Notes: generated from the sequence alone by a model not told the origin. DNA of 64,000 nt from a bacterium (GCA_963631395.1 CAVGQN010000004.1:3770-67769), one strand, 5' to 3'; shown: positions 1 through 64,000, numbered from the stretch's first letter. A program made the numbers and translations.

Positions 1-417
1 GCCCTTTCGGAAGTTGTTTTCGCAGTCTATTTCGCCCGGGTTGGCTATCTGCATCACGACGATGTCGCGGTTGCACTGCAGGTGGCAGATGCGGTGGGGG
101 AAGACCTTGACCTTGGCTTCGCCCTTGTTGCCGCCTTCTGCACTGCCTTTTGCCGCGCTGCCCTTGCTGCTGCCTTCTGCACTGCCCTTTGCCGCGCTGC
201 CCTTGTTGCTTCCTTTGGCTTCGCTTGCCTTGCCGCCTTCCGCGCTGCCCTTTGCCGCACTGCCTGCCTGCTGCTGCCGGCTTGGGGGAACCAGCTCGTC
301 GAAGGTGACGGAGCCGTCGCTCTCCAGGAGGGCGGCCAGGTGCTGTTGTCTTTGCTCCCAGTCGCAGGTGCAAAGTTCGTAGTGGAATCGGATGTAGTAG
401 GTAGCAAATCGTGCCAT
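1..417 (-). CDS. hypothetical protein, 5' part only (runs off the left edge), with a Lys/Gly/Ser/Ala-rich repeat linker
   Basis: ATG at 417-415 is followed by 139 sense codons open to position 1. It is absent from the ORF track because it is edge-truncated. The N-terminus MARFATYYIRFHYELCTCDWEQRQQHLAALLESDGSVTFDELV looks globular, followed by GSAAKGSAEG-type repeats. Listed ORFs 14-382, 54-407 and 82-441 are other frames of the same DNA repeat. Confidence 0.45.
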   Translation of the reverse strand, partial: MARFATYYIRFHYELCTCDWEQRQQHLAALLESDGSVTFDELVPPSRQQQAGSAAKGSAEGGKASEAKGSNKGSAAKGSAEGSSKGSAAKGSAEGGNKGEAKVKVFPHRICHLQCNRDIVVMQIANPGEIDCENNFRKG

Positions 418-549
418 GTTGCTCTCCAGTCAGTATTTTAGTGGGTCAATATCTGCGGTTTTTATGGGTGATGAGCCGCAAAGTTACTGCTTTTATTCGA
501 TACTCGCAAGAGAATGGCCCGGAAAAATTTGAACCGTTTTCAGATGTCA

Positions 550-587
550 TTGACTTTCACAATCATAAATTTGAACTCGACAGATGT
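550..587. repeat. 38-nt direct repeat, copy 1 (partner 1616-1653)
   Basis: TTGACTTTCACAATCATAAATTTGAACTCGACAGATGT versus TTGACTTCCACAATCATAAACTTGAACTCGATAAATGT (34/38 identical). Confidence 0.8.
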
Positions 588-916
588 CGGAAACCGCCCG
601 ACCTTAGGCTGAACGCTTGAAGTCGGGCGGCCAGGTGCTGTTGTGATGATGGTTGTCGAGTCAAGATTTTCCATTGGATTTATGCAATCCTTGAAACTTA
701 TTGAACAAAAACGCAATGTTTGCGACAAATATTTCATCATTTGTTCTTTATTCTCAAACAATAACCGTATATTTGTGGTCAAATAACAAAGGAAAAATGG
801 CAAATAAAGACCTCAATTGCATGGCGAGACTACGGCCCTGCACGGAGAGATAAAGGGGCTGGACGACTTCGAACTCATTACGTTTTTTAGTAATCAGAAA
901 TCAATCTATTTAGAGT

Positions 917-1543
917 ATGACAAAAAAAGAATCCCTTCAGTCGTTTGAAGAAAAAAAGATACGTTCCGTATGGGACGATAAAGAAGAGAAGTGGTATTTC
1001 TCCGTAGTCGACGTGATTGAGGCCCTAACCGATAGTGCTGACCCCAAGCAGTATCTAAAGAAGATGAAATCGAGAGACCCTGAGTTAGGCAACAACTGGG
1101 GTACAATTTGTACCCTGGTTCAGATGAATGGTGCCGACGGGAAAAAGCGACAATGTATGGCTGCTGACATGAAAGGCATCTTCCGTCTGATACAGTCCAT
1201 TCCCTCGCCCAAGGCAGAGCCATTCAAGCGGTGGATGGCACAAGTCGCAAGCGCTCGCGTGGAGCAAATGCAAGACCCGGAGCTCTCTATCGACCAAGCC
1301 ATTGTCGACTACAAACTTGTGGGCAACTACTCTCCCGACTGGGCTATCGCATTCCAGGAAGGGACGGTGAAGCATGTCTACTTCGTGGCAGAGACCAAAG
1401 GCTCTATGTCGAGCATGGACTTGCGCGACATGGAGAAAGGCAAGATAGCCTGCGCCGAAAAGCTGTTCGAGCAACTCTCCACTGCCAACATTAAGTATGG
1501 CAAGGTGGATAGCTTCGACACATTGATGGATTTAGTGAAATAA
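917..1543 (+). CDS. chimeric protein: truncated Bro-N (antirepressor-type) domain fused to a PD-(D/E)xK restriction-endonuclease (Res-type) C-terminal fragment
   Basis: 208-aa ORF. Residues about 10-125 carry the Bro-N family signature (IRSVWDDKEEKWYFSVVDVIEALT ... IQSIPSPKAEPFKRWMAQVASARVEQMQDPELSIDQAI). Residues about 135-208 (YSPDWAIAF...VYFVAETKGS...LRDMEKGKIACAEKLF) resemble the C-terminal nuclease region of type III/helicase-type Res subunits. Confidence 0.75.
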   Translation: MTKKESLQSFEEKKIRSVWDDKEEKWYFSVVDVIEALTDSADPKQYLKKMKSRDPELGNNWGTICTLVQMNGADGKKRQCMAADMKGIFRLIQSIPSPKAEPFKRWMAQVASARVEQMQDPELSIDQAIVDYKLVGNYSPDWAIAFQEGTVKHVYFVAETKGSMSSMDLRDMEKGKIACAEKLFEQLSTANIKYGKVDSFDTLMDLVK

Positions 1544-1615
1544 TATACATGGACCTATCACGCCACTTTTTATTGCTCTAAGGCAAAGCAAAAACTTTTC
1601 AAATCGACTCGCCCT

Positions 1616-1653
1616 TGACTTCCACAATCATAAACTTGAACTCGATAAATGTT
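1616..1653. repeat. 38-nt direct repeat, copy 2 (partner 550-587)
   Basis: See copy 1. Together they bracket the Bro-N chimera gene. Confidence 0.8.
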
Positions 1654-1655
1654 GA

Positions 1656-2717
1656 TTACGGTTCTGCGACGGGACGGACGGAGAAGCCCTTGTAACGGGA
1701 GAGATCGTACTGGTTGCACTCGCTACTGTCGAAGGTGAGGCTGTACGCGTAGCCGTATTTGGTACCGAGCGAACTGGACCAGTAGTGGCCGTACGAGCCG
1801 TTCTTGTAGAGGCCCCCATCGTCGCGGAAGCCCGAAGCAGGGAGAAAAATTGAATTGCCGTTCGAACCGGTAACTTTGTAACCGTTAACAGAAGAACCAG
1901 AAGAGGTGGACATGCTGGTCCAGGTCCAGGTGGCCCGGCTACGGAGTTCTGCGAACTCAGCCTTGGTTGGCATACGGCAAGAGTCGCCCCAGTTGACATA
2001 GGCGGCATCATCATTCTTATCCAAAACGGTCTTACTATCGGAGGATTTGTACTTATACAGGTTTGAATAGGATGCACCATATTTGTACGAACCCCAATTA
2101 TAATATTTTGTAGGTTTCGTTACGCCCCAAGCATAGTAATTGCCATCGTCAGCAGCAGTCGCTGCACCGATGTTGGTCTCTGCCCAAAGCAGACCGCTCG
2201 GCAAATTGAGGTCGATAAACTTGTGGCCGTTGATAATCTTATAATCCGGACGTGTCTTTGCCGAAACAACGTTGACATAGAATACAGCATTTGCCAACTT
2301 CACATAGGGTCTGAAATAGTAAGTGGTGCCGGAAATCAGGGATTCCAATGTAAACCTATAACTTCCCAAATCCCAACCCAAAAGAAGGCAGTCGTCTTCT
2401 ATCGTAGGAAATGCATTATCCTTTGAGTAGCACACACCCACTTCGGGAGTAACAGAAAGCTCCTTGACGTTTGATTCTGATGACAGCACCACAGTGCAAG
2501 TGACAGTAATAGAATTCGTTGTGGTACTCTCTTTGTAATTGCTTATTGTAAACAGTTTGTCGGCATCGATATTGAACGTGGCATAGTCTACTGATGAAAC
2601 CCAGATGGCATTTATCTTGCCATTATTGCCCACCACAAACATATTCTGTTGGGCATTGGCCAACTGCGTCGACATCAATATGCCGACCAGCGCCATGTAT
2701 AATTTTCTTATTTTCAT
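1656..2717 (-). CDS. secreted FISUMP/DUF1566-like domain protein (paralog 1)
   Basis: 353 aa with signal peptide MKIRKLYMALVGILMSTQLANAQ. The C-terminal half has NGHKFIDLNLPSGLLWAETNIG, YYAWG, WGDSCRMPTKAEFAEL and YWSSS motifs typical of the Fibrobacter-succinogenes-major-paralogous domain. Confidence 0.8.
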   Translation of the reverse strand: MKIRKLYMALVGILMSTQLANAQQNMFVVGNNGKINAIWVSSVDYATFNIDADKLFTISNYKESTTTNSITVTCTVVLSSESNVKELSVTPEVGVCYSKDNAFPTIEDDCLLLGWDLGSYRFTLESLISGTTYYFRPYVKLANAVFYVNVVSAKTRPDYKIINGHKFIDLNLPSGLLWAETNIGAATAADDGNYYAWGVTKPTKYYNWGSYKYGASYSNLYKYKSSDSKTVLDKNDDAAYVNWGDSCRMPTKAEFAELRSRATWTWTSMSTSSGSSVNGYKVTGSNGNSIFLPASGFRDDGGLYKNGSYGHYWSSSLGTKYGYAYSLTFDSSECNQYDLSRYKGFSVRPVAEP

Positions 2718-2806
2718 TGTATATTCCTATTTTTTTCAAAAAAATCGACGTGCCTTCGGTGCATAGTGAAAGAGCGCCTTCGGCGTAAGGTTTCAGAGAT
2801 GCGCAT

Positions 2807-3895
2807 TTAGCGCATCTTAGGGTCTGCGACGGGGCGGACGGTGAGACCAAAGTAACGGTAGTATTTGCTCCGGTAGTGTTTGCTACTGCTGAAGTAGAGG
2901 TAGCACGCGTGGTCGGAGAGGCTGGAATAGAGCGTGCTGGACCAGTAGTTGCCGTCAGAGCCGTGACCGTCGAAGCTCCCATAGTAGCGGCCGCCAGAGG
3001 CTGGAAGTAAGATGAAATTGCCATTCTTGACACTGGTGACTTTGTAACCATGGATGGAAGAACCGTCAGAGGTGGACATGCAGGTCCAGGTCCAGGTGCA
3101 GTTGTCCGAGTTACGGAGTTCTGCGAACTCAGCCTTGGTCGGCATACGGCAAGAGTCGCCCCAGTTGACGCAGGCGGCATCGTCTTCGGGATCAAGAGTG
3201 GTCTTCCCGTCTGAAGAATTGTATTTTGTCAAGTCGGATGAAGATGTGCCATGCTTGTAGGAAGACCAAGAGTAACTTTTTGAAGTCTGAGGTTCTGTCT
3301 CACCCCAAGCATAGTAATTGCCGTCATCAGCAGGTTTCTCTGCACCGATGTTTGTTTTAGCCCACAACAGTCCGCTTGGCAAGCCAAGGTCAACGAACTC
3401 GTGCCCATTGACATAAGTATAAGTCGGCTTCTTCTCAAAAGTTGTTTCACTTTTGACATCACCATAATACACGACACCATTCACCTTGACATACGCGCGA
3501 TAATAGTAGGTGGTACCGGCATCAAGACCGTCTAGATCGTCTATGCAGAAAGAATATCCCGACAACGACGAGCCTAACTCTATTTTGTCGTCAGCTATCG
3601 TTGGATGCTCATTCACGTCAGAGAAGCAGACGCCGACTTCGATGGGTTGCACAAATGATTTGTAATCATTTGACTTGAATGCCACTTTGAACGAGGCAGA
3701 GAACATTTCGTTTGTTATCTCAGTAGCGTCACCATAGGTAAAGACGAAGATGTCATTGTCGAACGTCACCTTATTGGCAGTGTATGCAGCCAAACCGCCC
3801 GACTTCAAGTAAACATAAAGCGTCTGCTGGGCTGCAGCAAACTGCACAGAGAAAAGCACAGTAAGCAGAATGGTGAGAATTTTCTTCATAGTCAT
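2807..3895 (-). CDS. secreted FISUMP/DUF1566-like domain protein (paralog 2)
   Basis: 362 aa with signal peptide MKKILTILLTVLFSVQFAAAQ and the same architecture and motifs as 1656-2717 (NGHEFVDLGLPSGLLWAKTNIG, YYAWG, WGDSCRMPTKAEFAEL, YWSST). Shares a 57-nt near-identical DNA block with paralog 1. Confidence 0.8.
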   Translation of the reverse strand: MTMKKILTILLTVLFSVQFAAAQQTLYVYLKSGGLAAYTANKVTFDNDIFVFTYGDATEITNEMFSASFKVAFKSNDYKSFVQPIEVGVCFSDVNEHPTIADDKIELGSSLSGYSFCIDDLDGLDAGTTYYYRAYVKVNGVVYYGDVKSETTFEKKPTYTYVNGHEFVDLGLPSGLLWAKTNIGAEKPADDGNYYAWGETEPQTSKSYSWSSYKHGTSSSDLTKYNSSDGKTTLDPEDDAACVNWGDSCRMPTKAEFAELRNSDNCTWTWTCMSTSDGSSIHGYKVTSVKNGNFILLPASGGRYYGSFDGHGSDGNYWSSTLYSSLSDHACYLYFSSSKHYRSKYYRYFGLTVRPVADPKMR

Positions 3896-3901
3896 TCCTC
3901 A

Positions 3902-4387
3902 TTATTCCTTCAACAGTTTGAAACTCACACCGCTGCCGGTGCTTACTACATATATTCCGGTTGGTGCACTGCCGAGGTCGACACTGGCGCAACCGGCATT
4001 GTCGGCTTTGGCTTCCCCGACCTTACTGGCGCCGACGGAGAACACGCAGACGTGCTCTGCCGCTTTCAGCCCGCTAACGGTGATTGCGCCATCCTTGTAG
4101 CTGAACACCGGACTGGCGGCTGACTCGGCATTGACTTCCCGGATGCCCGTCTCGAGGTTGTCCTCGAAATAGAACTTTTGCACTTCGTCGAAGGTGTAGC
4201 TGACGGCATCCGATGCAGTCGACGTAACCGTGATGCCGTCAGTCGCGATGGCTATCTCCGGCTTGGAGGCAAAAGTAAAGCTAACCTTTGTCTGATTCTT
4301 GAACAAGATGGTTAGGCCTGATGTTGTCTCTGCCATACAGACAGATGCAGCAGCCAAAAGGAATGTGAAAAGTAATGGCTTTCTCAT
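3902..4387 (-). CDS. small secreted protein with a T9SS-type C-terminal sorting tail
   Basis: 161 aa with signal peptide MRKPLLFTFLLAAASVCMA. The C-terminus ...DLGSAPTGIYVVSTGSGVSFKLLKE resembles Por/T9SS C-terminal domains. It lies 6 nt upstream of paralog 2 on the same strand, with a TAAATTTG -7 box upstream. Confidence 0.6.
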   Translation of the reverse strand: MRKPLLFTFLLAAASVCMAETTSGLTILFKNQTKVSFTFASKPEIAIATDGITVTSTASDAVSYTFDEVQKFYFEDNLETGIREVNAESAASPVFSYKDGAITVSGLKAAEHVCVFSVGASKVGEAKADNAGCASVDLGSAPTGIYVVSTGSGVSFKLLKE

Positions 4388-4415
4388 ACACTTTGCGGAT
4401 TAGATTATTTTGGCA

Positions 4416-4423
4416 CAAATTTA
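4416..4423 (-). promoter_or_regulatory. -7 promoter box for the T9SS-tail/FISUMP gene cluster
   Basis: Minus-strand TAAATTTG, 28 nt upstream of the start at 4387. Confidence 0.45.
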
Positions 4424-4803
4424 CAGATATTAACCATCGATAGCTCAAATATGTCACAATATTTTACTTTCTGGGGGGGGATTTCCGCATGTTTGTGCCC
4501 ATTTTGCAACCAACGAGCCTCTTTTCCTGAGCATTATTGGGCTGTTTCCCTTCGGAACAAAGGGCGACAACAACGTGCGCGGCCACATCGGTGCGGAGAT
4601 GAACAACAAGGCAGAGGCAGTGCTCCTTATCGACACGAATGCCTCCAATCCGGACATCAGCGAGGTAAAGCCGCTCTACAACCGAGGAAAATTTAGCTTA
4701 TTCATTGCCCGTTATTTTTCCCGTTGTTTTGCGCGAAGTGCCATTTTTACCCCATTTCGCGCAAAATAGTGGCGGATTATTTTGCGCGAAACGCTATTTT
4801 TAC

Positions 4804-4811
4804 TACCTTTG
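4804..4811 (+). promoter_or_regulatory. Bacteroidetes -7 promoter box (TAnnTTTG) for the AAA ATPase gene
   Basis: TACCTTTG, 15 nt upstream of ATG 4827. Preceded by TTTTGCGCGAA / TTCGCGCAAAA / TTTTGCGCGAA repeats at 4726-4791. Confidence 0.5.
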
Positions 4812-4826
4812 CAGCAAAATAAGCGA

Positions 4827-6272
4827 ATGAGTATGGCACAGAAAATCATCGGACGCGAAGCGGAAATCAAAGAGCTGCGCGCACTTTACGAAAGCAATAA
4901 GCCCGTGTTTGCCGTAGTCTATGGCAGGCGGCGTGTGGGCAAGACATTCCTGGTGCGCGAACTTTTCGAAGACAAGTTTGCATTCTACCACACAGGTCTG
5001 TCTCCGATAGAGATGTCCGGCGACAGACTTAAAGAACAGCAACTGAGCAATTTCCACTCCAGCCTCATACGCTACGGCAGCCAAAGTTCCGCCGTTCCGC
5101 AAGACTGGTTTGCCGCTTTCGACGCCCTCATCACACTGCTGGAAAGCAAAGGCAAAGACAAGCGGCAGGTGGTGTTCATCGACGAGCTGCCGTGGATGGA
5201 CACGTCACGCTCCGGCTTCATCACGGCCCTCGAACATTTCTGGAACGGCTGGGGAGCAGGACGCACCAACCTGATGCTCGTGGTGTGCGGCTCGGCCACA
5301 TCGTGGGTTTCCGACAAGCTGCTCAACAACAAAGGCGGCCTTTACGACCGCACGACGGACGAAATAAAGCTGCGCCCGTTCACACTTGGCGAATGCGCCA
5401 GGTACTACGAGAGCGAAGGCATCGTAATGTCGCAGTACGACCAGCTGCAATGCTACATGGCAACGGGCGGCATACCTTATTATATAAGCATGCTGCAAAA
5501 GGGGATGAGTCTGGCGCAGAACATCGACCGCATGTTCTTTGCTCCCAACGGCAAACTGGCGCAGGAATTCGAACGCCTCTATTCGTCACTCTTTACGAAT
5601 GCCGACGACTGCAAGAAGATTGTGCGCCTGCTGGCAAAGAGCCGCCAGGGTTACACGCGCAAGGATATCGTAGTCATGACCAAACTGCCCGACGGAGGCG
5701 GCATGAGCGCCACGCTGAAAGCCCTGGAGGTGAGCGACTTCATCACCTCGTACACGAAATACGGCTATCCGCGCCGCGAAACCTACTACAGGCTGACTGA
5801 TTTCTACAGTAAGTTCTACCTCTCCTTCATCGACGGCAGGCGCACGGCCAACGCGACTTTCTGGCAAGACAACATAGGCACGCCCGAACTTACGGCATGG
5901 CGGGGCTTCACGTTCGAAGCGCTCTGCTTCTACCATCTGCCGCAAATAAAGCAGGCGCTTGGCATCAGTGGCGTGCAGACCGAGGCAAGCCCGTGGAAAA
6001 GCCGCAAGGAGAAAGATGGAGCTCAGATTGACATGGTGATAGACCGCGCCGACCGAATCATCAACATCTGCGAAATGAAGTTCTCTGACGACGACTTCTG
6101 CATAAACGCCTCAACCGACAAGTCACTGCGCCATAAGCTCTCCACCTTTGCCGAGGAAACCCGAACAAAGTCTTCGCTGCACCTCACCCTCGTCACGACC
6201 TACGGACTGAAGCCCAACGAATACTCCAGCCGTGTGCAGAACGTCATCACCATGGCCGATTTGTTCAGATAA
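4827..6272 (+). CDS. AAA+ ATP-binding protein (archaeal-ATPase-type domain plus DUF234)
   Basis: IGREAEIKELRALYESNKPVFAVVYGRRRVGKTFLVRELF (Walker A), VVFIDELPWM (Walker B) and a C-terminal DUF234-like region. The start is moved to the ATG at 4827 (MSMAQKIIGRE), 15 nt after a TACCTTTG box. Confidence 0.85.
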   Translation: MSMAQKIIGREAEIKELRALYESNKPVFAVVYGRRRVGKTFLVRELFEDKFAFYHTGLSPIEMSGDRLKEQQLSNFHSSLIRYGSQSSAVPQDWFAAFDALITLLESKGKDKRQVVFIDELPWMDTSRSGFITALEHFWNGWGAGRTNLMLVVCGSATSWVSDKLLNNKGGLYDRTTDEIKLRPFTLGECARYYESEGIVMSQYDQLQCYMATGGIPYYISMLQKGMSLAQNIDRMFFAPNGKLAQEFERLYSSLFTNADDCKKIVRLLAKSRQGYTRKDIVVMTKLPDGGGMSATLKALEVSDFITSYTKYGYPRRETYYRLTDFYSKFYLSFIDGRRTANATFWQDNIGTPELTAWRGFTFEALCFYHLPQIKQALGISGVQTEASPWKSRKEKDGAQIDMVIDRADRIINICEMKFSDDDFCINASTDKSLRHKLSTFAEETRTKSSLHLTLVTTYGLKPNEYSSRVQNVITMADLFR

Positions 6273-6444
6273 GGCAATTTCTTAGCCCAAAACTTTGCCC
6301 GAGACTTTGCCCGAGACTTTGCCCGAGACTTTGCCCGAGACTTTGCCCGAAAAAAGTCTTGTCGTTATCGGAAATCTTCTTCTTGCCATTAACGACGTAA
6401 CCGCCGATTGGGCGGTAAAAGTGCTGGAGATATCCGTATTTTGA
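6265..6444 (-). pseudogene. decayed fragment of a T9SS C-terminal tail / downstream-gene junction (paralogous to 11095-11230)
   Basis: No start codon. The open frame reads SKYGYLQHFYRPIGGYVVNGKKKISDNDKTFFGQSLGQSLGQSLGQSLGQSFGLRNCLI*. Compare the intact junction ...GIYIVNGKKKVIR* / MERRKLSDNNKTFLGQSLEQSFGKSF at 11167-11192. By-eye alignment gives roughly 85% DNA identity over about 95 nt. Confidence 0.5.
6292..6351. repeat. 12-bp tandem repeat, about 5 copies
   Basis: ACTTTGCCCGAG x4 plus a partial fifth copy. Encodes GQSL repeats in the decayed minus-strand frame. Confidence 0.9.
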
Positions 6445-6494
6445 TTATTATTCATAGCAAAATGACGGTGTGCATATTCGGTTTACAAGAAATT

Positions 6495-6514
6495 AATTGG
6501 CAAATTTGCCAATT
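6495..6514. promoter_or_regulatory. perfect 20-bp palindrome, candidate operator of the XRE-HNH operon
   Basis: AATTGGCAAATTTGCCAATT ends 15 nt upstream of the TACCTTTG box at 6530-6537. Confidence 0.5.
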
Positions 6515-6529
6515 TAAAAAATAAAGCTC

Positions 6530-6537
6530 TACCTTTG
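6530..6537 (+). promoter_or_regulatory. -7 promoter box for the XRE-HNH operon
   Basis: TACCTTTG, 80 nt upstream of ATG 6618. Confidence 0.5.
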
Positions 6538-6617
6538 TGCCAGATTCCAATATGTGGCGACAACACATTAAATACGGCTGGGATTATTAATGTTTTTAAT
6601 AATTAAAGAACACAATT

Positions 6618-7106
6618 ATGGAACCCAAAACAAAAGTAAGGTGGGTGGATGACAAGCGTCTCTATGTGGATACTCCGCAGGGAGACGAATTTATCATCGG
6701 CTTCCCAGACTCAATCCCCTTTAAGTGTCAGCAACAGGCACCGTGGTTTGAGGTAGACAAAATCGTTGCGACCCTATTTGACCAATACTACAAAGGGGAT
6801 GCAAGTGTTATTATGGGAGAAATCAGCAGACAGCTGTTGATTCAACGTGTCGGGTCAATCTTCTCTTATCATGCCTACGACAAAGAGTCGGTTTCGAAGG
6901 AACGTGTCCGCCTTGGGCAACGTATCCGTCAACTCCGTGAGTCTAAAGGCATGGATGCGAAGCATCTTGCATTTTATGCAGGTATAGATGCCGCCAATCT
7001 TTGCCGCATCGAGGCTGGCAAGTATTCTGTCGGATTTGACATACTTACCAAGATCGGCTATGCATTGGGTATGGAACTGGATTTTGTCGAACCTCAACAA
7101 CATTGA
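6618..7106 (+). CDS. XRE-family helix-turn-helix protein with an unknown N-terminal domain of about 100 aa
   Basis: 162 aa. The C-terminus LGQRIRQLRESKGMDAKHLAFYAGIDAANLCRIEAGKYSVGFDILTKIGYALGMELDF is a classic HTH_3/XRE motif. The N-terminal part is not recognised. Confidence 0.8.
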   Translation: MEPKTKVRWVDDKRLYVDTPQGDEFIIGFPDSIPFKCQQQAPWFEVDKIVATLFDQYYKGDASVIMGEISRQLLIQRVGSIFSYHAYDKESVSKERVRLGQRIRQLRESKGMDAKHLAFYAGIDAANLCRIEAGKYSVGFDILTKIGYALGMELDFVEPQQH

Positions 7107-7110
7107 TGCC

Positions 7111-8550
7111 ATGGTGAATATAGATGAATATACTCGCGAGGTAACTTGTGAGTACAAGGGTGAATTGTATTCTGTTCGTGACAACGGAGCAGTCTTAAGA
7201 CATGCCCGGGAGGGAAAGCCGACAAGACCGTTGGACAATAAATGGACATTCGGCAGGAAGAACGAGAAAGGCTATATGATGATAAGCAATCATAGAGTTC
7301 ATATCATCGTAGCAACAGCTTTTGTGCCCGGCAGAAAAGAGGACAAGGTGGTAGACCATATTGACACAAACCGCTGTAATAATAGGGTGGAAAATCTGAG
7401 GTGGTTGACACCTTTGGAAAATGTTCTTCTCAACGAAGTGACTCTAAAGAGAGTGACCTATCTTTGTGGAGGCGATATCAAAAAGTTTATCGAAAATCCT
7501 TCTTGTCTGCAAGATTTGACTGGTAAAAACCAGGATATCATGTGGATGAGAACGGTGACTGCCGAGGAAGCCAGACTTACTTGGGAACGCATATCACAGT
7601 GGGCAAGAAGACCGATTTCGGCATATCAACTACCACTGCCAAAAGTGCCAACCAAAAGTTTTGAAGAGTGGTTAGGTAATCATGACATCAAGGAGGTGCA
7701 ATCAAATACGTCCGAATGTTTTACAAATCCAAAGGTATACGATTTTGAAAAAGAGCAATCTGCTTCAGAGATAATTTCGACAGACCATCTCACTTCACAA
7801 GATGAACAAATAGAAGAGGAAGATGAGTGGGACAAGAAAGAAGTCTTTTTTTATGAGAAGAATGAATCTCTGACTCCTTGTGCACTTCAAAAGCACTTTT
7901 ATGAGAAGATGAGTTTCCCTCTTTGTCCGAATGATACTAATGGAGGTCTTGATGCATATGCTGACAAACTGAGCATAGGAGAGATTGCAGCGCGAACGGA
8001 GCATGGCGAAGAATTTATAATATTGTCATGGGGATGGACACTAAAATTGGATGCCATTCAAGTCGTGATTCAACAAAATGAACTACGATATTACATGTAC
8101 ATTTCTCTTGAAGGTGAAAAGTATTTTCATTTTATTAAATATTATTACGAGGAATCTTGCCGTTTTTGTGGTTCGCAAAACGTGCTTCAGTATGGCGGAA
8201 AAGCATTATGCGATTTCCCTCTTTGTCCAAAAGACGGAAATATAACACTCGAGGAATATGCTGACCTTCTTAAAAAGGATGTAATATTTGAAAAGAATCA
8301 ATATGGCAATTACTGTGTTATAGATCAGGAAATAGTGCGAAATGAAGGAGAAGAACCCTATCTATTGGTTGCACTGAGTGCACCCAATGAAATCAAACCC
8401 TACGGCGATGCTCGTGTCTATGTGAAAAATGGTAAGGTAATCCACAAAATAGAGAAATGTTATTTTGATTATAACACTTTGCAGAGACGATTTTGTGCGA
8501 TACGAGGGCAAGAGTGGACCGGCGAAGATACAATCGATGATTACTGCTAA
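7111..8550 (+). CDS. HNH endonuclease (NUMOD4/HNH_3-like N-terminus) with a long unknown C-terminal region containing a 100-aa internal duplication
   Basis: The ATG at 7111 is 4 nt after the XRE gene stop. HNH motif: VVDHIDTNRCNNRVENLRWLTPLEN. An acidic linker is followed by two modules that each begin FPLCP[NK]D..L[DE][AE]YAD, exactly 300 nt apart. Confidence 0.8.
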   Translation: MVNIDEYTREVTCEYKGELYSVRDNGAVLRHAREGKPTRPLDNKWTFGRKNEKGYMMISNHRVHIIVATAFVPGRKEDKVVDHIDTNRCNNRVENLRWLTPLENVLLNEVTLKRVTYLCGGDIKKFIENPSCLQDLTGKNQDIMWMRTVTAEEARLTWERISQWARRPISAYQLPLPKVPTKSFEEWLGNHDIKEVQSNTSECFTNPKVYDFEKEQSASEIISTDHLTSQDEQIEEEDEWDKKEVFFYEKNESLTPCALQKHFYEKMSFPLCPNDTNGGLDAYADKLSIGEIAARTEHGEEFIILSWGWTLKLDAIQVVIQQNELRYYMYISLEGEKYFHFIKYYYEESCRFCGSQNVLQYGGKALCDFPLCPKDGNITLEEYADLLKKDVIFEKNQYGNYCVIDQEIVRNEGEEPYLLVALSAPNEIKPYGDARVYVKNGKVIHKIEKCYFDYNTLQRRFCAIRGQEWTGEDTIDDYC

Positions 8551-8580
8551 ACAAGTTTGGCCGATTGTTTCCCATCAGCG

Positions 8581-8609
8581 GCAGTTGTCAAAATTTCTTT
8601 GACAACTGC
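8581..8609. terminator. hairpin between convergent HNH and GH106-like genes
   Basis: GCAGTTGTCAAA-atttc-TTTGACAACTGC: perfect 12-bp stem with a 5-nt loop. Confidence 0.55.
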
Positions 8610-8684
8610 TTCTCAGCGTGATACGTTCTCTGCCGACGCAAGGCCGATGCTTCTTATTGGCCTTTGTTTGCCGAACTTTTTCCG

Positions 8685-11192
8685 TCAGAACGACAGAAAC
8701 ATAGATTCTCCGGGCTCGAACGGAAGCAGGACGGCGCCATGGCGGAGGCGGACGGTGCGGGTCTTGCCCGTGGCAGTGCGCAGGACGCGGACGCGGACGG
8801 GCGCGTGGCGAAGGCGGATGACGGCCGTCTGCGGCTGCGGCGAGATGTTGGCGATGAAGAACACGTCGCGCCGGCCTATGCGCTTGTGCGTGTGGACGAA
8901 GGTCGAGTCGGCGCTGAGGGCACTTTGAGAAAGGGCGGAGTCGGCGGCACTTTGCAAGGCGACAGTGTCGCCGGCGGCCGAGACGGTAATGTCACGCACC
9001 ACGTCGCGGCCCGAGGTGAGGATGCTCACGCCGGCAGCCCGCAGCGAGTCGATTTTGGCTTGCGAGGCCGGCGAGACGTAAATGCCATCTTCCACGATCA
9101 GCGCCTTGTAGCGTACGCCGTCGGGGGTGGAGAGACACGGGCCGTCGTCACCGTGGGCGATTTGAATCCGGTTGCGCAAGCCGTCGCCCGTGCAGACGTC
9201 CCAGTCCAGCTGGCCGATGTCGGGGGGCAGACGGTGGGTGAGCGTCTTCATGGGGATTTCGTCGCCCAGGTAGATGAGCGCGTCGGGCGCGGCCTGGCCT
9301 TGCTGCAGCACCTGCATGGAGCGGTTGAGCGCACGCCACACGGGCTTGAGCGCTTCCCACTGCGGGTTGGAGCGGTTGACGGCATACTCGCGTCCGGCCA
9401 CGTAAGGCGCAGTCGGCGCGGCCAGGGGGATGTGAGGCGTGGCACAAACCACGAGTTCCTGGGCACCCATCGAGAAGGCGATGTCGGCCACGCGCTTCAG
9501 CCCGAGCGGCGTGTCACGGTATTCGGCGTCGGTCATGGCTTCGGCCGAGGCAATGGGCTTGCCGTACAGGTGGGCGGCCGACGAGCAGTCCTTGACATCG
9601 TAGGCACCTTGCTGCTGATAGGCCCAGAATTCGCCCTGCGGCTTGTCGACCGAACGCTTGACGCTGATGGCGTCGCCCGTGATGCAGAGCGCATTGCCGA
9701 TGGCCTGGGCCGTGAGCGTCAGTCCGCGGTCGGCGGCCAGCTGGCGGAAAGTGCCGTAGTAGCGTTCGGCCATAAGGTCGCTGATGGTCGTGCGCAGGTC
9801 GCGGAGCACGCGGTGCGTGTCTTGTACTGACCCGACCACACAGCCGGCCAGGGCGGGCAGATAGGGGCGGAGGGAATAGCCGCGGCGAGCCTCAAACTCC
9901 TGGGTCATGAGGGGCGTCCAGTTCTGCGCGCCGGCCTCGTGACTGTCCATGGTCACGCCCGTCACCGGTATGCCTTTCGCCTCGAGGCTGTCGAGGATGG
10001 GCTGCATGTAGTTGCGCCAGTGCAGGGCGGCGGCTTCGGCCGAGAGCTTGTCGCACTCGTAGCCCAGCAGGTTGGCCGGGCCGTGCTTGGTGCGCGCGCC
10101 GGTCAGCACGGCTGCCAGGCGGAGGATGTGCCATTGGCCTTCGGGTGCAGACCATGTGAGCCGGCCGTCACGGATGTAGGCCGAGAGGTCGACAACCTGC
10201 GCCGTGTCGATGACCTCGCCGGGTCCGTAGTCGGGCGTGAGGCTTCCCTCTGTGAAGTCGCTCTGCAGGGCGGCCCATTCCTCCCAGTGGTCGAGTTTGG
10301 CTTCCGGTCCGACGCTCCAGCTGCGCACGGGCGTGCTGCCGTCGGCCGGGAGGATGCGGAAGAACCGCGACGAGTCGGCAGCGAAGGCGTGCGTGCGCCA
10401 CGGCCAGGCGCCCTGACTGCTGTAGAAGTGCTCGAGCCGCACGATGTCGTGCCAGGCGATGCTGTCGTAGCTGCCCTGCAGCGTGCCGGCGTCGGGCAGA
10501 TGGACGAACTTGGCGCCCGAGAACGTGCCCCTGGGACCGGGCATCTGCATGGCGCCGTTGCGGCCTTTGCCGCTGGGCTTGTAGCGGGCCGTGATGTGGC
10601 GGGCCAGGCCGTCAGTGTGGGCGGGGAAAGCCAGGCAGGCGATGTCGGCCACATAGCCGTCCTTGCCCTCGATGCGGGGGAGGGGCAGGCTGAGCCTTTG
10701 TCCGCCGCTGACGACGGTGTCGGCATAGGCTACGCGCTGCATGGCGTGGGTGGGGTCAATCCATCGTCCGCCGGCCACGTAGCCGGGCGAGATGTTGAGC
10801 TCGAAGGTCAGTCCGGCTCCGGTGGCAGCACGCGCCGCTTCCTCCAGGTGCTTCCACCAGGCGGGCGAGAAGCCTGCGTCGGCCTTCGACGCGTCTTTGC
10901 CGTGCGTCTGGTCGTAGTACACCACTCCGCCGAAACCAGCTTCCTTCAGTGCCTTGACGTCGGCGGCAATGCCCTCGCTCGTAGTCGCCTCGTAGCCGAA
11001 GAACCACCACGTCTTCATGCGCGGTTCGCTGTTGCGCCCCGCGGCACTGGCCAGGCCCAGACTGCAGAGCAGGGTGCAGGCCAAAGCCTTTCGGCCGATA
11101 AATTTTCTTTGCCAAAAACTTTTCCCAAAACTTTGCTCGAGACTTTGCCCCAGAAAAGTCTTGTTGTTATCGGATAACTTTCTTCTTTCCAT
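8685..11192 (-). CDS. glycoside hydrolase, GH106-like (putative alpha-L-rhamnosidase-type)
   Basis: 835 aa. The N-terminal region ...KTWWFFGYEATTSEGIAADVKALKEAGFGGVVYYDQ resembles the GH106 family N-terminal signature, and there is a signal-like stretch ALACTLLCSLGLASAAG. The only in-frame ATG upstream of the signal peptide is 11192, which overlaps the preceding gene by 26 nt. The family call is from memory of motifs. Confidence 0.6.
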   Translation of the reverse strand: MERRKLSDNNKTFLGQSLEQSFGKSFWQRKFIGRKALACTLLCSLGLASAAGRNSEPRMKTWWFFGYEATTSEGIAADVKALKEAGFGGVVYYDQTHGKDASKADAGFSPAWWKHLEEAARAATGAGLTFELNISPGYVAGGRWIDPTHAMQRVAYADTVVSGGQRLSLPLPRIEGKDGYVADIACLAFPAHTDGLARHITARYKPSGKGRNGAMQMPGPRGTFSGAKFVHLPDAGTLQGSYDSIAWHDIVRLEHFYSSQGAWPWRTHAFAADSSRFFRILPADGSTPVRSWSVGPEAKLDHWEEWAALQSDFTEGSLTPDYGPGEVIDTAQVVDLSAYIRDGRLTWSAPEGQWHILRLAAVLTGARTKHGPANLLGYECDKLSAEAAALHWRNYMQPILDSLEAKGIPVTGVTMDSHEAGAQNWTPLMTQEFEARRGYSLRPYLPALAGCVVGSVQDTHRVLRDLRTTISDLMAERYYGTFRQLAADRGLTLTAQAIGNALCITGDAISVKRSVDKPQGEFWAYQQQGAYDVKDCSSAAHLYGKPIASAEAMTDAEYRDTPLGLKRVADIAFSMGAQELVVCATPHIPLAAPTAPYVAGREYAVNRSNPQWEALKPVWRALNRSMQVLQQGQAAPDALIYLGDEIPMKTLTHRLPPDIGQLDWDVCTGDGLRNRIQIAHGDDGPCLSTPDGVRYKALIVEDGIYVSPASQAKIDSLRAAGVSILTSGRDVVRDITVSAAGDTVALQSAADSALSQSALSADSTFVHTHKRIGRRDVFFIANISPQPQTAVIRLRHAPVRVRVLRTATGKTRTVRLRHGAVLLPFEPGESMFLSF

Positions 11193-13611
11193 TGACGATG
11201 TAGATGCCCGGACGGAGTTGGCCGGAGGGGTTGCAGGGACGGCCCATCAGGTCGTAGACGGTGACGGGGGCCGAGTCCGTATCCGCGGCGATTTTCTCCA
11301 GGCCCGTGCTGCCCGGCGAGCCGGCATAGATGCGCACGGTGGTCAGATTGTCCACGCCCGAGGCAGTGCCCATGAGCACGTAGTCGCTGCCCTGCCGGTA
11401 GTAGACCCTGGCGTAGCAGTGCGTGCCCGACGCGGCCGGACGGAACGTGTCGTTGGCCTTCACGAGGGTGCCGCTCAGCGTGTAGGTGCCGGCAGCACCG
11501 GCAGGCAGGGCGGCATTGGCCGTCATGGTGGCGACGGGTGCCGTGGAGGTAGCGGTCTTGAAGAACTGCACTTGCAGCTGCCCGCTGTAGCGGCCCGACG
11601 TGTTGGAGAGCGCAACGTCGAACGAAGCCGCGCTGCCCACAAAGAGCGAATCGCCGTAGGCGGCATCGGCCTTCAGTGCCGGCTTGGCTGTCAGCACGAG
11701 GTTGGACGAGAGCGTCTGGTCGCCGACGACGGTGACGGTGGGCAGGCTGCCGCCGACCTCAGTCATCTCGCTCGACGAGAAGTCGGAGGGCCAGAAGTAG
11801 AGGTCCATGGCGCGCTGTCCGGCTTCGCTGAACGTGACACCGAAGGTCACCGTGGCCGACGAAAGCGCAGGGATGGTGACGATGTCCGACTGCGCCCAGC
11901 AGGTGTCGCCGGCGGAAAGAGCCAGCACGTAGCGGCCGCAGCAGGTGGCGTCGTTGCCGTTGGTGATGCGGCACGTGATGGTCTGCTCGCTGCCCGTGCG
12001 GAGCGTGTCGGTGCCGAAGTTCCAGTCGGAGGCCGTGAGCGTCAGGTCGGCCGACGGGAGGGTGAAGTAGGCCACGGAGTGGGAGACGGAGCACTGCCAG
12101 CAGGCCGGCCGGTTGGCGTTGCTGCGCACGAAGCCTATGCTGTCTTTGTTCGTGCCTTGATATTCCCTGGTCATCAGATAGACCTCGTACGAGCCGCTCT
12201 CGAGCGAACGCGGAATTTTGACGGGCAACTTCCATGAGGTATAGTAGCCGTTGGGGACGGACAGGGTGTCGCTGTACATGGCGACGGCCTTGGTCTTGCC
12301 GTCACGGACGAAGGCGAGGCCGAAGTAGCCGACAAACGGCTCGTCCATGAAGTGGAAGATGTTGTTGACCTCGATCAGCGCATTTTCGCCCAATTTGATT
12401 GAAGGCTGCGAGATGGTGCAGGCCGTTGTGCCCTTGGAATTGACGGGCGTGTAGTAGCGGCCTCCCGTCAGACGGCCGGCAGGGGCGAGCTGCACCAGGG
12501 CCATCTGGTCGTCGCAGAACTTGAAGGTCATGGGGTTGAGGACGGCGATGTCGTAGTAGCCGTCGTACGTGCCGTACCAGCCCCAGTTGGCATGATAGAG
12601 GCCCGAGGCGTCGATGCCGTCGAGGATGAAGCAGTGGCCGCCCATGGTGTCGTCGTTGCCGCCATAGATGACGGGCCGGCTGTTGGCCAGCTCGTTGCGC
12701 AGAATGGTCTGCCACTCGTCGTAGGTGTACTGCGAGCGGCACAGTGCCTGCACCAGGCCGTCGTAGCCGAAGTGCCTCTTCACGGCCGTGTGGATGAAGC
12801 TCAGGGCCGACGACGAAGCGTCTTTGCCGTATTGCATGCTGACGGCCACGCCGGCTTGGTAACTGAGTTTGGCCACCTCGTTGAGCTGCGCCGGCGAGTA
12901 GTCGGTGTTCGGGTCATACTGGTCGAACATCAGCGAGTAGTCGTAGGTCTGCTGGCTGAAGTTGAGCGTGACCGACGGTGCGTACGTTCCGCCCTCGTAG
13001 GTCTTGCTGCCCGTGCCACGGGTCGGATACCGGTAGAAGTAGAGGCACTGCGCCAGGGCTGTCGCCACGCAACCCGTCACGCAGCGCGTGTCGCCGACCG
13101 AGGGGCAGAGGCGGTTGAAGGGCGTGCCTTGTCCCCAGGCGATGTCGCCCAGAAGCGGTGCAATCGGCGTGACCGTCGCATCGGCCGCTGCAGTGGCCAG
13201 GGTCACCTCGGGGTGGCTCTCCAGGTAGGCTGCTGCCTGGCCGATGTTCTCGAGCCAGTGCTGGAAGCCTACGGGCATCAGCTCGGCATTGTAGGTGCCG
13301 CTGGGGCTGTAACCAATCACGGGGCGCATCCGGTCCGTGCCGCTCACCACGGCAAAGCCGTCGCCCTGGCTGTCGCTGAATATGTAGTAGGGGACGAGCG
13401 TGCTGCCGGCTGTGGCGCTATCGGCTGACAAAGACCTTGCGGCAGGGGCAAGGGCCGGGGCTTCGGCCACGACGGGGTCACCGAGCAGGCCCTGGGCTAT
13501 CTGGCGGGCGTCGGCCAAGCTGCGCTGGTCGGCATACGCACTGCTTCCACCTGCCGTGAGGAGAAGGAGGGCGGCAGTGACTTTGACGATGCGGGTTCTT
13601 CTATCGTTCAT
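11167..13611 (-). CDS. C10-family (streptopain/interpain-like) cysteine peptidase with Ig-like repeats and a T9SS C-terminal sorting domain
   Basis: GQGTPFNRLCP...CVTGCVATALAQCLYFYRYP (catalytic Cys region) and GGHCFILDGIDASGLYHANWGWYGTYDGYYD (His/Trp region) align to SpeB-type motifs. The C-terminus ...GIYIVNGKKKVIR is a T9SS tail. The start is set at MNDRRTRIVKVTAALLLLTAGGSSAYA (13611). Confidence 0.85.
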   Translation of the reverse strand: MNDRRTRIVKVTAALLLLTAGGSSAYADQRSLADARQIAQGLLGDPVVAEAPALAPAARSLSADSATAGSTLVPYYIFSDSQGDGFAVVSGTDRMRPVIGYSPSGTYNAELMPVGFQHWLENIGQAAAYLESHPEVTLATAAADATVTPIAPLLGDIAWGQGTPFNRLCPSVGDTRCVTGCVATALAQCLYFYRYPTRGTGSKTYEGGTYAPSVTLNFSQQTYDYSLMFDQYDPNTDYSPAQLNEVAKLSYQAGVAVSMQYGKDASSSALSFIHTAVKRHFGYDGLVQALCRSQYTYDEWQTILRNELANSRPVIYGGNDDTMGGHCFILDGIDASGLYHANWGWYGTYDGYYDIAVLNPMTFKFCDDQMALVQLAPAGRLTGGRYYTPVNSKGTTACTISQPSIKLGENALIEVNNIFHFMDEPFVGYFGLAFVRDGKTKAVAMYSDTLSVPNGYYTSWKLPVKIPRSLESGSYEVYLMTREYQGTNKDSIGFVRSNANRPACWQCSVSHSVAYFTLPSADLTLTASDWNFGTDTLRTGSEQTITCRITNGNDATCCGRYVLALSAGDTCWAQSDIVTIPALSSATVTFGVTFSEAGQRAMDLYFWPSDFSSSEMTEVGGSLPTVTVVGDQTLSSNLVLTAKPALKADAAYGDSLFVGSAASFDVALSNTSGRYSGQLQVQFFKTATSTAPVATMTANAALPAGAAGTYTLSGTLVKANDTFRPAASGTHCYARVYYRQGSDYVLMGTASGVDNLTTVRIYAGSPGSTGLEKIAADTDSAPVTVYDLMGRPCNPSGQLRPGIYIVNGKKKVIR

Positions 13612-13620
13612 CAGGATTGT

Positions 13621-13805
13621 TATTTCTTTCATCAAGACTCTTCTCGCTTTCATTAAGGGTTGTTCTTTATCTTTTATCAAGACCTTTGCCCTTCATCAAG
13701 CTTCTCTTGCTTTTATCAAGACTCATCAAGTCTCGCTTTCATCAAGCTTCCTCTTGCTTTTGTCAAGATTCATCAAGTCTCGCTTTCATTAAGGGTTGTT
13801 CTTTT
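13621..13805. repeat. composite repeat array in the C10 peptidase 5' leader
   Basis: Unit of about 48 bp x2 (13692-13739 and 13740-13787). Perfect 27-bp direct repeat TCTCGCTTTCATTAAGGGTTGTTCTTT at 13642-13668 and 13778-13804. TCATCAAG occurs many times. Confidence 0.85.
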
Positions 13806-13818
13806 TTATTATTGTGCG

Positions 13819-13826
13819 CAAAAGTA
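13819..13826 (-). promoter_or_regulatory. -7 promoter box for the C10 peptidase gene
   Basis: Minus-strand TACTTTTG, about 207 nt upstream of start 13611. The leader in between is the repeat array. Confidence 0.4.
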
Positions 13827-13900
13827 GCGTATTTTGCCGTAATGACCAAACGGAACGGCATTTTTCGGCCGAAAGTTTTGCTTTTTGTCCGTAATATGCC

Positions 13901-13908
13901 TATATTTG
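13901..13908 (+). promoter_or_regulatory. -7 promoter box for the CinA-family gene
   Basis: TATATTTG, 27 nt upstream of ATG 13936. Confidence 0.5.
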
Positions 13909-13935
13909 GCCGCGCAAAACATAGTAAAAAAAGAA

Positions 13936-14430
13936 ATGGAACGATTCCTGAACGACAACGAGGTGGGCCGTGAGACGGGCCGTCTGCTCGCCGACCGCGG
14001 GCTCAGTCTGGCTACGGCCGAAAGCTGCACGGGCGGCACCGTGGCATCGATGGTGGCAGCCGTGCCCGGAGCGTCGGCCTACTATCGGGGCGGCGTGGTC
14101 AGCTATGCGGTGTCGGTCAAGGAGGACGTGCTGGGTGTGACTGTGCGCGACGGCGTGGTGAGCGAAGACACGGCGCTACAGATGGCCCGGGGCGTGGCAC
14201 GGCTGTGCAAGGCCGACTGCGCGGTGGCTACGACGGGCGTGGCCGGTCCGGGTCCGTCGGAAGGCAAACCCCAGGGCACTGTCTGCGTGGCGGCCGTGTG
14301 GGGCGAGAGGGCAGTGACCAGAACTTTCGCGCTGAAAGGCGACCGCGAGGCTGTGATTTTGCAAAGTGCAGATAACGCTTTGAGACTTTTGTGCCAACTC
14401 ATAGCCGGGAAAGAGAAAGAAAACCGCTGA
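13936..14430 (+). CDS. CinA-family protein (PncC-like nicotinamide-nucleotide amidohydrolase domain)
   Basis: LATAESCTGGTVASMVAAVPGASAYYRGGVVSYAVSVKEDVLGV and CAVATTGVAGPGPSEGKPQGTV are CinA C-terminal-domain motifs. The ATG at 13936 follows a TATATTTG box. Confidence 0.85.
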   Translation: MERFLNDNEVGRETGRLLADRGLSLATAESCTGGTVASMVAAVPGASAYYRGGVVSYAVSVKEDVLGVTVRDGVVSEDTALQMARGVARLCKADCAVATTGVAGPGPSEGKPQGTVCVAAVWGERAVTRTFALKGDREAVILQSADNALRLLCQLIAGKEKENR

Positions 14431-14647
14431 AAGATTTGGCCGGTAAAGGAAAATGCGCTTACTTTGCACCCTGTTTCGGGTAAAGACGGACCGAATCCGA
14501 CCCGGGGGAAGTGATGCGCCTCTGCGGGAGAAGCAAGTCCGGCAGCCGGAAACAAGCGATTTTAACTCATAACAATTAAAATCGGATATCCCGCCCTTCT
14601 GTCAGGGGTTTCCATTAGTCCGGTTTTATAAACAAAAACGAACAACA

Positions 14648-14878
14648 ATGTCTAGAATTTGTCAGCTCACTGGTAAAAAGGCAGGAAGAGGAAACAACGT
14701 CTCACACTCCAAGCGCCGCACAAAGCGCCTGTTCAATGTGAACCTGCAGGTGAAGAAGTTTTATGTTCCGGAACTCGACGACTTCGTATGTCTGAAGGTT
14801 TCTGCCGCAGCAGTCCGGACTATCAACAAGAAGGGTATTTCAGCCGCTCTCAAGGAGGCTGGTTATGTAATCGGCTAA
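14648..14878 (+). CDS. rpmB: 50S ribosomal protein L28
   Basis: [34 protein letters not shown] is the canonical L28 N-terminus. Confidence 0.95.
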
Positions 14879-14885
14879 TACAACT

Positions 14886-15074
14886 ATGGCAAAGAAAGTA
14901 AAAGGCAACCGCGTACAGGTTATCCTCGAGTGCACAGAGCAGAAAGCCTCGGGTGTTCCGGGAATGTCTCGTTATATCACTACCAAGAACCGCAAGAATA
15001 CAACCGAGCGTCTTGAGTTGAAAAAGTATAACCCATTCCTTAAGCGTTACACAATCCACAAGGAGATCAAGTAA
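14886..15074 (+). CDS. rpmG: 50S ribosomal protein L33
   Basis: [62 protein letters not shown] is canonical L33, 7 nt after rpmB. Confidence 0.95.
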
Positions 15075-15115
15075 TCCCTTTGGACATCATTAACCATAAA
15101 AAAACGAGTTGAACT

Positions 15116-15268
15116 ATGGCAAAGAAAGCAGTGGCCTCTCTCCAGACAGGTGAAGGCCGTACATTCAGCAAAGTGATCCGTGTGGTAAAGTCTCCAAAGA
15201 CCGGTGCTTATGTCTTCGAGGAGGAGATGGTTCCCAACGACAAGGTAAAGGAAGCTGTTGCTAAGTAA
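15116..15268 (+). CDS. DUF4295-family small protein (50 aa)
   Basis: Not in the ORF track (under 60 aa). MAKKAVASLQTGEGRTFSKVIRVVKSPKTGAYVFEEEMVPNDKVKEAVAK matches the small protein that conventionally follows rpmG in Bacteroidetes. Confidence 0.7.
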   Translation: MAKKAVASLQTGEGRTFSKVIRVVKSPKTGAYVFEEEMVPNDKVKEAVAK

Positions 15269-15302
15269 GTTACATTTCCTACAGAGAAATAGAATACAGA
15301 CT

Positions 15303-15340
15303 GACCACAGAGAGGCTTTCGCTTCCCCTGTGGTCTTTTC
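15303..15340 (+). terminator. intrinsic terminator after rpmB-rpmG-DUF4295
   Basis: GACCACAG ... CTGTGGTC stem followed by TTTT. Confidence 0.55.
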
Positions 15341-15364
15341 CGTTTAATCCAAACCGTCACGACT

Positions 15365-16327
15365 ATGGGCTTTTTCGATTTCTTCAAAAAGGAGAACAAG
15401 GAGACCTATGACCAGGGTCTCGAAAAGAGTAAGCAGAGCATCTTTGACAAGCTGACACGCGCTGTGGCCGGCCGCGACAGGGTGGACGACGACGTGCTCG
15501 ACGCTCTCGAGGAAACGCTCGTGACCAGCGACGTGGGCGTCGACACCACGCTGCGCATCATCGAGCGTATCGAAGACCGCGTGGCCCGCGACAAGTATGT
15601 CGGCACGGGCGAGCTGAACCGCATCCTGCGCGAGGAGATTACGGCCCTGCTGTCGGAAAACGGCCAGACGGACCTCGACGGCTTCAGCCTGCGCCCCGAC
15701 ATGAAGCGTCCCTACGTGATGCTCGTGGTCGGCGTGAACGGCGTGGGCAAGACTACCACCATAGGCAAGCTGGCCTACCAGTTCAAGAAGGCCGGCAACA
15801 AGGTGGTGCTCGGTGCCGCCGATACCTTCCGCGCCGCCGCCATCGACCAGCTCAAGATCTGGGGCGAACGTGTCGGTGTGCCGGTCGTGTGCCAGCAGAT
15901 GGGTTCTGACCCGGCTTCGGTGGCCTTCGACGCCGTCAGCCATGCCCTCAAGGAAGGCGCCGACGTGGTCATCATCGACACCGCCGGACGTCTGCACAAC
16001 AAGGTCGGACTGATGAACGAACTCGGCAAAATCCGCAAGGCCATCACCAAGGTCGTGCCCGACGGAACGGTCGACGTGCTGCTCGTGCTCGACGGCTCGA
16101 CGGGCCAGAATGCCTTCGAACAGGCCAAGCAGTTTGCGGCTGTGACCGACGTGACGGCGCTCGCCATCACCAAACTCGACGGTACGGCCAAGGGCGGCGT
16201 GGTGATCGGCATCAGCGACCAACTCAAGACGCCCGTGCGCTACATCGGACTGGGCGAGGGAATGGAAGACCTGCAGATTTTCAACAACAAGGCTTTCGTC
16301 GACAGCCTTTTCGCCGAAGGAAAGTAA
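15365..16327 (+). CDS. ftsY: signal recognition particle-docking protein FtsY
   Basis: VGVNGVGKTTTIGKLA, DTAGRLHNK and ITKLDGTAKGG are SRP-GTPase motifs. The 320-aa length is typical of Bacteroidetes FtsY. Confidence 0.95.
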   Translation: MGFFDFFKKENKETYDQGLEKSKQSIFDKLTRAVAGRDRVDDDVLDALEETLVTSDVGVDTTLRIIERIEDRVARDKYVGTGELNRILREEITALLSENGQTDLDGFSLRPDMKRPYVMLVVGVNGVGKTTTIGKLAYQFKKAGNKVVLGAADTFRAAAIDQLKIWGERVGVPVVCQQMGSDPASVAFDAVSHALKEGADVVIIDTAGRLHNKVGLMNELGKIRKAITKVVPDGTVDVLLVLDGSTGQNAFEQAKQFAAVTDVTALAITKLDGTAKGGVVIGISDQLKTPVRYIGLGEGMEDLQIFNNKAFVDSLFAEGK

Positions 16328-16432
16328 AGTCCGCGCGCCTTTAGCTATAAAGTTTTGTCTATAAATTCCTTGCCTTTTTTGGTAAAAAATATTGGCTTAT
16401 AAAAACTTGCCTTCGGCTTCGACAACTAAATT

Positions 16433-17779
16433 ATGGTCAAGAACAGAATAGATCTGATTACGCTGGGCTGCAGCAAGAACCTGGTGGACAGCGAAAGGCT
16501 GATGGGCCAGCTGGCTGCCTGCGGTTACCGCCTGCATCACGACCCGGAAGAGCCGAGGGGCGAAATCGTCATCGTCAATACGTGCGGTTTCATAGGCGAC
16601 GCCAAGGAGGAAAGCATCAACACCATACTGGGCCTGACCGAACTGAAGCGCAAGCACAAGATTGGCCAAATCTTCGTGATGGGCTGCCTGAGCGAACGCT
16701 ACCGCAAGGAACTCCTGGCCGAGATACCGGAGATTGACCGCCTGTACGGCAAGTTCGACTGGAAGCACATCCTCGACGACCTGGGCCACAAGTGGGACGA
16801 CTCGCTGCGGTCGAAGCGCTTCCAGACTTCGCCCAGCCACTATGCCTATGTCAAGATAGCCGAGGGCTGCAACCGCAACTGCGCCTACTGCGCCATACCC
16901 ATCATCACGGGCAAGTACAAGAGCCGCCCCATGGAGGATGTGCTCGACGAAGTGCGCCGGCTGGTCGATGGCGGCGTGCGCGAGATTCAGCTCATAGCCC
17001 AGGACCTGACGGGCTACGGCCTCGACCTCTATGGCCGTTACTGCATCGCCGACCTGGTGGAGCAAATTGCCCAAGTGCCCGGCGTGGAGTGGCTGAGGCT
17101 GCACTATGCCTATCCCAACGACTTTCCGATGGACTTGCTGCCGGTCATGGTCAAGTATCCCAACATCTGCCGGTATCTTGACATCGCCCTGCAGCACGCC
17201 TCTGACCATGTGCTGCACCGCATGCTGCGCCGCATCACGCGCCAGGAAACCGTCGAGCTGCTGGCCGAAATACGCCGGCAAGTGCCCGGCATCCACCTGC
17301 GCACCACGCTGATGGTCGGTTTCCCGGGCGAGACGGAAGAAGATTTCCAGGAACTGATGGACTTTGCCCGCGAACAGCGCTTCGAACGTATGGGCGCCTT
17401 CGCCTTCTGCGAGGAGGATGGGACTTATGCCGCCCTGCACTATAAGGACGACGTGCCTGCCGACGTGAAGCAACGCCGGCTCGACGACCTCATGGCGCTG
17501 CAACAGGAAATCTCGCTGGAGGTGCAGACGCAGAAGGTGGGGCAGACCCTCCGCGTCATCATCGACCGGCAGGAGGGCGAGTACTATGTGGGCCGCACGC
17601 AGTACGACAGCCCCGAGGTCGACCCCGAGGTGCTCATTCCTATCGAGTCACTGCCGCTCGAGCCGACGGCCGCCGACGACAACGTGAAGAGCCACATCGC
17701 CCTCGAGACCGGACAGTTCTACGACGTGCGCATCGTCAGCGCCGAGCCTTACGAACTCGTCGGCAACGTGGTGCTGTAG
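16433..17779 (+). CDS. rimO: ribosomal protein S12 methylthiotransferase RimO
   Basis: IDLITLGCSKNLVDSERLMGQL, the radical-SAM motif CNRNCAYCAIP and a C-terminal TRAM region. Confidence 0.95.
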   Translation: MVKNRIDLITLGCSKNLVDSERLMGQLAACGYRLHHDPEEPRGEIVIVNTCGFIGDAKEESINTILGLTELKRKHKIGQIFVMGCLSERYRKELLAEIPEIDRLYGKFDWKHILDDLGHKWDDSLRSKRFQTSPSHYAYVKIAEGCNRNCAYCAIPIITGKYKSRPMEDVLDEVRRLVDGGVREIQLIAQDLTGYGLDLYGRYCIADLVEQIAQVPGVEWLRLHYAYPNDFPMDLLPVMVKYPNICRYLDIALQHASDHVLHRMLRRITRQETVELLAEIRRQVPGIHLRTTLMVGFPGETEEDFQELMDFAREQRFERMGAFAFCEEDGTYAALHYKDDVPADVKQRRLDDLMALQQEISLEVQTQKVGQTLRVIIDRQEGEYYVGRTQYDSPEVDPEVLIPIESLPLEPTAADDNVKSHIALETGQFYDVRIVSAEPYELVGNVVL

Positions 17780-17981
17780 GTTTTGACCAGAAAGATTCTG
17801 GTTTGAAAAAATGTCTTGAAAAGCCTTTGACAAAAAAGACAATGGTTTAAGGTCTTTTGCCAAAACTCTTTGAATATAAGATTCAGAAAAATTCTGAATT
17901 TCTTCTGGTAAAAAACATTTTGGTCAAAAAGATAAAGATTGAAAAGGAATTTCTGAAACGGAAACTAAAACAACCTGAGCT

Positions 17982-18419
17982 ATGAAAAAGAAAATGGGAA
18001 GAGTGCTCGGAGCGCTCGTGACGGTACTGTTTGTCGGTTCGCTGGCCCTGCCGGCTAAGGCGCAGACGCAATTCCGCGCCCTGACGCACGACGAGGGTTT
18101 GGCTGCAGCCAAGAAAGAAGGCAAACTGCTGTTTGTCGATTTCTACACCACCTGGTGCCCGCCCTGCAAGATGATGTCGCAGAAGGTTTTCCCGCAGAAG
18201 GAGGTCGGCGACTTCATGAACAAGAATTTCGTCAACATCAAACTGGATGTGGAGAAAGACACCGAAGGCGCGCCCTACGCCACCAAATACCAGATTTCGG
18301 CCGTCCCGACTTTCGTCATCCTCAATCCGAAGACGGGCAAAGTCGTCTACCGTCTGTCGGGCGCTATCTTCGACGGCGCCGAGTGGGTCAAGACACTGAC
18401 GGAAGCCCTGCCGAACTGA
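17982..18419 (+). CDS. secreted thioredoxin-fold protein
   Basis: Signal peptide MKKKMGRVLGALVTVLFVGSLALPAKAQ and active-site motif DFYTTWCPPCKMM. Confidence 0.85.
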   Translation: MKKKMGRVLGALVTVLFVGSLALPAKAQTQFRALTHDEGLAAAKKEGKLLFVDFYTTWCPPCKMMSQKVFPQKEVGDFMNKNFVNIKLDVEKDTEGAPYATKYQISAVPTFVILNPKTGKVVYRLSGAIFDGAEWVKTLTEALPN

Positions 18420-18435
18420 CGGAAGCCCTGCCGAA
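18396..18435. repeat. perfect 20-bp tandem duplication spanning the thioredoxin-gene stop codon
   Basis: CTGACGGAAGCCCTGCCGAA x2. Confidence 0.9.
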
Positions 18436-18554
18436 ATAATTCCTTTATTCACGGCATTTACAGCGCTTCGCCTATGTCCGGCCTCCGTCATTTGCGGTGG
18501 CCGGATGTGCTGTTTATTTGCAATAGTTAGGTTGAGGCCGGAGGTAGGCTTCGC

Positions 18555-19379
18555 TCACTTGCGGCGTGTGCGCTTGCCCGTAGCGGGACGTGCCTTCTTG
18601 CCCCTGAGCTGGGCAGCCTTCGGGTTGACGCCTTCCACACGGCGCTCCTTGAGCGTGCGCGCAGGGTTAGCCAGGTTGCTGTACACGTCGGTGAAGGTCT
18701 TCGCCCGGCGCAGTTCGTCGCGCTTGGCTTCTTTCGACGCCAGTGCCTTCTGCGCATCCTTGACGGCTGCACTCTTGGCCTGCTTGTCGGCTGCACTGTG
18801 GCCGCGTGTCTTGATGGCTGAAGCTTGCGTTACGGCTTGCTTCAGCTTTTTCATTGAGGGCGCTGCCGATGCATTCTTTGCCGTTGTGCTCTTTGCCGAC
18901 GTGCTCTTGGCTGTTGTGCTCTTGGCCGACGTGCTCTTGGCGGATGCACTCTTCGCTGTCGTGCTCTTTGCTGTTGTGCTTTTGGTAGTTGCACTCTTGG
19001 CGGACGCGCTTTTGGCTGACGCGTTCTTTACCGACGTGCTCTTGGCGGCCTTCTTTGGCCCCTTGCGTAGTAGCTTGCTTTTCGGGTTCTGCATAAGGGC
19101 TTCCTGCTTTGCTTTCTTCTGTTCGTTGTGCTCTATCCACCAGGGCTGGACTTTCTCGACCGTTTCGGTGCCGCCTATGGCGTTGCCGCCTGCCAGGGTG
19201 GGTTTGACCAACTGACCGTCCACATACACCTTGTCGTGCTCGGTGTCAATCTGCATGCCGATGTGGGCGGGCTGGCCGTTGATTTCGACGCGGCCGGTCT
19301 CTATCAGTTCGTCTACTTCGCGGCGGGAGCAGACTCCCATCTCGCTCAAGTATTTGTTTATGCGTTCCAGTTTGTTCAT
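18555..19379 (-). CDS. S4 RNA-binding domain protein with a Lys/Ala/Ser/Thr-rich repeat tail (no pseudouridine-synthase catalytic domain)
   Basis: MNKLERINKYLSEMGVCSRREVDELIETGRVEINGQ...VYVDGQLV is the S4 domain seen at RluB/RluF N-termini. It is followed by about 12 AKST[ST]-type pentapeptide repeats encoded by 15-bp units at 18871-19050. Confidence 0.8.
   Translation of the reverse strand: MNKLERINKYLSEMGVCSRREVDELIETGRVEINGQPAHIGMQIDTEHDKVYVDGQLVKPTLAGGNAIGGTETVEKVQPWWIEHNEQKKAKQEALMQNPKSKLLRKGPKKAAKSTSVKNASAKSASAKSATTKSTTAKSTTAKSASAKSTSAKSTTAKSTSAKSTTAKNASAAPSMKKLKQAVTQASAIKTRGHSAADKQAKSAAVKDAQKALASKEAKRDELRRAKTFTDVYSNLANPARTLKERRVEGVNPKAAQLRGKKARPATGKRTRRK
18871..19050. repeat. 15-bp tandem repeat, about 12 units (coding, S4-domain protein tail)
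   Basis: GTGCTCTTGGCNGNN-type units read directly from the sequence. Confidence 0.9.
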
Positions 19380-19448
19380 TTTTCTGTAGTAAACGGTTAT
19401 TTTCCGCTATTTCGCGGGCAAAGTTAAACAATATTTTCCAAAATAGCT

Positions 19449-19456
19449 TATCTTTG
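19449..19456 (+). promoter_or_regulatory. -7 promoter box for the LTA-synthase-family gene
   Basis: TATCTTTG, 52 nt upstream of ATG 19509. Confidence 0.5.
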
Positions 19457-19508
19457 CACCAAAAATTGGAAATCGCTGTAGTAAATCAGCGCGCAAAAAT
19501 GATTTTGT

Positions 19509-21587
19509 ATGATTAAGAAGATAAAGCTCTACCTGTTTTTTGTCCTGCTTTTCGTGGTCGGCAAACTGGCCTTTATGGTTTACCACGGCGACGTGTTCGA
19601 TGCCTATCCGGCCATACAGTGGTTTTCGGTCATCATCCACGGCCTGCCCCACGACTTGACTTCGGCCGGCTATCTGATGGCCTTGCCTTTCCTCCTCGAG
19701 ATTCCCTACATCTGGATTACGGGCAGCTGGCACAGGCGCTTCATGCGCTTCTGGATTCGACTGAGCGTGCTGCTGGTCGTGGTCAACTATTTCTCTGACC
19801 TCTTCCTCTACTCTTACTGGGGATTCCGGCTCGACAAGACGGCCGTGTTCTATCTGTTCGACAATCCCGTCGACTGCCTCGGCCAGGCTCCCTGGTGGAT
19901 GCTGCTGCTCGCCCCCGTGCTGATTTTCGCCTTCTGGTGGGTGCTTCAGAACCTCCTGTGCCGGCTCTATCCTGACCGTCAGAACGGTAGGTCTATCAGC
20001 ATGGACCGGCTGGGCGTGAGGTGGAGAAACACGCTGGTGGCCATCCTGCTGTGCGGCGTGCTTTTCATCCTTATCCGAGGGGGCGTGACGACTTCGACCA
20101 TGAACGTCGGTAGGGTGTATTTCAGTTCGGAGATGCCCTTGAACCACGCCGCTACCAACCCCTTCTTCAGTTTCTTCAAGAGCATAACGGAGGAGCAGAA
20201 AGATTTTGCCCGTCAATACCGCTTCATGGCTGAAGACGAGTTGGACCAGGCTATTGCCGAGATGAACACGCCTAGGGTGTGCACCCCGGACAGTGTGGCC
20301 ACAGATTCGCTCTCTGCCGCTGACTCGCTCTGCGTCGCCCGTCTTGCCGGCCTTTCCGCCGCGCCGAGTGCCGCCGACTCGCTGCACTGGCTTGATTCGC
20401 TCTCTGCTGCCGGCCTTGTCAGCCTGCCCGACTCGCTCTCTGCTGCCGACTCGCTGCGCTGGGCGGATTCGCTCTACACCGCTTTTGCCGCAACACCGGC
20501 CAATCCCTTCCCCGACGGAAAGCTGCTCAACGTCGACCGCCCGAATGTCGTGGTGCTGATTTTCGAGAGCTTCTCGGGCGCAATCTGCACGGGCGTCAAT
20601 CCCGATGCCGACCCGAGCATCATGCCCAACGTGGACCGTATGTACGGCAAGGACGGCATAGGCTTCACCCACATGTTTGCCAACAGCTTCCGCACGGACC
20701 GCGGCGTGGCTGCCATCATGGCTTCCTATCCCGGACAGCCGACCAACTCGGTGATGAAGGACCAGAACAAATGCAACCACTTGCAGTATTTCAGCAAGGC
20801 GATGAAGGAAGAGGGCTATCGGCTGCACTTCCTCCATGGCGGTGACGTGAACTTTACCAACATGAAGGGCTTCCTGACCTCCGGCGGGTTCAGCGAAATC
20901 ACCGGCGACATCGACTTCCCGGTTTCCCAGCGTATGTCGAAATGGGGCGTACCTGACCACCTGATGTTCAACTGCCTCTACGACGAGATGATTGGCGACA
21001 CACTGTCCGACAGCCCTTATCTGAAGATTATGCTGACGCTGAGCAGTCACGAGCCGTTCGATGTGCCTTACCGTCATTTCGGCAACGAATATGTCAACAG
21101 TATCGCCTACACGGACAGCTGTTTCGGCAGTTTCGTCAGGAAACTGAAGAGGACGGAAGCCTGGGACAATCTGCTCATCATCGGTGTGGCCGACCATGCC
21201 TACGGACAGTATCCGGCAGGGATGCAGAACCACGAAATCATGCGCTACCGGATTCCGATGTTCTGGACGGGCGGTGCCATCAAAGCTCCGGCTACCATCG
21301 ACACTTACTGCAGCCAGACGGACCTGGGCGCGACTTTGCTTACGCAGCTGGGTATCGACTGCTCGGATTTCAACTTCAGCAAGGACATTATGAACCCTAC
21401 CATCGGCCACTACGGCTTCTACGCCTTCAGCGACGGCTTCGGCTTCGTGACCGACAGCGTGAGGTATATACAGGACAATGCCAAAGACGGCCAGCCGCTC
21501 TCCGGCAGCCACGACCCGAACGGTACGGCCGAAAGATGGGGCAAGGCCTATCTGCAGGCACTCTACGATGACCTGGCGAAACGGTAA
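19509..21587 (+). CDS. LTA-synthase/sulfatase-family membrane protein (alkaline-phosphatase superfamily)
   Basis: Multi-pass N-terminal membrane region, then a sulfatase-type domain (NVVVLIFESFSG ... LSSHEPF ...). A DSLSAA-type repeat insertion lies between them. Confidence 0.8.
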   Translation: MIKKIKLYLFFVLLFVVGKLAFMVYHGDVFDAYPAIQWFSVIIHGLPHDLTSAGYLMALPFLLEIPYIWITGSWHRRFMRFWIRLSVLLVVVNYFSDLFLYSYWGFRLDKTAVFYLFDNPVDCLGQAPWWMLLLAPVLIFAFWWVLQNLLCRLYPDRQNGRSISMDRLGVRWRNTLVAILLCGVLFILIRGGVTTSTMNVGRVYFSSEMPLNHAATNPFFSFFKSITEEQKDFARQYRFMAEDELDQAIAEMNTPRVCTPDSVATDSLSAADSLCVARLAGLSAAPSAADSLHWLDSLSAAGLVSLPDSLSAADSLRWADSLYTAFAATPANPFPDGKLLNVDRPNVVVLIFESFSGAICTGVNPDADPSIMPNVDRMYGKDGIGFTHMFANSFRTDRGVAAIMASYPGQPTNSVMKDQNKCNHLQYFSKAMKEEGYRLHFLHGGDVNFTNMKGFLTSGGFSEITGDIDFPVSQRMSKWGVPDHLMFNCLYDEMIGDTLSDSPYLKIMLTLSSHEPFDVPYRHFGNEYVNSIAYTDSCFGSFVRKLKRTEAWDNLLIIGVADHAYGQYPAGMQNHEIMRYRIPMFWTGGAIKAPATIDTYCSQTDLGATLLTQLGIDCSDFNFSKDIMNPTIGHYGFYAFSDGFGFVTDSVRYIQDNAKDGQPLSGSHDPNGTAERWGKAYLQALYDDLAKR

Positions 21588-21728
21588 TTCCGCATCAGGT
21601 CCTTCGAAATGACAGTCTGTGAATCTGCAAATCTGTAATCCGCGAAATCGGAACCAAACGGAACAGAAAAGAAGAACCAAGCGGAACCAAACGGAACTTA
21701 CCGAACTAGTCGGAACAGAAACAAGAAA

Positions 21729-21755
21729 GGGGAGGCAAAAAACCTCCCCTTCATT
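21729..21755. terminator. bidirectional terminator hairpin between convergent genes
   Basis: GGGGAGG-caaaaaa-CCTCCCC with T-rich sequence on both strands. Confidence 0.6.
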
Positions 21756-21850
21756 ATTTGTTTGTGTAATCAGCAGATTCGCCGCTTCAGTGGAATTTCT
21801 CCTTGGCCTTAATCGATAGAAGTCAGAAGCTTGCTCTGCGTGAAGGCTGG

Positions 21851-22294
21851 TCAGCAGGCCAAAGCGGCAAGGCCGACGCCGGCAACGGAAATAATCAAAG
21901 CCAAAGCGTAGCATGCGATGGCTACGATGTTCAGCACACCTATATACTTGGCAATATACTTCACGCTGGAGAACATTTCGGCCAGCTGCTGGTTGTCGTC
22001 GTTGTTGCAGGCATTGCGCGACTGCTGTATAAAAGCGAACGCCTTTTTTAGTACCGGTATGTAGACAACGACAATAATCAAGTAAACGATGCCAATGATG
22101 GTATTTGTTATTTCGCCGACAAACAACATCACAAGACCCAAGATAACCAACAGTCCCATTGCGCAACACGACACAATCGTCAGGAACTTAATCCACTTGA
22201 CAGCCGACAGAAGGTCGCTCTTCATTCCGTCTGTGATGGTCAACTGATGATTGTCTGCACTGTAGTTCTTTTCAAAATTTGCTTCCATAATCAT
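21851..22294 (-). CDS. hypothetical membrane protein
   Basis: 147 aa with about 4 predicted hydrophobic helices (FLTIVSCCAMGLLVILGLVMLFVG, IIGIVYLIIVVVYIPVL, ...). Function unknown. Confidence 0.6.
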   Translation of the reverse strand: MIMEANFEKNYSADNHQLTITDGMKSDLLSAVKWIKFLTIVSCCAMGLLVILGLVMLFVGEITNTIIGIVYLIIVVVYIPVLKKAFAFIQQSRNACNNDDNQQLAEMFSSVKYIAKYIGVLNIVAIACYALALIISVAGVGLAALAC

Positions 22295-22461
22295 TGGGAG
22301 TTTTAAGTTGTTGTAAAGATATAATTTTGGATTTGTTAAAACTTAATTTTGTTACTGTAAGACTTTAATTATATTATTGTTAAAGTTTATTTTTATTATT
22401 GATGAAAAGTTTAATTTTGTTGTTGTTAAACTTTAATTTTGATACATCCCCGTTTCGTTTT

Positions 22462-24963
22462 TTACCAGTCTAGCAGGATGTGCTCTATCAGGCTGGCGCT
22501 TGCTCCGGCCGAACCGGTGTGCTGCATGCAGAACCCGGCGTTGCGGTTTTTGCTGACCTTGGCCTGCAGGAAGACCTCCGTCTGGAGCTCGGGCGAATCG
22601 GGCTGCGACAGCTGGGCGTTGGTCGTGGCCGTGGCGGTCAGCGTCGTGCCTTTGAGGCTGAGTGTGACCGTGCAGGTCGTCCGGTAGCAGACGGCGGGTT
22701 GCGGGTCGGAGATGGCCTTGACGATTCCGTTCTGGTATTCCATCAGCTGGAAGACACAGGCGTGGTCGTAGTCAGGTGTGCGCTGGATGCGCAGGGCATA
22801 GCCCGACAGCGTCTTGGCATCGAACTTGATGCAGATGTCGAGATATTGGCCTGTGGCACTGCCGAAACCCTGACCGGCCGTCTTGGCAGGGGCAATCTTA
22901 ACTTCGGCCTTCATGTCGCCGGCTTCGTCGCGGGCCGGGGTATAGAAGCAGCGTGCGCCTTTCGAGGCCTGGACCAGACCTTTCTTCTTGGCACTTCCGT
23001 CCACGCCGTAGCCATAATACCAGGCGTGCTTGGGTTCGGGGGCCCAGTAGTAAGCCTCCGTGTCGATGGGCTTGTGGGCGTCGAAGGTCCACGTGCCCGG
23101 AGCGATGATGGGCTGGTAGCCGACCGGGATGTCGTGGAAGTCGGTGGAGTGCCGTTTCTCGTCGAAAAGAATGTTGGGCACTTGGCGGGCCGTTATCTTC
23201 TCGACATACTTGACCAGCACAGGTGTACCCGGCTTGGTGTTGGCCAGCGACGGGGTTATCAGGGCAGCTATGCGGCAGTCTTTGTCAGCTTTGCTCACCG
23301 TATAGAGTCCTTCGGTCTGCCCGAAGCCATGGCGTATGGCGACGGTATCCGAGAGGTCGTCTTTCGTGTACCGGTACCACGTGACACGGGTCTTGTCCTG
23401 GCTGCCTGTGGCGTCGAGGGCATATTGCAACTTGATCCCGTTCTTGTCGGCAACAAGCGAGGGCGCGGACGAGAAGGCGGGAGCAGGGTTCAGAAGCGGC
23501 TCGACGTAGAGCCGTGTGCAGGCCGTGATGCCCGAAGGCAACGACGCTTCGACGCAGACTTCACTGCCCGTAGGCATGTGGTTCTGCGACGTGACGGTGG
23601 CTGCGAGCTGGCGGATGTTGGAGAGTTTGAGCGTGGAGGCGCTCTTCCAGGCTACGCTGCCGTAGACCATCTCCCGCACGCCGTCGGTTGTTGCTTCGTA
23701 GCCGCCCCAGCGCATCAGTGTGCCTTGCAGCTGTCGTGTGTCGCCTTCCGGAGCCAACTCGGTAGCTCTTTTTGCCATGCCTTCGGTATTTCCACCATTG
23801 GCGGTTTCTTTTCCACCATTGGCGTTTGCATGGCCGCTTCCGTTGGCTGCATTGCTTTCGTCAGAAACGTCTATCTTCATATAGATAGGCAGACCGGTTT
23901 TGGCTTCGGCGGTTTGCAGGTCTAGACCAAGCGGATTCCAGCCGTCGTTGCCGGCCAGCAGGTTGGGGATGGTGAAGGCGTCGTAGAGTTTCTTGCCCGT
24001 GATGTCAGTCGCCCCTTTGAGCGTAAGCGGATTGCCGTTGAGCGTGATTTGGCTATAGTAGCACGAGGCATCGTTCTGGCCATAGCTCGGCAGCACTTCG
24101 ATGGGCAGTCCGTCGGTCTGACGGATGGCCGTACGCAGCAGGGTGAGTCCGCCGTGCGATTTCATGAAATACTGCGTCCCCGTCACGTGCGTGTCGATTT
24201 CGCTGTCCATGATGACGGCGCCGTAGGCCGGTGTGCCCCAGAACGGCTTGCTCGAGTAGAATTCGAAATGGCACTGACTGTAGACGGCCGAACCCTCGAG
24301 AGCATCGTCCGTACACTCCAGGTGACACTTGGTGAAGAGGGCACGGCGGGCACCGCTGAACGGGCAGAGGTTGAGGCGGCTCACAAAGCGGCAGTTGTCG
24401 GCCCAAACCCTGTCGGCACGCGTGTGTATGAGCTGGGCCTGTACGATGGCCTTGCTGCGCTTGCTGTGGTTGAGCAGCGGATTGCGGGGGTAGATGAGGT
24501 CGACGGAACAGTAGTTGCCGAAAGTGATGTTGTGGGCTTCGATGCTCTCGGCGTCAATGCGCAGCATCGTGAAGTTGCCGATGGCGCCTTGCGTCTGTCC
24601 GCGGTTGCAGGCCAGGACGACGTCTTCGGGCTGGTCGGACAGTCCCACCAGCTTCAGGTTCGGATAGGCAATCTCGTAGCCGTAGGGTGTCGACACCTTG
24701 TCGCCTTCGTTGCGTATGGCGGGGTCGTTCGGATTGTCCACCCAGTAGACGCCCGGCGCGATGTACAGCACCAATGTGTCTCGGCGCGGCGTCTTGTTGA
24801 TGGCGGCAAAGGCGTCCCGGACCGAAGTGAAGATGTAGGGCGACGCGTTGGCTTCTTGCTGGCTCAAGTTTTGGTCCAGCAAGAGGTGATATTGGTCAGT
24901 TGTGACTCCCGACAGCGGCTGTATCAGCATGCCGAGAGCCATAAACACGGCAGTAAGTTTCAT
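22462..24963 (-). CDS. secreted right-handed beta-helix (pectin-lyase-fold, pectinesterase-like) protein
   Basis: Signal peptide MKLTAVFMALGMLIQPLSG. The segment AQLIHTRADRVWADNCRFVSRLNLCP...FTKCHLECTDDALEGSAVYSQCHFEFYS recalls the CE8/pectin-lyase-fold repeat pattern. The exact activity is not determinable. Confidence 0.65.
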   Translation of the reverse strand: MKLTAVFMALGMLIQPLSGVTTDQYHLLLDQNLSQQEANASPYIFTSVRDAFAAINKTPRRDTLVLYIAPGVYWVDNPNDPAIRNEGDKVSTPYGYEIAYPNLKLVGLSDQPEDVVLACNRGQTQGAIGNFTMLRIDAESIEAHNITFGNYCSVDLIYPRNPLLNHSKRSKAIVQAQLIHTRADRVWADNCRFVSRLNLCPFSGARRALFTKCHLECTDDALEGSAVYSQCHFEFYSSKPFWGTPAYGAVIMDSEIDTHVTGTQYFMKSHGGLTLLRTAIRQTDGLPIEVLPSYGQNDASCYYSQITLNGNPLTLKGATDITGKKLYDAFTIPNLLAGNDGWNPLGLDLQTAEAKTGLPIYMKIDVSDESNAANGSGHANANGGKETANGGNTEGMAKRATELAPEGDTRQLQGTLMRWGGYEATTDGVREMVYGSVAWKSASTLKLSNIRQLAATVTSQNHMPTGSEVCVEASLPSGITACTRLYVEPLLNPAPAFSSAPSLVADKNGIKLQYALDATGSQDKTRVTWYRYTKDDLSDTVAIRHGFGQTEGLYTVSKADKDCRIAALITPSLANTKPGTPVLVKYVEKITARQVPNILFDEKRHSTDFHDIPVGYQPIIAPGTWTFDAHKPIDTEAYYWAPEPKHAWYYGYGVDGSAKKKGLVQASKGARCFYTPARDEAGDMKAEVKIAPAKTAGQGFGSATGQYLDICIKFDAKTLSGYALRIQRTPDYDHACVFQLMEYQNGIVKAISDPQPAVCYRTTCTVTLSLKGTTLTATATTNAQLSQPDSPELQTEVFLQAKVSKNRNAGFCMQHTGSAGASASLIEHILLDW

Positions 24964-24985
24964 GATGAATCTTTTGTGTGGTAGG

Positions 24986-25169
24986 GGGATTTGCCCCATG
25001 CGGTGGAAAAATTATTCCCTTGTGTCGGGATTTTTTCCTCAAGCAGTTGGAATTTTTCCTCGTGTAGTTGGGATTTTTCCTCATGCAGTTGGGTGTTTTC
25101 CTCATGCAGTTTTGGGAAAACCCAGCGCGGTTTGGAATATTTGCCCCGTGTGGTTGGAAAAATTGTCCC
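24986..25169. repeat. 21-bp x4 tandem array flanked by direct repeats of about 31 nt
   Basis: The units are TCGGGATTTTTTCCTCAAGCAG, TTGGAATTTTTCCTCGTGTAG, TTGGGATTTTTCCTCATGCAG and TTGGGTGTTTTCCTCATGCAG (25025-25109). The flanks are ATTTGCCCCATGCGGTGGAAAAATTATTCCC and ATTTGCCCCGTGTGGTTGGAAAAATTGTCCC. Confidence 0.9.
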
Positions 25170-25188
25170 GCCTGTACCGGGAAGAGGC

Positions 25189-25581
25189 TTATGCCTGTTC
25201 TTCGCCTGTGGTATGAGATTCTTCCTGACTTGGGGCGCTGGCCTGAGCCGGGCTCTTCAGCAGTTCGAATTGGTCGACGAAAATCTCGGTCACATAGTGG
25301 CGGGTGTTGTTGGCATCCGTCCATTGGCGGGTGCGTAGTTTGCCCTCCAGATAGACTAGCGAGCCTTTGCGTACCTGGCGCTCTATTCTTTCGGCGATGC
25401 CTTGCCAGGCCACGATGTTATGCCATTCGGTTTTCTCTGGAACTTCTTCGCCCGTGCGCTTGCGGTAGGCACGCTCGGGGGTAGCTAAAGGGAATGAAGC
25501 GCAGACGGTGTTGTCGTCGGTGCGGCGTATTTCCGGGTCTCTTCCGACATTGCCCAGCAGAATTACTTTGTTAACAGCCAT
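25189..25581 (-). CDS. ssb: single-stranded DNA-binding protein
   Basis: MAVNKVILLGNVGRDPEIRRT...TEWHNIVAWQGIAERI...GSLVYLEGKLRTRQW is a canonical OB-fold SSB. Confidence 0.95.
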   Translation of the reverse strand: MAVNKVILLGNVGRDPEIRRTDDNTVCASFPLATPERAYRKRTGEEVPEKTEWHNIVAWQGIAERIERQVRKGSLVYLEGKLRTRQWTDANNTRHYVTEIFVDQFELLKSPAQASAPSQEESHTTGEEQA

Positions 25582-25683
25582 AGTACAGATCTCCTGAATT
25601 TATTGTTTTTTGTGGTTAGTGCCCCGTTGCCGGGGACGGTTTTGGTTAATGCCCCCGTTGTCGGGGACGATTGATTTGCGCTC

Positions 25684-25691
25684 CAAAGGTA
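25684..25691 (-). promoter_or_regulatory. -7 promoter box for ssb
   Basis: Minus-strand TACCTTTG, about 102 nt upstream of start 25581. Confidence 0.4.
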
Positions 25692-25724
25692 GTGAGAAAA
25701 ATCCGATTCTGCAAAGACTTGGGG

Positions 25725-26861
25725 TCATTTATCTTCAAAAAATGCCGAAAAACGCGCATTTGCTTCAAATATCGGTTTCGGAACGGCCTTTTTCTGCCAT
25801 TCTTCCCACGTGATGCACTCGTAGTCGGAGGGCAGACGGTCCGGCTCTTGGTCGAGCTGGACGATGTGGAAGTCGCACGTCAGCAGCTGGTGTGTCAACT
25901 GGTGCCGCAGGGTGAAGGCCGGAGGCTGAATAACACTCGAGTTTTGGCTACCAGCCGAAGTCTGAAGACTGTTCGAGGGTTGAAGACTGCTTGAGGTCTG
26001 ACAATTTTCCGAGCCTTTCCATGTGCTTGAGGAAGTCTTGCAAGTGTTTGAGAAAAGCGGAGTGTTCGATTCTCCGTCTTCCTCCACATAGTATTCCCAC
26101 AGTCCCTGCCAGATGTCGCCCTTGCCCCGTCTGTGCACCCACAGACAATCCTTATATTTTAAAAGGTAGTACCGCAGGTGACGTTCCCGGATTTTCGTTT
26201 TTCCGGCTTTGATGGGCCGGCTCTCCACATGGCCGTTGGCCAGGGCCAGGCATCTGTCTGCAAGGGGGCAGTCTGCGCACGAGGGCGACTGTGGCGTGCA
26301 GAACAATGCGCCGAATTCCATGACGGCCTGGTTGTGCTTCGCCGGATGAGCGGGGTCGAGCAGTTGGTTGGCCAAATCCTGAAAAGCCCTTTGTCCGGCA
26401 GGCGTGTCGATGGGCGTGTCGAGGTCGAAGAGACGAGCCAGAACCCGGTACACATTGCCGTCCACAACGGCCATCCTTTCCCCGCCCGCGAAACTCGAGA
26501 CGGCAGCGGCCGTATAGGGGCCGACACCCTTGAGCCGGAGCAGCGAGCCGTAGTCGGAAGGGAACTGTCCTCCGTATTCGTCCATGACCTGTAGGGCGGC
26601 GGCGTGCAGGTTGCGGGCGCGGCTGTAGTAACCGAGCCCTTGCCAGAGCTTGAGAACCTCGTCTTCCGAAGCCGCGGCCAGATCGGCGACGGTCGGGAAG
26701 CGCTTGGCAAAGCGCAGATAGTAGTCCATGCCCTGGGCCACGCGGGTCTGCTGTAGTATGACTTCTGACAGCCAAATCTGGTACGGGTCGCTGGTTTCCC
26801 GCCAAGGCAGGGTGCGCTTGTTCCGGTCGTACCAAATCTGCAAAATAGCGCTAATTTCCAT
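25725..26861 (-). CDS. mutY: A/G-specific adenine DNA glycosylase MutY
   Basis: WYDRNKRTLPWRETSDPYQIWLSEVILQQTRV, the HhH-GPD region LKGVGPYTAAAV and the 4Fe-4S cluster loop C..C..C....C (CTPQSPSCADCPLADRC). The C-terminal Nudix-like domain carries a Ser/Thr/Gln-rich insertion. Confidence 0.9.
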   Translation of the reverse strand: MEISAILQIWYDRNKRTLPWRETSDPYQIWLSEVILQQTRVAQGMDYYLRFAKRFPTVADLAAASEDEVLKLWQGLGYYSRARNLHAAALQVMDEYGGQFPSDYGSLLRLKGVGPYTAAAVSSFAGGERMAVVDGNVYRVLARLFDLDTPIDTPAGQRAFQDLANQLLDPAHPAKHNQAVMEFGALFCTPQSPSCADCPLADRCLALANGHVESRPIKAGKTKIRERHLRYYLLKYKDCLWVHRRGKGDIWQGLWEYYVEEDGESNTPLFSNTCKTSSSTWKGSENCQTSSSLQPSNSLQTSAGSQNSSVIQPPAFTLRHQLTHQLLTCDFHIVQLDQEPDRLPSDYECITWEEWQKKAVPKPIFEANARFSAFFEDK

Positions 26862-26904
26862 TCATTTATTGCGTTTCAGTTGGCAAATCTACTCGTTTTG
26901 GCTG

Positions 26905-26912
26905 CAAAGTTA
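26905..26912 (-). promoter_or_regulatory. -7 promoter box for mutY
   Basis: Minus-strand TAACTTTG, 43 nt upstream of start 26861. Confidence 0.45.
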
Positions 26913-26966
26913 AGGTTTTTTCAGAAAAAACACCAACAAATAGTTGTGCTTTTGGAATAAAGTACA

Positions 26967-26974
26967 TACCTTTG
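26967..26974 (+). promoter_or_regulatory. -7 promoter box for the HU gene
   Basis: TACCTTTG, 55 nt upstream of ATG 27030. Confidence 0.5.
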
Positions 26975-27029
26975 CAAGCCAATTTCACTGAAATTACATA
27001 AAATAACAACATAGAAAGAAACGAATATT

Positions 27030-27329
27030 ATGACAAAGGCAGAAATTGTTACCCAGATCTCCAAGAGAACTGGTTTGGACAAAGATACTGTGCTGGCTGT
27101 GGTCGAACAGATGATGGCGTCTATCAAAGACTCACTCGTAGATGGTGACCCTGTATTTCTGCGCGGTTTCGGCAGTTTTATCATCAAAAAACGCGCTACC
27201 AAGACTGCACGCAATATAAAAGCGGAACGTTCCATCGTTGTTCCGGCCCACAACATTCCGGCTTTCAAGCCCTGCAAGAGCTTCGTGGCTCGCGTGAGCG
27301 GAGATGTCGATGTTGAGGACGAGGAATAA
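27030..27329 (+). CDS. HU/IHF-family DNA-binding protein
   Basis: MTKAEIVTQISKRTGLDKDTVLAVVEQMMASIKDSL...FLRGFGSFIIKKRATKTARNI...VPAHNIPAFKP. Confidence 0.9.
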   Translation: MTKAEIVTQISKRTGLDKDTVLAVVEQMMASIKDSLVDGDPVFLRGFGSFIIKKRATKTARNIKAERSIVVPAHNIPAFKPCKSFVARVSGDVDVEDEE

Positions 27330-27376
27330 TCTGCTTGTCAATTTCGGATATAGTTTAATTCTAAAAAAATAAGGAA

Positions 27377-27463
27377 ATGCCAAACGGTAAGAAGCACAAG
27401 CGTCATAAGATGGCAGTTCACAAGCGTAAAAAGCGTTTACGCAAGAACCGTCATAAGCATTGA
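27377..27463 (+). CDS. 28-aa highly basic peptide, putative ribosomal protein bS22 (AURKAIP1/COX24-like)
   Basis: Not in the ORF track. MPNGKKHKRHKMAVHKRKKRLRKNRHKH has the KK.KR.KM..HK.KK.LRK pattern of bS22/mS38-type peptides. It lies 47 nt after the HU gene and is followed by a strong terminator hairpin at 27522-27548. Confidence 0.55.
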   Translation: MPNGKKHKRHKMAVHKRKKRLRKNRHKH

Positions 27464-27521
27464 CCAAGAGCATAACGCTCTAGTAAGAGGCGTTGAATAA
27501 CAGTAGCGCCGACCAAGTATA

Positions 27522-27548
27522 GGGGTGCATCAAGTATGCACCCCTTTT
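27522..27548 (+). terminator. intrinsic terminator after HU / bS22-like ORF
   Basis: GGGGTGCAT-caagt-ATGCACCCC followed by TTTT. Confidence 0.7.
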
Positions 27549-27571
27549 CGATTGAAATCACAACATAACGC

Positions 27572-29149
27572 ATGACACGAGAAGTCATCATAGATGTACA
27601 GCCGAAAGAGATTACGATAGGACTGATGGAAGACGGCCGATTGGCCGAATACCAGCGGGACTGTCAGGACGCATCCTTTTCGGTCGGCAATATCTATTTG
27701 GCCCGGGTGAAGAAACTGATGCCGGGGCTTAATGCCGCTTTCGTCGATGTGGGTGGCGACAAAGAGGGTTTCCTGCACTACCATGACCTCGGTCTGCACT
27801 TCGCGACGATGGCCAAATTCGCCAAGCAACAACTGTCCGACCGCAGGCATATGCTCGCGCTCCAGGACATGGACGTCGAGTCTGACTTGCCTAAGGAAGG
27901 AACTATTGCCAACATCCTCCAGGCAGGCCAGGACATACTGGTGCAGGTTTCGAAGGAACCCATTTCGACCAAAGGCGCACGGCTCACGGGCGAAATAAGC
28001 CTGCCGGGACGATTCATGGTGCTGATGCCGCTGCAAGACAAGGTCTCTGTCTCGGCCAAGATAAAGTCGGCGGAGGAAAAGAACCGTCTCAAGCAGATTG
28101 TCAACGAGGTGCGTCCGCGCAATTTCGGCGTCATCATCCGCACGTCGGCCAAAGACGCCCAGGCCGAAGAACTGCAGGCCGAGTTGGCAGCGCTGATGCG
28201 CAAATGGGAGGGACTGGTGCGCAAACTGATGAAAGGCCAGGTGCCTTCGCTCGTCTACGAAGAGATTAGCCGTCCCGTGGCTTTGCTCCGTGACCTTTTC
28301 GACCCTTCGTTCGAGAATATCTGGGTCAACGACACGGCCACCTACGAGCAGATTAAGGACTATGTCAGTCTGATTGCGCCTGAGAAGGCCAATGTCGTGA
28401 AGCTCTATAAGGAAGAGACGCCTATACTCGACAAGTTTGACGTCACGCGGCAGATCAAGTCGTCGCTGGGCAAGACGGTGTCGTGCAAGGCCGGCGCCTA
28501 CATCATCATCGAGCATACCGAGGCCCTGCACGTCATCGACGTCAACAGCGGCCACCGCAGCCATCAGGCCGATGCGCAGGAGGAAAACGCCCTGGCCGTC
28601 GACATGGCTGCAGCCGAGGAAATAGCCCGCCAGATGCGGCTTCGCGATATGGGCGGCATCGTGGTCATCGACTTTATCGACCTGCAGGACCCGACCCACC
28701 GCGAGACGCTCTACAAGCACATGAAGGAACTGATGCAAGGCGACCGCGCCAAGCACAACATCCTGCCGCTGAGCAAATTCTGCCTGATGCAGATTACACG
28801 CCAGCGTGTCCGCCCCGTCATGGACATTCAGACCGCCGAGTCGTGTCCCGTGTGCGGTGGCCTGCACGTCATCAAGCCTTCGATACTGTATCCCGAGATT
28901 ATGGCCTCCAAACTAGAATGGATGAATACCCAGTTCAAGTTGAGGCGCTTCTATCTGCATGTCCACCCCTTCGTGGCTGCCTATCTGCGCAGCGGCGGTT
29001 TCCGTTCGTGGTGGTGGCGTTGGAAACTCAAGTATGGTTTCCGCTTCCATCTCGTCACTGACCAGAGCATGGAGGTTCTGCAGTACAAGGTGATGGACGG
29101 CGACGGCAACGAAGTGAACTTGAAGCAACCCATCGACAATCACGTCTGA
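27572..29149 (+). CDS. rng: ribonuclease E/G family protein
   Basis: N-terminal S1 domain (VGNIYLARVKKLMPGLNAAFVDVG) and the catalytic region ...ALHVIDVNSG...VVIDFIDL. The 525-aa length fits RNase G-type proteins. Confidence 0.9.
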   Translation: MTREVIIDVQPKEITIGLMEDGRLAEYQRDCQDASFSVGNIYLARVKKLMPGLNAAFVDVGGDKEGFLHYHDLGLHFATMAKFAKQQLSDRRHMLALQDMDVESDLPKEGTIANILQAGQDILVQVSKEPISTKGARLTGEISLPGRFMVLMPLQDKVSVSAKIKSAEEKNRLKQIVNEVRPRNFGVIIRTSAKDAQAEELQAELAALMRKWEGLVRKLMKGQVPSLVYEEISRPVALLRDLFDPSFENIWVNDTATYEQIKDYVSLIAPEKANVVKLYKEETPILDKFDVTRQIKSSLGKTVSCKAGAYIIIEHTEALHVIDVNSGHRSHQADAQEENALAVDMAAAEEIARQMRLRDMGGIVVIDFIDLQDPTHRETLYKHMKELMQGDRAKHNILPLSKFCLMQITRQRVRPVMDIQTAESCPVCGGLHVIKPSILYPEIMASKLEWMNTQFKLRRFYLHVHPFVAAYLRSGGFRSWWWRWKLKYGFRFHLVTDQSMEVLQYKVMDGDGNEVNLKQPIDNHV

Positions 29150-29252
29150 GGGGATAAAGGATAATCACGGGAAAGGTTGCTTCTAAGGAGAAAAAAGCAA
29201 AAATGTTTAAGCGGAATTAAGGTATTTATATTAAGGAAAGAACAAGGAAATC

Positions 29253-30827
29253 ATGTCCAGGATAGAACTTCACAACGCCTTGGGACGCATGCCTCAGAAC
29301 AGGATGGCTGCTCCCGTCGACTTCGCACTCGGTGAGGGCGAACATATCGCTATCGTTGGTCCTAACGGCAGCGGAAAGAGTAGCCTGGTGGATATGCTCG
29401 TCGGCAAGAATCTGCTGATGCAGGGAAGCATTGACTATGATTTCGGCCCGGGTACCAAGCCTACGGTGTACGGCCACATCGTGCAGTTGACTTTCGAGGA
29501 TGCACTCGGGTCGGTCGAGAAGCCGTATTACTTTCAGCAGCGCTTCAACTCGCAGGACCGCGAAGAGTCGCCCCTAGTCAGTACCGTACTGAAGCGGGCG
29601 CTCGCTTCGGGCAACGTCTCTGCTACGGGACTTTCGGCCGACGACGCCCGGGCTGCCGGTCACGGACTGACCCATGACGAGGCAGTGGCTGCCGGCGCCG
29701 AAGACGACTCTGAGTTTTTGGCCAATCCGTTGCTCGACACCTTTATGATGCGGCCGCTGCTGCAGAAGCGCATGGTGCTCCTCTCTAGTGGCGAGATGCG
29801 CCGCTACCAGTTGTTCAAGTACCTCATCAAAAAGCCTAAGGTGCTCATCGTTGATAATCCGTTTATTGGCCTTGATGCACCGATGAGAGACCAGCTCGAT
29901 GCCTTCTTCCGGCAACTGGTCGAGAGCGGCGAGGTGCAGATTATCATGGTGCTCTCCATGCTCGACAGTATTCCTTCGTACATGACCCATGTGGTCTGCG
30001 TGGCCGATATGCAGGTCGAGCCCAAGCAGACGCGCCAGTCTTATCTGGAGCATTTGCCCGACTTCAGACGTTCGCCTTTGGCTCACTTGTCGGATGAGCT
30101 TGTACGCCAAATCGAGGACTTGCCCGTGCATGGCGTGGCCGACTTGACCGCCGACGGCGTGCCGACCGACGAGATTATCTCCATACGTGACTTGTCGTTG
30201 CCTTTGCCCGACACGGACCGCGTGCTCTACGGCGGCCTCAACTGGACCGTCCGCAGGGGCGAGAAGTGGGCGCTGCAAGGCAGGAACGGTTCCGGCAAGA
30301 GCACCTTGCTTAGCTTGGTTTGCGCTGACCATCCGGCCGCCTATGCCTGCGACATTTCGCTTTTCGGCCGTCGGCGCGGTACGGGCGAGAGCATTTGGGA
30401 AATCAAGAAGCACATCGGCTTTGTGAGCCCGGAGTTCCATCGCGCCTACAAGGAGAACCGTCCGGCCATCGACATCGTCGCTTCCGGCTTGCACGATTCC
30501 GTTGGTCTGTACAAGAAACCCAAGGCCGACCAAATTGACACTTGCGTCTTCTGGATGAAGGTGCTCGGCATCGAGGCACTACGCGACCGTCTGTTCTTGA
30601 CCCTTTCGGCGGGCGAGCAGCGTCTCTGCCTCTTGGCGCGTGCCTTTGTCAAAGACCCGGCTTTGCTCATTCTCGACGAACCCCTGCACGGTCTTGACAC
30701 CTATCGCCGCCAGCTGGTCCGCGAAGTAATCGCCGCCTTCTGCCGGCGTGCCGACAAGACACTGGTCATGGTGACCCACTACGCGGAGGAACTGCCTGAC
30801 ATGATAGACCACAGGCTGACTCTGTAA
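29253..30827 (+). CDS. ABC-transporter ATP-binding protein with two ABC domains (ModF-like)
   Basis: Two Walker A motifs (GPNGSGKSSL, GRNGSGKSTL) and two signature motifs (LSSGEMRR, LSAGEQR). No membrane domain. Confidence 0.85.
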   Translation: MSRIELHNALGRMPQNRMAAPVDFALGEGEHIAIVGPNGSGKSSLVDMLVGKNLLMQGSIDYDFGPGTKPTVYGHIVQLTFEDALGSVEKPYYFQQRFNSQDREESPLVSTVLKRALASGNVSATGLSADDARAAGHGLTHDEAVAAGAEDDSEFLANPLLDTFMMRPLLQKRMVLLSSGEMRRYQLFKYLIKKPKVLIVDNPFIGLDAPMRDQLDAFFRQLVESGEVQIIMVLSMLDSIPSYMTHVVCVADMQVEPKQTRQSYLEHLPDFRRSPLAHLSDELVRQIEDLPVHGVADLTADGVPTDEIISIRDLSLPLPDTDRVLYGGLNWTVRRGEKWALQGRNGSGKSTLLSLVCADHPAAYACDISLFGRRRGTGESIWEIKKHIGFVSPEFHRAYKENRPAIDIVASGLHDSVGLYKKPKADQIDTCVFWMKVLGIEALRDRLFLTLSAGEQRLCLLARAFVKDPALLILDEPLHGLDTYRRQLVREVIAAFCRRADKTLVMVTHYAEELPDMIDHRLTL

Positions 30828-30993
30828 GGGACGCGACCTGCTGCTTTTGCAGTGTCTTACGAAGCTGACCAGTGGGGGCTTTTGATGGCTGCCATATGCC
30901 GGAAAAGTCAGGTTTTGCTGGGTGGCATTTTGGAGTTTATAATTGGCAAATAGTGACTCGAATAGTACTTCTTTATGCCAAAAGTATCAAAAA

Positions 30994-31027
30994 GAACAGG
31001 AAAATCGTTTTTTTTCCTGTTTTTTTG
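30994..31027 (+). terminator. intrinsic terminator downstream of the ABC ATPase gene
   Basis: AACAGGAAAA-tcg-TTTTTTTTCCTGTT followed by a T-run. Confidence 0.6.
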
Positions 31028-31049
31028 TATCCGATTCGTAAAATATCAT

Positions 31050-31057
31050 TATATTTG
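31050..31057 (+). promoter_or_regulatory. -7 promoter box for the ilv operon
   Basis: TATATTTG, 44 nt upstream of ATG 31102 and just after terminator 30994-31027. Confidence 0.5.
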
Positions 31058-31101
31058 CAGCCCAACATCTTGGTAATGTTTATTAAGGACAATAGAAATA
31101 T

Positions 31102-32904
31102 ATGAAAATCCAATTGAGAAGTGCGCAGACCACAGAAGGTCGCCGTATGGCTGGAGCCCGCGCCTTGTGGGTAGCCAACGGAATGAAACGTGAACAGTTC
31201 GGCAAACCTATTATTGCCATCGTCAACTCGTTTACACAGTTTGTGCCGGGTCACACCCATCTCCACGAGATAGGCCAGATTGTCAAGGCTGAAATCGAGA
31301 AACTTGGATGCTATGCTGCCGAGTTCAATACCATCGCCGTCGACGACGGCATCGCCATGGGCCACGACGGTATGCTCTATTCGCTGCCGAGCCGTGACAT
31401 CATCGCCGATTCAGTCGAGTATATGTGCAACGCACACAAGGCCGACGCCATGATTTGCATCTCCAACTGCGATAAGGTCACTCCGGGTATGCTTATGGCC
31501 GCTATGCGCCTCAACATCCCTGCCGTATTCGTTTCAGGCGGACCGATGGAGGCCGGCAAGTGGCGCGGCGAGAACGCCGACCTGATTACTGCTATGGTCA
31601 AAGGTGCCGACCCGTCGGTGAGCGATGAGGAAATGGCACAAATCGAAGGTTGTGCCTGCCCAGGTTGCGGCAGTTGCTCGGGCATGTTTACGGCTAACTC
31701 GATGAACTCCCTGACCGAGGCCATCGGCCTTTCGCTGCCTGGCAACGGCTCTATTCTGGCCACACACGTCAACCGTATCCAGCTTTTCAAGGACGCCGCA
31801 CGTCAGATTGTTGAGAATGCGTTCAAGTACTACCGCGACGGCGACACGAGCGTACTGCCCCGCAGCATCGCTACCCGTCAGGCCTTCCTCAACGCTATGA
31901 CTCTCGATATCGCCATGGGCGGTTCGACCAATACCGTGCTGCACCTCCTTGCCGTAGCCCAGGAGGGCGACGTCGACTTCAAGATGGCCGACATTGATGC
32001 CCTTTCGCGCCGTGTGCCTTGCCTCTGCAAACTGGCACCGAACACGCAGAAGTATTCCGTACAGGAGGAGAACCGCGCCGGCGGCATTTTGGGCATTCTC
32101 GGTGAGTTGGCCAAAGGCAACCTGCTCGACCTCACTTGCTGTCGTGTTAATGGCGCCACATTAGGCGAGGATATCGACAAGTACAGCATCATGAAGGAAC
32201 AGATTGACCCCGAGGCCGAACGTATCTACCGTTCAGCTCCCGGCGGCAAGTTCTCGATTGTGATGGGCAGTCAGAACGCCCAGTGGCCTTCGCTCGACAA
32301 GGACCGCGCTACGGGCTGTATCCGCGACATCGAACATGCCTACACCAAGGACGGCGGTTTGGCCGTACTCTTCGGCAATATCGCTCAGAACGGTTGCGTC
32401 GTCAAGACCGCCGGCGTCGACGAGTCGCTGTGGCACTTTGAGGGCAAGGCCGTCGTCTTCGACTCACAGGAAGACGCTTGCGAGGGTATCCTCGGCGGTA
32501 AGGTTCACAAGGGTGACTGCGTCGTCATCACGCACGAAGGTCCCAAGGGCGGCCCGGGCATGCAGGAAATGCTCTACCCGACCTCTTACATCAAGTCAAT
32601 GCACATGGGCCGCGAGTGCGCCCTGATTACCGATGGCCGCTTCTCAGGCGGTACTTCGGGTCTGTCTATCGGACACATCAGTCCGGAGGCTGCTTCTGGC
32701 GGCAATATCGGCAAGATACAGGACGGCGATATCATCGTCATCGACATTCCTTCACGCTCCATCAACGTCAAGCTCTCCGACGAGGAACTGGAAGCCCGTC
32801 CGCAGCAGCCGCTCAAGCGCAACCGCGTGGTGAGCAAGGCTCTGAGGGCTTATGCACAGTCTGTCGCTTCGGCCGACAAGGGTGGCGTGCGGATTATCGA
32901 CTAA
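31102..32904 (+). CDS. ilvD: dihydroxy-acid dehydratase
   Basis: [23 protein letters not shown]...[17 protein letters not shown]...[12 protein letters not shown]...[11 protein letters not shown]. Confidence 0.95.
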
Positions 32905-32946
32905 GCCCTTATTGGGGGCGCCAATTACGGGAAGCCCTCTCTAGAG

Positions 32947-33105
32947 ATGGCCTCACGGGGAATGACCTCACGGGGAATGGCCCCACGGGGAATGGCCCTA
33001 CTAGGGAAGTCCATTGGGAGATCGTCCATTGGGAGATTGTTCATTGGGAGATTGTTCATCGGGAATTCTTCCACTAGGAAACCACTCAATAGGGGATGAG
33101 CCTAT
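32947..33105. repeat. 15-bp-periodic tandem array (about 10-11 units, two sub-families) between ilvD and ilvB
   Basis: ATGGCCTCACGGGGA-type x4, then (N)GTCCATTGGGAGAT-type x3-4, then degenerating units. Confidence 0.9.
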
Positions 33106-33164
33106 AAAAAACATGAGCCTATTTAATAATAGTAACAAACAGTAGAACTCGATATACAACATTT

Positions 33165-34862
33165 ATGGCAGAAAGAATAACAGGAGCAGAGGCGCTGATG
33201 CGCAGTCTTGAGCACGAGGGGGTTGATGTCCTCTTCGGCTATCCGGGCGGTGCTATCATGCCCACATACGATGCCCTCTTTGACCATCGGGAAACCCTTC
33301 ATCACATCTTAGTCCGTCACGAGCAGGCTGCAGTACATGCAGCACAGGGCTATGCACGAGTCTCCGGCCGAGTGGGTTGCTGCCTTGTTACTTCAGGTCC
33401 TGGTGCCATGAACACCATCACGGGTGTGGCCGATGCCATGATTGACTCTACTCCGCTCGTCGTCATCTGCGGGCAGGTCGGAGCGGCTATGTTGGGCACT
33501 GATGCTTTCCAGGAGGTTGACGTCGTTGGCGTCACGCAGCCTATTTCCAAGTGGAACTATCAGATACGCCATGCTGATGACATTGCCTGGGCTGTGGCTC
33601 GCGCCTTCTATATCGCCAAGAGCGGCAGACCCGGTCCTGTCGTGCTCGACTTTGCCAAAAACGCACAGACGGCCATGGTCGAATACGAACCGCAGACGGT
33701 TGACTTCATCCGCTCGTACGTGCCCGTTCCGCAGACGGAGCCCGGTACGATTGAGGAGGCAGCACGTCTTATCAACCAGAGCGTCAAGCCTTTTATGCTG
33801 GTGGGTCAGGGCGTCGAACTGGCCGGCGCAGGTCAGGAACTTCTGGCCTTGTGCGAAAAGGCACAGATTCCCTTCGGCACCACGCTGCTCGGTCTTTCGG
33901 CTGCACCTTCCGACCATCCGCTCAACAAGGGTATGCTTGGCATGCACGGCAACCTCGGACCTAACGTCATGACCAACCAGTGCGACTTGCTTATCGCCGT
34001 GGGCATGCGTTTCGACGACCGTGTGACGGGCAACTTGAGTACGTATGCCAAGCAGGCCCGCATCATTCACTTCGAGATTGACCCCTCGGAAATTGGCAAG
34101 AACGTGCCCGTCGACCTGCCTGTGCTCGGCGACTGCAAGCAGACCCTGGCTGAGGTGACCAAGTTGGTCGAGCCCGCACGTCACGACCGTTGGATAGAGG
34201 GCTTTAAGCCTTACGAGGAGAAGGAATACAACAAGGTTATCAATCCGGCATTACATCCCGCCGATGGCCCGCTGCTGATGGGCGAGGTGGTGCGTAAGGT
34301 CAGCGAGGCTTCGGCCAACGAGGCCATCCTGGTGACCGATGTCGGACAGAACCAGATGTTCGGTTGCCGCTATTTCAAGTTCTCCAAGTCACGTTCGGTC
34401 GTCACTTCCGGCGGCTGCGGCACGATGGGCTTCGGCCTTCCTGCCGCCATCGGCGCCACTTTCGGCGCACCTGACCGTACGGTCTGTGCCTTCGTCGGCG
34501 ACGGCGGATTCCAGATGACCATCCAGGAACTTGGCACCATCATGGAGCAGAAGTCGCCGGTCAAGGTCATCCTGCTCAACAACAACTTCCTGGGTAATGT
34601 GCGCCAGTGGCAGTATATGTTCTTCAACAAGCGCTACTCGTTCACCCCGATGCTCAACCCCGACTACGAACTCATCGCCCGGGGCTATGGCATTCCGGCA
34701 CGCACCGTCATAGATCGTGCCGACTTGGATGGAGCTATCCACGAGATGCTCGACACCGACGGCCCGTACATTCTGCAGGTAGCGGTCAAGGAAGAGGACA
34801 ACGTCCTGCCTATGACGCCTCCGGGCGCCAATGTCGATGAGATGTTGCTCGAAGTCAAATAA
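33165..34862 (+). CDS. ilvB: acetolactate synthase, large subunit (biosynthetic type)
   Basis: ITGAEALMRSLEHEGVDVLFGYPGGAIMP..., TSGPGAMN and the ThDP motif GDGGFQMTIQELGT...LNN. Confidence 0.95.
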   Translation: MAERITGAEALMRSLEHEGVDVLFGYPGGAIMPTYDALFDHRETLHHILVRHEQAAVHAAQGYARVSGRVGCCLVTSGPGAMNTITGVADAMIDSTPLVVICGQVGAAMLGTDAFQEVDVVGVTQPISKWNYQIRHADDIAWAVARAFYIAKSGRPGPVVLDFAKNAQTAMVEYEPQTVDFIRSYVPVPQTEPGTIEEAARLINQSVKPFMLVGQGVELAGAGQELLALCEKAQIPFGTTLLGLSAAPSDHPLNKGMLGMHGNLGPNVMTNQCDLLIAVGMRFDDRVTGNLSTYAKQARIIHFEIDPSEIGKNVPVDLPVLGDCKQTLAEVTKLVEPARHDRWIEGFKPYEEKEYNKVINPALHPADGPLLMGEVVRKVSEASANEAILVTDVGQNQMFGCRYFKFSKSRSVVTSGGCGTMGFGLPAAIGATFGAPDRTVCAFVGDGGFQMTIQELGTIMEQKSPVKVILLNNNFLGNVRQWQYMFFNKRYSFTPMLNPDYELIARGYGIPARTVIDRADLDGAIHEMLDTDGPYILQVAVKEEDNVLPMTPPGANVDEMLLEVK

Positions 34863-34882
34863 CCCTTTAGCTGGTAACAGGA

Positions 34883-35632
34883 ATGGAAACGAACTCAAAA
34901 TACGGCGCTGCCGAGTGCGGCGATTGCAATACTTGCTCACGCGACTGCAACAAGCGCGATAAGGAACTCGAGGCTCAGGAGGCTCTTGATGCGGCTGTCC
35001 AGACGGCGGCTTCCATCGAGTGTGACAGCTTTGAGAAGAACCTCACGCGCACTTTGACAAAGACCCCCGTCAAGGCGCTGAACCATTACGGTCTGACGCT
35101 CTACACGCTGATTATCTACTCGGAGAACTATGCCGGTATCCTCAATCAGATTACGGCCGTCTTCACCCGCCGTCAGGTCAATATCGAGAGTCTCAATGTC
35201 TGTGCTTCGAGCACGCCTGGCGTGCACAAGTACACCATCACGTGCTACTGCAAGCGCGAGATGGCCGAGATGTTGTGCAAACAGATAGAGAAGAAAATTG
35301 ACGTGCTCCAGGCCAACTGCTTCGTTGACGACGAGATATTCATCCTCGAGACGTCGTTGCTCAAGTTGTCCACGCCCATCGTGTTGTCGGACAAGGAGAT
35401 TTCGCGTATCGTGCGCCGCTACGGTGCCCGCATCGTCGAGGTTAATCCTACGTTTACTACGGTCGAGAAGACGGGTGTGACTGACGAAATACTCGATTTC
35501 TTCCACGAGCTCAATGCACTCGACTGCGTGCTGCAGTTCGTCCGCTCAGGACGTATCGCCATCACCAAGTCGTACATCGAGCGCCTTGATGCCTATCTGA
35601 CCAAGCGTGAGGAGTATCACAAGTCATACTGA
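34883..35632 (+). CDS. ilvN: acetolactate synthase small (regulatory) subunit, possibly with a Cys-rich N-terminal extension of about 57 aa
   Basis: ACT domain LYTLIIYSENYAGILNQITAVFTRRQVNIESLNV. The ORF opens at ATG 34883, 21 nt after ilvB. An alternative in-frame TTG at 35054 would give a conventional-length protein. Confidence 0.8.
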   Translation: METNSKYGAAECGDCNTCSRDCNKRDKELEAQEALDAAVQTAASIECDSFEKNLTRTLTKTPVKALNHYGLTLYTLIIYSENYAGILNQITAVFTRRQVNIESLNVCASSTPGVHKYTITCYCKREMAEMLCKQIEKKIDVLQANCFVDDEIFILETSLLKLSTPIVLSDKEISRIVRRYGARIVEVNPTFTTVEKTGVTDEILDFFHELNALDCVLQFVRSGRIAITKSYIERLDAYLTKREEYHKSY

Positions 35633-35791
35633 CCGGATAGTTTCGTCAGTCATACGGTCACACGCTGATTGACTACCATTTCAAGTCATTTTGATTGGCA
35701 TTCTTCAAGTCATATTGATATAACAAATCAAACTGATATAACAAGTCAAACTGATATAAATTACATACATTAACAACCAAACAACAAAATT

Positions 35792-36835
35792 ATGGCAAAA
35801 ATGAATTTTGGCGGTGTCATCGAAAATGTAGTGACCCGCGAGGAGTATCCTCTTGACAAAGCGCGTGAAGTCCTCAAGGACGAGACTATTGCCGTCATCG
35901 GTTATGGTGTGCAGGGTCCGGGCCAGTCGCTCAACCTGCGTGACAACGGCTTCAACGTAATCGTTGGCCAGCGTCAGGGCAAGACCTTCGAGAAGGCTGT
36001 TTCCGACGGATGGGTACCTGGTAAGACCCTCTTCTCTATCGAGGAGGCTGCCGAGAAGGCTACCATCGTGATGTGCCTGCTTTCCGATGCTGCTGTGATG
36101 AGCGTATGGCCTTCTTTGCAGAAGCACCTCACTCCCGGCAAGGCCCTCTATTTCTCACACGGTTTTGCCATCACCTGGAACGACCGCACTGGTTGTGTTC
36201 CTGCCAAGGATATCGACGTTATCATGGTTGCTCCTAAGGGTTCTGGCACATCGCTCCGTACCATGTTCCTGGAGGGCCGTGGCCTCAACTCTTCTTATGC
36301 CGTTTACCAGGACGCTACGGGTCGTGCTCTCGACCGCACACTGGCTTTGGGTATCGGTATCGGTTCGGGCTATATGTTCGAGACAACATTCCAGCGCGAG
36401 GCTACCTCTGACCTCACCGGCGAGCGTGGCTCTCTGATGGGTGCCATCCAGGGTCTGCTGCTGGCTCAGTACGAAGTACTCCGCGAGAACGGACACTCAC
36501 CTTCAGAGGCCTTCAACGAGACCGTAGAGGAACTCACTCAGTCGCTTATGCCTCTCTTTGCCAAGAACGGTATGGACTGGATGTACGCCAACTGCTCAAC
36601 TACTGCTCAGCGCGGCGCCCTCGACTGGTATCCTCGTTTCCACGATGCCATCAAGCCTATCATGCAGTGGCTCTATATGAGCGTCAAGCTCGGCAACGAG
36701 GCTCAGATTTCTATCGACAGCAACTCTAAGCCCGACTATCGTCAGGGTCTCGAGCAGGAACTCAAGGCTCTGCGCGAGTCTGAGATGTGGCAGACTGCCG
36801 TCACAGTGCGCAAGCTCCGTCCTGAGAACAACTGA
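35792..36835 (+). CDS. ilvC: ketol-acid reductoisomerase
   Basis: IAVIGYGVQGPGQSLNLRDNGFNVIVG... with class-I KARI length (347 aa). Followed by a strong terminator. Confidence 0.95.
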   Translation: MAKMNFGGVIENVVTREEYPLDKAREVLKDETIAVIGYGVQGPGQSLNLRDNGFNVIVGQRQGKTFEKAVSDGWVPGKTLFSIEEAAEKATIVMCLLSDAAVMSVWPSLQKHLTPGKALYFSHGFAITWNDRTGCVPAKDIDVIMVAPKGSGTSLRTMFLEGRGLNSSYAVYQDATGRALDRTLALGIGIGSGYMFETTFQREATSDLTGERGSLMGAIQGLLLAQYEVLRENGHSPSEAFNETVEELTQSLMPLFAKNGMDWMYANCSTTAQRGALDWYPRFHDAIKPIMQWLYMSVKLGNEAQISIDSNSKPDYRQGLEQELKALRESEMWQTAVTVRKLRPENN

Positions 36836-36898
36836 TAGCGTGCGTGTGCGTGCGTATTGCCATTGGTTTTTGGCAGCGTAACGCCCCGCATATACTGA

Positions 36899-36946
36899 AT
36901 ACGGGAAGGCCATCCTCTGTGGTGAGCCTTCCCGTATCTTTTTTTT
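36899..36946 (+). terminator. intrinsic terminator after ilvC
   Basis: ATACGGGAAGGC ... GCCTTCCCGTAT: perfect 12-bp stem followed by CTTTTTTTT. Confidence 0.8.
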
Positions 36947-37067
36947 GTGATTTTCCGGCTACGGATAGTAGTCCTCAACCGAACATTTTCGTAAGCTAAA
37001 TGAACAACGGAACAACAGACTTGACATTTTATAGTGACTTTTCCTTGGCCATTTGACCAAAAACGGG

Positions 37068-37075
37068 TAACTTTG
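37068..37075 (+). promoter_or_regulatory. -7 promoter box for the acyl-ACP thioesterase gene
   Basis: TAACTTTG, 76 nt upstream of ATG 37152. Confidence 0.45.
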
Positions 37076-37151
37076 TGCCCGAAAAATGAAAGGAAAACTC
37101 CGGCCGCGTGACGGAGCATACTACAAAACGCGAAGACTATACAAAACAACG

Positions 37152-37934
37152 ATGAACCAAATAGACAAGACTGAGACTTTGCACTTCCGAGCCGATGCCT
37201 TCGACACCGACTTCAAGCGGGAATTGTCGTACGAAGTGCTGGGCAGAAATCTGCTTAACTGCGCCGAGGCCCACGCTGCAAAACGCGCGTTCGGATTCGG
37301 CGACTTGCTCAAGGCCAATCACTCATGGGTCCTTTCCCGACTCACTATCGAGATGAAGCAGATGCCGCCCATCTACACCGACTACAATATCACCACATGG
37401 ATAGAGAGCATCTACCGGCTATTCACAAACCGCAATTTTACCATCACCGACACGGAGGGCAACACGCTGGGTTACGCCCGCTCTATATGGGCTATGATTG
37501 ACAACACCACACGCCAGCCACTCGACCTCATGAAAGTGTACGGCGAACTGTTCGAGCCCTTCCTGGCACCCGAACTTCTATGCGATATGCAGGGGCACAA
37601 CCGTCTGCGTCCGCTGCCCGACACACAGCCTTGCGAGACCATGACGGTCAAATACAGTGACCTTGACTGCAACGGGCACTTCAACAGCGTGAAGTACGTG
37701 TCGCACATCCTCGACCTCTTTTCGCGCGACTTCCACCTCAGCCACCGCCTGCGCCGCGTGGAACTGGCCTACATCGAAGAGGCTTACTATGGCGACCGCC
37801 TATCGCTCTTCCTTTCTCAACTGGAGCCCGACAAGTATCAGGCCGAAATCAGAAAGAACTGCACGAGCGACAACCCGGGGGAGACTTTGGCTAGAGCACT
37901 AATCTTGCTCGAAGACGTGTCTGAGAAGGCCTAA
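37152..37934 (+). CDS. acyl-[acyl-carrier-protein] thioesterase
   Basis: HFRADAFDTDFKRELSYEVLGRNLLNCAEAHA...SWVLSRLTIEM and ...YSDLDCNGHFNSVKYVSHILD (FatA/B-like hotdog pair). The start is set at MNQIDKT (37152); ATG 37086 lies only 10 nt after the TAACTTTG box. Confidence 0.8.
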   Translation: MNQIDKTETLHFRADAFDTDFKRELSYEVLGRNLLNCAEAHAAKRAFGFGDLLKANHSWVLSRLTIEMKQMPPIYTDYNITTWIESIYRLFTNRNFTITDTEGNTLGYARSIWAMIDNTTRQPLDLMKVYGELFEPFLAPELLCDMQGHNRLRPLPDTQPCETMTVKYSDLDCNGHFNSVKYVSHILDLFSRDFHLSHRLRRVELAYIEEAYYGDRLSLFLSQLEPDKYQAEIRKNCTSDNPGETLARALILLEDVSEKA

Positions 37935-38000
37935 GCAGAGTTAAAAAGCTTAATCAAGAAAGCTTAAGTCGAGAAGGCTTAAACTGAGTCTTAAGGGTTG
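37923..38000. repeat. array of about 15-bp units starting at the thioesterase stop codon
   Basis: GAGAAGGCCTAAGCA / GAGTTAAAAAGCTTAATCA / AGAAAGCTTAAGTC / GAGAAGGCTTAAACT / GAGTCTTAAGGG. Confidence 0.75.
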
Positions 38001-38028
38001 ACTTTTACGCTTTTTACATTTTTACACG

Positions 38029-38097
38029 TTTACACAAAGTGCTTGACGGGCTTTACACAAAGCGCTTGACGGGCTTTACACAAAGTGCTTGACGGGC
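38029..38097. repeat. 23-bp x3 tandem repeat containing the deoC stop codon
   Basis: TTTACACAAAG(T/C)GCTTGACGGGC x3. The deoC stop (38076-38078) lies in unit 3. Confidence 0.9.
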
Positions 38098-39011
38098 TTG
38101 CCGACGATGGCCGACAAGAGGTTGTTGGCCGCCGAGCTGGCTCCGATGCGGAAGTAGTCACGGCAGCACCAGTCCGGACCGAGTATGGACTGGACGATGG
38201 TGTAGTAGCGGACTGCATCTTCGGGCGTACGAACACCGCCGGCCACCTTTATGCCGACACGGGTGCCGGTCTGCCGGAAGTACTCTTTTGCCATCTGGCA
38301 CATTACGTAGACGGCTTCTGGTGTGGCCGACACGGCAGTCTTGCCGGTCGAGGTCTTGATGAAATCTGCGCCCGAGTACATGGCCAGCACGGAGGCCTTG
38401 GCTATGTTGGAGGCCGTCTTGAGTTCGCCGGTCTCGAGTATTACCTTGAAAATCTTTTCGCGGCAGGCTTCCTTGCACTCTTGCAGCGTGTCGGTCAGAC
38501 CTTCGTAGTCTTCGGCCAGGAATTGTCCGACGTTCATCACCGTATCCACCTCATCTGCACCGCTGGCCACGGCCAAGGCACATTCTGCCACCTTGATTTC
38601 GTTGAAGGTCTGGCTGGAGGGGAAGCCGCCCGCTACGACCGTCGTAGCCACCTCGGTGACATCGAGAAAAGCCGTTACGGTCTCTGCAAAGTTAGGGTAC
38701 ACACAAATGGAAGCCACGTTCTGCAAGTCGGGGAAGGCTTCCTCAAAGTGATTCACGCATCGGGTGAGTTCGCGGATGCGCAGTTCGTTGTCGGTGGGGT
38801 TGAGCGAGGTCAAGTCGATGCACGAGAAGCAAGTTTTCAGTACTTCGGGCGTATTGTTGGCCTCGTAGTGGTCTGCCAAAATCCGGCCGACAGCTTCGCT
38901 GACTTGTCTGTCGTCCAACTCCGTCTCGTATTTTTTGAGTGTGTCCAGGTAGCGGTTCTGGACATTTTCCGTTTCGTTTGTCATATCTGTGTTTGTTTTG
39001 TCCGCCGCCAT
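38076..39011 (-). CDS. deoC: deoxyribose-phosphate aldolase (long form)
   Basis: CIDLTSLNPTD..., ASICVYPNF, GFPSSQT, DEVDTVMNVG and the FIKTSTGK (Schiff-base Lys) motif. Confidence 0.9.
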   Translation of the reverse strand: MAADKTNTDMTNETENVQNRYLDTLKKYETELDDRQVSEAVGRILADHYEANNTPEVLKTCFSCIDLTSLNPTDNELRIRELTRCVNHFEEAFPDLQNVASICVYPNFAETVTAFLDVTEVATTVVAGGFPSSQTFNEIKVAECALAVASGADEVDTVMNVGQFLAEDYEGLTDTLQECKEACREKIFKVILETGELKTASNIAKASVLAMYSGADFIKTSTGKTAVSATPEAVYVMCQMAKEYFRQTGTRVGIKVAGGVRTPEDAVRYYTIVQSILGPDWCCRDYFRIGASSAANNLLSAIVGKPVKHFV

Positions 39012-39084
39012 GGGTGGAATCGTTTATAATATGTACGTGCGTAGAACAGGTGCCTTCATGACCTACGCGAAGTGCCGTTCTTCG

Positions 39085-39735
39085 TCACAGCAACTTGAAC
39101 TCGTAGCCCTGGTCGAGCAGCCAACTGATAGAGGCGGGGAGGGCCTTCTGGATGTTGTGCCAGGCTTTCGGCTGGTCGTGGAAGGTGATGATAGAGCCGT
39201 TGCGTGCATACTTCTGCACCGTCGCGATGACCTCGTCGGCATTTAGGCGGTTGGAGTAGTCGCGGCTCACAAGGTCCCAGAAGATGAGTCTGTACTTCTT
39301 GTTGAGCAGGCGGGCGTGACCCCAGCGTAGCCATCCGTGCGGAGGGCGGAAGAGGGGACTGTGTATCAGCATGTTTGCTTTCTCGACATTGGCCAAATAG
39401 GCTTTCGAACCGTAGGTCAGGGCCGAGATATGGTTCATTGTATGGTTGCCCACATGATGGCCGCGAGCCTTCTCGTCTTCGAAGAGATGCCGGTAACGGG
39501 CCACGTTGTCGCCCACACAGAAGAAGGTGGCTTTCACGCCGAAACTGTCGAGGACGTCGAGCACCCAAGGTGTTACCTCGGGTGTCGGACCGTCGTCGAA
39601 AGTCAGATAGACACACTTGGGCTGGGAGGGAATCCTCCACAGGCTGTCGGGTGCCATCAGACGGCGCAGCAGTGTGGGTGGTTGCTCGATTAGCAAAGCG
39701 TCAGAGTAGCTTGTAGGTTGTGACGGCCTGTTCAA
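39085..39735 (-). CDS. polysaccharide deacetylase (CE4) family protein
   Basis: KCVYLTFDDGPTPEVTPWVLDVLDSFGVKATFFCVG...GHHVGNHTMNH. The start at 39735 overlaps the upstream gene by 35 nt; an alternative ATG is at 39657. Confidence 0.85.
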   Translation of the reverse strand: MNRPSQPTSYSDALLIEQPPTLLRRLMAPDSLWRIPSQPKCVYLTFDDGPTPEVTPWVLDVLDSFGVKATFFCVGDNVARYRHLFEDEKARGHHVGNHTMNHISALTYGSKAYLANVEKANMLIHSPLFRPPHGWLRWGHARLLNKKYRLIFWDLVSRDYSNRLNADEVIATVQKYARNGSIITFHDQPKAWHNIQKALPASISWLLDQGYEFKLL

Positions 39736-42700
39736 AGAAGTCTTTGAACTTGGCGTCGTACTCCTTGAAGATATCTTCCCTGCCGCAGCGCTTGGCTATG
39801 TTCATTGCATCGCGCATGGTGAGCAGTTGTTCCCTGATCTGGTTGCTCGTCTTCACCATGTGCCGGCTGTCGAGACCGAGCGCCCAAGCCAGGTACTCCT
39901 CGTTGCTTGCCAGTACGGTCTGCACGATGCGGTCACCCTCTTCGGGCTTGCCGCATACGTAGTACGACTGGGCGAGAGTCAACGACGTGTACTCGTAAGG
40001 TACGGCCGTGGCGGGGATGGTCTTGTCGCAGTATTTGGTTGCAGCAAGTGCACGCTCGTAGTCGCCTGTGGCGAGCAGTTGCTCGATCATCGTGCAGAAC
40101 ATCATACGCTGGGTGCGGCACATGCGGCGGTTGTTCTCGTCGAGGTAGATGGTCGTATCCTGAATGTTGCCCCACACGAACTTGTTCATCAGGTTGTCAT
40201 AGCTCTTGTCCAGGTCTGGTGTCGAGGTACCTCCGTTAGCCAATGGGACAATCTGATAGGCGAGACCTACCAGGCGGAAGTACTTGTCGAGACCCATATA
40301 CATGTCACGGCCCACGGTCGTGGCGAAGTAGATAGGACGCTTCCAGCCGGTGCGGCTGATTTCGTCTATCATGGCCAGGACGGCTATCTCGTTCTTGGTG
40401 ACATAGTTCTTCTTCGACAAGTCGATGGTCATGTGAGTGATGAGCTCGGACGTATCCTTGACGTTGATGCATGGTGAGGCGAGCACCTCGTCGGGGTTGA
40501 TGTCGATGCCGAACTTCTTGGCAGGCAGGAAGTCGAGGCGGCCGTAGTTGGGCAGGCTCTTGTACTTCGGGTCGTCGCTGTAGAGGAAGTTCATGGAGGC
40601 GTGCAGCGGCTGCTCTCCGTCCATCAGCGGTATGAGGTGTGCGAAGTTGAGGTTATCGTGCGCATACTGGTCGCGCCGCAGGGCGATGGGCAGCGGTTCG
40701 CTGTCGTAGGCCTGGCTCTTCATCTGGTCGATGTACCAGTCGGTCTGCAGATAGGAGAGGTTGCAGACGCGCACATCAGTGCGGTAGCCTTCAACCTCCT
40801 GAGCATACCAGAGGGGGAAGGTGTCGTTGTCGCCGTTGGTGAAGATGATGGCATTGGGTTCGAGCGACGAGAGGTAGTTGCGGCCGAAGTCGCGTGCCGT
40901 GTAGCGGTTCGAACGGTCGTGGTCGTCCCACGTCTGGCTCACCATCTGTATGGGGATAAGTAGGCAGACCACACCGGCCAGGATGCTGGCTGTGGCGCGG
41001 TGACCCTTGAGCAAGCGCTGCAACAGGGCTGACACACCGGCCACGCCCATGCCGATCCAGATGGCAAAGGCATAGAACGAACCTGCATAGGCGTAGTCTC
41101 GTTCGCGTGGCTGATAGGGTGTCTGGTTCAGGTAGATGACGATGGCCAGGCCTGTCATGAAGAAGAGGAAGAAGACGACCCAGAAGCCCTGTATACCCTC
41201 GCGTCCGGCCATGGCCTGATAGATGAGACCGATGAGACCGAGCAGCAGCGGAAGCATATAGAAGACATTGTGGCCCTTGTTGTTGGCAATGCACTCGGGC
41301 AGAGAACTCTGGTCGGGCACGTCAAACAGCAGTTTGTCCAGCACGGGAATGCCGCAGATGGCACGTCCGCGGTCAATCTCGCCGTAGCTCTGCTCATCGC
41401 TCTCGCGTCCGGAGAAGTTCCACATGAAGTACCTCCAGTACATGAAGTTGACCTGGTAGTTGATAAAGTAGGTGATGTTGTCGGCAAAGGTAGGCACGCC
41501 CTTCAGGCTCTTGCCGTCGACGCCTACCACATTGTGGCCGGGGTCTTTGTCGTCCCAGTTGCACCACTGCTTGTAGCCCGAGATGTGGTTGGCCGAATTG
41601 CTGTACATGCGGGGGAAGAGAGTGGTGTAGTTGTACTTGTAGCTCTCCTTGTTGCCGACCTGCTCGTAGCGGTCGGGTTCGTTGGCGCTCATCTTGACCT
41701 TCTTGCCCCAGATGGGAGCGCCCTTCTCGACGATGGCCTGTCCGTTCTTGTCGCGCAGTATGCTCGAGGCAAACGTCTGGCCGCGGAAGAGCGGCGACTC
41801 ACCGTATTGCTCGCGGTTGAGGTATTTGGTGAAGGCAAAGATTTCGTCAGGCGCGTTCTGGTTCATGGGCAACTGAGCCGACGAGCGGACGATAATCTGC
41901 GCGAAGGTCGAGTAGCCAATCAAGATGGTGAGCAGGCAGAGCAGCACATTGCTGGCCAAACGGGCGTTGATGCGCTCGCCAAGGTAGAAGACCACGATGG
42001 CTAGGACAACGCTGATGCCGATGCCCAGCAGCCAGCCGTCGCCAACGAAGGGCGCGCCGCTCAGCACGCAACCGGCCACCAGCATGGCCTGCTGCACGCG
42101 TGGGGACGTCGATGGCCTGTACATGAGGGCGATGCCAGCCACCAGGAAGGCCAGGATAAAGAAGAAATAGAAGCCTGTGCCCGTATTGAAGCTGAAGCCC
42201 AGCGTGTTGACAAACAGGAGCTCGGTGGCGCTGGCCAGTTTGACCAGTCCCGGTATCATGCCGTAGAGGATGAAGAACACCATCAGCACAGAGATCAGGA
42301 GGGCAGCCAGCGAACCTTTGAGCGTGGCGTTGGGGTGCTTCTTGAAGTAGTAGACGAGCACGATGGCGGGCAGCGTCAGAAGGTTCAGCAGGTGCACGCC
42401 TATCGAGAGGCCGATGAAGTAGGCCAGCAGGATGATGTAGCGGTCACCGTCCACGCCGCGCGACTGGCCTTCCCACTTGAGGATGAGCCAGAAGACGAGG
42501 GCCGTCATGAAGCTTGAGAAGGCATATACCTCGCCTTCCACAGCCGAAAACCAGAAGGTGTCGGACCACGTGTAGGCCAAAGCGCCTACCAGGCCTGCGC
42601 CCAGCACGGTGGCTATCTGGCTGCCGGACATCTCCTCGTGGGGAGTGCCGTAGAAGGCGTTACCCCTGCACACGAACTTGCGCGTCAGGGCTGTGATGGT

Positions 42701-42988
42701 CCAGAACAGCAGCAGGATAGTGGCTGCCGAAAACATTGCACTCATGCGGTTGACCCATACGGCAGCCTGCATGACGTCGCCTCCCGCAAAGTTGACGAAG
42801 AACCGTCCGGTCAAGTTGAAGAAGGCGTTTCCGGGCGGGTGGCCTACTTCGCCCTTGTCGGCGCAGGTGATAAACTCCGGGCAATCCCAAAAGCTCGCTG
42901 TCGGCTCTACCGTACTGAGGTAGGTGTAGGCAGCGATTACGAATGCAACCCATCCGAAGATGTTGTTGAGCAATTTGTATTGCTTCAT
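39701..42988 (-). CDS. DUF2723-domain membrane protein (GT-C-like putative glycosyltransferase with C-terminal TPR-like region)
   Basis: MKQYKLLNNIFGWVAFVIAAYTYLSTVEPTASFWDCPEFITCADKGEVGHPPGNAFF is the DUF2723 N-terminal signature. There are many transmembrane helices. Confidence 0.85.
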   Translation of the reverse strand: MKQYKLLNNIFGWVAFVIAAYTYLSTVEPTASFWDCPEFITCADKGEVGHPPGNAFFNLTGRFFVNFAGGDVMQAAVWVNRMSAMFSAATILLLFWTITALTRKFVCRGNAFYGTPHEEMSGSQIATVLGAGLVGALAYTWSDTFWFSAVEGEVYAFSSFMTALVFWLILKWEGQSRGVDGDRYIILLAYFIGLSIGVHLLNLLTLPAIVLVYYFKKHPNATLKGSLAALLISVLMVFFILYGMIPGLVKLASATELLFVNTLGFSFNTGTGFYFFFILAFLVAGIALMYRPSTSPRVQQAMLVAGCVLSGAPFVGDGWLLGIGISVVLAIVVFYLGERINARLASNVLLCLLTILIGYSTFAQIIVRSSAQLPMNQNAPDEIFAFTKYLNREQYGESPLFRGQTFASSILRDKNGQAIVEKGAPIWGKKVKMSANEPDRYEQVGNKESYKYNYTTLFPRMYSNSANHISGYKQWCNWDDKDPGHNVVGVDGKSLKGVPTFADNITYFINYQVNFMYWRYFMWNFSGRESDEQSYGEIDRGRAICGIPVLDKLLFDVPDQSSLPECIANNKGHNVFYMLPLLLGLIGLIYQAMAGREGIQGFWVVFFLFFMTGLAIVIYLNQTPYQPRERDYAYAGSFYAFAIWIGMGVAGVSALLQRLLKGHRATASILAGVVCLLIPIQMVSQTWDDHDRSNRYTARDFGRNYLSSLEPNAIIFTNGDNDTFPLWYAQEVEGYRTDVRVCNLSYLQTDWYIDQMKSQAYDSEPLPIALRRDQYAHDNLNFAHLIPLMDGEQPLHASMNFLYSDDPKYKSLPNYGRLDFLPAKKFGIDINPDEVLASPCINVKDTSELITHMTIDLSKKNYVTKNEIAVLAMIDEISRTGWKRPIYFATTVGRDMYMGLDKYFRLVGLAYQIVPLANGGTSTPDLDKSYDNLMNKFVWGNIQDTTIYLDENNRRMCRTQRMMFCTMIEQLLATGDYERALAATKYCDKTIPATAVPYEYTSLTLAQSYYVCGKPEEGDRIVQTVLASNEEYLAWALGLDSRHMVKTSNQIREQLLTMRDAMNIAKRCGREDIFKEYDAKFKDFFEQAVTTYKLL

Positions 42989-43049
42989 GTCTCTCTTTTT
43001 AGTATTTTGTTTTGATTATATGCGAATGCGCTAAAGACATAGACGGGCG

Positions 43050-43057
43050 CAAATATA
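43050..43057 (-). promoter_or_regulatory. -7 promoter box for the DUF2723 gene
   Basis: Minus-strand TATATTTG, 61 nt upstream of start 42988. Confidence 0.45.
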
Positions 43058-43196
43058 GTCATTTTTTCGATATGCCGTTGCCGGTTACTTCCTTTTTAGT
43101 GTCTGCACCCTCCGATTTTACACATTTTAAATGAATAATCGGGTATTCTGATGTTATTTTCGTTTTTTCTCCCCGAGTCTTGGGCAAGACACAAGT

Positions 43197-43228
43197 GGCG
43201 GAAGATTGTTTGAAAGCAATCTTCCGCC
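43197..43228. terminator. hairpin downstream of the PUL operon
   Basis: GGCGGAAGATTG-tttgaaag-CAATCTTCCGCC: perfect 12-bp stem with no clear T-run. Confidence 0.5.
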
Positions 43229-43304
43229 CTTATAAAAAAGAGAATCTTCCGACAACTAAAAGATTCGACGGTTTTTAGCTTGATGGATTCTGACTTGTTA
43301 CTTT

Positions 43305-46300
43305 TTACTTTTGCAGTGTGATGCCCATCAGACCAATGACGACATCATTGGAAAGTGTGCGGACCGTAAGGCTTTTCAACTTCTTTTGAGGATTGAGCTT
43401 GAGGTCAAGCAATTGTGCCGCACCCCCTTCTATTTCACGACCATATACACCCCGGATGCCGAGTAGGTCGCCGAGACGACGACTCACCTTATCGCTCATC
43501 AAGTGAACGCGATAGGGCCGTTTGCCTTCTACGCGGAATGCGTATTCGTCTGTGTAATAATCCTGCTCTATGGGACACCAGTTGTCCGGATTGGTCAGTT
43601 CGAGGGTCTGCGTTGTGCCGTCGGTGTACTCTATGCGTATCAGTCCGTTGGCAATGTGACTTTGCATTTGGTTGGTTGTGCCGGCCATCATTAGGTAGGC
43701 ATGTGAGGCCTTTCCTTTTAGTGAAATGGTCAAACTGTCGGGATAGTTGTCCCATAGCGAGGTATAGGCAATGTTGCGACCCTTGGCTGGAGAGCGGAAG
43801 GGTATGGACGGGGCATCGTCCAGCCGAGCTGTGTAGACGCCCTTTCTGATGAGCGTACGATAGACAGAATCGTTGGTCTCCACATAGAAATGTGGGTGAC
43901 ACCATTCGCCATAGCCGTTCTTGGGGATGCGAAGCGACGTGTACGGAGAGGCTGGCGAGAGGTACTCGTTTTTGAAGATATCAGTCACTTCCGAATTGAA
44001 TGCTTGGTCAATATTTATAGGTTTACACCTGTCCGTAACTATATTGTCAAAGTCTGTCGCGATATATTTGGCTGATATTTTTGTCCGGCCATAACTGTCA
44101 TCCACATCGGTGGACTTGGCGGCACAGTTAAGCACTATATGTTGCACACTGTCGGCGGTGAATGAGGTTTCGCGGTAGCGCCCATTACCTGTGTTTTGAC
44201 GAATGACTACCTGCAACTGCTGCGGAAACCGTTGCTTGATATCATAGATTTCCTTGCCTTCCTTTCGGTGGAAGGAGAAGTCGATGTACGATGTGTGTAC
44301 CGAAGCACTATCCCAATCGGAGGGGAATCCCGGTCGGATGTAGAGTTTGCCGTTTAGGGCATCCGGAGAGATTCCGTAGAGGCCCAGTATGGTCGTTTTG
44401 GCAGTAATGCCCACGTTGTCCGAAAAGTCCCGGTATATTTCCCCGCGCGCTGCATCGTAATGGCTTATTTGTCCGATGTTGCCAGGCGACTGTCCCAGGT
44501 ACATTTCGTCTAGCAGTACGCCCTTCATGATTCTGAAGGCTTCGTCAGTTCGTCCGGCATGAAAGTAGGCCAGGGCGGTGTGCATCACTTCGGCATGTGC
44601 AACATTGTTGGTGCTCCATACATATGGTAACCAGTTGGTGGTGCTCAATGTGTAGTAGTCACTTTGTTCGTTATCGATGAGAATCGGGATATGAGGAATG
44701 TTCTCATCCACATAACGGGTGGCACGGTAGGCCTGTTCTGGAGAACACGCGTAGCAGTCGATAGGAGTATAGACTGTCCATAGTGCCGCACTCTTGTGCA
44801 GCCTTTGCAGGCCCATCAGGTCTTTGTATTCAGCCCAGCAACCTTCCTCCTTCATCCATAGTTCGCGGTCCATGGCTGCAAGAATCTTTTTGGCTTCGGC
44901 CCGATAGGGAGCCGGGTCTTCTCCGATTATTTCGGCTATGCGTGCCGCTACCTTGTTGCAGCGGTAGTTGTAGGCTGACGAGTGCGTTACACCACCGCTA
45001 TTATAGTATAGACCATCGCTGGCCCAGATACAGCAATAGGCATCATAAAGACCATCTCCGTTAGGGTCGTAGTTCAGTTTCTCCCAGTCAATATGGCGTT
45101 TCAGTGTAGGCCACATCTTGCGCAGGTATTCGGGAGAGGAGTCGAACTGGAAATGCCACAGCAACTCGTCAATGTAGTTGAGGTTCATGTCATAGTGATG
45201 CATCACATCGTTGCGGTGCGGTACACGGCAGATATAGCCATTTGAATACATCGGCGTGCCCCATTCGTACACTCCGAACGCGTTGTTGTTTTTGGGGTCT
45301 TGTGCGGGGTGAGGTATGGTGCAAGGCACATCTGTTACTTGACTCTCGGCGTATGCATCGAAATGATGCTGCGCCTTGTCTGGCCACCCGAGGAAGTCGC
45401 CCATATAGGCGGCCCGCCAACCTGGGAGTTGCATGCGCCAGGTGACAGCTCCGTGCAGGAATGTGTCTTCGTCCCAAGCGCCATCACCAGCTGTAGCAAG
45501 CACGCCGCCCAGTGTGTTGATGTAAGGGTCGGGTGTGCAGAAGGTAACTTGACTTGCCAGTTGCCTGCGATAGGCTTCGGCCTTGTCATATTCCTGCTGA
45601 TAGGTGCGGTAGTCAGTTGTGTTGGCCGGAGTGGATGCAGATAGTTCCTGCTTGGCAATGGTCACATATGTGGTGTTGTTGGTGGCATCCAACACCAAGG
45701 CCTGGAGTTTTGATTTGGTAGGGGATGCCTCCAGCGAACCCGGTTCTTCGGCCCCCATATCGCCCCAACGCTTTAAATTTTGATTCTTTATCTCGCAGCA
45801 CTCGGCTTTGATGGTGACAACCGTCTGGAAGCCAGAAGTCGTGATTTTCCATATACCGCCTTGACGGTCAGGAAATGCCAGTACGCTCATCTCCACGATA
45901 CCTTGTCCCCAACTTCGGTCGGAGAGCAGGTAACTGCGGCGTCCTGCTGTGTAACGGGCTTCGCAGAGGTCGGTCTGTTCAAGACTTAATGTTTGTCCGT
46001 CCGTGGTCAGAGAGAAACTGATGTTGCGGCTGTCTTTGCTCTTATATGCCACAAATACAGGCCTATCGCTGGTTTCGATGCGATCTTCGTCGTGGCTGCC
46101 GTAGAGTGCGCGAGTGTAGCGGTTGTGGCCATTTATGCAGACGAAATCTTGACCATCAGGCCGGTACTGCCATTGACGTGGCTTCGCCCTACCGACAGAT
46201 TGTGTTGGCTGTGTCGCTTTCAGAAATTGGCTTAACTTTTGTTTGTCTTGTGCATCAGTGAGACTAAAGGACAAGCATAAGAAGAAAAAAGCCAAACTTA

Positions 46301-46388
46301 TATGATGTTTCCAGCCACTTGTCCTGCAAATCATGCCGTTTGTTTTACCAATCATTGTATGTCTATTGATTTTCATAATCGGGTGCAC
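43305..46388 (-). CDS. large secreted glycoside-hydrolase-like protein (DUF4450-like N-terminus plus six-hairpin-type domain), last gene of the PUL
   Basis: WQYRPDGQDFVCINGHNRYTRALYGSHDEDRIETSDRPVF (DUF4450-like) and ...MHTALAYFHAGRTDEAFRIMKGVLLD ((alpha/alpha)6-type). Signal peptide HHISLAFFFLCLSFSLTDAQ. The start could be any of four ATGs at 46388-46334. Confidence 0.65.
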   Translation of the reverse strand: MHPIMKINRHTMIGKTNGMICRTSGWKHHISLAFFFLCLSFSLTDAQDKQKLSQFLKATQPTQSVGRAKPRQWQYRPDGQDFVCINGHNRYTRALYGSHDEDRIETSDRPVFVAYKSKDSRNISFSLTTDGQTLSLEQTDLCEARYTAGRRSYLLSDRSWGQGIVEMSVLAFPDRQGGIWKITTSGFQTVVTIKAECCEIKNQNLKRWGDMGAEEPGSLEASPTKSKLQALVLDATNNTTYVTIAKQELSASTPANTTDYRTYQQEYDKAEAYRRQLASQVTFCTPDPYINTLGGVLATAGDGAWDEDTFLHGAVTWRMQLPGWRAAYMGDFLGWPDKAQHHFDAYAESQVTDVPCTIPHPAQDPKNNNAFGVYEWGTPMYSNGYICRVPHRNDVMHHYDMNLNYIDELLWHFQFDSSPEYLRKMWPTLKRHIDWEKLNYDPNGDGLYDAYCCIWASDGLYYNSGGVTHSSAYNYRCNKVAARIAEIIGEDPAPYRAEAKKILAAMDRELWMKEEGCWAEYKDLMGLQRLHKSAALWTVYTPIDCYACSPEQAYRATRYVDENIPHIPILIDNEQSDYYTLSTTNWLPYVWSTNNVAHAEVMHTALAYFHAGRTDEAFRIMKGVLLDEMYLGQSPGNIGQISHYDAARGEIYRDFSDNVGITAKTTILGLYGISPDALNGKLYIRPGFPSDWDSASVHTSYIDFSFHRKEGKEIYDIKQRFPQQLQVVIRQNTGNGRYRETSFTADSVQHIVLNCAAKSTDVDDSYGRTKISAKYIATDFDNIVTDRCKPINIDQAFNSEVTDIFKNEYLSPASPYTSLRIPKNGYGEWCHPHFYVETNDSVYRTLIRKGVYTARLDDAPSIPFRSPAKGRNIAYTSLWDNYPDSLTISLKGKASHAYLMMAGTTNQMQSHIANGLIRIEYTDGTTQTLELTNPDNWCPIEQDYYTDEYAFRVEGKRPYRVHLMSDKVSRRLGDLLGIRGVYGREIEGGAAQLLDLKLNPQKKLKSLTVRTLSNDVVIGLMGITLQK

Positions 46389-46393
46389 GATAT

Positions 46394-48007
46394 TTATTGA
46401 GGATTTTGAGTGTAAAGCCCTTTTCGTACCTCTATCTGTTTCAGCGGAATTGGGTATAGATAACTCTCCTTTGTGACGCGCGAAGCTAGTGCGGTGTATG
46501 ACTTGTCAGAGGTGTTGTCGTCGTTGATGAACATTTGTTGTAATGTCTCTACATATTCGTTGCGGCGTACAAGATCGTGCCAGCGCACACCTTCGCCGGC
46601 CAGTTCATAGCGGCGTTCGTTGGCAACGGCTTCTTGAAACTCTTCTGCAGAAATGTCTGTGGGCAGGGCTTCTAATCCCGCGCGGCAACGGATTTTGTTC
46701 ACTAATCGTAGACCATCGGAGGTCGGTCCGACTATCTCGGCATACATCAGCATTACATCCTCCAAACGAATCAACGGGTAGTTTTGTGGCCAGCAGGTGC
46801 GGTCTACGAGACTTAGGGAGGCTAGCCCGAATTTGGCGCGTTTGAGGTTGTTCTCGAAGAACTTCACGTAGATGAGGTCACTGCCTGTCGAAAGAGTACC
46901 GTCATCAGACTCTACGGCAGCATCGCTGATAGTGCCAGGCCCGCGCCGGTCTATGACATTGCCCACAGAATCCTTCTCCTGATAGTGTTCGCGTAGCGAT
47001 TTCTCACAGTAGATATGTACGCTGCCTACCATCCATTTGGGGTTGCACCATGTGGAATACTTTGGCGAGGTTGATGACACTGGTGTATAGGGATTGCCTT
47101 GATTGACAGCATTGACATACTGAATCTCAAAGATAAAGTACTTGTTGTCGTTGTCGCTCAGCCACATCTTTTCCCATTCGGTGCTTGTAGAGGCCCAATA
47201 CTTTCCCGTCCGTTCGGCATAGTCAATGACGGCTTTCAGTTGCTCGGCAGCCAGTGTCGACTTGTCAGTCTGATAGAGCGGGAACCCGGCCATAGTCAGA
47301 TAGACGCGACCCAGCAAGGCCTGCGCTGCACTCTTGGTAGCACGTTCGCTGTGAGTTACACCTTGGTCGTCCGTTGGGGCTGTCTGCGATAGGTGGTCGA
47401 CGGCATAGAGCAGATCCGGCACAATTATGTCTTGGTAGACGTCTATAGCTTCGCTTTGTCCGAGGGAGAAAGCCTCTTCGGTGGTAAGGCTGTGTGTCGG
47501 AGCCGGTACGCGGCCAAAGTAGCGTATAAGGTCAAAGTATGCCAGCGCCCGCAGGAAACGAGCTTCGGCCATATACTCTACTTGCAGATCTGTGTTGTTG
47601 AGTTTATGGTTGTCCAGTTCGTCGAGTAGCTTGTTGGCAGCGGCTACAATTTTGAAGTAGTCGGACCAACAGTTGTAAACAGTCAAATCGTTGACGAGAC
47701 CATCGGAATTGAACAGGGCAATGTCTACCTGGTCGTTTTGCTTGGTGTCGTTGGTAATCCACATGTTGTCCGACCGCTGTTCGCTCATCTGCAGCGAGTA
47801 GAGAGCTATGGGCTTTAGACAAGCATAAACACCCGTTAAGGCTTGGTCCATCTGTGCCGCCGTTTGGTAGAAGTTCTCGGTGGATATCTGAGACTTCGGA
47901 GTGGTCTCCAAATAATCCTCACACGACGTAGATATTGCGCTAAAAGACAAACAACCAATGATATATAATCTACATATCAGTTGCTTTCGGCTTATGTTGC
48001 TAATCAT
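46394..48007 (-). CDS. RagB/SusD-family nutrient-binding outer-membrane lipoprotein
   Basis: Lipoprotein signal ...IIGCLSFSAISTSCEDYLET. SusD-type TPR-like motifs (RFLRALAYFDLIRYFGRVP, RYELAGEGVRWHDLVR). Immediately downstream of SusC. Confidence 0.9.
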   Translation of the reverse strand: MISNISRKQLICRLYIIGCLSFSAISTSCEDYLETTPKSQISTENFYQTAAQMDQALTGVYACLKPIALYSLQMSEQRSDNMWITNDTKQNDQVDIALFNSDGLVNDLTVYNCWSDYFKIVAAANKLLDELDNHKLNNTDLQVEYMAEARFLRALAYFDLIRYFGRVPAPTHSLTTEEAFSLGQSEAIDVYQDIIVPDLLYAVDHLSQTAPTDDQGVTHSERATKSAAQALLGRVYLTMAGFPLYQTDKSTLAAEQLKAVIDYAERTGKYWASTSTEWEKMWLSDNDNKYFIFEIQYVNAVNQGNPYTPVSSTSPKYSTWCNPKWMVGSVHIYCEKSLREHYQEKDSVGNVIDRRGPGTISDAAVESDDGTLSTGSDLIYVKFFENNLKRAKFGLASLSLVDRTCWPQNYPLIRLEDVMLMYAEIVGPTSDGLRLVNKIRCRAGLEALPTDISAEEFQEAVANERRYELAGEGVRWHDLVRRNEYVETLQQMFINDDNTSDKSYTALASRVTKESYLYPIPLKQIEVRKGLYTQNPQ

Positions 48008-48044
48008 CGTTTTTATTATCAATATTACATTTAACAACTATGTA

Positions 48045-51000
48045 TTAAAACAAGAGGTTGATACCGACATTGTAGGTGCGTGCCAGCGGGTAAGCACCAT
48101 AGTCCCAACTGCTGACGAGTGAACTGGAATTGTTGGATTCCGGTGAGTAGCCGCCCTCGTACTTGTCCCACATATAGAGGTTTTCGATGCTGGCGTTGAT
48201 GCGTATCGAATTGAGAAAATCTTTTTTGCGGAGGGGTACGTTATAGCTCAAAGTGACATTCTTGATCTTGATGAAGTCTGAACTATAGAGCCAACGGGTG
48301 TCGTATTCCTCAGTCGTAGAGGTGTTGAAGATGCATGGAGTTTTGCCGTCACCCGGGTCATCTACAGAGAACCACATATTCTTGTATTTTTTCAGAACGT
48401 TGATAGAGGTGCCGAGGCCAGTGCGGTCGAAGGCACGTCCTAGGGCTCCGTATATCTTGCCTCCGGTCTGTGCTGTAACAAGCATTGAGAAACTCCAGTT
48501 TTTGTAGCGGAACGTGTTGGTCAGACCATAGGTGAAGTCAGGTGATGGATGACCGCAGTAGGTCCGGTCTTTGGTGTCTATCACGCCATCATCGTTGATG
48601 TCCTTATAGCGGACACTGCCAAGAGTCGAGGTCGTTTGCCTCGGATAGTTGTCTAGATCCTCCTGTGACTGATAGACGCCGACGGCCTTGTATAAGTAGA
48701 ACTCTCCGATGCTCTTCCCAGCCTCAATGATTTGGGTGGAGTTTTCCCATCCGCATGGGATGCTGCTGTTTTCGCCCAAGTCTTTTACTTCAGAAGCCGA
48801 GTAGGCGATGTTCAGTGTTGTTGTCCACTTTAGACGGCCGGTCAGATTGTCGGACTTCAATTCCAGTTCCAGACCTTGGGTTTCAATATTGCCGATGTTG
48901 CTATAGGCAGTCGCAAAACCGATATCGCTTGGCATGCTGACATTGTAGAGCATGTCCTTAATGGTCTTGCGGTAGTAATCGAGAGACATGGAAATGCGGT
49001 TGTGCAGCAATCCGAGGTCGATGGCTATATCCCAGGAGTTGGTCTTCTGCCACGTCAAGTCCGGATTCTCCAGCGAGGAGGGTAGGTAACCCGTTGTGAT
49101 GGTGCCATTGGTGGAGTAGTTGGCTGTGGTCATGAGACCATTGGCCGAACTGATAGGCAGTGAACGGCTGCCGTTAGATCCATAGCTGACACGCAGTTTG
49201 GCATCGGACAATATTCCGTCTTTTGACCAAAACGCCTCGTTCGACATGTGCCACGCTGCAGAGAAGGCAGGAAACGTGCCCCAGCGGTTGTTGCTTCCGA
49301 ACCGCGAACTGCCGTCTCGGCGAAGACTTGCGTTGAGCAGGTAGCGGTCTCCGTAGTTGTAGATAACTCGGCCAAAATAACTGACCAGACGGTCATCGGT
49401 GACATATGTCGCCTTAGCCACAGTCATATCTTCGTTGGTCATATCAAAGCCCTCAACGGCATTGTTGGGATAGTGTGTGGCTGACATGGAGTAGCTGTCG
49501 CTATTAGAGGTGTTTTCTAGAGACCAACCTGCCACAGCGTTCACGTTATGTTTGCCCCAAGTGTGGTTGTAATTGACTTGAGCTTGTGCCATCAGCTTGT
49601 GCGATGAGTTGCCCGTCCACTGACCAAGAGATAGATAGCCTTCTTGGTATTTTGACCAGTTGGAGTCGACATTGCTCGGAATGAACCGGCGCGTCTTGTA
49701 GTGGTAGTAGTTCCACGCGCCTAGTACTTGGGCTGTCAAGCCCTTTAGAATGTAAAACTTAAGATATGTAGACGAATAGGACGTTATTTTTTCGCGTCTG
49801 TTGTTTTCTCCGTTCATGCGGGCAATGGGCGAAACCCCTCCCGTGGCCCAGTAGTAGCGCTCGTACGGGTCGGAGTTGGTATTCACGCCGGCATCGCCTT
49901 CGGCCACAGGGGTCTGAGTCAATGCAGTCATAGCCTGGCTGCCCTTGCCGTCGACGCCACCACCATCGGTCCATTCTACAGTGGGCGCAACCTTTAGTCC
50001 CATTGTCAGACGGTCTTTGATGCGACTCTCACCCGAGAATTGTGCCGTCAGTTTCTCGTAGCCAGTCTTGATGACAATGCCATCTTGTTTCGTATAGCCC
50101 ACAGAGAGTCGGTAGTTGCCTTGCTTCGAGCCATGCGAAGCCGAGAGGCTATAGTTCTGGTTGGGTGCTAAGCGGAATAGTTCGTCTTGCCAGTCAATGA
50201 GTGCCAGTCCACCATAGTCTGGCATACTCCAACGGGGGTCGTTGACAAAGCGGTGGTCCATACCGCCAATTATGCCAATGCGGGTGGCAAAATCGTCAGT
50301 GACTTTTGCCCCTTTGTTTGCGAAACGGGCAATGTACTGTGCGTTGTTGCATCTAGTGCGCCAGGCAATCCACTCGGTGGGACTCATGATGTCCATCTTG
50401 TGTTCGGCTTGTTGCAGGCCAAACGAGGCATTGAATCGCAATTGAGGTTTGCCTGAGTCATCACCCCGTTTAGAGGTAATGATTACTACGCCATTGGCTC
50501 CACGGCTGCCGTAGATGGCCGATGAGGAGGCGTCTTTCAGAACCTCGATGCTTTGTATGTCGTTGGCATTGAGCTGAGAGAGTTCGAACGTCTCGTCCAT
50601 AGGTACGCCGTCAACGACGTAAAGCGGAGCCGATGACGCGCTCTCGTTGATGCTTGTGGCTCCTCGCACTTTGATGTCGACACTGGCACCTGGCATACCC
50701 GTGGTGCTTCTGACCTCTACACCGGCCAGTTCGCCTTGTAGGGCAGAGGCGACATTGGCTACAGGTCTGCGCTCCAGGTCTTCCCCCTTTACACTCGAAA
50801 CGGAAGCTGTCACAGAGCCTTTCTTTACGGCGCCGTAACCGATGACCACCATCTCATCAAGCAAGTTGGCCTGTTCTGTTAACTTGATCTTTAGGGCACG
50901 GCCATCGCCTATGGGTAGGGTCTTTGTGGTGTAACCTACATACGTTACCGTCAGATTCTTTTCTGTGCGCGCAATGTTGAGCGAGAAATTGCCGTCAAAA

Positions 51001-51176
51001 TCAGTGATAGTGCCGACTTTCTCTTTTTGCCCCATTACGGTGGCACCAATGAGAGGCTCTCCATTGATGTCGGTGACGGTGCCAGTCACTTCGCGAGATT
51101 CCTGTGCCTGGACATTGACTACCATACTGGTCAGACACAGAAAAGATAGAATAGATTTTATTATATTGTGTTTCAT
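48045..51176 (-). CDS. SusC/RagA-family TonB-dependent outer-membrane transporter
   Basis: Signal peptide, carboxypeptidase-regulatory-like N-terminus ([18 protein letters not shown]), TonB box/plug ([41 protein letters not shown]) and a C-terminal beta-barrel ending ...GINLLF. Confidence 0.95.
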   Translation of the reverse strand: [1043 protein letters not shown]

Positions 51177-51180
51177 ATTT

Positions 51181-52047
51181 TCAGTCCTCTTCTATGATTT
51201 CCATAAATTGGCCCCATTCCTTATCGGCTGCGTAGATGTCGTAACAACCTGTGGGAACATACAGCGTGGCTTCAGTAGCTTTAGGTAGATTCGTTTCCAA
51301 TACAGGCGGTGTAGTGGCTCGCACATGGAGCGTTTTGAGTTTGTTGCAAGCACCGAAACAGTTCTCTCCGATAGTTTGCAGAGAGGATGGCAGTGTCAGT
51401 TGTTCCAGTGCTGTGTTGCGGGCAAAGGCGAAGCGTCCTAGAGAGACACAGCCTTCCGGGATGTTGATATCTGTCAGTTTTAGACAGGAGGCAAAGGCAC
51501 TGTCGCCGATAGCTGTAACGTTGGGTAGGTGAACGGATGTCATTTTACTGCATTTGGCAAACATTCCGTAGGGAATATCCGTCACGTTCTCCAATGTTGA
51601 GGGTAGATAGACCTTGGTAAGATTGGCAATACTGCCCACGAGTTCGTCCTTTCCCCATGTCCTGATGCCTTCCGATACCACGATGCTGGTCAGCTTTGTG
51701 TTCAGCATAAACACGTAGTCATCAATGCCGGTCACGGTATAAGTCACGCCGTCATGCTGCACGGTGGCAGGGACTGTGATGTCGCCGCTGTAGGTGTAGG
51801 TGCGGGTTGAGATTGTAGCAAACTCGTTGATGAGGTAGTTCTTGTTGATGCGGTCCCAGGTGAACAATACCTCATTGGCTTCACCCGTTTGGACGAATAC
51901 CATACGCGTGCCATCAACAGTTTCCTCGAAGGCTCCCCGGCGGAAGTACTCTGCGTCTCCTTCTATAGATTCGCTATCGCAAGCACAGAAGAATCCTGCC
52001 GCGGCAATAACTGCCAAAAGCAATGTCTTTGGTTTGAGCATAATCAT
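51181..52047 (-). CDS. BspA-type leucine-rich-repeat protein
   Basis: Repeats such as VTAIGDSAFASCLKLTDINIPEGCVSLGRFAFARNTALEQLTLPSSLQTIGENCFGACNKLKTLHV (Bacteroides/Treponema LRR type). Signal/lipoprotein-like N-terminus ...AAGFFCACDS. Confidence 0.8.
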   Translation of the reverse strand: MIMLKPKTLLLAVIAAAGFFCACDSESIEGDAEYFRRGAFEETVDGTRMVFVQTGEANEVLFTWDRINKNYLINEFATISTRTYTYSGDITVPATVQHDGVTYTVTGIDDYVFMLNTKLTSIVVSEGIRTWGKDELVGSIANLTKVYLPSTLENVTDIPYGMFAKCSKMTSVHLPNVTAIGDSAFASCLKLTDINIPEGCVSLGRFAFARNTALEQLTLPSSLQTIGENCFGACNKLKTLHVRATTPPVLETNLPKATEATLYVPTGCYDIYAADKEWGQFMEIIEED

Positions 52048-52068
52048 GGACTCTATAGAATGAATGTG

Positions 52069-52836
52069 TTATCGAACAATATATTTCTTGCCGTCTTTGA
52101 TATAAAGACCTTTGGCTGGCTTGACAATCTCTTGGCCTATGAGGTTGTAGCAATTTCCATTGCCGGAGGTATTTGCATTTACTTCGTCAATAGCAGTGTT
52201 GCTGTCTGCAACAAAGCGAATAGCATATATCCATACCTGTTGCTCGGGAACGATATAGAAGACGCCGCCAATCATCTTGCCCTTTCCGTCTTCGTCAATC
52301 ACATCTGTATGCGCTTTCAGTTCCTGCATGACATTTTTCTCTGCCAACTCCTTGGCATCGACCAATGTCTGACGGTTGTAAAGGTCCATGTATTGACCTG
52401 CTTTCTCGTAGACTGATGCGAAGGCAACATAGAGAGTTCCAGCCACTTTCGTCTGTAGGGCTATGCAGCGGTCCGTATATCTGGTGACGTTGGACCAAGC
52501 TCTTGCTATATGTGAGTCGCAAAGGAAATCGACAATGTTCTGGGTGCGTATACGGCAAGAGGTCTTCCATTCTGTGCCATCGCTGAAAGTGCCGCTCCAG
52601 TTGCCGCTATAGCCCTGGAACTTGTGGCCGCTGAACAGTTTGAAGTAGAGACCTTCCCATTCTGATGTCTCGTTTTCGAAGATGTTGTCGCCATTGTTGA
52701 TGGGGGCGAGGTCGTCGAAGACCCAAGTTTTTGTCTCGTCAATGTACACGTGCGTAGGATCTGTATCCTGTGCAAATACTGTGGTTGCATACATAGGCAT
52801 CAGCAAGGATGCAACAATAAGCATAAAGTTCTTCAT
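52069..52836 (-). CDS. hypothetical secreted protein with a short T9SS-like C-terminal tail
   Basis: Signal peptide MKNFMLIVASLLMPMYATTVFAQ. No recognisable domain. The C-terminus ...NCYNLIGQEIVKPAKGLYIKDGKKYIVR resembles the last strands of T9SS sorting domains. Confidence 0.6.
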   Translation of the reverse strand: MKNFMLIVASLLMPMYATTVFAQDTDPTHVYIDETKTWVFDDLAPINNGDNIFENETSEWEGLYFKLFSGHKFQGYSGNWSGTFSDGTEWKTSCRIRTQNIVDFLCDSHIARAWSNVTRYTDRCIALQTKVAGTLYVAFASVYEKAGQYMDLYNRQTLVDAKELAEKNVMQELKAHTDVIDEDGKGKMIGGVFYIVPEQQVWIYAIRFVADSNTAIDEVNANTSGNGNCYNLIGQEIVKPAKGLYIKDGKKYIVR

Positions 52837-52868
52837 AGTTCTGTTTGTTTTAATTGTTGATAAATTGG

Positions 52869-54770
52869 TTATTTGATAAAAATAATTTTCTTGTCGGAGA
52901 TGTAAGGCCCTTTTGCGGGACTCCCCACGAGCCGGCCTTGTAGGTCATAGAACTCTGCACTAGCTTTTTCGCCGTAATCTATACGCGGAGCTTTGCTTAT
53001 CTCGGTAGTTACTTTATCGCCAGTCTCCAGTTTGATGCAATCCCACATCACGCCACAGCCGGTAGATGCACGGTCGAGCGTCAAGGCAATGGTGTTCTGA
53101 CCCTCTTTCAGGATGGCGGCCAGTACGTCGAAGGTGTATACATTGTGTCGGCCGCTGCGTATGGCAGAGCGGTATATACTTCCGTCGTTGGTATCCATTT
53201 GCTTAGTAGTCAACTGCCTGCCATTGACCAGTATTTTTATGCTGGGTTGACGGGCGGCGGCCGCTACAGAGGCGGTTAGGTAGCACTTGGATGTCGGCTT
53301 TTTGTCGAGTGAGAAGTGAATGGTCCATGTGCCGGCTTTGGTTTGGGCATAGTACCAATCGGAAGATTCGCTGCTAGTGCCGATGGTAAAATCGAGATTT
53401 GCCGGACTTTCTTCAAACACGCAGTAAGATCTCTTATGGTCGCTCAGGTAGAAACCGTCTGACAGTCGGTCGTTTTCTCCTATGCGCCACAACAACTGTT
53501 CGTAACGGATTGGAGTCCAGTCGATGGTCCCTATGTCCTGTGTGTCTTCGCTGACAATAATGTCTGTTCGCTCAAGCATGTCGGTAATTTCTCCCTCCAT
53601 GGCATAGACGTGCAGAGAGTAACGGCCTTTGCGCACATTGCAGATAGTGAAAGAGCCGTCGCTGTTTGTTTCTGCCCAAAAAGCATAGCCACGCGTCTGC
53701 ATATAGGGGTCCACGCCAGCCTCGCCCAGAACCACCTGCATCTTCGGTATTGAGACATAGTTGGTGAGGTTGATTTTGCCCGTGACTGTAGCTCGATTCA
53801 ATGGGTAGTTTTCGTTGGCCAACCAGGTGTAAGGCCATGCAGCAACCTCTTTTGCGGCCACTTCTTTTGCATCTGCAATCATCTCATCACGGTTGCCCTT
53901 GTTGCAGTACAAGGCAAAAGGCCCGAACATCTTCACATCACCTTTATTGAACTGAAGTAAAGCACCACCGAAATGACAGCCTTGAAAGTACTGGCAGATA
54001 ACTGGCGACTTGGCATCCATGTGTACGGTGAGGTCTTGTCGCAAGGGTCCGCCATTGACATATTCTGTGCTGGCTTGTATGGCCCAAACGCCCATATTGC
54101 CGTCTGTGTTCATTACCCCATATGTCGGAACATCTTTCAGATAGGCGGCATTGTCATATTTGGTATATATGGTACTGTCGGGCAGATAGTATGTTGCATC
54201 TTGTATCTTGTCTTTGTCGGACAAGGCATTCATTTGCTTTACACTCGGCATCATCCCCTGTTGCTGTTCGCTGACATAGGCGTCTAAGAACGTATCCGAT
54301 ACCCGATATGTCATACGTGCTTCTTCCAGTATCATTGGGGTAGAAGATCCTTGCATTATAATGTAAGTATAGAGATTGCTGTCACCTTTGCGGAGTATGA
54401 AACCCTGTTGCTTGACAATACGGGCAGTGTCGCAGGAGTATATTACCTCGGCGTAGTCTGTGGTAGAAGCTACTATTCTGGCCTTGTTGGCTTTCAGTTC
54501 TGTGCCGGATGTATGCTCGGCGTCTGTTCCTTCCTGTGAACTGAAATAGAACTCTCCATTCGTTCCGAGCATATCTGTATTGTTATATTTAAAAGAGTAG
54601 ACATGTCCTTTCGCATTTATTTTAACCTCAAGGATTCCGTTGTTAAGAATCGCAATCCGATTGCTTTGGAGGGTACAAGATACATTGTCTTGTCCTCTCG
54701 CAAAGAGAGGAATCAAGGCCAGAGTCACAAAAGTGGCTAGTTTTGCCAATGGAAGCAGATTGTGTGTCAC
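52869..54770 (-). CDS. rhamnogalacturonan lyase, polysaccharide lyase family 4-like, with a T9SS-like tail
   Basis: PL4-type modules (WPYTWL; GYAFWAETNSDGSFTICNVRKGRYSLHVYA; LLWRIGENDRLSDGF; DWYYAQTKAGTWTIHFSL). C-terminus YDLQGRLVGSPAKGPYISDKKIIFIK. The start is set at the in-frame GTG 54770 (VTHNLLPLAKLATFVTLALIPLFARGQ), 29 nt after a minus-strand TAACTTTG box. Upstream ATGs would overlap the divergent HTCS gene. Confidence 0.7.
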   Translation of the reverse strand: MTHNLLPLAKLATFVTLALIPLFARGQDNVSCTLQSNRIAILNNGILEVKINAKGHVYSFKYNNTDMLGTNGEFYFSSQEGTDAEHTSGTELKANKARIVASTTDYAEVIYSCDTARIVKQQGFILRKGDSNLYTYIIMQGSSTPMILEEARMTYRVSDTFLDAYVSEQQQGMMPSVKQMNALSDKDKIQDATYYLPDSTIYTKYDNAAYLKDVPTYGVMNTDGNMGVWAIQASTEYVNGGPLRQDLTVHMDAKSPVICQYFQGCHFGGALLQFNKGDVKMFGPFALYCNKGNRDEMIADAKEVAAKEVAAWPYTWLANENYPLNRATVTGKINLTNYVSIPKMQVVLGEAGVDPYMQTRGYAFWAETNSDGSFTICNVRKGRYSLHVYAMEGEITDMLERTDIIVSEDTQDIGTIDWTPIRYEQLLWRIGENDRLSDGFYLSDHKRSYCVFEESPANLDFTIGTSSESSDWYYAQTKAGTWTIHFSLDKKPTSKCYLTASVAAAARQPSIKILVNGRQLTTKQMDTNDGSIYRSAIRSGRHNVYTFDVLAAILKEGQNTIALTLDRASTGCGVMWDCIKLETGDKVTTEISKAPRIDYGEKASAEFYDLQGRLVGSPAKGPYISDKKIIFIK

Positions 54771-54799
54771 GATTTGTCTGTTTTTATGGTTTCTGGGTG

Positions 54800-54807
54800 C
54801 AAAGTTA
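54800..54807 (-). promoter_or_regulatory. -7 promoter box for the PUL operon (PL4 lyase first)
   Basis: Minus-strand TAACTTTG, 29 nt upstream of the proposed GTG start 54770. Divergent from the HTCS gene. Confidence 0.45.
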
Positions 54808-54897
54808 GAGGCTAATAATGGGGCAAAACATCCGATTTGTACAAAAAATGAACGATTTGTACGGATTTTTCCTATTGTTTTGTATCTTTGCGCCGAT

Positions 54898-57800
54898 ATG
54901 AAGAAGAAACGACTGAAGTTAGCACTTGCTTTGATGCTTTGCATAGTCAATGCCGAAGCTATTAGTGTGCGCTCATATATAGTGGGCGCGGATATGGGCT
55001 TGCCGTCTATTGATATCCGTTCCATAGCGCAAGACGATATGGGATATATGTGGTTTGGAACCACCAACGGCCTATTGCGTTATAATGGTTATACTTTCAA
55101 TATTTACTCTGAGAAGACGGAGCCTTTGCTTTACGATAACCACATACGTGATATATTAAATTGGAAGGAGGGACTTTTGGTGGTGAGAGTGCAAGGAGAA
55201 TATTGTACGCTCTTTGACACCCATCAAGGATGTTTTATACTTTTCCCGGTGGAGCAAGAAAGGCTAAAGGGGTACAATCGTATTTCTATTGACTCGCGCC
55301 AAAGACTTTGGCTTTACAATGATCGACGTGAAGGGGTCTGTATCAGTTGCGACAAACGGCAGTTTGCGTGTACTTACTATGACAGTGCTCAGCCAGTTCC
55401 CGAAGAAGTGTGGCCTGCGCGGAGAGTATTCTACGACAATCAAGGGAATCCTATTGACATACTTGGTCAAGACTTGTTGTTCTATCACGAGATAAAGACC
55501 GGCAAAAGCTATAAGATTAGGGTTAGTGACGAAGTGCAGCCGAAGTCACACTATGTGTTGCGTTACTCTGCGGTCACGCAAGGCAGTTTAGTTTGGGTGT
55601 CGTCGTATGGGCGAGGTATTGCAGTCTATGACAAGCAGACGGGTTCGACAGAGTATATTAGGAAGAGCGATGGCGTCATACAAACAGATTTCATACTTAA
55701 GATTTGTCCGGACCATCAAGGTAATATATGGGCATTACAAGAGTATATGGGTGCTGCTTGTTTGTCAATAGATCAGCGGGTCTGTGAGATGTTTGACATC
55801 AGCACTGGTAGCCGTGAAGACCCCGCCAATTTTGTCAAGGCTCTCTTTCAACTCCATGATGGTACCGGTTATGCTTCGGGCAACACAGGTGAGCTGGTGC
55901 ACCTAAAGTCCGGACAAGGTATATTGCAACGTACCACTATGGATGGTGATGTTATCCTTTCGGGTTGTGAGGACCATGATCACCGACTGTGGTTAGGCAG
56001 TCGCACCAAGGGCGTACATGTGGGTTATCGGTGGTATGCAGCAGAAGCAGCCGACACAACCGCACTGTCTGACAACAAAGTGAACAGCGTAGTATGCGAC
56101 ACAAAAGGACGTATATGGTTGGCGACGCAGAATGGGCAGTTGGATGTGGCTTTAGGCGACTATGCAAGGGGTGATATTCGGTTCCGCCACTTCCTTCCAG
56201 CCAGTCAGTATTCTGCACTTGCAGTTGACCATCGTGGCCACATTTGGGCAGGTAGTCAGTCGTACCTATATACTTTTGACCCTGACGAATTGCTGAGTAA
56301 CCCTGAGGCTTATCGGCAGTATAATCCTAGTGGTAGCCGGACGGGGGTTAACGACGTCGTTCATATCATGGAGGACAGCCGCCATCAGGTTTGGATAGCC
56401 ACAGCGGGTAAGGGCGTCTTTGTTTATGACAATACCTATTATTCAACTGCCGAGGACACAAACACATCTTCCGATACTTTATTTCATCACATCAGTACGG
56501 CTGACGGTTTGATTAACGATATGGTGGCTTCCACTGTGGAGGACAATCTTGGAGTTGTCTGGATAGCAACTCAGCAAGGCATATCTCGCTATGATTCGTC
56601 GACGGGTATTATTCATAATATGGCGACAGACGACACTCCATCCTTTAATTTCCATACCGATCGCACCGCTTGTCAGTTGCAGGACGGACGACTGGCTTTT
56701 GGAACTTCGGGCGGTATAGCTGTATATACGCCATTGCCCATTCCAGGCCTTCAGACATCCACTGAACCTAAACACCGTTACCTGACCGTTACAGACGTGT
56801 TTATCAATGGTGTCAATATGCAGCAGTGGGAAGATGTGGGACAACGACGCATTCCGGCAAATGGAGGCGAATTGAAATTGCACAATGGCGAAAATTCGCT
56901 GACCTTCCAATTTTCGGATTTCAACTACTGTGCTGGCAGTAAAACCATCTACAGTTATTGGCTAGAGGGCTACGACCGACAGTGTAGTCAGCCATCAGTT
57001 GCCAGTCAAGCCACCTATCGAAATTTGCCGTATGGACATTATCGCTTGCATGTCAATGCTTCGCGCGATGGCGGCCAGGTGGCAGATACCTATATGTTGG
57101 ATATAGATATAGCACCTCCGCTATGGTTGTCATGGTGGGCATGGGTTATCTATGTGCTGTTGTCGGTTGTTGTCGGTTGTGTCGTCTTTCGTCAGTTGCG
57201 CACCGTTTACCGCTTGCGGCAGATGGTGGCAATAGAGAAACAGATGACAGATTTCAAGTTGCGTTTCTTTACGAATATCTCGCACGAGTTCCGCACACCA
57301 TTGACCATCATACATGGCTCGATAGACAGGATTAGGCAGTCGAAGAATCTGCCAGAAGATATCAAACGCCCCATTTCTAATATAGTAAGAAGTGAGAGTA
57401 GGATGATGCGCCTTGTCAATCAGTTGCTGGAATTCCGAAAGATGGAGAAGGGCAGGTTGCAGTTGGCTTTGCAGGAGACGGACATTATCGCTTTCCTTCG
57501 CAATATATTCGACGGTTTTATGGATGTGGCCGACAACAAGCATATACATTATGTGTTTCTGCCTCAGGTAAAGTCATATGATGTATTTGTAGATCGTGCC
57601 CATATTGACAAGATTGCTTACAATTTGCTGAGCAATGCGTTTAAATACACACCATCCGGAGGAGACGTTACAATGCGAATACACATTGACGAGCAACTTC
57701 GGCAGTTTTCCTTCAGTGTGATAGATACAGGAGTGGGTGTTCCCAAGGAGAAGCAAGGCGAACTTTTCCAACGTTTTGTGCAAAGCACATTTCGTGGGGA

Positions 57801-58815
57801 CAGCATCGGTATTGGTTTGAACTTGACCAAAGAACTTGTCGAGGTCCACCATGGACACATCTCGTTCGCAGAAAACGAGCCCCAAGGCTCTGTTTTTACC
57901 GTAGTGATGCCGACGGATAAGTCGATATACTCACCTGACGACTTTTTGCGGGCAGACAGTGTTCTCATCCGAGAACAAGCAGAGAAGGACGTTCTGTCTA
58001 TCCCTACAGAATATCAGGAAATGCCGCCAAAGCCGCTCAATAATCGTAGTATTTTAATCGTAGAGGACGATGTAGAGGTATTGAAATATATCAAAGATTT
58101 GATGAGCCCCTATTTCCATGTTGTGACTGCTCTCAATGGTAGTGAAGCCTGGCAGCAGTTGGAGAAACAGGATGTGGACCTTGTCATCACAGATGTAATG
58201 ATGCCTATGATGGATGGATATGAGTTGACCAAAAAAATCAATGCCGATCCGCGTTTCCAGGATATCCCCGTCATCATGCTGACAGCTGTCTCTGACGCAC
58301 AGACAGAGTCTAAAGGACTGGATGCTGGGGCCGATGCCTATCTGACAAAGCCTTTCGAAAACGAAGTGTTGGTGTCAACATGTATATCGTTGATTGGGAA
58401 GCGCGATATGCTGCGTAAGAAATTTGCAACTGAGCTGCACGAACAACCGGTTCTGCCAAAAGTGATTAAGGAAGAAATCGATGGCAAGTTCCTTTCTGTT
58501 TTCGATACTTGGATTGAGCTTCACCTTGGTGATTCAGGTTTGTCCGTCGATGATATGGCTGATGCGATGCAGTTGGGTCGGACGGTATTCTATCAAAAGG
58601 TGAAATCGCTGACAGGAATGACTCCTAATGACTATTTGCGCAGACGTCGTCTTGACCGTGCGGCAAGTATGTTCAGGGAGGGCTACAGTAATGTGTCGGA
58701 GGTCGCTTACAAGACCGGATTCTCTAGCTCCAACAATTTTACAACCCTATTTAAGCAACAATTTGGTACGACGCCAAAGAAATATCAGATGGGAAAAGAT
58801 AATTTTTCGCAGTAA
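54898..58815 (+). CDS. hybrid two-component system regulator (periplasmic beta-propeller/Y_Y_Y sensor, HisKA-HATPase, receiver, AraC-type HTH)
   Basis: MKKKRLKLALALMLCIVNAEA signal; FFTNISHEFRTPLT (H-box); GIGLNLTKELVEVHHGHI; ILIVEDDVEV...DLVITDVMMPMMDGYEL (REC); C-terminal AraC HTH (...YKTGFSSSNNFTTLFKQQFGTTPKKY). Confidence 0.9.
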   Translation: MKKKRLKLALALMLCIVNAEAISVRSYIVGADMGLPSIDIRSIAQDDMGYMWFGTTNGLLRYNGYTFNIYSEKTEPLLYDNHIRDILNWKEGLLVVRVQGEYCTLFDTHQGCFILFPVEQERLKGYNRISIDSRQRLWLYNDRREGVCISCDKRQFACTYYDSAQPVPEEVWPARRVFYDNQGNPIDILGQDLLFYHEIKTGKSYKIRVSDEVQPKSHYVLRYSAVTQGSLVWVSSYGRGIAVYDKQTGSTEYIRKSDGVIQTDFILKICPDHQGNIWALQEYMGAACLSIDQRVCEMFDISTGSREDPANFVKALFQLHDGTGYASGNTGELVHLKSGQGILQRTTMDGDVILSGCEDHDHRLWLGSRTKGVHVGYRWYAAEAADTTALSDNKVNSVVCDTKGRIWLATQNGQLDVALGDYARGDIRFRHFLPASQYSALAVDHRGHIWAGSQSYLYTFDPDELLSNPEAYRQYNPSGSRTGVNDVVHIMEDSRHQVWIATAGKGVFVYDNTYYSTAEDTNTSSDTLFHHISTADGLINDMVASTVEDNLGVVWIATQQGISRYDSSTGIIHNMATDDTPSFNFHTDRTACQLQDGRLAFGTSGGIAVYTPLPIPGLQTSTEPKHRYLTVTDVFINGVNMQQWEDVGQRRIPANGGELKLHNGENSLTFQFSDFNYCAGSKTIYSYWLEGYDRQCSQPSVASQATYRNLPYGHYRLHVNASRDGGQVADTYMLDIDIAPPLWLSWWAWVIYVLLSVVVGCVVFRQLRTVYRLRQMVAIEKQMTDFKLRFFTNISHEFRTPLTIIHGSIDRIRQSKNLPEDIKRPISNIVRSESRMMRLVNQLLEFRKMEKGRLQLALQETDIIAFLRNIFDGFMDVADNKHIHYVFLPQVKSYDVFVDRAHIDKIAYNLLSNAFKYTPSGGDVTMRIHIDEQLRQFSFSVIDTGVGVPKEKQGELFQRFVQSTFRGDSIGIGLNLTKELVEVHHGHISFAENEPQGSVFTVVMPTDKSIYSPDDFLRADSVLIREQAEKDVLSIPTEYQEMPPKPLNNRSILIVEDDVEVLKYIKDLMSPYFHVVTALNGSEAWQQLEKQDVDLVITDVMMPMMDGYELTKKINADPRFQDIPVIMLTAVSDAQTESKGLDAGADAYLTKPFENEVLVSTCISLIGKRDMLRKKFATELHEQPVLPKVIKEEIDGKFLSVFDTWIELHLGDSGLSVDDMADAMQLGRTVFYQKVKSLTGMTPNDYLRRRRLDRAASMFREGYSNVSEVAYKTGFSSSNNFTTLFKQQFGTTPKKYQMGKDNFSQ

Positions 58816-58842
58816 TTTTGTCCGCCATTCAATATTTTTGTC

Positions 58843-58850
58843 TAACTTTG
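58843..58850 (+). promoter_or_regulatory. -7 promoter box for murI
   Basis: TAACTTTG, 78 nt upstream of ATG 58929. Confidence 0.45.
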
Positions 58851-58928
58851 CGACCGGAAGAGGACAAGCCGGCCCCTGGTAGTAAACGCGGCCGGCAATT
58901 CCCGTTCCGGACAGAGAAATAGGCGAGT

Positions 58929-59777
58929 ATGACACCCATCGGTATTTTCGACAGCGGTTTCGGCGGATTGAGCATCTTCCGCGAGATACGGCATCTGTTG
59001 CCCCAGTACGATTATGTCTTCCTGGGCGACAATGCGCGTGCGCCCTATGGCGACCGTACTTTTGAGGAGGTTTTCGACTTTACGCTGCAGGCCGTGCGCC
59101 GGCTGTTCGACATGGGCTGCCCATTGGTCATCCTGGCCTGCAACACGGCGTCGGCCAAGGCCCTGCGCAACATTCAGCAGAACGAACTGCCCCACATGTC
59201 CGACCCGTCGCGACGTGTGCTGGGTGTGGTCCGACCCACCGTTGAGCGTGTCGGTCAGCTCACCTATTCCGGTCATATCGGTCTGCTGGCCACTCGCGCC
59301 ACGGTTTCGTCACGGTCGTACGACATGGAGTTGGCCAAATCGTGCAGCGTCGGCCGTTTGCCCATTGTCCTGACCTCGCGGGCCTGTCCGAAGTGGGTGC
59401 CCCTCATCGAGTCGGGACAGTTGACCTCGCCCGAGCTCTATGCCGAGGTGAAGCGGGACCTCACCGCCCTGTTGGCCGAAGACCCCGACATCGACACCAT
59501 CATCCTGGGCTGCACGCACTATCCGCTCATCACCTCGCTCATCCAGCAGGTCCTGCAGGAACTCGACCATCCCGAAATTGTCCTCATGGCCCAGGGCAAG
59601 CCCGTCAGCTACAGTCTGCGTGACTATCTGCAGCGCCATCCGGAGATGGACACGCGTCTGTCGAAGGGCGGCAGCGTCCGCTACTTCACCACGGGCGACG
59701 TGCCCCAATTCGAACGCCTGGCCACTCTCTTCCTGGGCCACGGCAGCCATCTCGAGGCCTCTCAGCTCAAGTGGTAA
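58929..59777 (+). CDS. murI: glutamate racemase
   Basis: IGIFDSGFGGLSIFREIRHLLPQYDYVFLGDNARAPYG, ACNTASA and GCTHYP motifs. Confidence 0.9.
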   Translation: MTPIGIFDSGFGGLSIFREIRHLLPQYDYVFLGDNARAPYGDRTFEEVFDFTLQAVRRLFDMGCPLVILACNTASAKALRNIQQNELPHMSDPSRRVLGVVRPTVERVGQLTYSGHIGLLATRATVSSRSYDMELAKSCSVGRLPIVLTSRACPKWVPLIESGQLTSPELYAEVKRDLTALLAEDPDIDTIILGCTHYPLITSLIQQVLQELDHPEIVLMAQGKPVSYSLRDYLQRHPEMDTRLSKGGSVRYFTTGDVPQFERLATLFLGHGSHLEASQLKW

Positions 59778-59807
59778 GCCCGTCCGGCTGTAATGGTCCG
59801 GCTGGTC

Positions 59808-59853
59808 CTCATTCCGAAACAAAACCCTCATTCCGAAACAAAACCCCATTCCC
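59808..59853. repeat. 19-bp x2 (plus partial) tandem repeat downstream of murI
   Basis: CTCATTCCGAAACAAAACC x2, then CCATTCCCC. Confidence 0.85.
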
Positions 59854-60004
59854 CAATAAACAGTCTTAATGGAAGTCTTGCGATAGGGCAGAGGCTTCCA
59901 TTTTCTGTTACATGCGTTGTCGGAAATGGAACAGGATACTTACATTTTCGATACATGATACATGAATTTCGATACATGACCTTGCCCGTTGGCGGGTTCT
60001 TGTC

Positions 60005-60012
60005 TACCTTTG
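60005..60012 (+). promoter_or_regulatory. -7 promoter box upstream of the GH43 gene
   Basis: TACCTTTG, 233 nt upstream of ATG 60246. The predicted leader contains the 60083-60232 repeat array. Confidence 0.4.
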
Positions 60013-60082
60013 TGCCACTTGCTTGCGGGCCTCTTGGCGTGTGGCCTTAAGAAAACGGTCTCTTGTCTGTCCCGTAAGGAAT

Positions 60083-60232
60083 GAGCTTCAGCGGCAAAAA
60101 AAGCTTCGGTGTCAAAAAAGCTTCGGTGGCAAAAGAGCTTCAGCGGCAAAAATGAGCTTCAGCGGCAAAAAGCTTCAGCGACAAAAAGCAAAAGCGGCAA
60201 AAAAGCAAAAGTGGCAAAAAAGTAAAAATATA
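60083..60232. repeat. tandem array of 16-19-bp units, about 9 units, immediately upstream of the GH43 start
   Basis: AGCTTCAGCGGCAAAAA consensus, with variants AGCTTCGGTGTCAAAAA and AGCAAAAGCGGCAAAAA. Confidence 0.9.
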
Positions 60233-60245
60233 ATACCATAATCCT

Positions 60246-61655
60246 ATGAACTGGAAATCTAATTTAGTTGCCGGTATCGTGATGTGTGCACCGGTATGTG
60301 CCCTGGCACAGAACCCCATCGTACAGACACAGCTGACCGGCGACCCTGCACCTATGGTGGCAGGCGACCGCATGTATATCTACGCCGGACACGACGAGGA
60401 CGGTGCCGATTTCTTCTGGATGAACGAATGGCGCGTCTACTCGTCGTCCGACATGGTCAACTGGACCGACCATGGCGCTCCGCTCAACCTTTCGTCCTTC
60501 TCCTGGGCTGACGGCAGGGCCTGGGCTTCGCAGACCATCGAGCGCAACCGCAAGTACTACTGGTACGTCTGCGCCCACTCCAAGTTGAGCGGCGGCATGG
60601 CCATAGGCGTGGCTGTGGGCGACACTCCGACAGGGCCGTTCCGGGACGCCATCGGCAAACCGCTCTTCGACAACGGCAAGTGGGACAATATCGACCCGAC
60701 CGTCTTCATCGACACCGACGGCCAGGCTTACCTCTACTGGGGCAATCCGCGTCTCTACTATGCCCGGCTGAACGAAGACATGATAAGCCTGAAGGGCGGA
60801 GTGAAAGACAAGGAAAAGGTGGACGACAAAGGCGAGGTGGGCATGATCACTCAGACCGTCGAAGGCTTTGGCGCACCCGACATCGAAAAGCGCGATTCGA
60901 CCGTGAAGTACCGGGACAACTACACCGAAGGTCCCTGGCTGATGAAGCGCGACAAGAACTACTACCTGCTCTATGCCGCTGGCGGCGTGCCCGAACACAT
61001 CGCTTACTCCATGAGCAAGAAGCCCCTCGGACCCTGGAAGTACGTGGGCGAGATAATGCCGCTGGAGAACACGGGCTCGTTCACCAACCACTGCGGCGTG
61101 GTGGACTTCAAGGGCAAATCCTATTTCGTCTATCATACCGGCAAGTTGGGCGGAGGCTTCGGCCGCAGCGTGGCTGTCGAGGAGTTCAAGTTCAACGACG
61201 ACGGCACATTCCCCATCATCCACCACACGCGTGAGGGCGTGAAACCCGTCGGCACGCTCGACCCCTATCAGCGCACCGAGGCAGAGACCATCGCCGATTC
61301 CAAGGGCGTGAAGTCAGAGTGGAACGACGAGACGGGCGTGTATATTTCCGAGATCAATACGGGCGACTTTATCAAGGTGCGTGAGGTAGACTTCGGCGCT
61401 GCCGGTCCGCGGCAGTTCACGGCTGCAGTGGCCAGCGCCTTGCAGGGCGGTACGGTCGAAGTACATGCCGACGCCCTGGACGGCACGTTGGTGGCTTCGC
61501 TCGCCGTTCCCCACACCGGCGGCTGGGAGAAGTGGCAGACCCTCACTGCGGCAGTTGCCTCGCCCGTTACCGGTAAGCACGACCTTTACTTCGTGTTCAA
61601 GGGCAACAAGGGCGGCAAGCTCTTTACCTTCGACTGGTGGCAGTTCGCCAAATAA
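60246..61655 (+). CDS. glycoside hydrolase family 43 protein with a C-terminal CBM6-like module
   Basis: NPIVQTQLTGDPAPMVAGDRMYIYAGHDED...WRVYSSSDMVNWTDHG, EGPWLMKRDKNYYLLYA and a C-terminal module EAETIADSKGV...GDFIKVREVDFG...GGWEKWQT...DLYFVFKG. Confidence 0.85.
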   Translation: MNWKSNLVAGIVMCAPVCALAQNPIVQTQLTGDPAPMVAGDRMYIYAGHDEDGADFFWMNEWRVYSSSDMVNWTDHGAPLNLSSFSWADGRAWASQTIERNRKYYWYVCAHSKLSGGMAIGVAVGDTPTGPFRDAIGKPLFDNGKWDNIDPTVFIDTDGQAYLYWGNPRLYYARLNEDMISLKGGVKDKEKVDDKGEVGMITQTVEGFGAPDIEKRDSTVKYRDNYTEGPWLMKRDKNYYLLYAAGGVPEHIAYSMSKKPLGPWKYVGEIMPLENTGSFTNHCGVVDFKGKSYFVYHTGKLGGGFGRSVAVEEFKFNDDGTFPIIHHTREGVKPVGTLDPYQRTEAETIADSKGVKSEWNDETGVYISEINTGDFIKVREVDFGAAGPRQFTAAVASALQGGTVEVHADALDGTLVASLAVPHTGGWEKWQTLTAAVASPVTGKHDLYFVFKGNKGGKLFTFDWWQFAK

Positions 61656-61712
61656 TGGAACGAATGACAAACGGATGACAAACGAATGACAACAGACAAA
61701 ACCGGATTTCTT

Positions 61713-64000
61713 ATGAAACGCATATTCTTATTCCTCGCCGTGCTGGCCTTGCAGTGTTCGCTTTTCGTCGGCAGCATGAGCGCCCAGCAGCGCCGTCCCA
61801 TCGACAACCAGCATCCCCTTTGGATGATACACATCGATGTGTGGAACGCCGCCGACCCGCAGAAGATCATCGACCTGATTCCGGACGACATCAAGCCCTA
61901 CGTGTGCATGAACCTGTCCTTGTCCTGCCAGTACGACAAGGACCGCGCCGTCTACCTGATGCCGCAGAACGCCATGCGCACCTACCGCTCCTGGGGCACG
62001 GTGTGCCAGCAGAACGGCCTGTGGTTCACGTGCCAGCCGGCATCAGGCGGCCACACCCACTTGCAGTGCGACGACCTCGAGTCGTTCGAGTACATGTTCA
62101 GGCGTTTTCCCAACTTCCTGGGCTGGAACTTCGCCGAGCAGTTCTGGGGCTTTGACGAAGACGCGCTTTACTCCGCCACGCAGACCGACCAGATAGCACT
62201 CTTTGCCAAGCTCGTCGAGATGTCACACCGCTACGGCGGTTTTCTGACCGTCTCCTTCTGCGGCAATATATGGAGTCACGGCCTTTCGCCGGTGGGCATG
62301 ATGAAGCGCAACAGCGACCTGATGAAAGCCTGTCAGCAGTATCCCGAGGCCATCCTTTGGCTGTACAAATACACGCAGCCCTGGTGCTTCTACAATGCCG
62401 AGAGCGTCTGCTTCGGACCGTTCGTTGCCGGCCTTGCCAAGAACTACGGCGTGCGTTACGACAACTGCGGCTGGAACGGCGCCATGGATTGCATCGTGGG
62501 CCAGAACACCGCCACCTATCCCATTGCCGCCGGCATCGGCACGGTGATGGAGCAGATGGCCGTCAATGGTGGCGCCGTGTGGGACGGACCCGAGACGATT
62601 CCCACCGAGGACTTCAAGGAGATTGGTCGCACGACCGTCGACGGCTACCAGCGGCGCAACTGGGCCTATTTCCCCGGTTTCGAGGGTGCCTGGTACGACA
62701 TGTACCGCAAGGTCCTCGACGGCACCATCTACATTCCGACCCGCGAGGAAGTGGTGAGGAAGACCAGGATTGTGGTCGTCAGCGACAAGACCTCGGGCAG
62801 CGACGAAGAGAAGTACGGCTCGTGGGCTGACCTCTACGACGGCGTGTACAAGCAGACCGACCCGACCAATTCCGGCGACGGCCACTTCATGAACAACCAC
62901 TGCTACTTCAAGTCGACGGGCCGCTATGGCGCCATCCCCATCGTGCCGCAGCTTTACGACTCCCTGGCCAAGACCATCCCTCTGCAGGTCAAGCGGTCCA
63001 GCTACACCACACGCTGGAGCACGACAGCCAAGAAGACCTCCGACTTCAACGCCAAGTACGCGCAGGTGTCGACGGGCTCGCTGTACGTCAACCGTTTCCG
63101 CAATCAGCTGGTCACCTACATGCCTTTCACCTATCTGAGCAAGAACAGGACGTCGGCCGCGATGATTCCGTTGAAGTACAACACCTGCTCCGAGATGAAG
63201 CTCATCTACAGCATGCTCAACAGCGGCATCGTACGCGAGTACGCCGACCACATCGACTTCTACATGAACAACTACCGCACGGACACGACCGACGTGGCCA
63301 CCCAGCGGATTGTCATCTACGGCGTGACGTCCGAGCCGAGCTACACGTTCACCAGGCACTCGACGGCCGAGGGAACCGTAACGGCCACTTATTCTGCCGC
63401 CGACGGGACCTACACCCTTGAGGTCAATCATCGGGGCGGCGTCGACCTGCGGGTCAACTGCAGCGGCACTTGCAGCCGTACGGCCACCGATGCCATCCCC
63501 ATTACGGCCCTCCCGCTTCCGCAACAGCCGCAGGCTTACCACGGCGAGGTCGTCATCGAGGCCGAAGACATGGACTACAAGAACGTGACGAGTTGCGTCA
63601 CGGGTCCGTACTACTCGCATCCTTCCGTCAAGGGCCATTCCGGCAACGGCTTTATGGAGATGGGCACCAACACGACGGGTTCGTTGCGCCACACGTTCAG
63701 CGTGGCCGAGGCCGGCAGCTATCGCCTCACCGTCCGCTATATGAACACCAACAAGCTTGGTCGTCTGACAGCCAAAATCAATGGCGTCAACAAGAAGCTC
63801 ATGATTCAGAAGACGGCCCAGAACGAGTGGCGCAAGGTCAGCACCGACGTCAATCTGAAGGCCGGCGACAACAGCATCATCCTCATCAACGCTGCCGGAA
63901 TATCCATGTACATCGACCAGATTGTCTACACTCCGGCCGACTGTGAGGCCGAGAAGTTCCTCATTACCGTCCGCCCGGCTTCCTACGGCAGCATCACGCC
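61713..64000 (+). CDS. secreted glycoside hydrolase (GH98-like catalytic region) with a CBM6/35-like module, 3'-truncated by the window edge
   Basis: Not in the ORF track (open to the edge). MKRIFLFLAVLALQCSLFVGSMSAQ signal; PLWMIHIDVWNAADPQKIIDLIPDDIKPYVCMNLS... ; later EAEDMDYKNVTSCVTG...GNGFMEMG...AGSYRLTVRYMN...NSIILINAAGISMYIDQIVYTP (CBM-like). The family assignment is tentative. Confidence 0.6.
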   Translation, partial: MKRIFLFLAVLALQCSLFVGSMSAQQRRPIDNQHPLWMIHIDVWNAADPQKIIDLIPDDIKPYVCMNLSLSCQYDKDRAVYLMPQNAMRTYRSWGTVCQQNGLWFTCQPASGGHTHLQCDDLESFEYMFRRFPNFLGWNFAEQFWGFDEDALYSATQTDQIALFAKLVEMSHRYGGFLTVSFCGNIWSHGLSPVGMMKRNSDLMKACQQYPEAILWLYKYTQPWCFYNAESVCFGPFVAGLAKNYGVRYDNCGWNGAMDCIVGQNTATYPIAAGIGTVMEQMAVNGGAVWDGPETIPTEDFKEIGRTTVDGYQRRNWAYFPGFEGAWYDMYRKVLDGTIYIPTREEVVRKTRIVVVSDKTSGSDEEKYGSWADLYDGVYKQTDPTNSGDGHFMNNHCYFKSTGRYGAIPIVPQLYDSLAKTIPLQVKRSSYTTRWSTTAKKTSDFNAKYAQVSTGSLYVNRFRNQLVTYMPFTYLSKNRTSAAMIPLKYNTCSEMKLIYSMLNSGIVREYADHIDFYMNNYRTDTTDVATQRIVIYGVTSEPSYTFTRHSTAEGTVTATYSAADGTYTLEVNHRGGVDLRVNCSGTCSRTATDAIPITALPLPQQPQAYHGEVVIEAEDMDYKNVTSCVTGPYYSHPSVKGHSGNGFMEMGTNTTGSLRHTFSVAEAGSYRLTVRYMNTNKLGRLTAKINGVNKKLMIQKTAQNEWRKVSTDVNLKAGDNSIILINAAGISMYIDQIVYTPADCEAEKFLITVRPASYGSIT

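Follow-up and report, generated by a model that had tools for sequence, protein, structure and literature searches.

The window analysed here, a stretch of 64,000 nucleotides of bacterial DNA, carries at positions 6495–8609 a genuine horizontally acquired two-gene operon, confirmed as such by our analyses, which possesses its own promoter and a candidate operator and encodes an XRE-family regulator followed by an HNH nuclease. The XRE and HNH genes form a mobile unit conserved across the Bacteroidota. The interpretation that we favour, to which we give about an even chance, is that this compact mobile operon constitutes an autorepressed conflict or defence module whose nuclease can be swapped. 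The region 6273–8610 has a GC content of 41.4% (46.8% for the XRE gene and 40.1% for the HNH gene), in contrast to 66.2% and 63.4%, respectively, for the flanking GH106 and C10 peptidase genes. An earlier description of this DNA, made from its letters alone and hereafter referred to as the sequence-only reading, had proposed horizontal acquisition of a segment with about 38% GC. Although this figure was slightly low, the contrast that it drew is real, and the placement of a 41% GC cassette inside DNA of 63–66% GC bears out the proposed acquisition and marks the cassette as accessory DNA gained recently.

The control region of the cassette consists of three elements. A perfect 20-bp palindrome, AATTGGCAAATTTGCCAATT (6495–6514), is the putative operator for the XRE protein; it is unique in the window, where 0.01 occurrences are expected by chance, and its right half bears the -33 promoter element TTTG (6505–6508). 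This element is separated by a 21-nt spacing from a -7 box, TACCTTTG (6530–6537, + strand), which was read from the sequence and has the form TAnnTTTG, the consensus -7 box of Bacteroides and other Bacteroidota. Related cassettes have the -7 box in the corresponding place. The palindrome (ATTGGCAAATTTGCCAAT) overlying the -33 element is conserved among them too: its form ATTGG(C/T)(A/T)(A/T)ATTTGCCAAT recurs in over 60 distinct cassettes, which comprise all of the nuclease types, and on a Chryseobacterium plasmid. The third element is a leader (6552–6577, + strand), comprised of the inverted repeat ATGTG-GCGACAA-CACAT and then AAATACGG, which occurs a single time in the window. Its core, GTGGCGACAACAC, is at 6554–6566, and the conserved form of the motif is GTGGCGACAACAC...AAATNCGG. 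In all cassettes of the XRE family, whether they encode an HNH, CoiA-like or Endonuclease_NS protein, the leader lies downstream of the -7 box and ahead of the start codon, and where the genes are arranged divergently it precedes the nuclease gene. The pair flanking GTG...CAC covaries (AU 16, UA 16, GU 3, UG 3, CG 2, unpaired 6), and a comparison of the leader with Rfam gave no match. The operator, -7 box and leader are conserved across more than 60 distinct cassettes, the flanks of which are unrelated, and the cassette thus offers a defined operator, promoter and leader.

The first gene (6618–7106, + strand; stop codon 7104–7106) encodes the XRE-family regulator of 162 aa, which is comprised of an N-domain (residues 1–95) and an HTH domain (98–156) and is confidently modelled by AF2 (pLDDT 91). 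The HTH alone was matched by Pfam (marginally under the gathering thresholds), PADLOC (Control_protein, 3e-9), PHROG and NCBIfam, with further sub-threshold matches to HipB-partner and MqsA-family HTH domains. Foldseek searches with the model likewise aligned only the HTH half, to ClgR, C.AhdI (E 6e-4, 35% identity), C.BclI and HipB, and the closest structural neighbours of this domain are the controller proteins of restriction–modification (R-M) systems, ClgR and the HipB/HigA antitoxins. For the N-domain no match was detected in Pfam, PADLOC, PHROG or NCBIfam or by Foldseek. The HTH is 61–68% identical across nuclease types, paralleling the constant operator, whereas the N-domain drifts.

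The second gene encodes an HNH nuclease of 479 aa (7111–8550, + strand) belonging to the HNH_3 family, whose ATG at 7111 follows the XRE stop codon after a gap of 4 nt. Its reading frame extends back to 6988; the homologues all begin at the methionine of an MV(D/N)I motif. The catalytic HNH_3/NUMOD4-like domain, together with a conserved helical extension, occupies residues ~15–170 (7153–7620, + strand). The Pfam HNH_3 match covers residues 62–105 (47.6 bits, cutoff 24.8, E 1.3e-12), and other matches are to phrog_59 (E 2.6e-18) and to HEase of PADLOC (E 7e-12), which is a generic model. The sole sequence match of this protein in the PDB is I-HmuI (1u3e, E 1.3e-7), and its residues D82, H83 and N104, which are invariant in 38 homologues, align with D74, H75 and N96 of I-HmuI. 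The latter residues are said to have been assigned their roles, as the catalytic Asp-His and the metal-binding Asn, by Shen et al. in 2004. As the I-HmuI-type His-Me finger is intact, nicking or cutting of DNA by this protein is probable. No signal peptide was found in it.

Past residue ~110, the HNH protein has no match in Pfam, NCBIfam or PHROG. Its catalytic part is followed by an acidic linker (residues 168–233; 7612–7809, + strand), which is predicted to be disordered (AF2 pLDDT <50) and differs in both length and sequence across the homologue alignment. The linker is followed by two modules containing an FPLCP motif, module 1 at residues ~251–350 (7861–8160, + strand) and module 2 at residues ~351–479 (8161–8547, + strand), the latter also bearing a conserved C-terminal DDYC. 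Both modules are predicted with high confidence (AF2 pLDDT >90) to fold as a helix and then a five-strand beta-meander, and they are homologous to each other (hhalign probability 98.5%, E 3e-15, 92 columns). The duplication that makes up the C-terminal half of the protein is genuine, and the duplicated module of ~100 aa is an undescribed one, whose profile had no match in Pfam or the PDB and whose structure had none in a Foldseek search of the PDB at E<=0.001. With the XRE N-domain, it makes two confidently folded domains without known relatives. Mean identity to full-length homologues is 78% for the catalytic domain, 21% for the linker and 44–52% for the C-terminal modules. Module 2 is always C-terminal in 201 representative clusters; it is preceded by HNH_3 in all nine of the tested proteins of 385–585 aa, and part of HNH_3 is retained in 3 of the 11 shorter ones (166–300 aa) that were tested. 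A short form of the nuclease (~335 aa) has the module 2 copy only.

These results agree with the sequence-only reading in regard to the anatomy of the operon. Its promoter box behind a perfect 20-bp palindrome and the 4-nt distance between stop codon and ATG were both verified; the N-domain of about 100 aa that it could not recognise in the first protein measures 95 aa and precedes an XRE HTH as described; and the HNH core, linker and two C-terminal copies that it saw in the second were all found, the duplication being established by profile–profile comparison. Its label of "sensor-like" for the repeats is a guess and purely speculative, domains for recognition of a DNA target being equally possible.

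The cassette was found in Prevotella/Segatella, Bacteroides, Muribaculaceae, Alistipes, Paludibacteraceae and Chryseobacterium. As its carriers include cultured organisms (Segatella baroniae, and Chryseobacterium oryzae on a plasmid), hypotheses regarding its function are directly testable, and it is widespread in gut Bacteroidota, which are under-represented among the experimentally validated defence and conflict systems. The co-occurrence of the two genes that the sequence-only reading had suggested examining is seen in all close relatives, where they are 4–8 nt apart with XRE homologues of 75–81% identity standing directly 5' of the HNH homologues, and the tight synteny extends to the C. 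oryzae plasmid. Among the 75 metagenome loci of the XRE family that could be evaluated (not de-replicated), the gene directly downstream is of the HNH family in 54, a CoiA-like (PD-(D/E)xK) nuclease in 11 and Endonuclease_NS in one. The CoiA-like and Endonuclease_NS nucleases stand behind the same control region. With one regulator family, operator and leader before unrelated nucleases, the unit is best seen as a regulator-centred, effector-swappable module, and the signature of XRE, operator and leader provides a handle for finding more nuclease effectors through guilt by association. Viewed from the nuclease side the pairing is looser, with an XRE of this family at only 21 of 80 HNH-family loci in GTDB and a different HTH partner at 14, which counts against the favoured interpretation; at others the upstream position is taken by small genes for secreted or lipoprotein-like proteins, or by unrelated genes. 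Divergent XRE/HNH arrangements also exist. About 10 IMG/VR contigs bear the HNH family, seven of them with the XRE partner, and some copies are on ICE-like contigs.

Different stages of decay of the cassette were also observed. In a sister strain the catalytic domain at this same locus has been lost by an in-frame deletion, several of the metagenome copies are truncated, and elsewhere the promoter and XRE 5' end are gone, lost to IS-type insertions. Such repeated inactivation is as expected for a costly gene. However, in one lineage (L009/L028) an intact HNH gene persists behind an XRE gene from which the initial 30 codons are missing together with the start codon, and the nuclease may therefore lack strong toxicity.

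From the anatomy, conservation, mobility and exchange of partners shown above, and from the conserved catalytic residues, we infer repression, nuclease activity and a role in conflict or defence. The XRE protein would bind the 20-bp palindrome spanning the -33 element, probably in dimeric form, and thereby repress the bicistronic transcript that encodes it, and the 5' leader could serve as a second layer of control. The HNH protein, judging from its conserved residues, would probably nick or cut DNA, and its fast-evolving duplicated modules, it may be speculated, most likely define the DNA or signal that is acted upon. A potentially self-damaging DNase would in this manner be held silent until it is required. 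By analogy, the logic of such a module may best be seen as that of restriction enzymes controlled by C-proteins and of repressor-gated effectors of defence or abortive infection. A bolder proposal, which we put forward only tentatively, is that these cassettes are inducible immune or anti-MGE modules found throughout the Bacteroidota, in which an XRE sensor-repressor with its undescribed N-domain and a conserved leader hairpin would gate interchangeable DNases, be it the HNH with its new duplicated recognition domain, a CoiA-like enzyme or Endonuclease_NS. The regulator, the leader or both would sense infection or DNA entry, and the nuclease thereby released would destroy the invading DNA or all DNA. 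The genomic neighbourhoods give mixed evidence in regard to a role in defence. PDC-S27, HigBA-like, HepT/MNT and Schlafen/AlbA_2 genes, integrases and UmuDC-primase elements are neighbours at various loci, and to this extent the location in defence islands suggested by the sequence-only reading holds, but many cassettes stand alone between housekeeping genes, which counts against a role in defence. The known defence models of PADLOC did not support it either: for the XRE and HNH proteins PADLOC-DB 2.0.0 gave no match to any system-specific model, only to the generic HTH and HEase ones, and none of its models matched the CoiA-like, Endonuclease_NS, HTH-N or other partners. A single-gene protein with a CoiA domain has shown validated anti-phage activity in a functional screen in E. 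coli (Vassallo et al., 2022, PMC9519451), and a CoiA-type nuclease is among the exchangeable effectors behind the XRE family. However, the passages of that report that were consulted describe no XRE partner for the E. coli protein, the Bacteroidota CoiA-like proteins are not matched by PADLOC models, and the window encodes the HNH variant.

The nuclease itself invites a different explanation. I-HmuI-type HNH proteins (Pfam HNH_3, PF13392) belong to group 2 of the His-Me fingers (Jablonska et al., 2017, PMC5714182), the group of the homing endonucleases, and the Foldseek matches of our protein in BFVD, which span only ~110 columns, are phage HNH homing endonucleases. It shares with the I-HmuI-type enzymes the N-terminal beta-strands and His-Me finger, the aligned D-H...N...N residues, and the modular organization of a catalytic N-terminus with a separate C-terminal domain. 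The cassette could hence be a selfish, free-standing homing-type endonuclease with its own regulator, whose site would be read by the C-terminal modules and which would be copied by repair with no benefit to the host. Its many contexts, the homology that stops at the cassette edges, the lack of any integrase or terminal repeats within the cassettes, the better conservation of the catalytic domain than of the putative specificity domain, and the copies on IMG/VR or ICE-like contigs all accord with this, and frequent degeneration suits the homing-endonuclease life cycle. We nevertheless consider it unlikely. The cassette nuclease lies outside introns, inteins and phage genomes, its unrelated flanks reveal no recognisable target gene or insertion site in common, and it shares its transcript with a dedicated XRE regulator, whose family, along with the operator and leader, is found with CoiA-like and Endonuclease_NS nucleases too, which are not known to be homing enzymes. 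Further, its C-terminus is the duplicated beta-rich module, for which Foldseek and profile searches matched no NUMOD, IENR, HTH or AP2 module or other known DNA-binding domain of homing endonucleases, and for which 50,697 phage genomes yielded no match; on this and the other points that were accessible to computation, nothing was found that overturns the sequence-only reading. Even as a selfish nuclease gene and nothing more, the cassette would add to the I-HmuI-type enzymes a novel specificity domain and a new, chromosomal way of life.

A classical type II toxin–antitoxin or addiction pair, in which the XRE N-domain would bind and neutralise the HNH DNase, as in the MqsA-like layout of a toxin-binding domain ahead of a C-terminal HTH, and the complex would autorepress, appears to us quite improbable, in spite of its resemblance to HipBA, HigBA and MqsRA. 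As in these systems, there is a bicistronic operon with the putative antitoxin first, the 4-nt gap and presumed autoregulation; the HTH is joined to an additional domain of ~95 aa and has HipB/HigA proteins as structural neighbours, besides its sub-threshold HipB-partner and MqsA-family matches; the N-domain is more divergent than the HTH between nuclease types; partners are exchanged many-to-many, as in TA families; and the pair is present on plasmid and other mobile DNA. However, the XRE at one locus (L142), whose N-domain is 78–81% identical to those of HNH-type XREs, precedes a CoiA-like nuclease of unrelated fold. An inhibitor protein specific for one nuclease is thus unlikely, and the pairing favours a regulator which probably works at the level of transcription rather than as a nuclease-specific antitoxin. 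The retention of an intact HNH beside an N-terminally deleted XRE, the divergent arrangements, and the unusual size of a "toxin" that is a multi-domain DNase of 479 aa also argue against such a pair. The defence or addiction module of the sequence-only reading is upheld as a real mobile operon, whereas its addiction or antitoxin aspect is weakened by the L142 locus. We accord a similarly low probability to a solitary restriction endonuclease under C-protein control, either modification-dependent (Type IV-like) or relying upon a remote methyltransferase, in which the C-terminal modules would read the modification or target. The HTH, most like C.AhdI and C.BclI and matched by the Control_protein model, and the co-transcription of an XRE-type gene with a nuclease just downstream, behind a palindromic candidate operator at its own promoter, correspond to the C/R operons (C.AhdI, C.BclI, C.PvuII), and at one short-form locus a Dam-like methyltransferase adjoins a divergent XRE. 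Against this, no DNA methyltransferase was found among the ORFs at 1–13680 of the window, at loci L001–L013 and L024 or at the Chryseobacterium plasmid locus, and one of the D12 class is nearby only at L021–L023. The 95-aa N-domain is not known from C-proteins, from whose operons the conserved leader also sets the cassette apart; HNH_3 is atypical as a restriction-enzyme subfamily, and here it is exchangeable with CoiA-like and Endonuclease_NS proteins; and in a PDB structure search the C-terminal modules resembled no known reader of modified bases, SRA, PUA and EVE included. An XRE-regulated physiological nuclease for DNA uptake or processing, or for scavenging of extracellular DNA, which is only incidentally mobile, seems least probable, and markedly so. 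The CoiA-like partners belong to a competence-protein family, and the Endonuclease_NS partner carries a hydrophobic, signal-like stretch at its N-terminus, more in keeping with secretion than with an effector that acts inside the cell, which is a point against the favoured interpretation as well. However, the HNH protein lacks a signal peptide, the cassette is not linked to genes for competence or uptake in the close relatives, and the distribution is patchy and strain-variable, with foreign composition and frequent decay.

In the window, the operon is delimited on the right by a hairpin with a perfect 12-bp stem (8581–8609, + strand), read from the sequence and folded, which is probably the operon terminator. 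The 41-nt stretch that holds it (8575–8615) has a dG of -19 kcal/mol. A scan for consensus terminators missed it because it has no downstream T-run, and it is not kept in the related cassettes, which have hairpins of their own. On the left side, 6281–6420 is a relic copy of a gene junction (the 5' end of GH106 and the T9SS-type C-terminus of the gene upstream of it), with an expanded 12-nt tandem repeat inside it; positions 6281–6400 are ~80–87% identical to the junction of the GH106 5' end and C10 3' end at 11107–11230. This flank is a rearrangement or insertion boundary outside the module. The decayed gene-junction fragment and hairpin described as boundaries in the sequence-only reading were both recovered, as were the members of the island in which it had placed the cassette, namely a Bro-N + RE_endonuc ORF at 917–1543 and a DUF234/ATPase_2 gene. 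The latter (4782–6272) is an adjacent but separate gene, which matches the PADLOC candidate PDC-S27 at 2.7e-199.

The low-GC islet that the sequence-only reading had marked at 6273–8610 has a GC content of 41.4% (41.1% for the cassette proper, 6495–8550), as against 66.2% for the GH106 gene (8685–11192, minus strand) and 63.4% for the C10 peptidase gene in its surroundings. Its islet character is upheld, and the structural features proposed with it (gene coordinates, 4-nt gap, palindrome, promoter box, hairpin and left junction fragment) all hold. The XRE gene (gene 1; 6618–7106, plus strand) encodes a protein of 162 aa, and it is followed after 4 nt on the same strand by the HNH gene (gene 2; ATG at 7111, ending at 8550), which encodes 479 aa. 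A perfect palindrome, AATTGGCAAATTTGCCAATT (6495–6514), occurs only once in the window, where 0.01 occurrences are expected by chance, and the promoter box TACCTTTG (6530–6537) lies 21 nt downstream of the TTTG in its right half. This gap matches the spacing of the -33 and -7 elements of Bacteroides promoters. On the right side there is a perfect hairpin with a 12-bp stem (8581–8609), and the 41-nt stretch containing it (8575–8615) folds at a dG of -19 kcal/mol. An Rfam scan of 6200–8800 gave no match, and a scan for sigma-70 promoters and intrinsic terminators was uninformative, as a sigma-70 model was applied to a Bacteroidota promoter. The left flank (6281–6400, the relic extending to 6420) is a copy, ~80–87% identical, of the junction at 11107–11230, where the 5' end of the GH106 gene meets the 3' end of the C10 peptidase gene. 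Such a copy suggests a past duplication or else, at this hotspot, a recombination event involving a related genome. The relic has the DUF234 ATPase gene on one side and the cassette on the other, and within 6281–6420 a 12-nt unit, CTTTGCCCGAGA, is expanded to ~5 copies.

The sole recognisable part of the XRE protein is an XRE-type HTH at residues 98–156, which follows an N-domain (residues 1–95) without any match, in agreement with the architecture proposed earlier for gene 1. The Pfam matches of this protein (HTH_31 and HTH_3) were just under the gathering thresholds, its PADLOC matches were to Control_protein (3e-9) and HTH_VI (1.6e-9), and those in PHROG were to transcriptional regulators. 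With 40 homologues as input, AlphaFold modelled it confidently (pLDDT 91), and the N-domain in this model is predicted to consist of three strands, three helices and one strand. When the whole model was compared with the PDB by Foldseek, only the HTH half was hit, and it resembles ClgR, the R-M controllers C.AhdI and C.BclI, and the antitoxins HipB and HigA2. Among homologues, the XRE protein is better conserved (75–81%) than the nuclease.

Several shorter XRE proteins were considered among loci from other genomes and metagenomes. The 97-aa form in locus L005 is probably a start-site artefact of the gene caller and not a real short form: the L005 DNA is in frame with the window XRE gene from the ATGGAACCC start onwards, the alignment shows neither a gap nor a stop, and a 162-aa XRE ORF is present in L026, which is apparently of the same lineage (identical promoter-leader stretch). 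The N-truncated XREs of L155, L156 and L181 were rejected as proof of a dispensable N-domain, because the insertions or deletions also took the promoter, and the sole remaining case (L009/L028) is ambiguous. In L155 and L156, unrelated DNA that adjoins the end of a transposase-like ORF stands in place of the promoter, the leader and the first 88 XRE codons, and the 490-aa HNH ORF is still intact; this change is probably a silencing by insertion.

In the nuclease, HNH_3 was detected at residues 62–105 (47.6 bits, cutoff 24.8) and phrog_59 spans residues 15–105, and PADLOC matched this protein only to its generic 'HEase' model. A profile of 38 homologues searched against solved structures gave one match, viz. 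the homing endonuclease I-HmuI (1u3e, E 1.3e-7). As residues D82, H83 and N104 are aligned to D74, H75 and N96 of I-HmuI and are invariant across the family, the enzyme is, judging from its sequence, probably active. The catalytic part is followed by a variable, acidic linker (residues 168–233) that is predicted to be disordered, and then by two beta-rich modules (residues 250–470) that are modelled with pLDDT above 90. The earlier proposal that the HNH core is followed by two copies of a ~100-aa module was confirmed both by BLASTP of segment against segment (39% identity over 38 residues, E 7e-7) and by profile-profile comparison of the sub-alignments with hhalign (98.5% probability, E 3e-15, 92 columns); a self-BLAST of the whole protein returned the identity match only and did not show the duplication. 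The mean identity within the nuclease is 78% for the catalytic part, 21% for the linker and 44–52% for the modules.

Profile and fold searches for known domains in the C-terminal half found none in Pfam, the PDB or BFVD. The module profile matched nothing in Pfam or among PDB sequences, Foldseek of the model against the PDB gave low-probability noise with no fold at E<=0.001, and against BFVD the catalytic N-terminus was matched but the modules were not. A match of the C-terminal part to NCBIfam YacL was weak (E 0.004, far under the cutoff) and was dismissed. In a scan of 1.84 billion representative proteins, the module was found in 201 clusters, always in a C-terminal position. HNH_3 precedes it in all nine tested proteins of 385–585 aa, and a short form of the nuclease (~335 aa) carries a single module. 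Among 11 tested shorter proteins (166–300 aa), three keep part of HNH_3, and the eight without a Pfam match may be fragments or stand-alone forms. On the Agrobacterium plasmid NZ_CP110834.1 (L269, 36628–37041), a stand-alone hypothetical protein of 137 aa is weakly similar to module 2, and such proteins on this and three other Rhizobiaceae plasmids show 24–25% identity to it (E 4e-5 to 7e-4). In view of these matches, the module may also exist outside the Bacteroidota, without an HNH domain.

Metagenomes and MAGs of Bacteroidales commonly contain full-length HNH homologues (50–57% identical), and the XRE gene is located 4–8 nt upstream of HNH in every close relative examined. The family is found in Prevotella/Segatella, Bacteroidaceae, Muribaculaceae, Paludibacteraceae, Alistipes and others, including the cultured Segatella baroniae, and cultured carriers make the module testable. 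On plasmid NZ_CP094531.1 of Chryseobacterium oryzae ADR-1, the gene for a 164-aa XRE protein, 37% identical over both domains, is followed after 5 nt by one for an HNH protein of 396 aa, and the palindrome (CAATTGGCATATTTGCCAATTG) and the leader are unchanged. In an alignment of five loci with unrelated flanks (SurA, CysS, GH38 and SusD contexts), similarity begins at the palindrome and stops at the HNH stop codon, a sharp boundary that partly reflects signal loss in non-coding DNA, the coding parts being already ~55% diverged. One lineage with identical HNH proteins shares a larger segment (~380 nt upstream and >1.5 kb downstream). The C-terminal module had no match among 50,697 sequenced phage genomes; ~10 IMG/VR contigs contain family members, seven of them with XRE, and on one contig UmuDC and a large primase flank the cassette, a setting that resembles an ICE or prophage.

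In the sister strain L105 (ENA ERZ27279232 k141_166509), the cassette occupies the same site, again downstream of GH106 (94% identity). The HNH gene of this strain has cleanly lost 378 nt, in frame, relative to window 7230–7608, so that residues ~41–168, and with them the whole catalytic domain, are missing. A Gp49 + HTH (HigBA-like) pair is inserted there between HNH and GH106, with ~38 bp (window 8684–8721) on either side of the insertion. In another locus, L091 (3402–6001), the XRE-HNH pair is followed in tandem by a second operator, leader and XRE gene, and cassette modules can therefore be arrayed.

In the cassettes of the XRE family, whatever the nuclease type, the palindrome is followed by a TAnnTTTG box and this by a leader. 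The leader element (6552–6577 in the window), which comes after the -7 box and ends a short distance ahead of the start codon, reads NN-GTGGCG(A/G/T)CAACAC-N'N' then AAAT-N-CGG and is present in every XRE-family nuclease cassette (the window, L001, L012, L015, L018, L024, L268 and ~60 other loci); it was not found in cassettes with a different regulator. Where XRE and HNH are divergently arranged, the leader is in front of the nuclease gene, and the intergenic region holds related half-sites, AATTTACAAAT. The pair flanking GTG...CAC covaries (AU 16, UA 16, GU 3, UG 3, CG 2, unpaired 6) above all 500 shuffles, among sequences that are related to one another. The leader may form a short hairpin in the RNA or may provide a second operator in the DNA.

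The regulator is combined with several nucleases. XRE homologues at ~55% identity, N-domain included, stand before CoiA-like nucleases, which combine a CoiA_N zinc ribbon with a PD-(D/E)xK-like motif, and in a Ferruginibacter-like contig the gene that follows a homologue of 41% identity encodes Endonuclease_NS. In a survey of 80 metagenome loci (not de-replicated; 75 evaluable), the gene directly downstream of XRE was of the HNH family in 54, CoiA-like in 11, Endonuclease_NS in one and a small or unknown ORF in nine. The XRE N-domain of one locus, L142, is 78–81% identical to those of HNH-type cassettes, but a CoiA-like nuclease is found downstream. Because a neutralising domain specific for HNH would not be expected to serve the unrelated CoiA-like fold, the XRE protein is more likely to be a transcriptional controller than a cognate antitoxin, and we regard a classical TA pair as improbable. 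Across nuclease types, the HTH is 61–68% identical, which matches the constant operator, and the N-domain falls to 21–44%; this drift would also be compatible with partner-specific adaptation. The N-domain could serve in oligomerisation, signal sensing or leader recognition.

Conversely, the nuclease has several partners. Out of 80 GTDB loci with HNH-family genes, 21 carry the window-type XRE and 14 a different protein of ~200 aa with an N-terminal HTH and an unrecognised C-domain, with a small secreted protein between it and the nuclease in five of the 14. A lipoprotein-like gene is directly upstream in seven of the 80, and others have unrelated neighbours. A partner that binds DNA thus usually accompanies the nuclease, and the window-type XRE characterises its own clade, not the HNH family at large. 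Within each partner type, similarity between loci is limited to the cassette. The alternative upstream partners were rejected as immunity proteins, the match to Imm53 being weak (E 0.006, under the cutoff). A Bro-N protein homologous to the window ORF at 917–1543 lies just upstream of the lipoprotein gene in L064, one of these seven loci and one with a lipoprotein + short-HNH cassette; in L066 and L079, Bro-N matches are elsewhere in the locus.

The best-supported interpretation, to which we give about even credence, is that the cassette is a nuclease module with autorepression and swappable effectors, carried by accessory, mobile DNA; its function is a prediction. The XRE protein would occlude the -33 element, the leader would add further control, and the HNH enzyme would nick or cut DNA at targets that may be selected by its fast-evolving C-terminal modules. 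Similar logic is seen in C-protein-controlled restriction enzymes and in repressor-gated defence effectors, and a gene for a CoiA-domain protein has been experimentally validated as anti-phage in E. coli (PMC9519451). No cassette component matched a defence system in PADLOC. That the nuclease is a methylase-less or Type IV restriction enzyme seems to us a rather poor prospect, and a physiological nuclease is very improbable.

The main rival, which we hold to be unlikely, would make the nuclease a selfish endonuclease of the homing type that carries a regulator of its own; its I-HmuI-type core, the decay pattern of the cassettes and the lack of an integrase in them agree with this, but the insertion contexts have no common target, the C-terminal module is absent from the phage genomes searched and the regulator is shared with non-homing nucleases. 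With regard to the effector-swappable module, a regulator with a nuclease effector is a known kind of system, and a literature search on the XRE-HNH pairing found no paper. Four features appear to be undescribed: the XRE family together with its N-domain, the operator-leader signature that the cassettes conserve, the module duplicated at the C-terminus of the nuclease, and the many-to-many swapping across Bacteroidota.

The cassette is within a mosaic island of 40–55% GC (about 400–8600). The defence or mobile debris suggested as its context is borne out in the window by an ORF of 208 aa (917–1543) that matches Bro-N (E 1.8e-11) and RE_endonuc (PF19778, E 3e-16), and by the DUF234/ATPase_2 gene (4782–6272), whose PADLOC match is PDC-S27, a single-gene defence candidate (E 2.7e-199); however, several cassettes elsewhere stand alone between housekeeping genes. 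The neighbours in other loci include HepT/MNT, Schlafen/AlbA_2 ATPase, IS21, integrase, D12 methyltransferase and AAA_14/DUF4143. In the 917–1543 ORF, Bro-N is fused to a restriction-type endonuclease domain of which the C-terminal part is present. The DUF234/ATPase_2 gene has a GC content of 54.7%, and it was acquired separately from the XRE-HNH cassette. Upstream of it (4724–4821) there is a 45-nt direct repeat with perfect 14-nt inverted repeats (TTTCGCGCAAAATA / TATTTTGCGCGAAA). Two tandem paralogous genes for secreted proteins (1656–2717 and 2807–3895, minus strand; 353 and 362 aa) have signal-peptide-like N-termini, 73–84% nucleotide identity in blocks and no Pfam match. At the left edge of the window, a GC-rich stretch (113–264) contains degenerate ~39-nt repeats.
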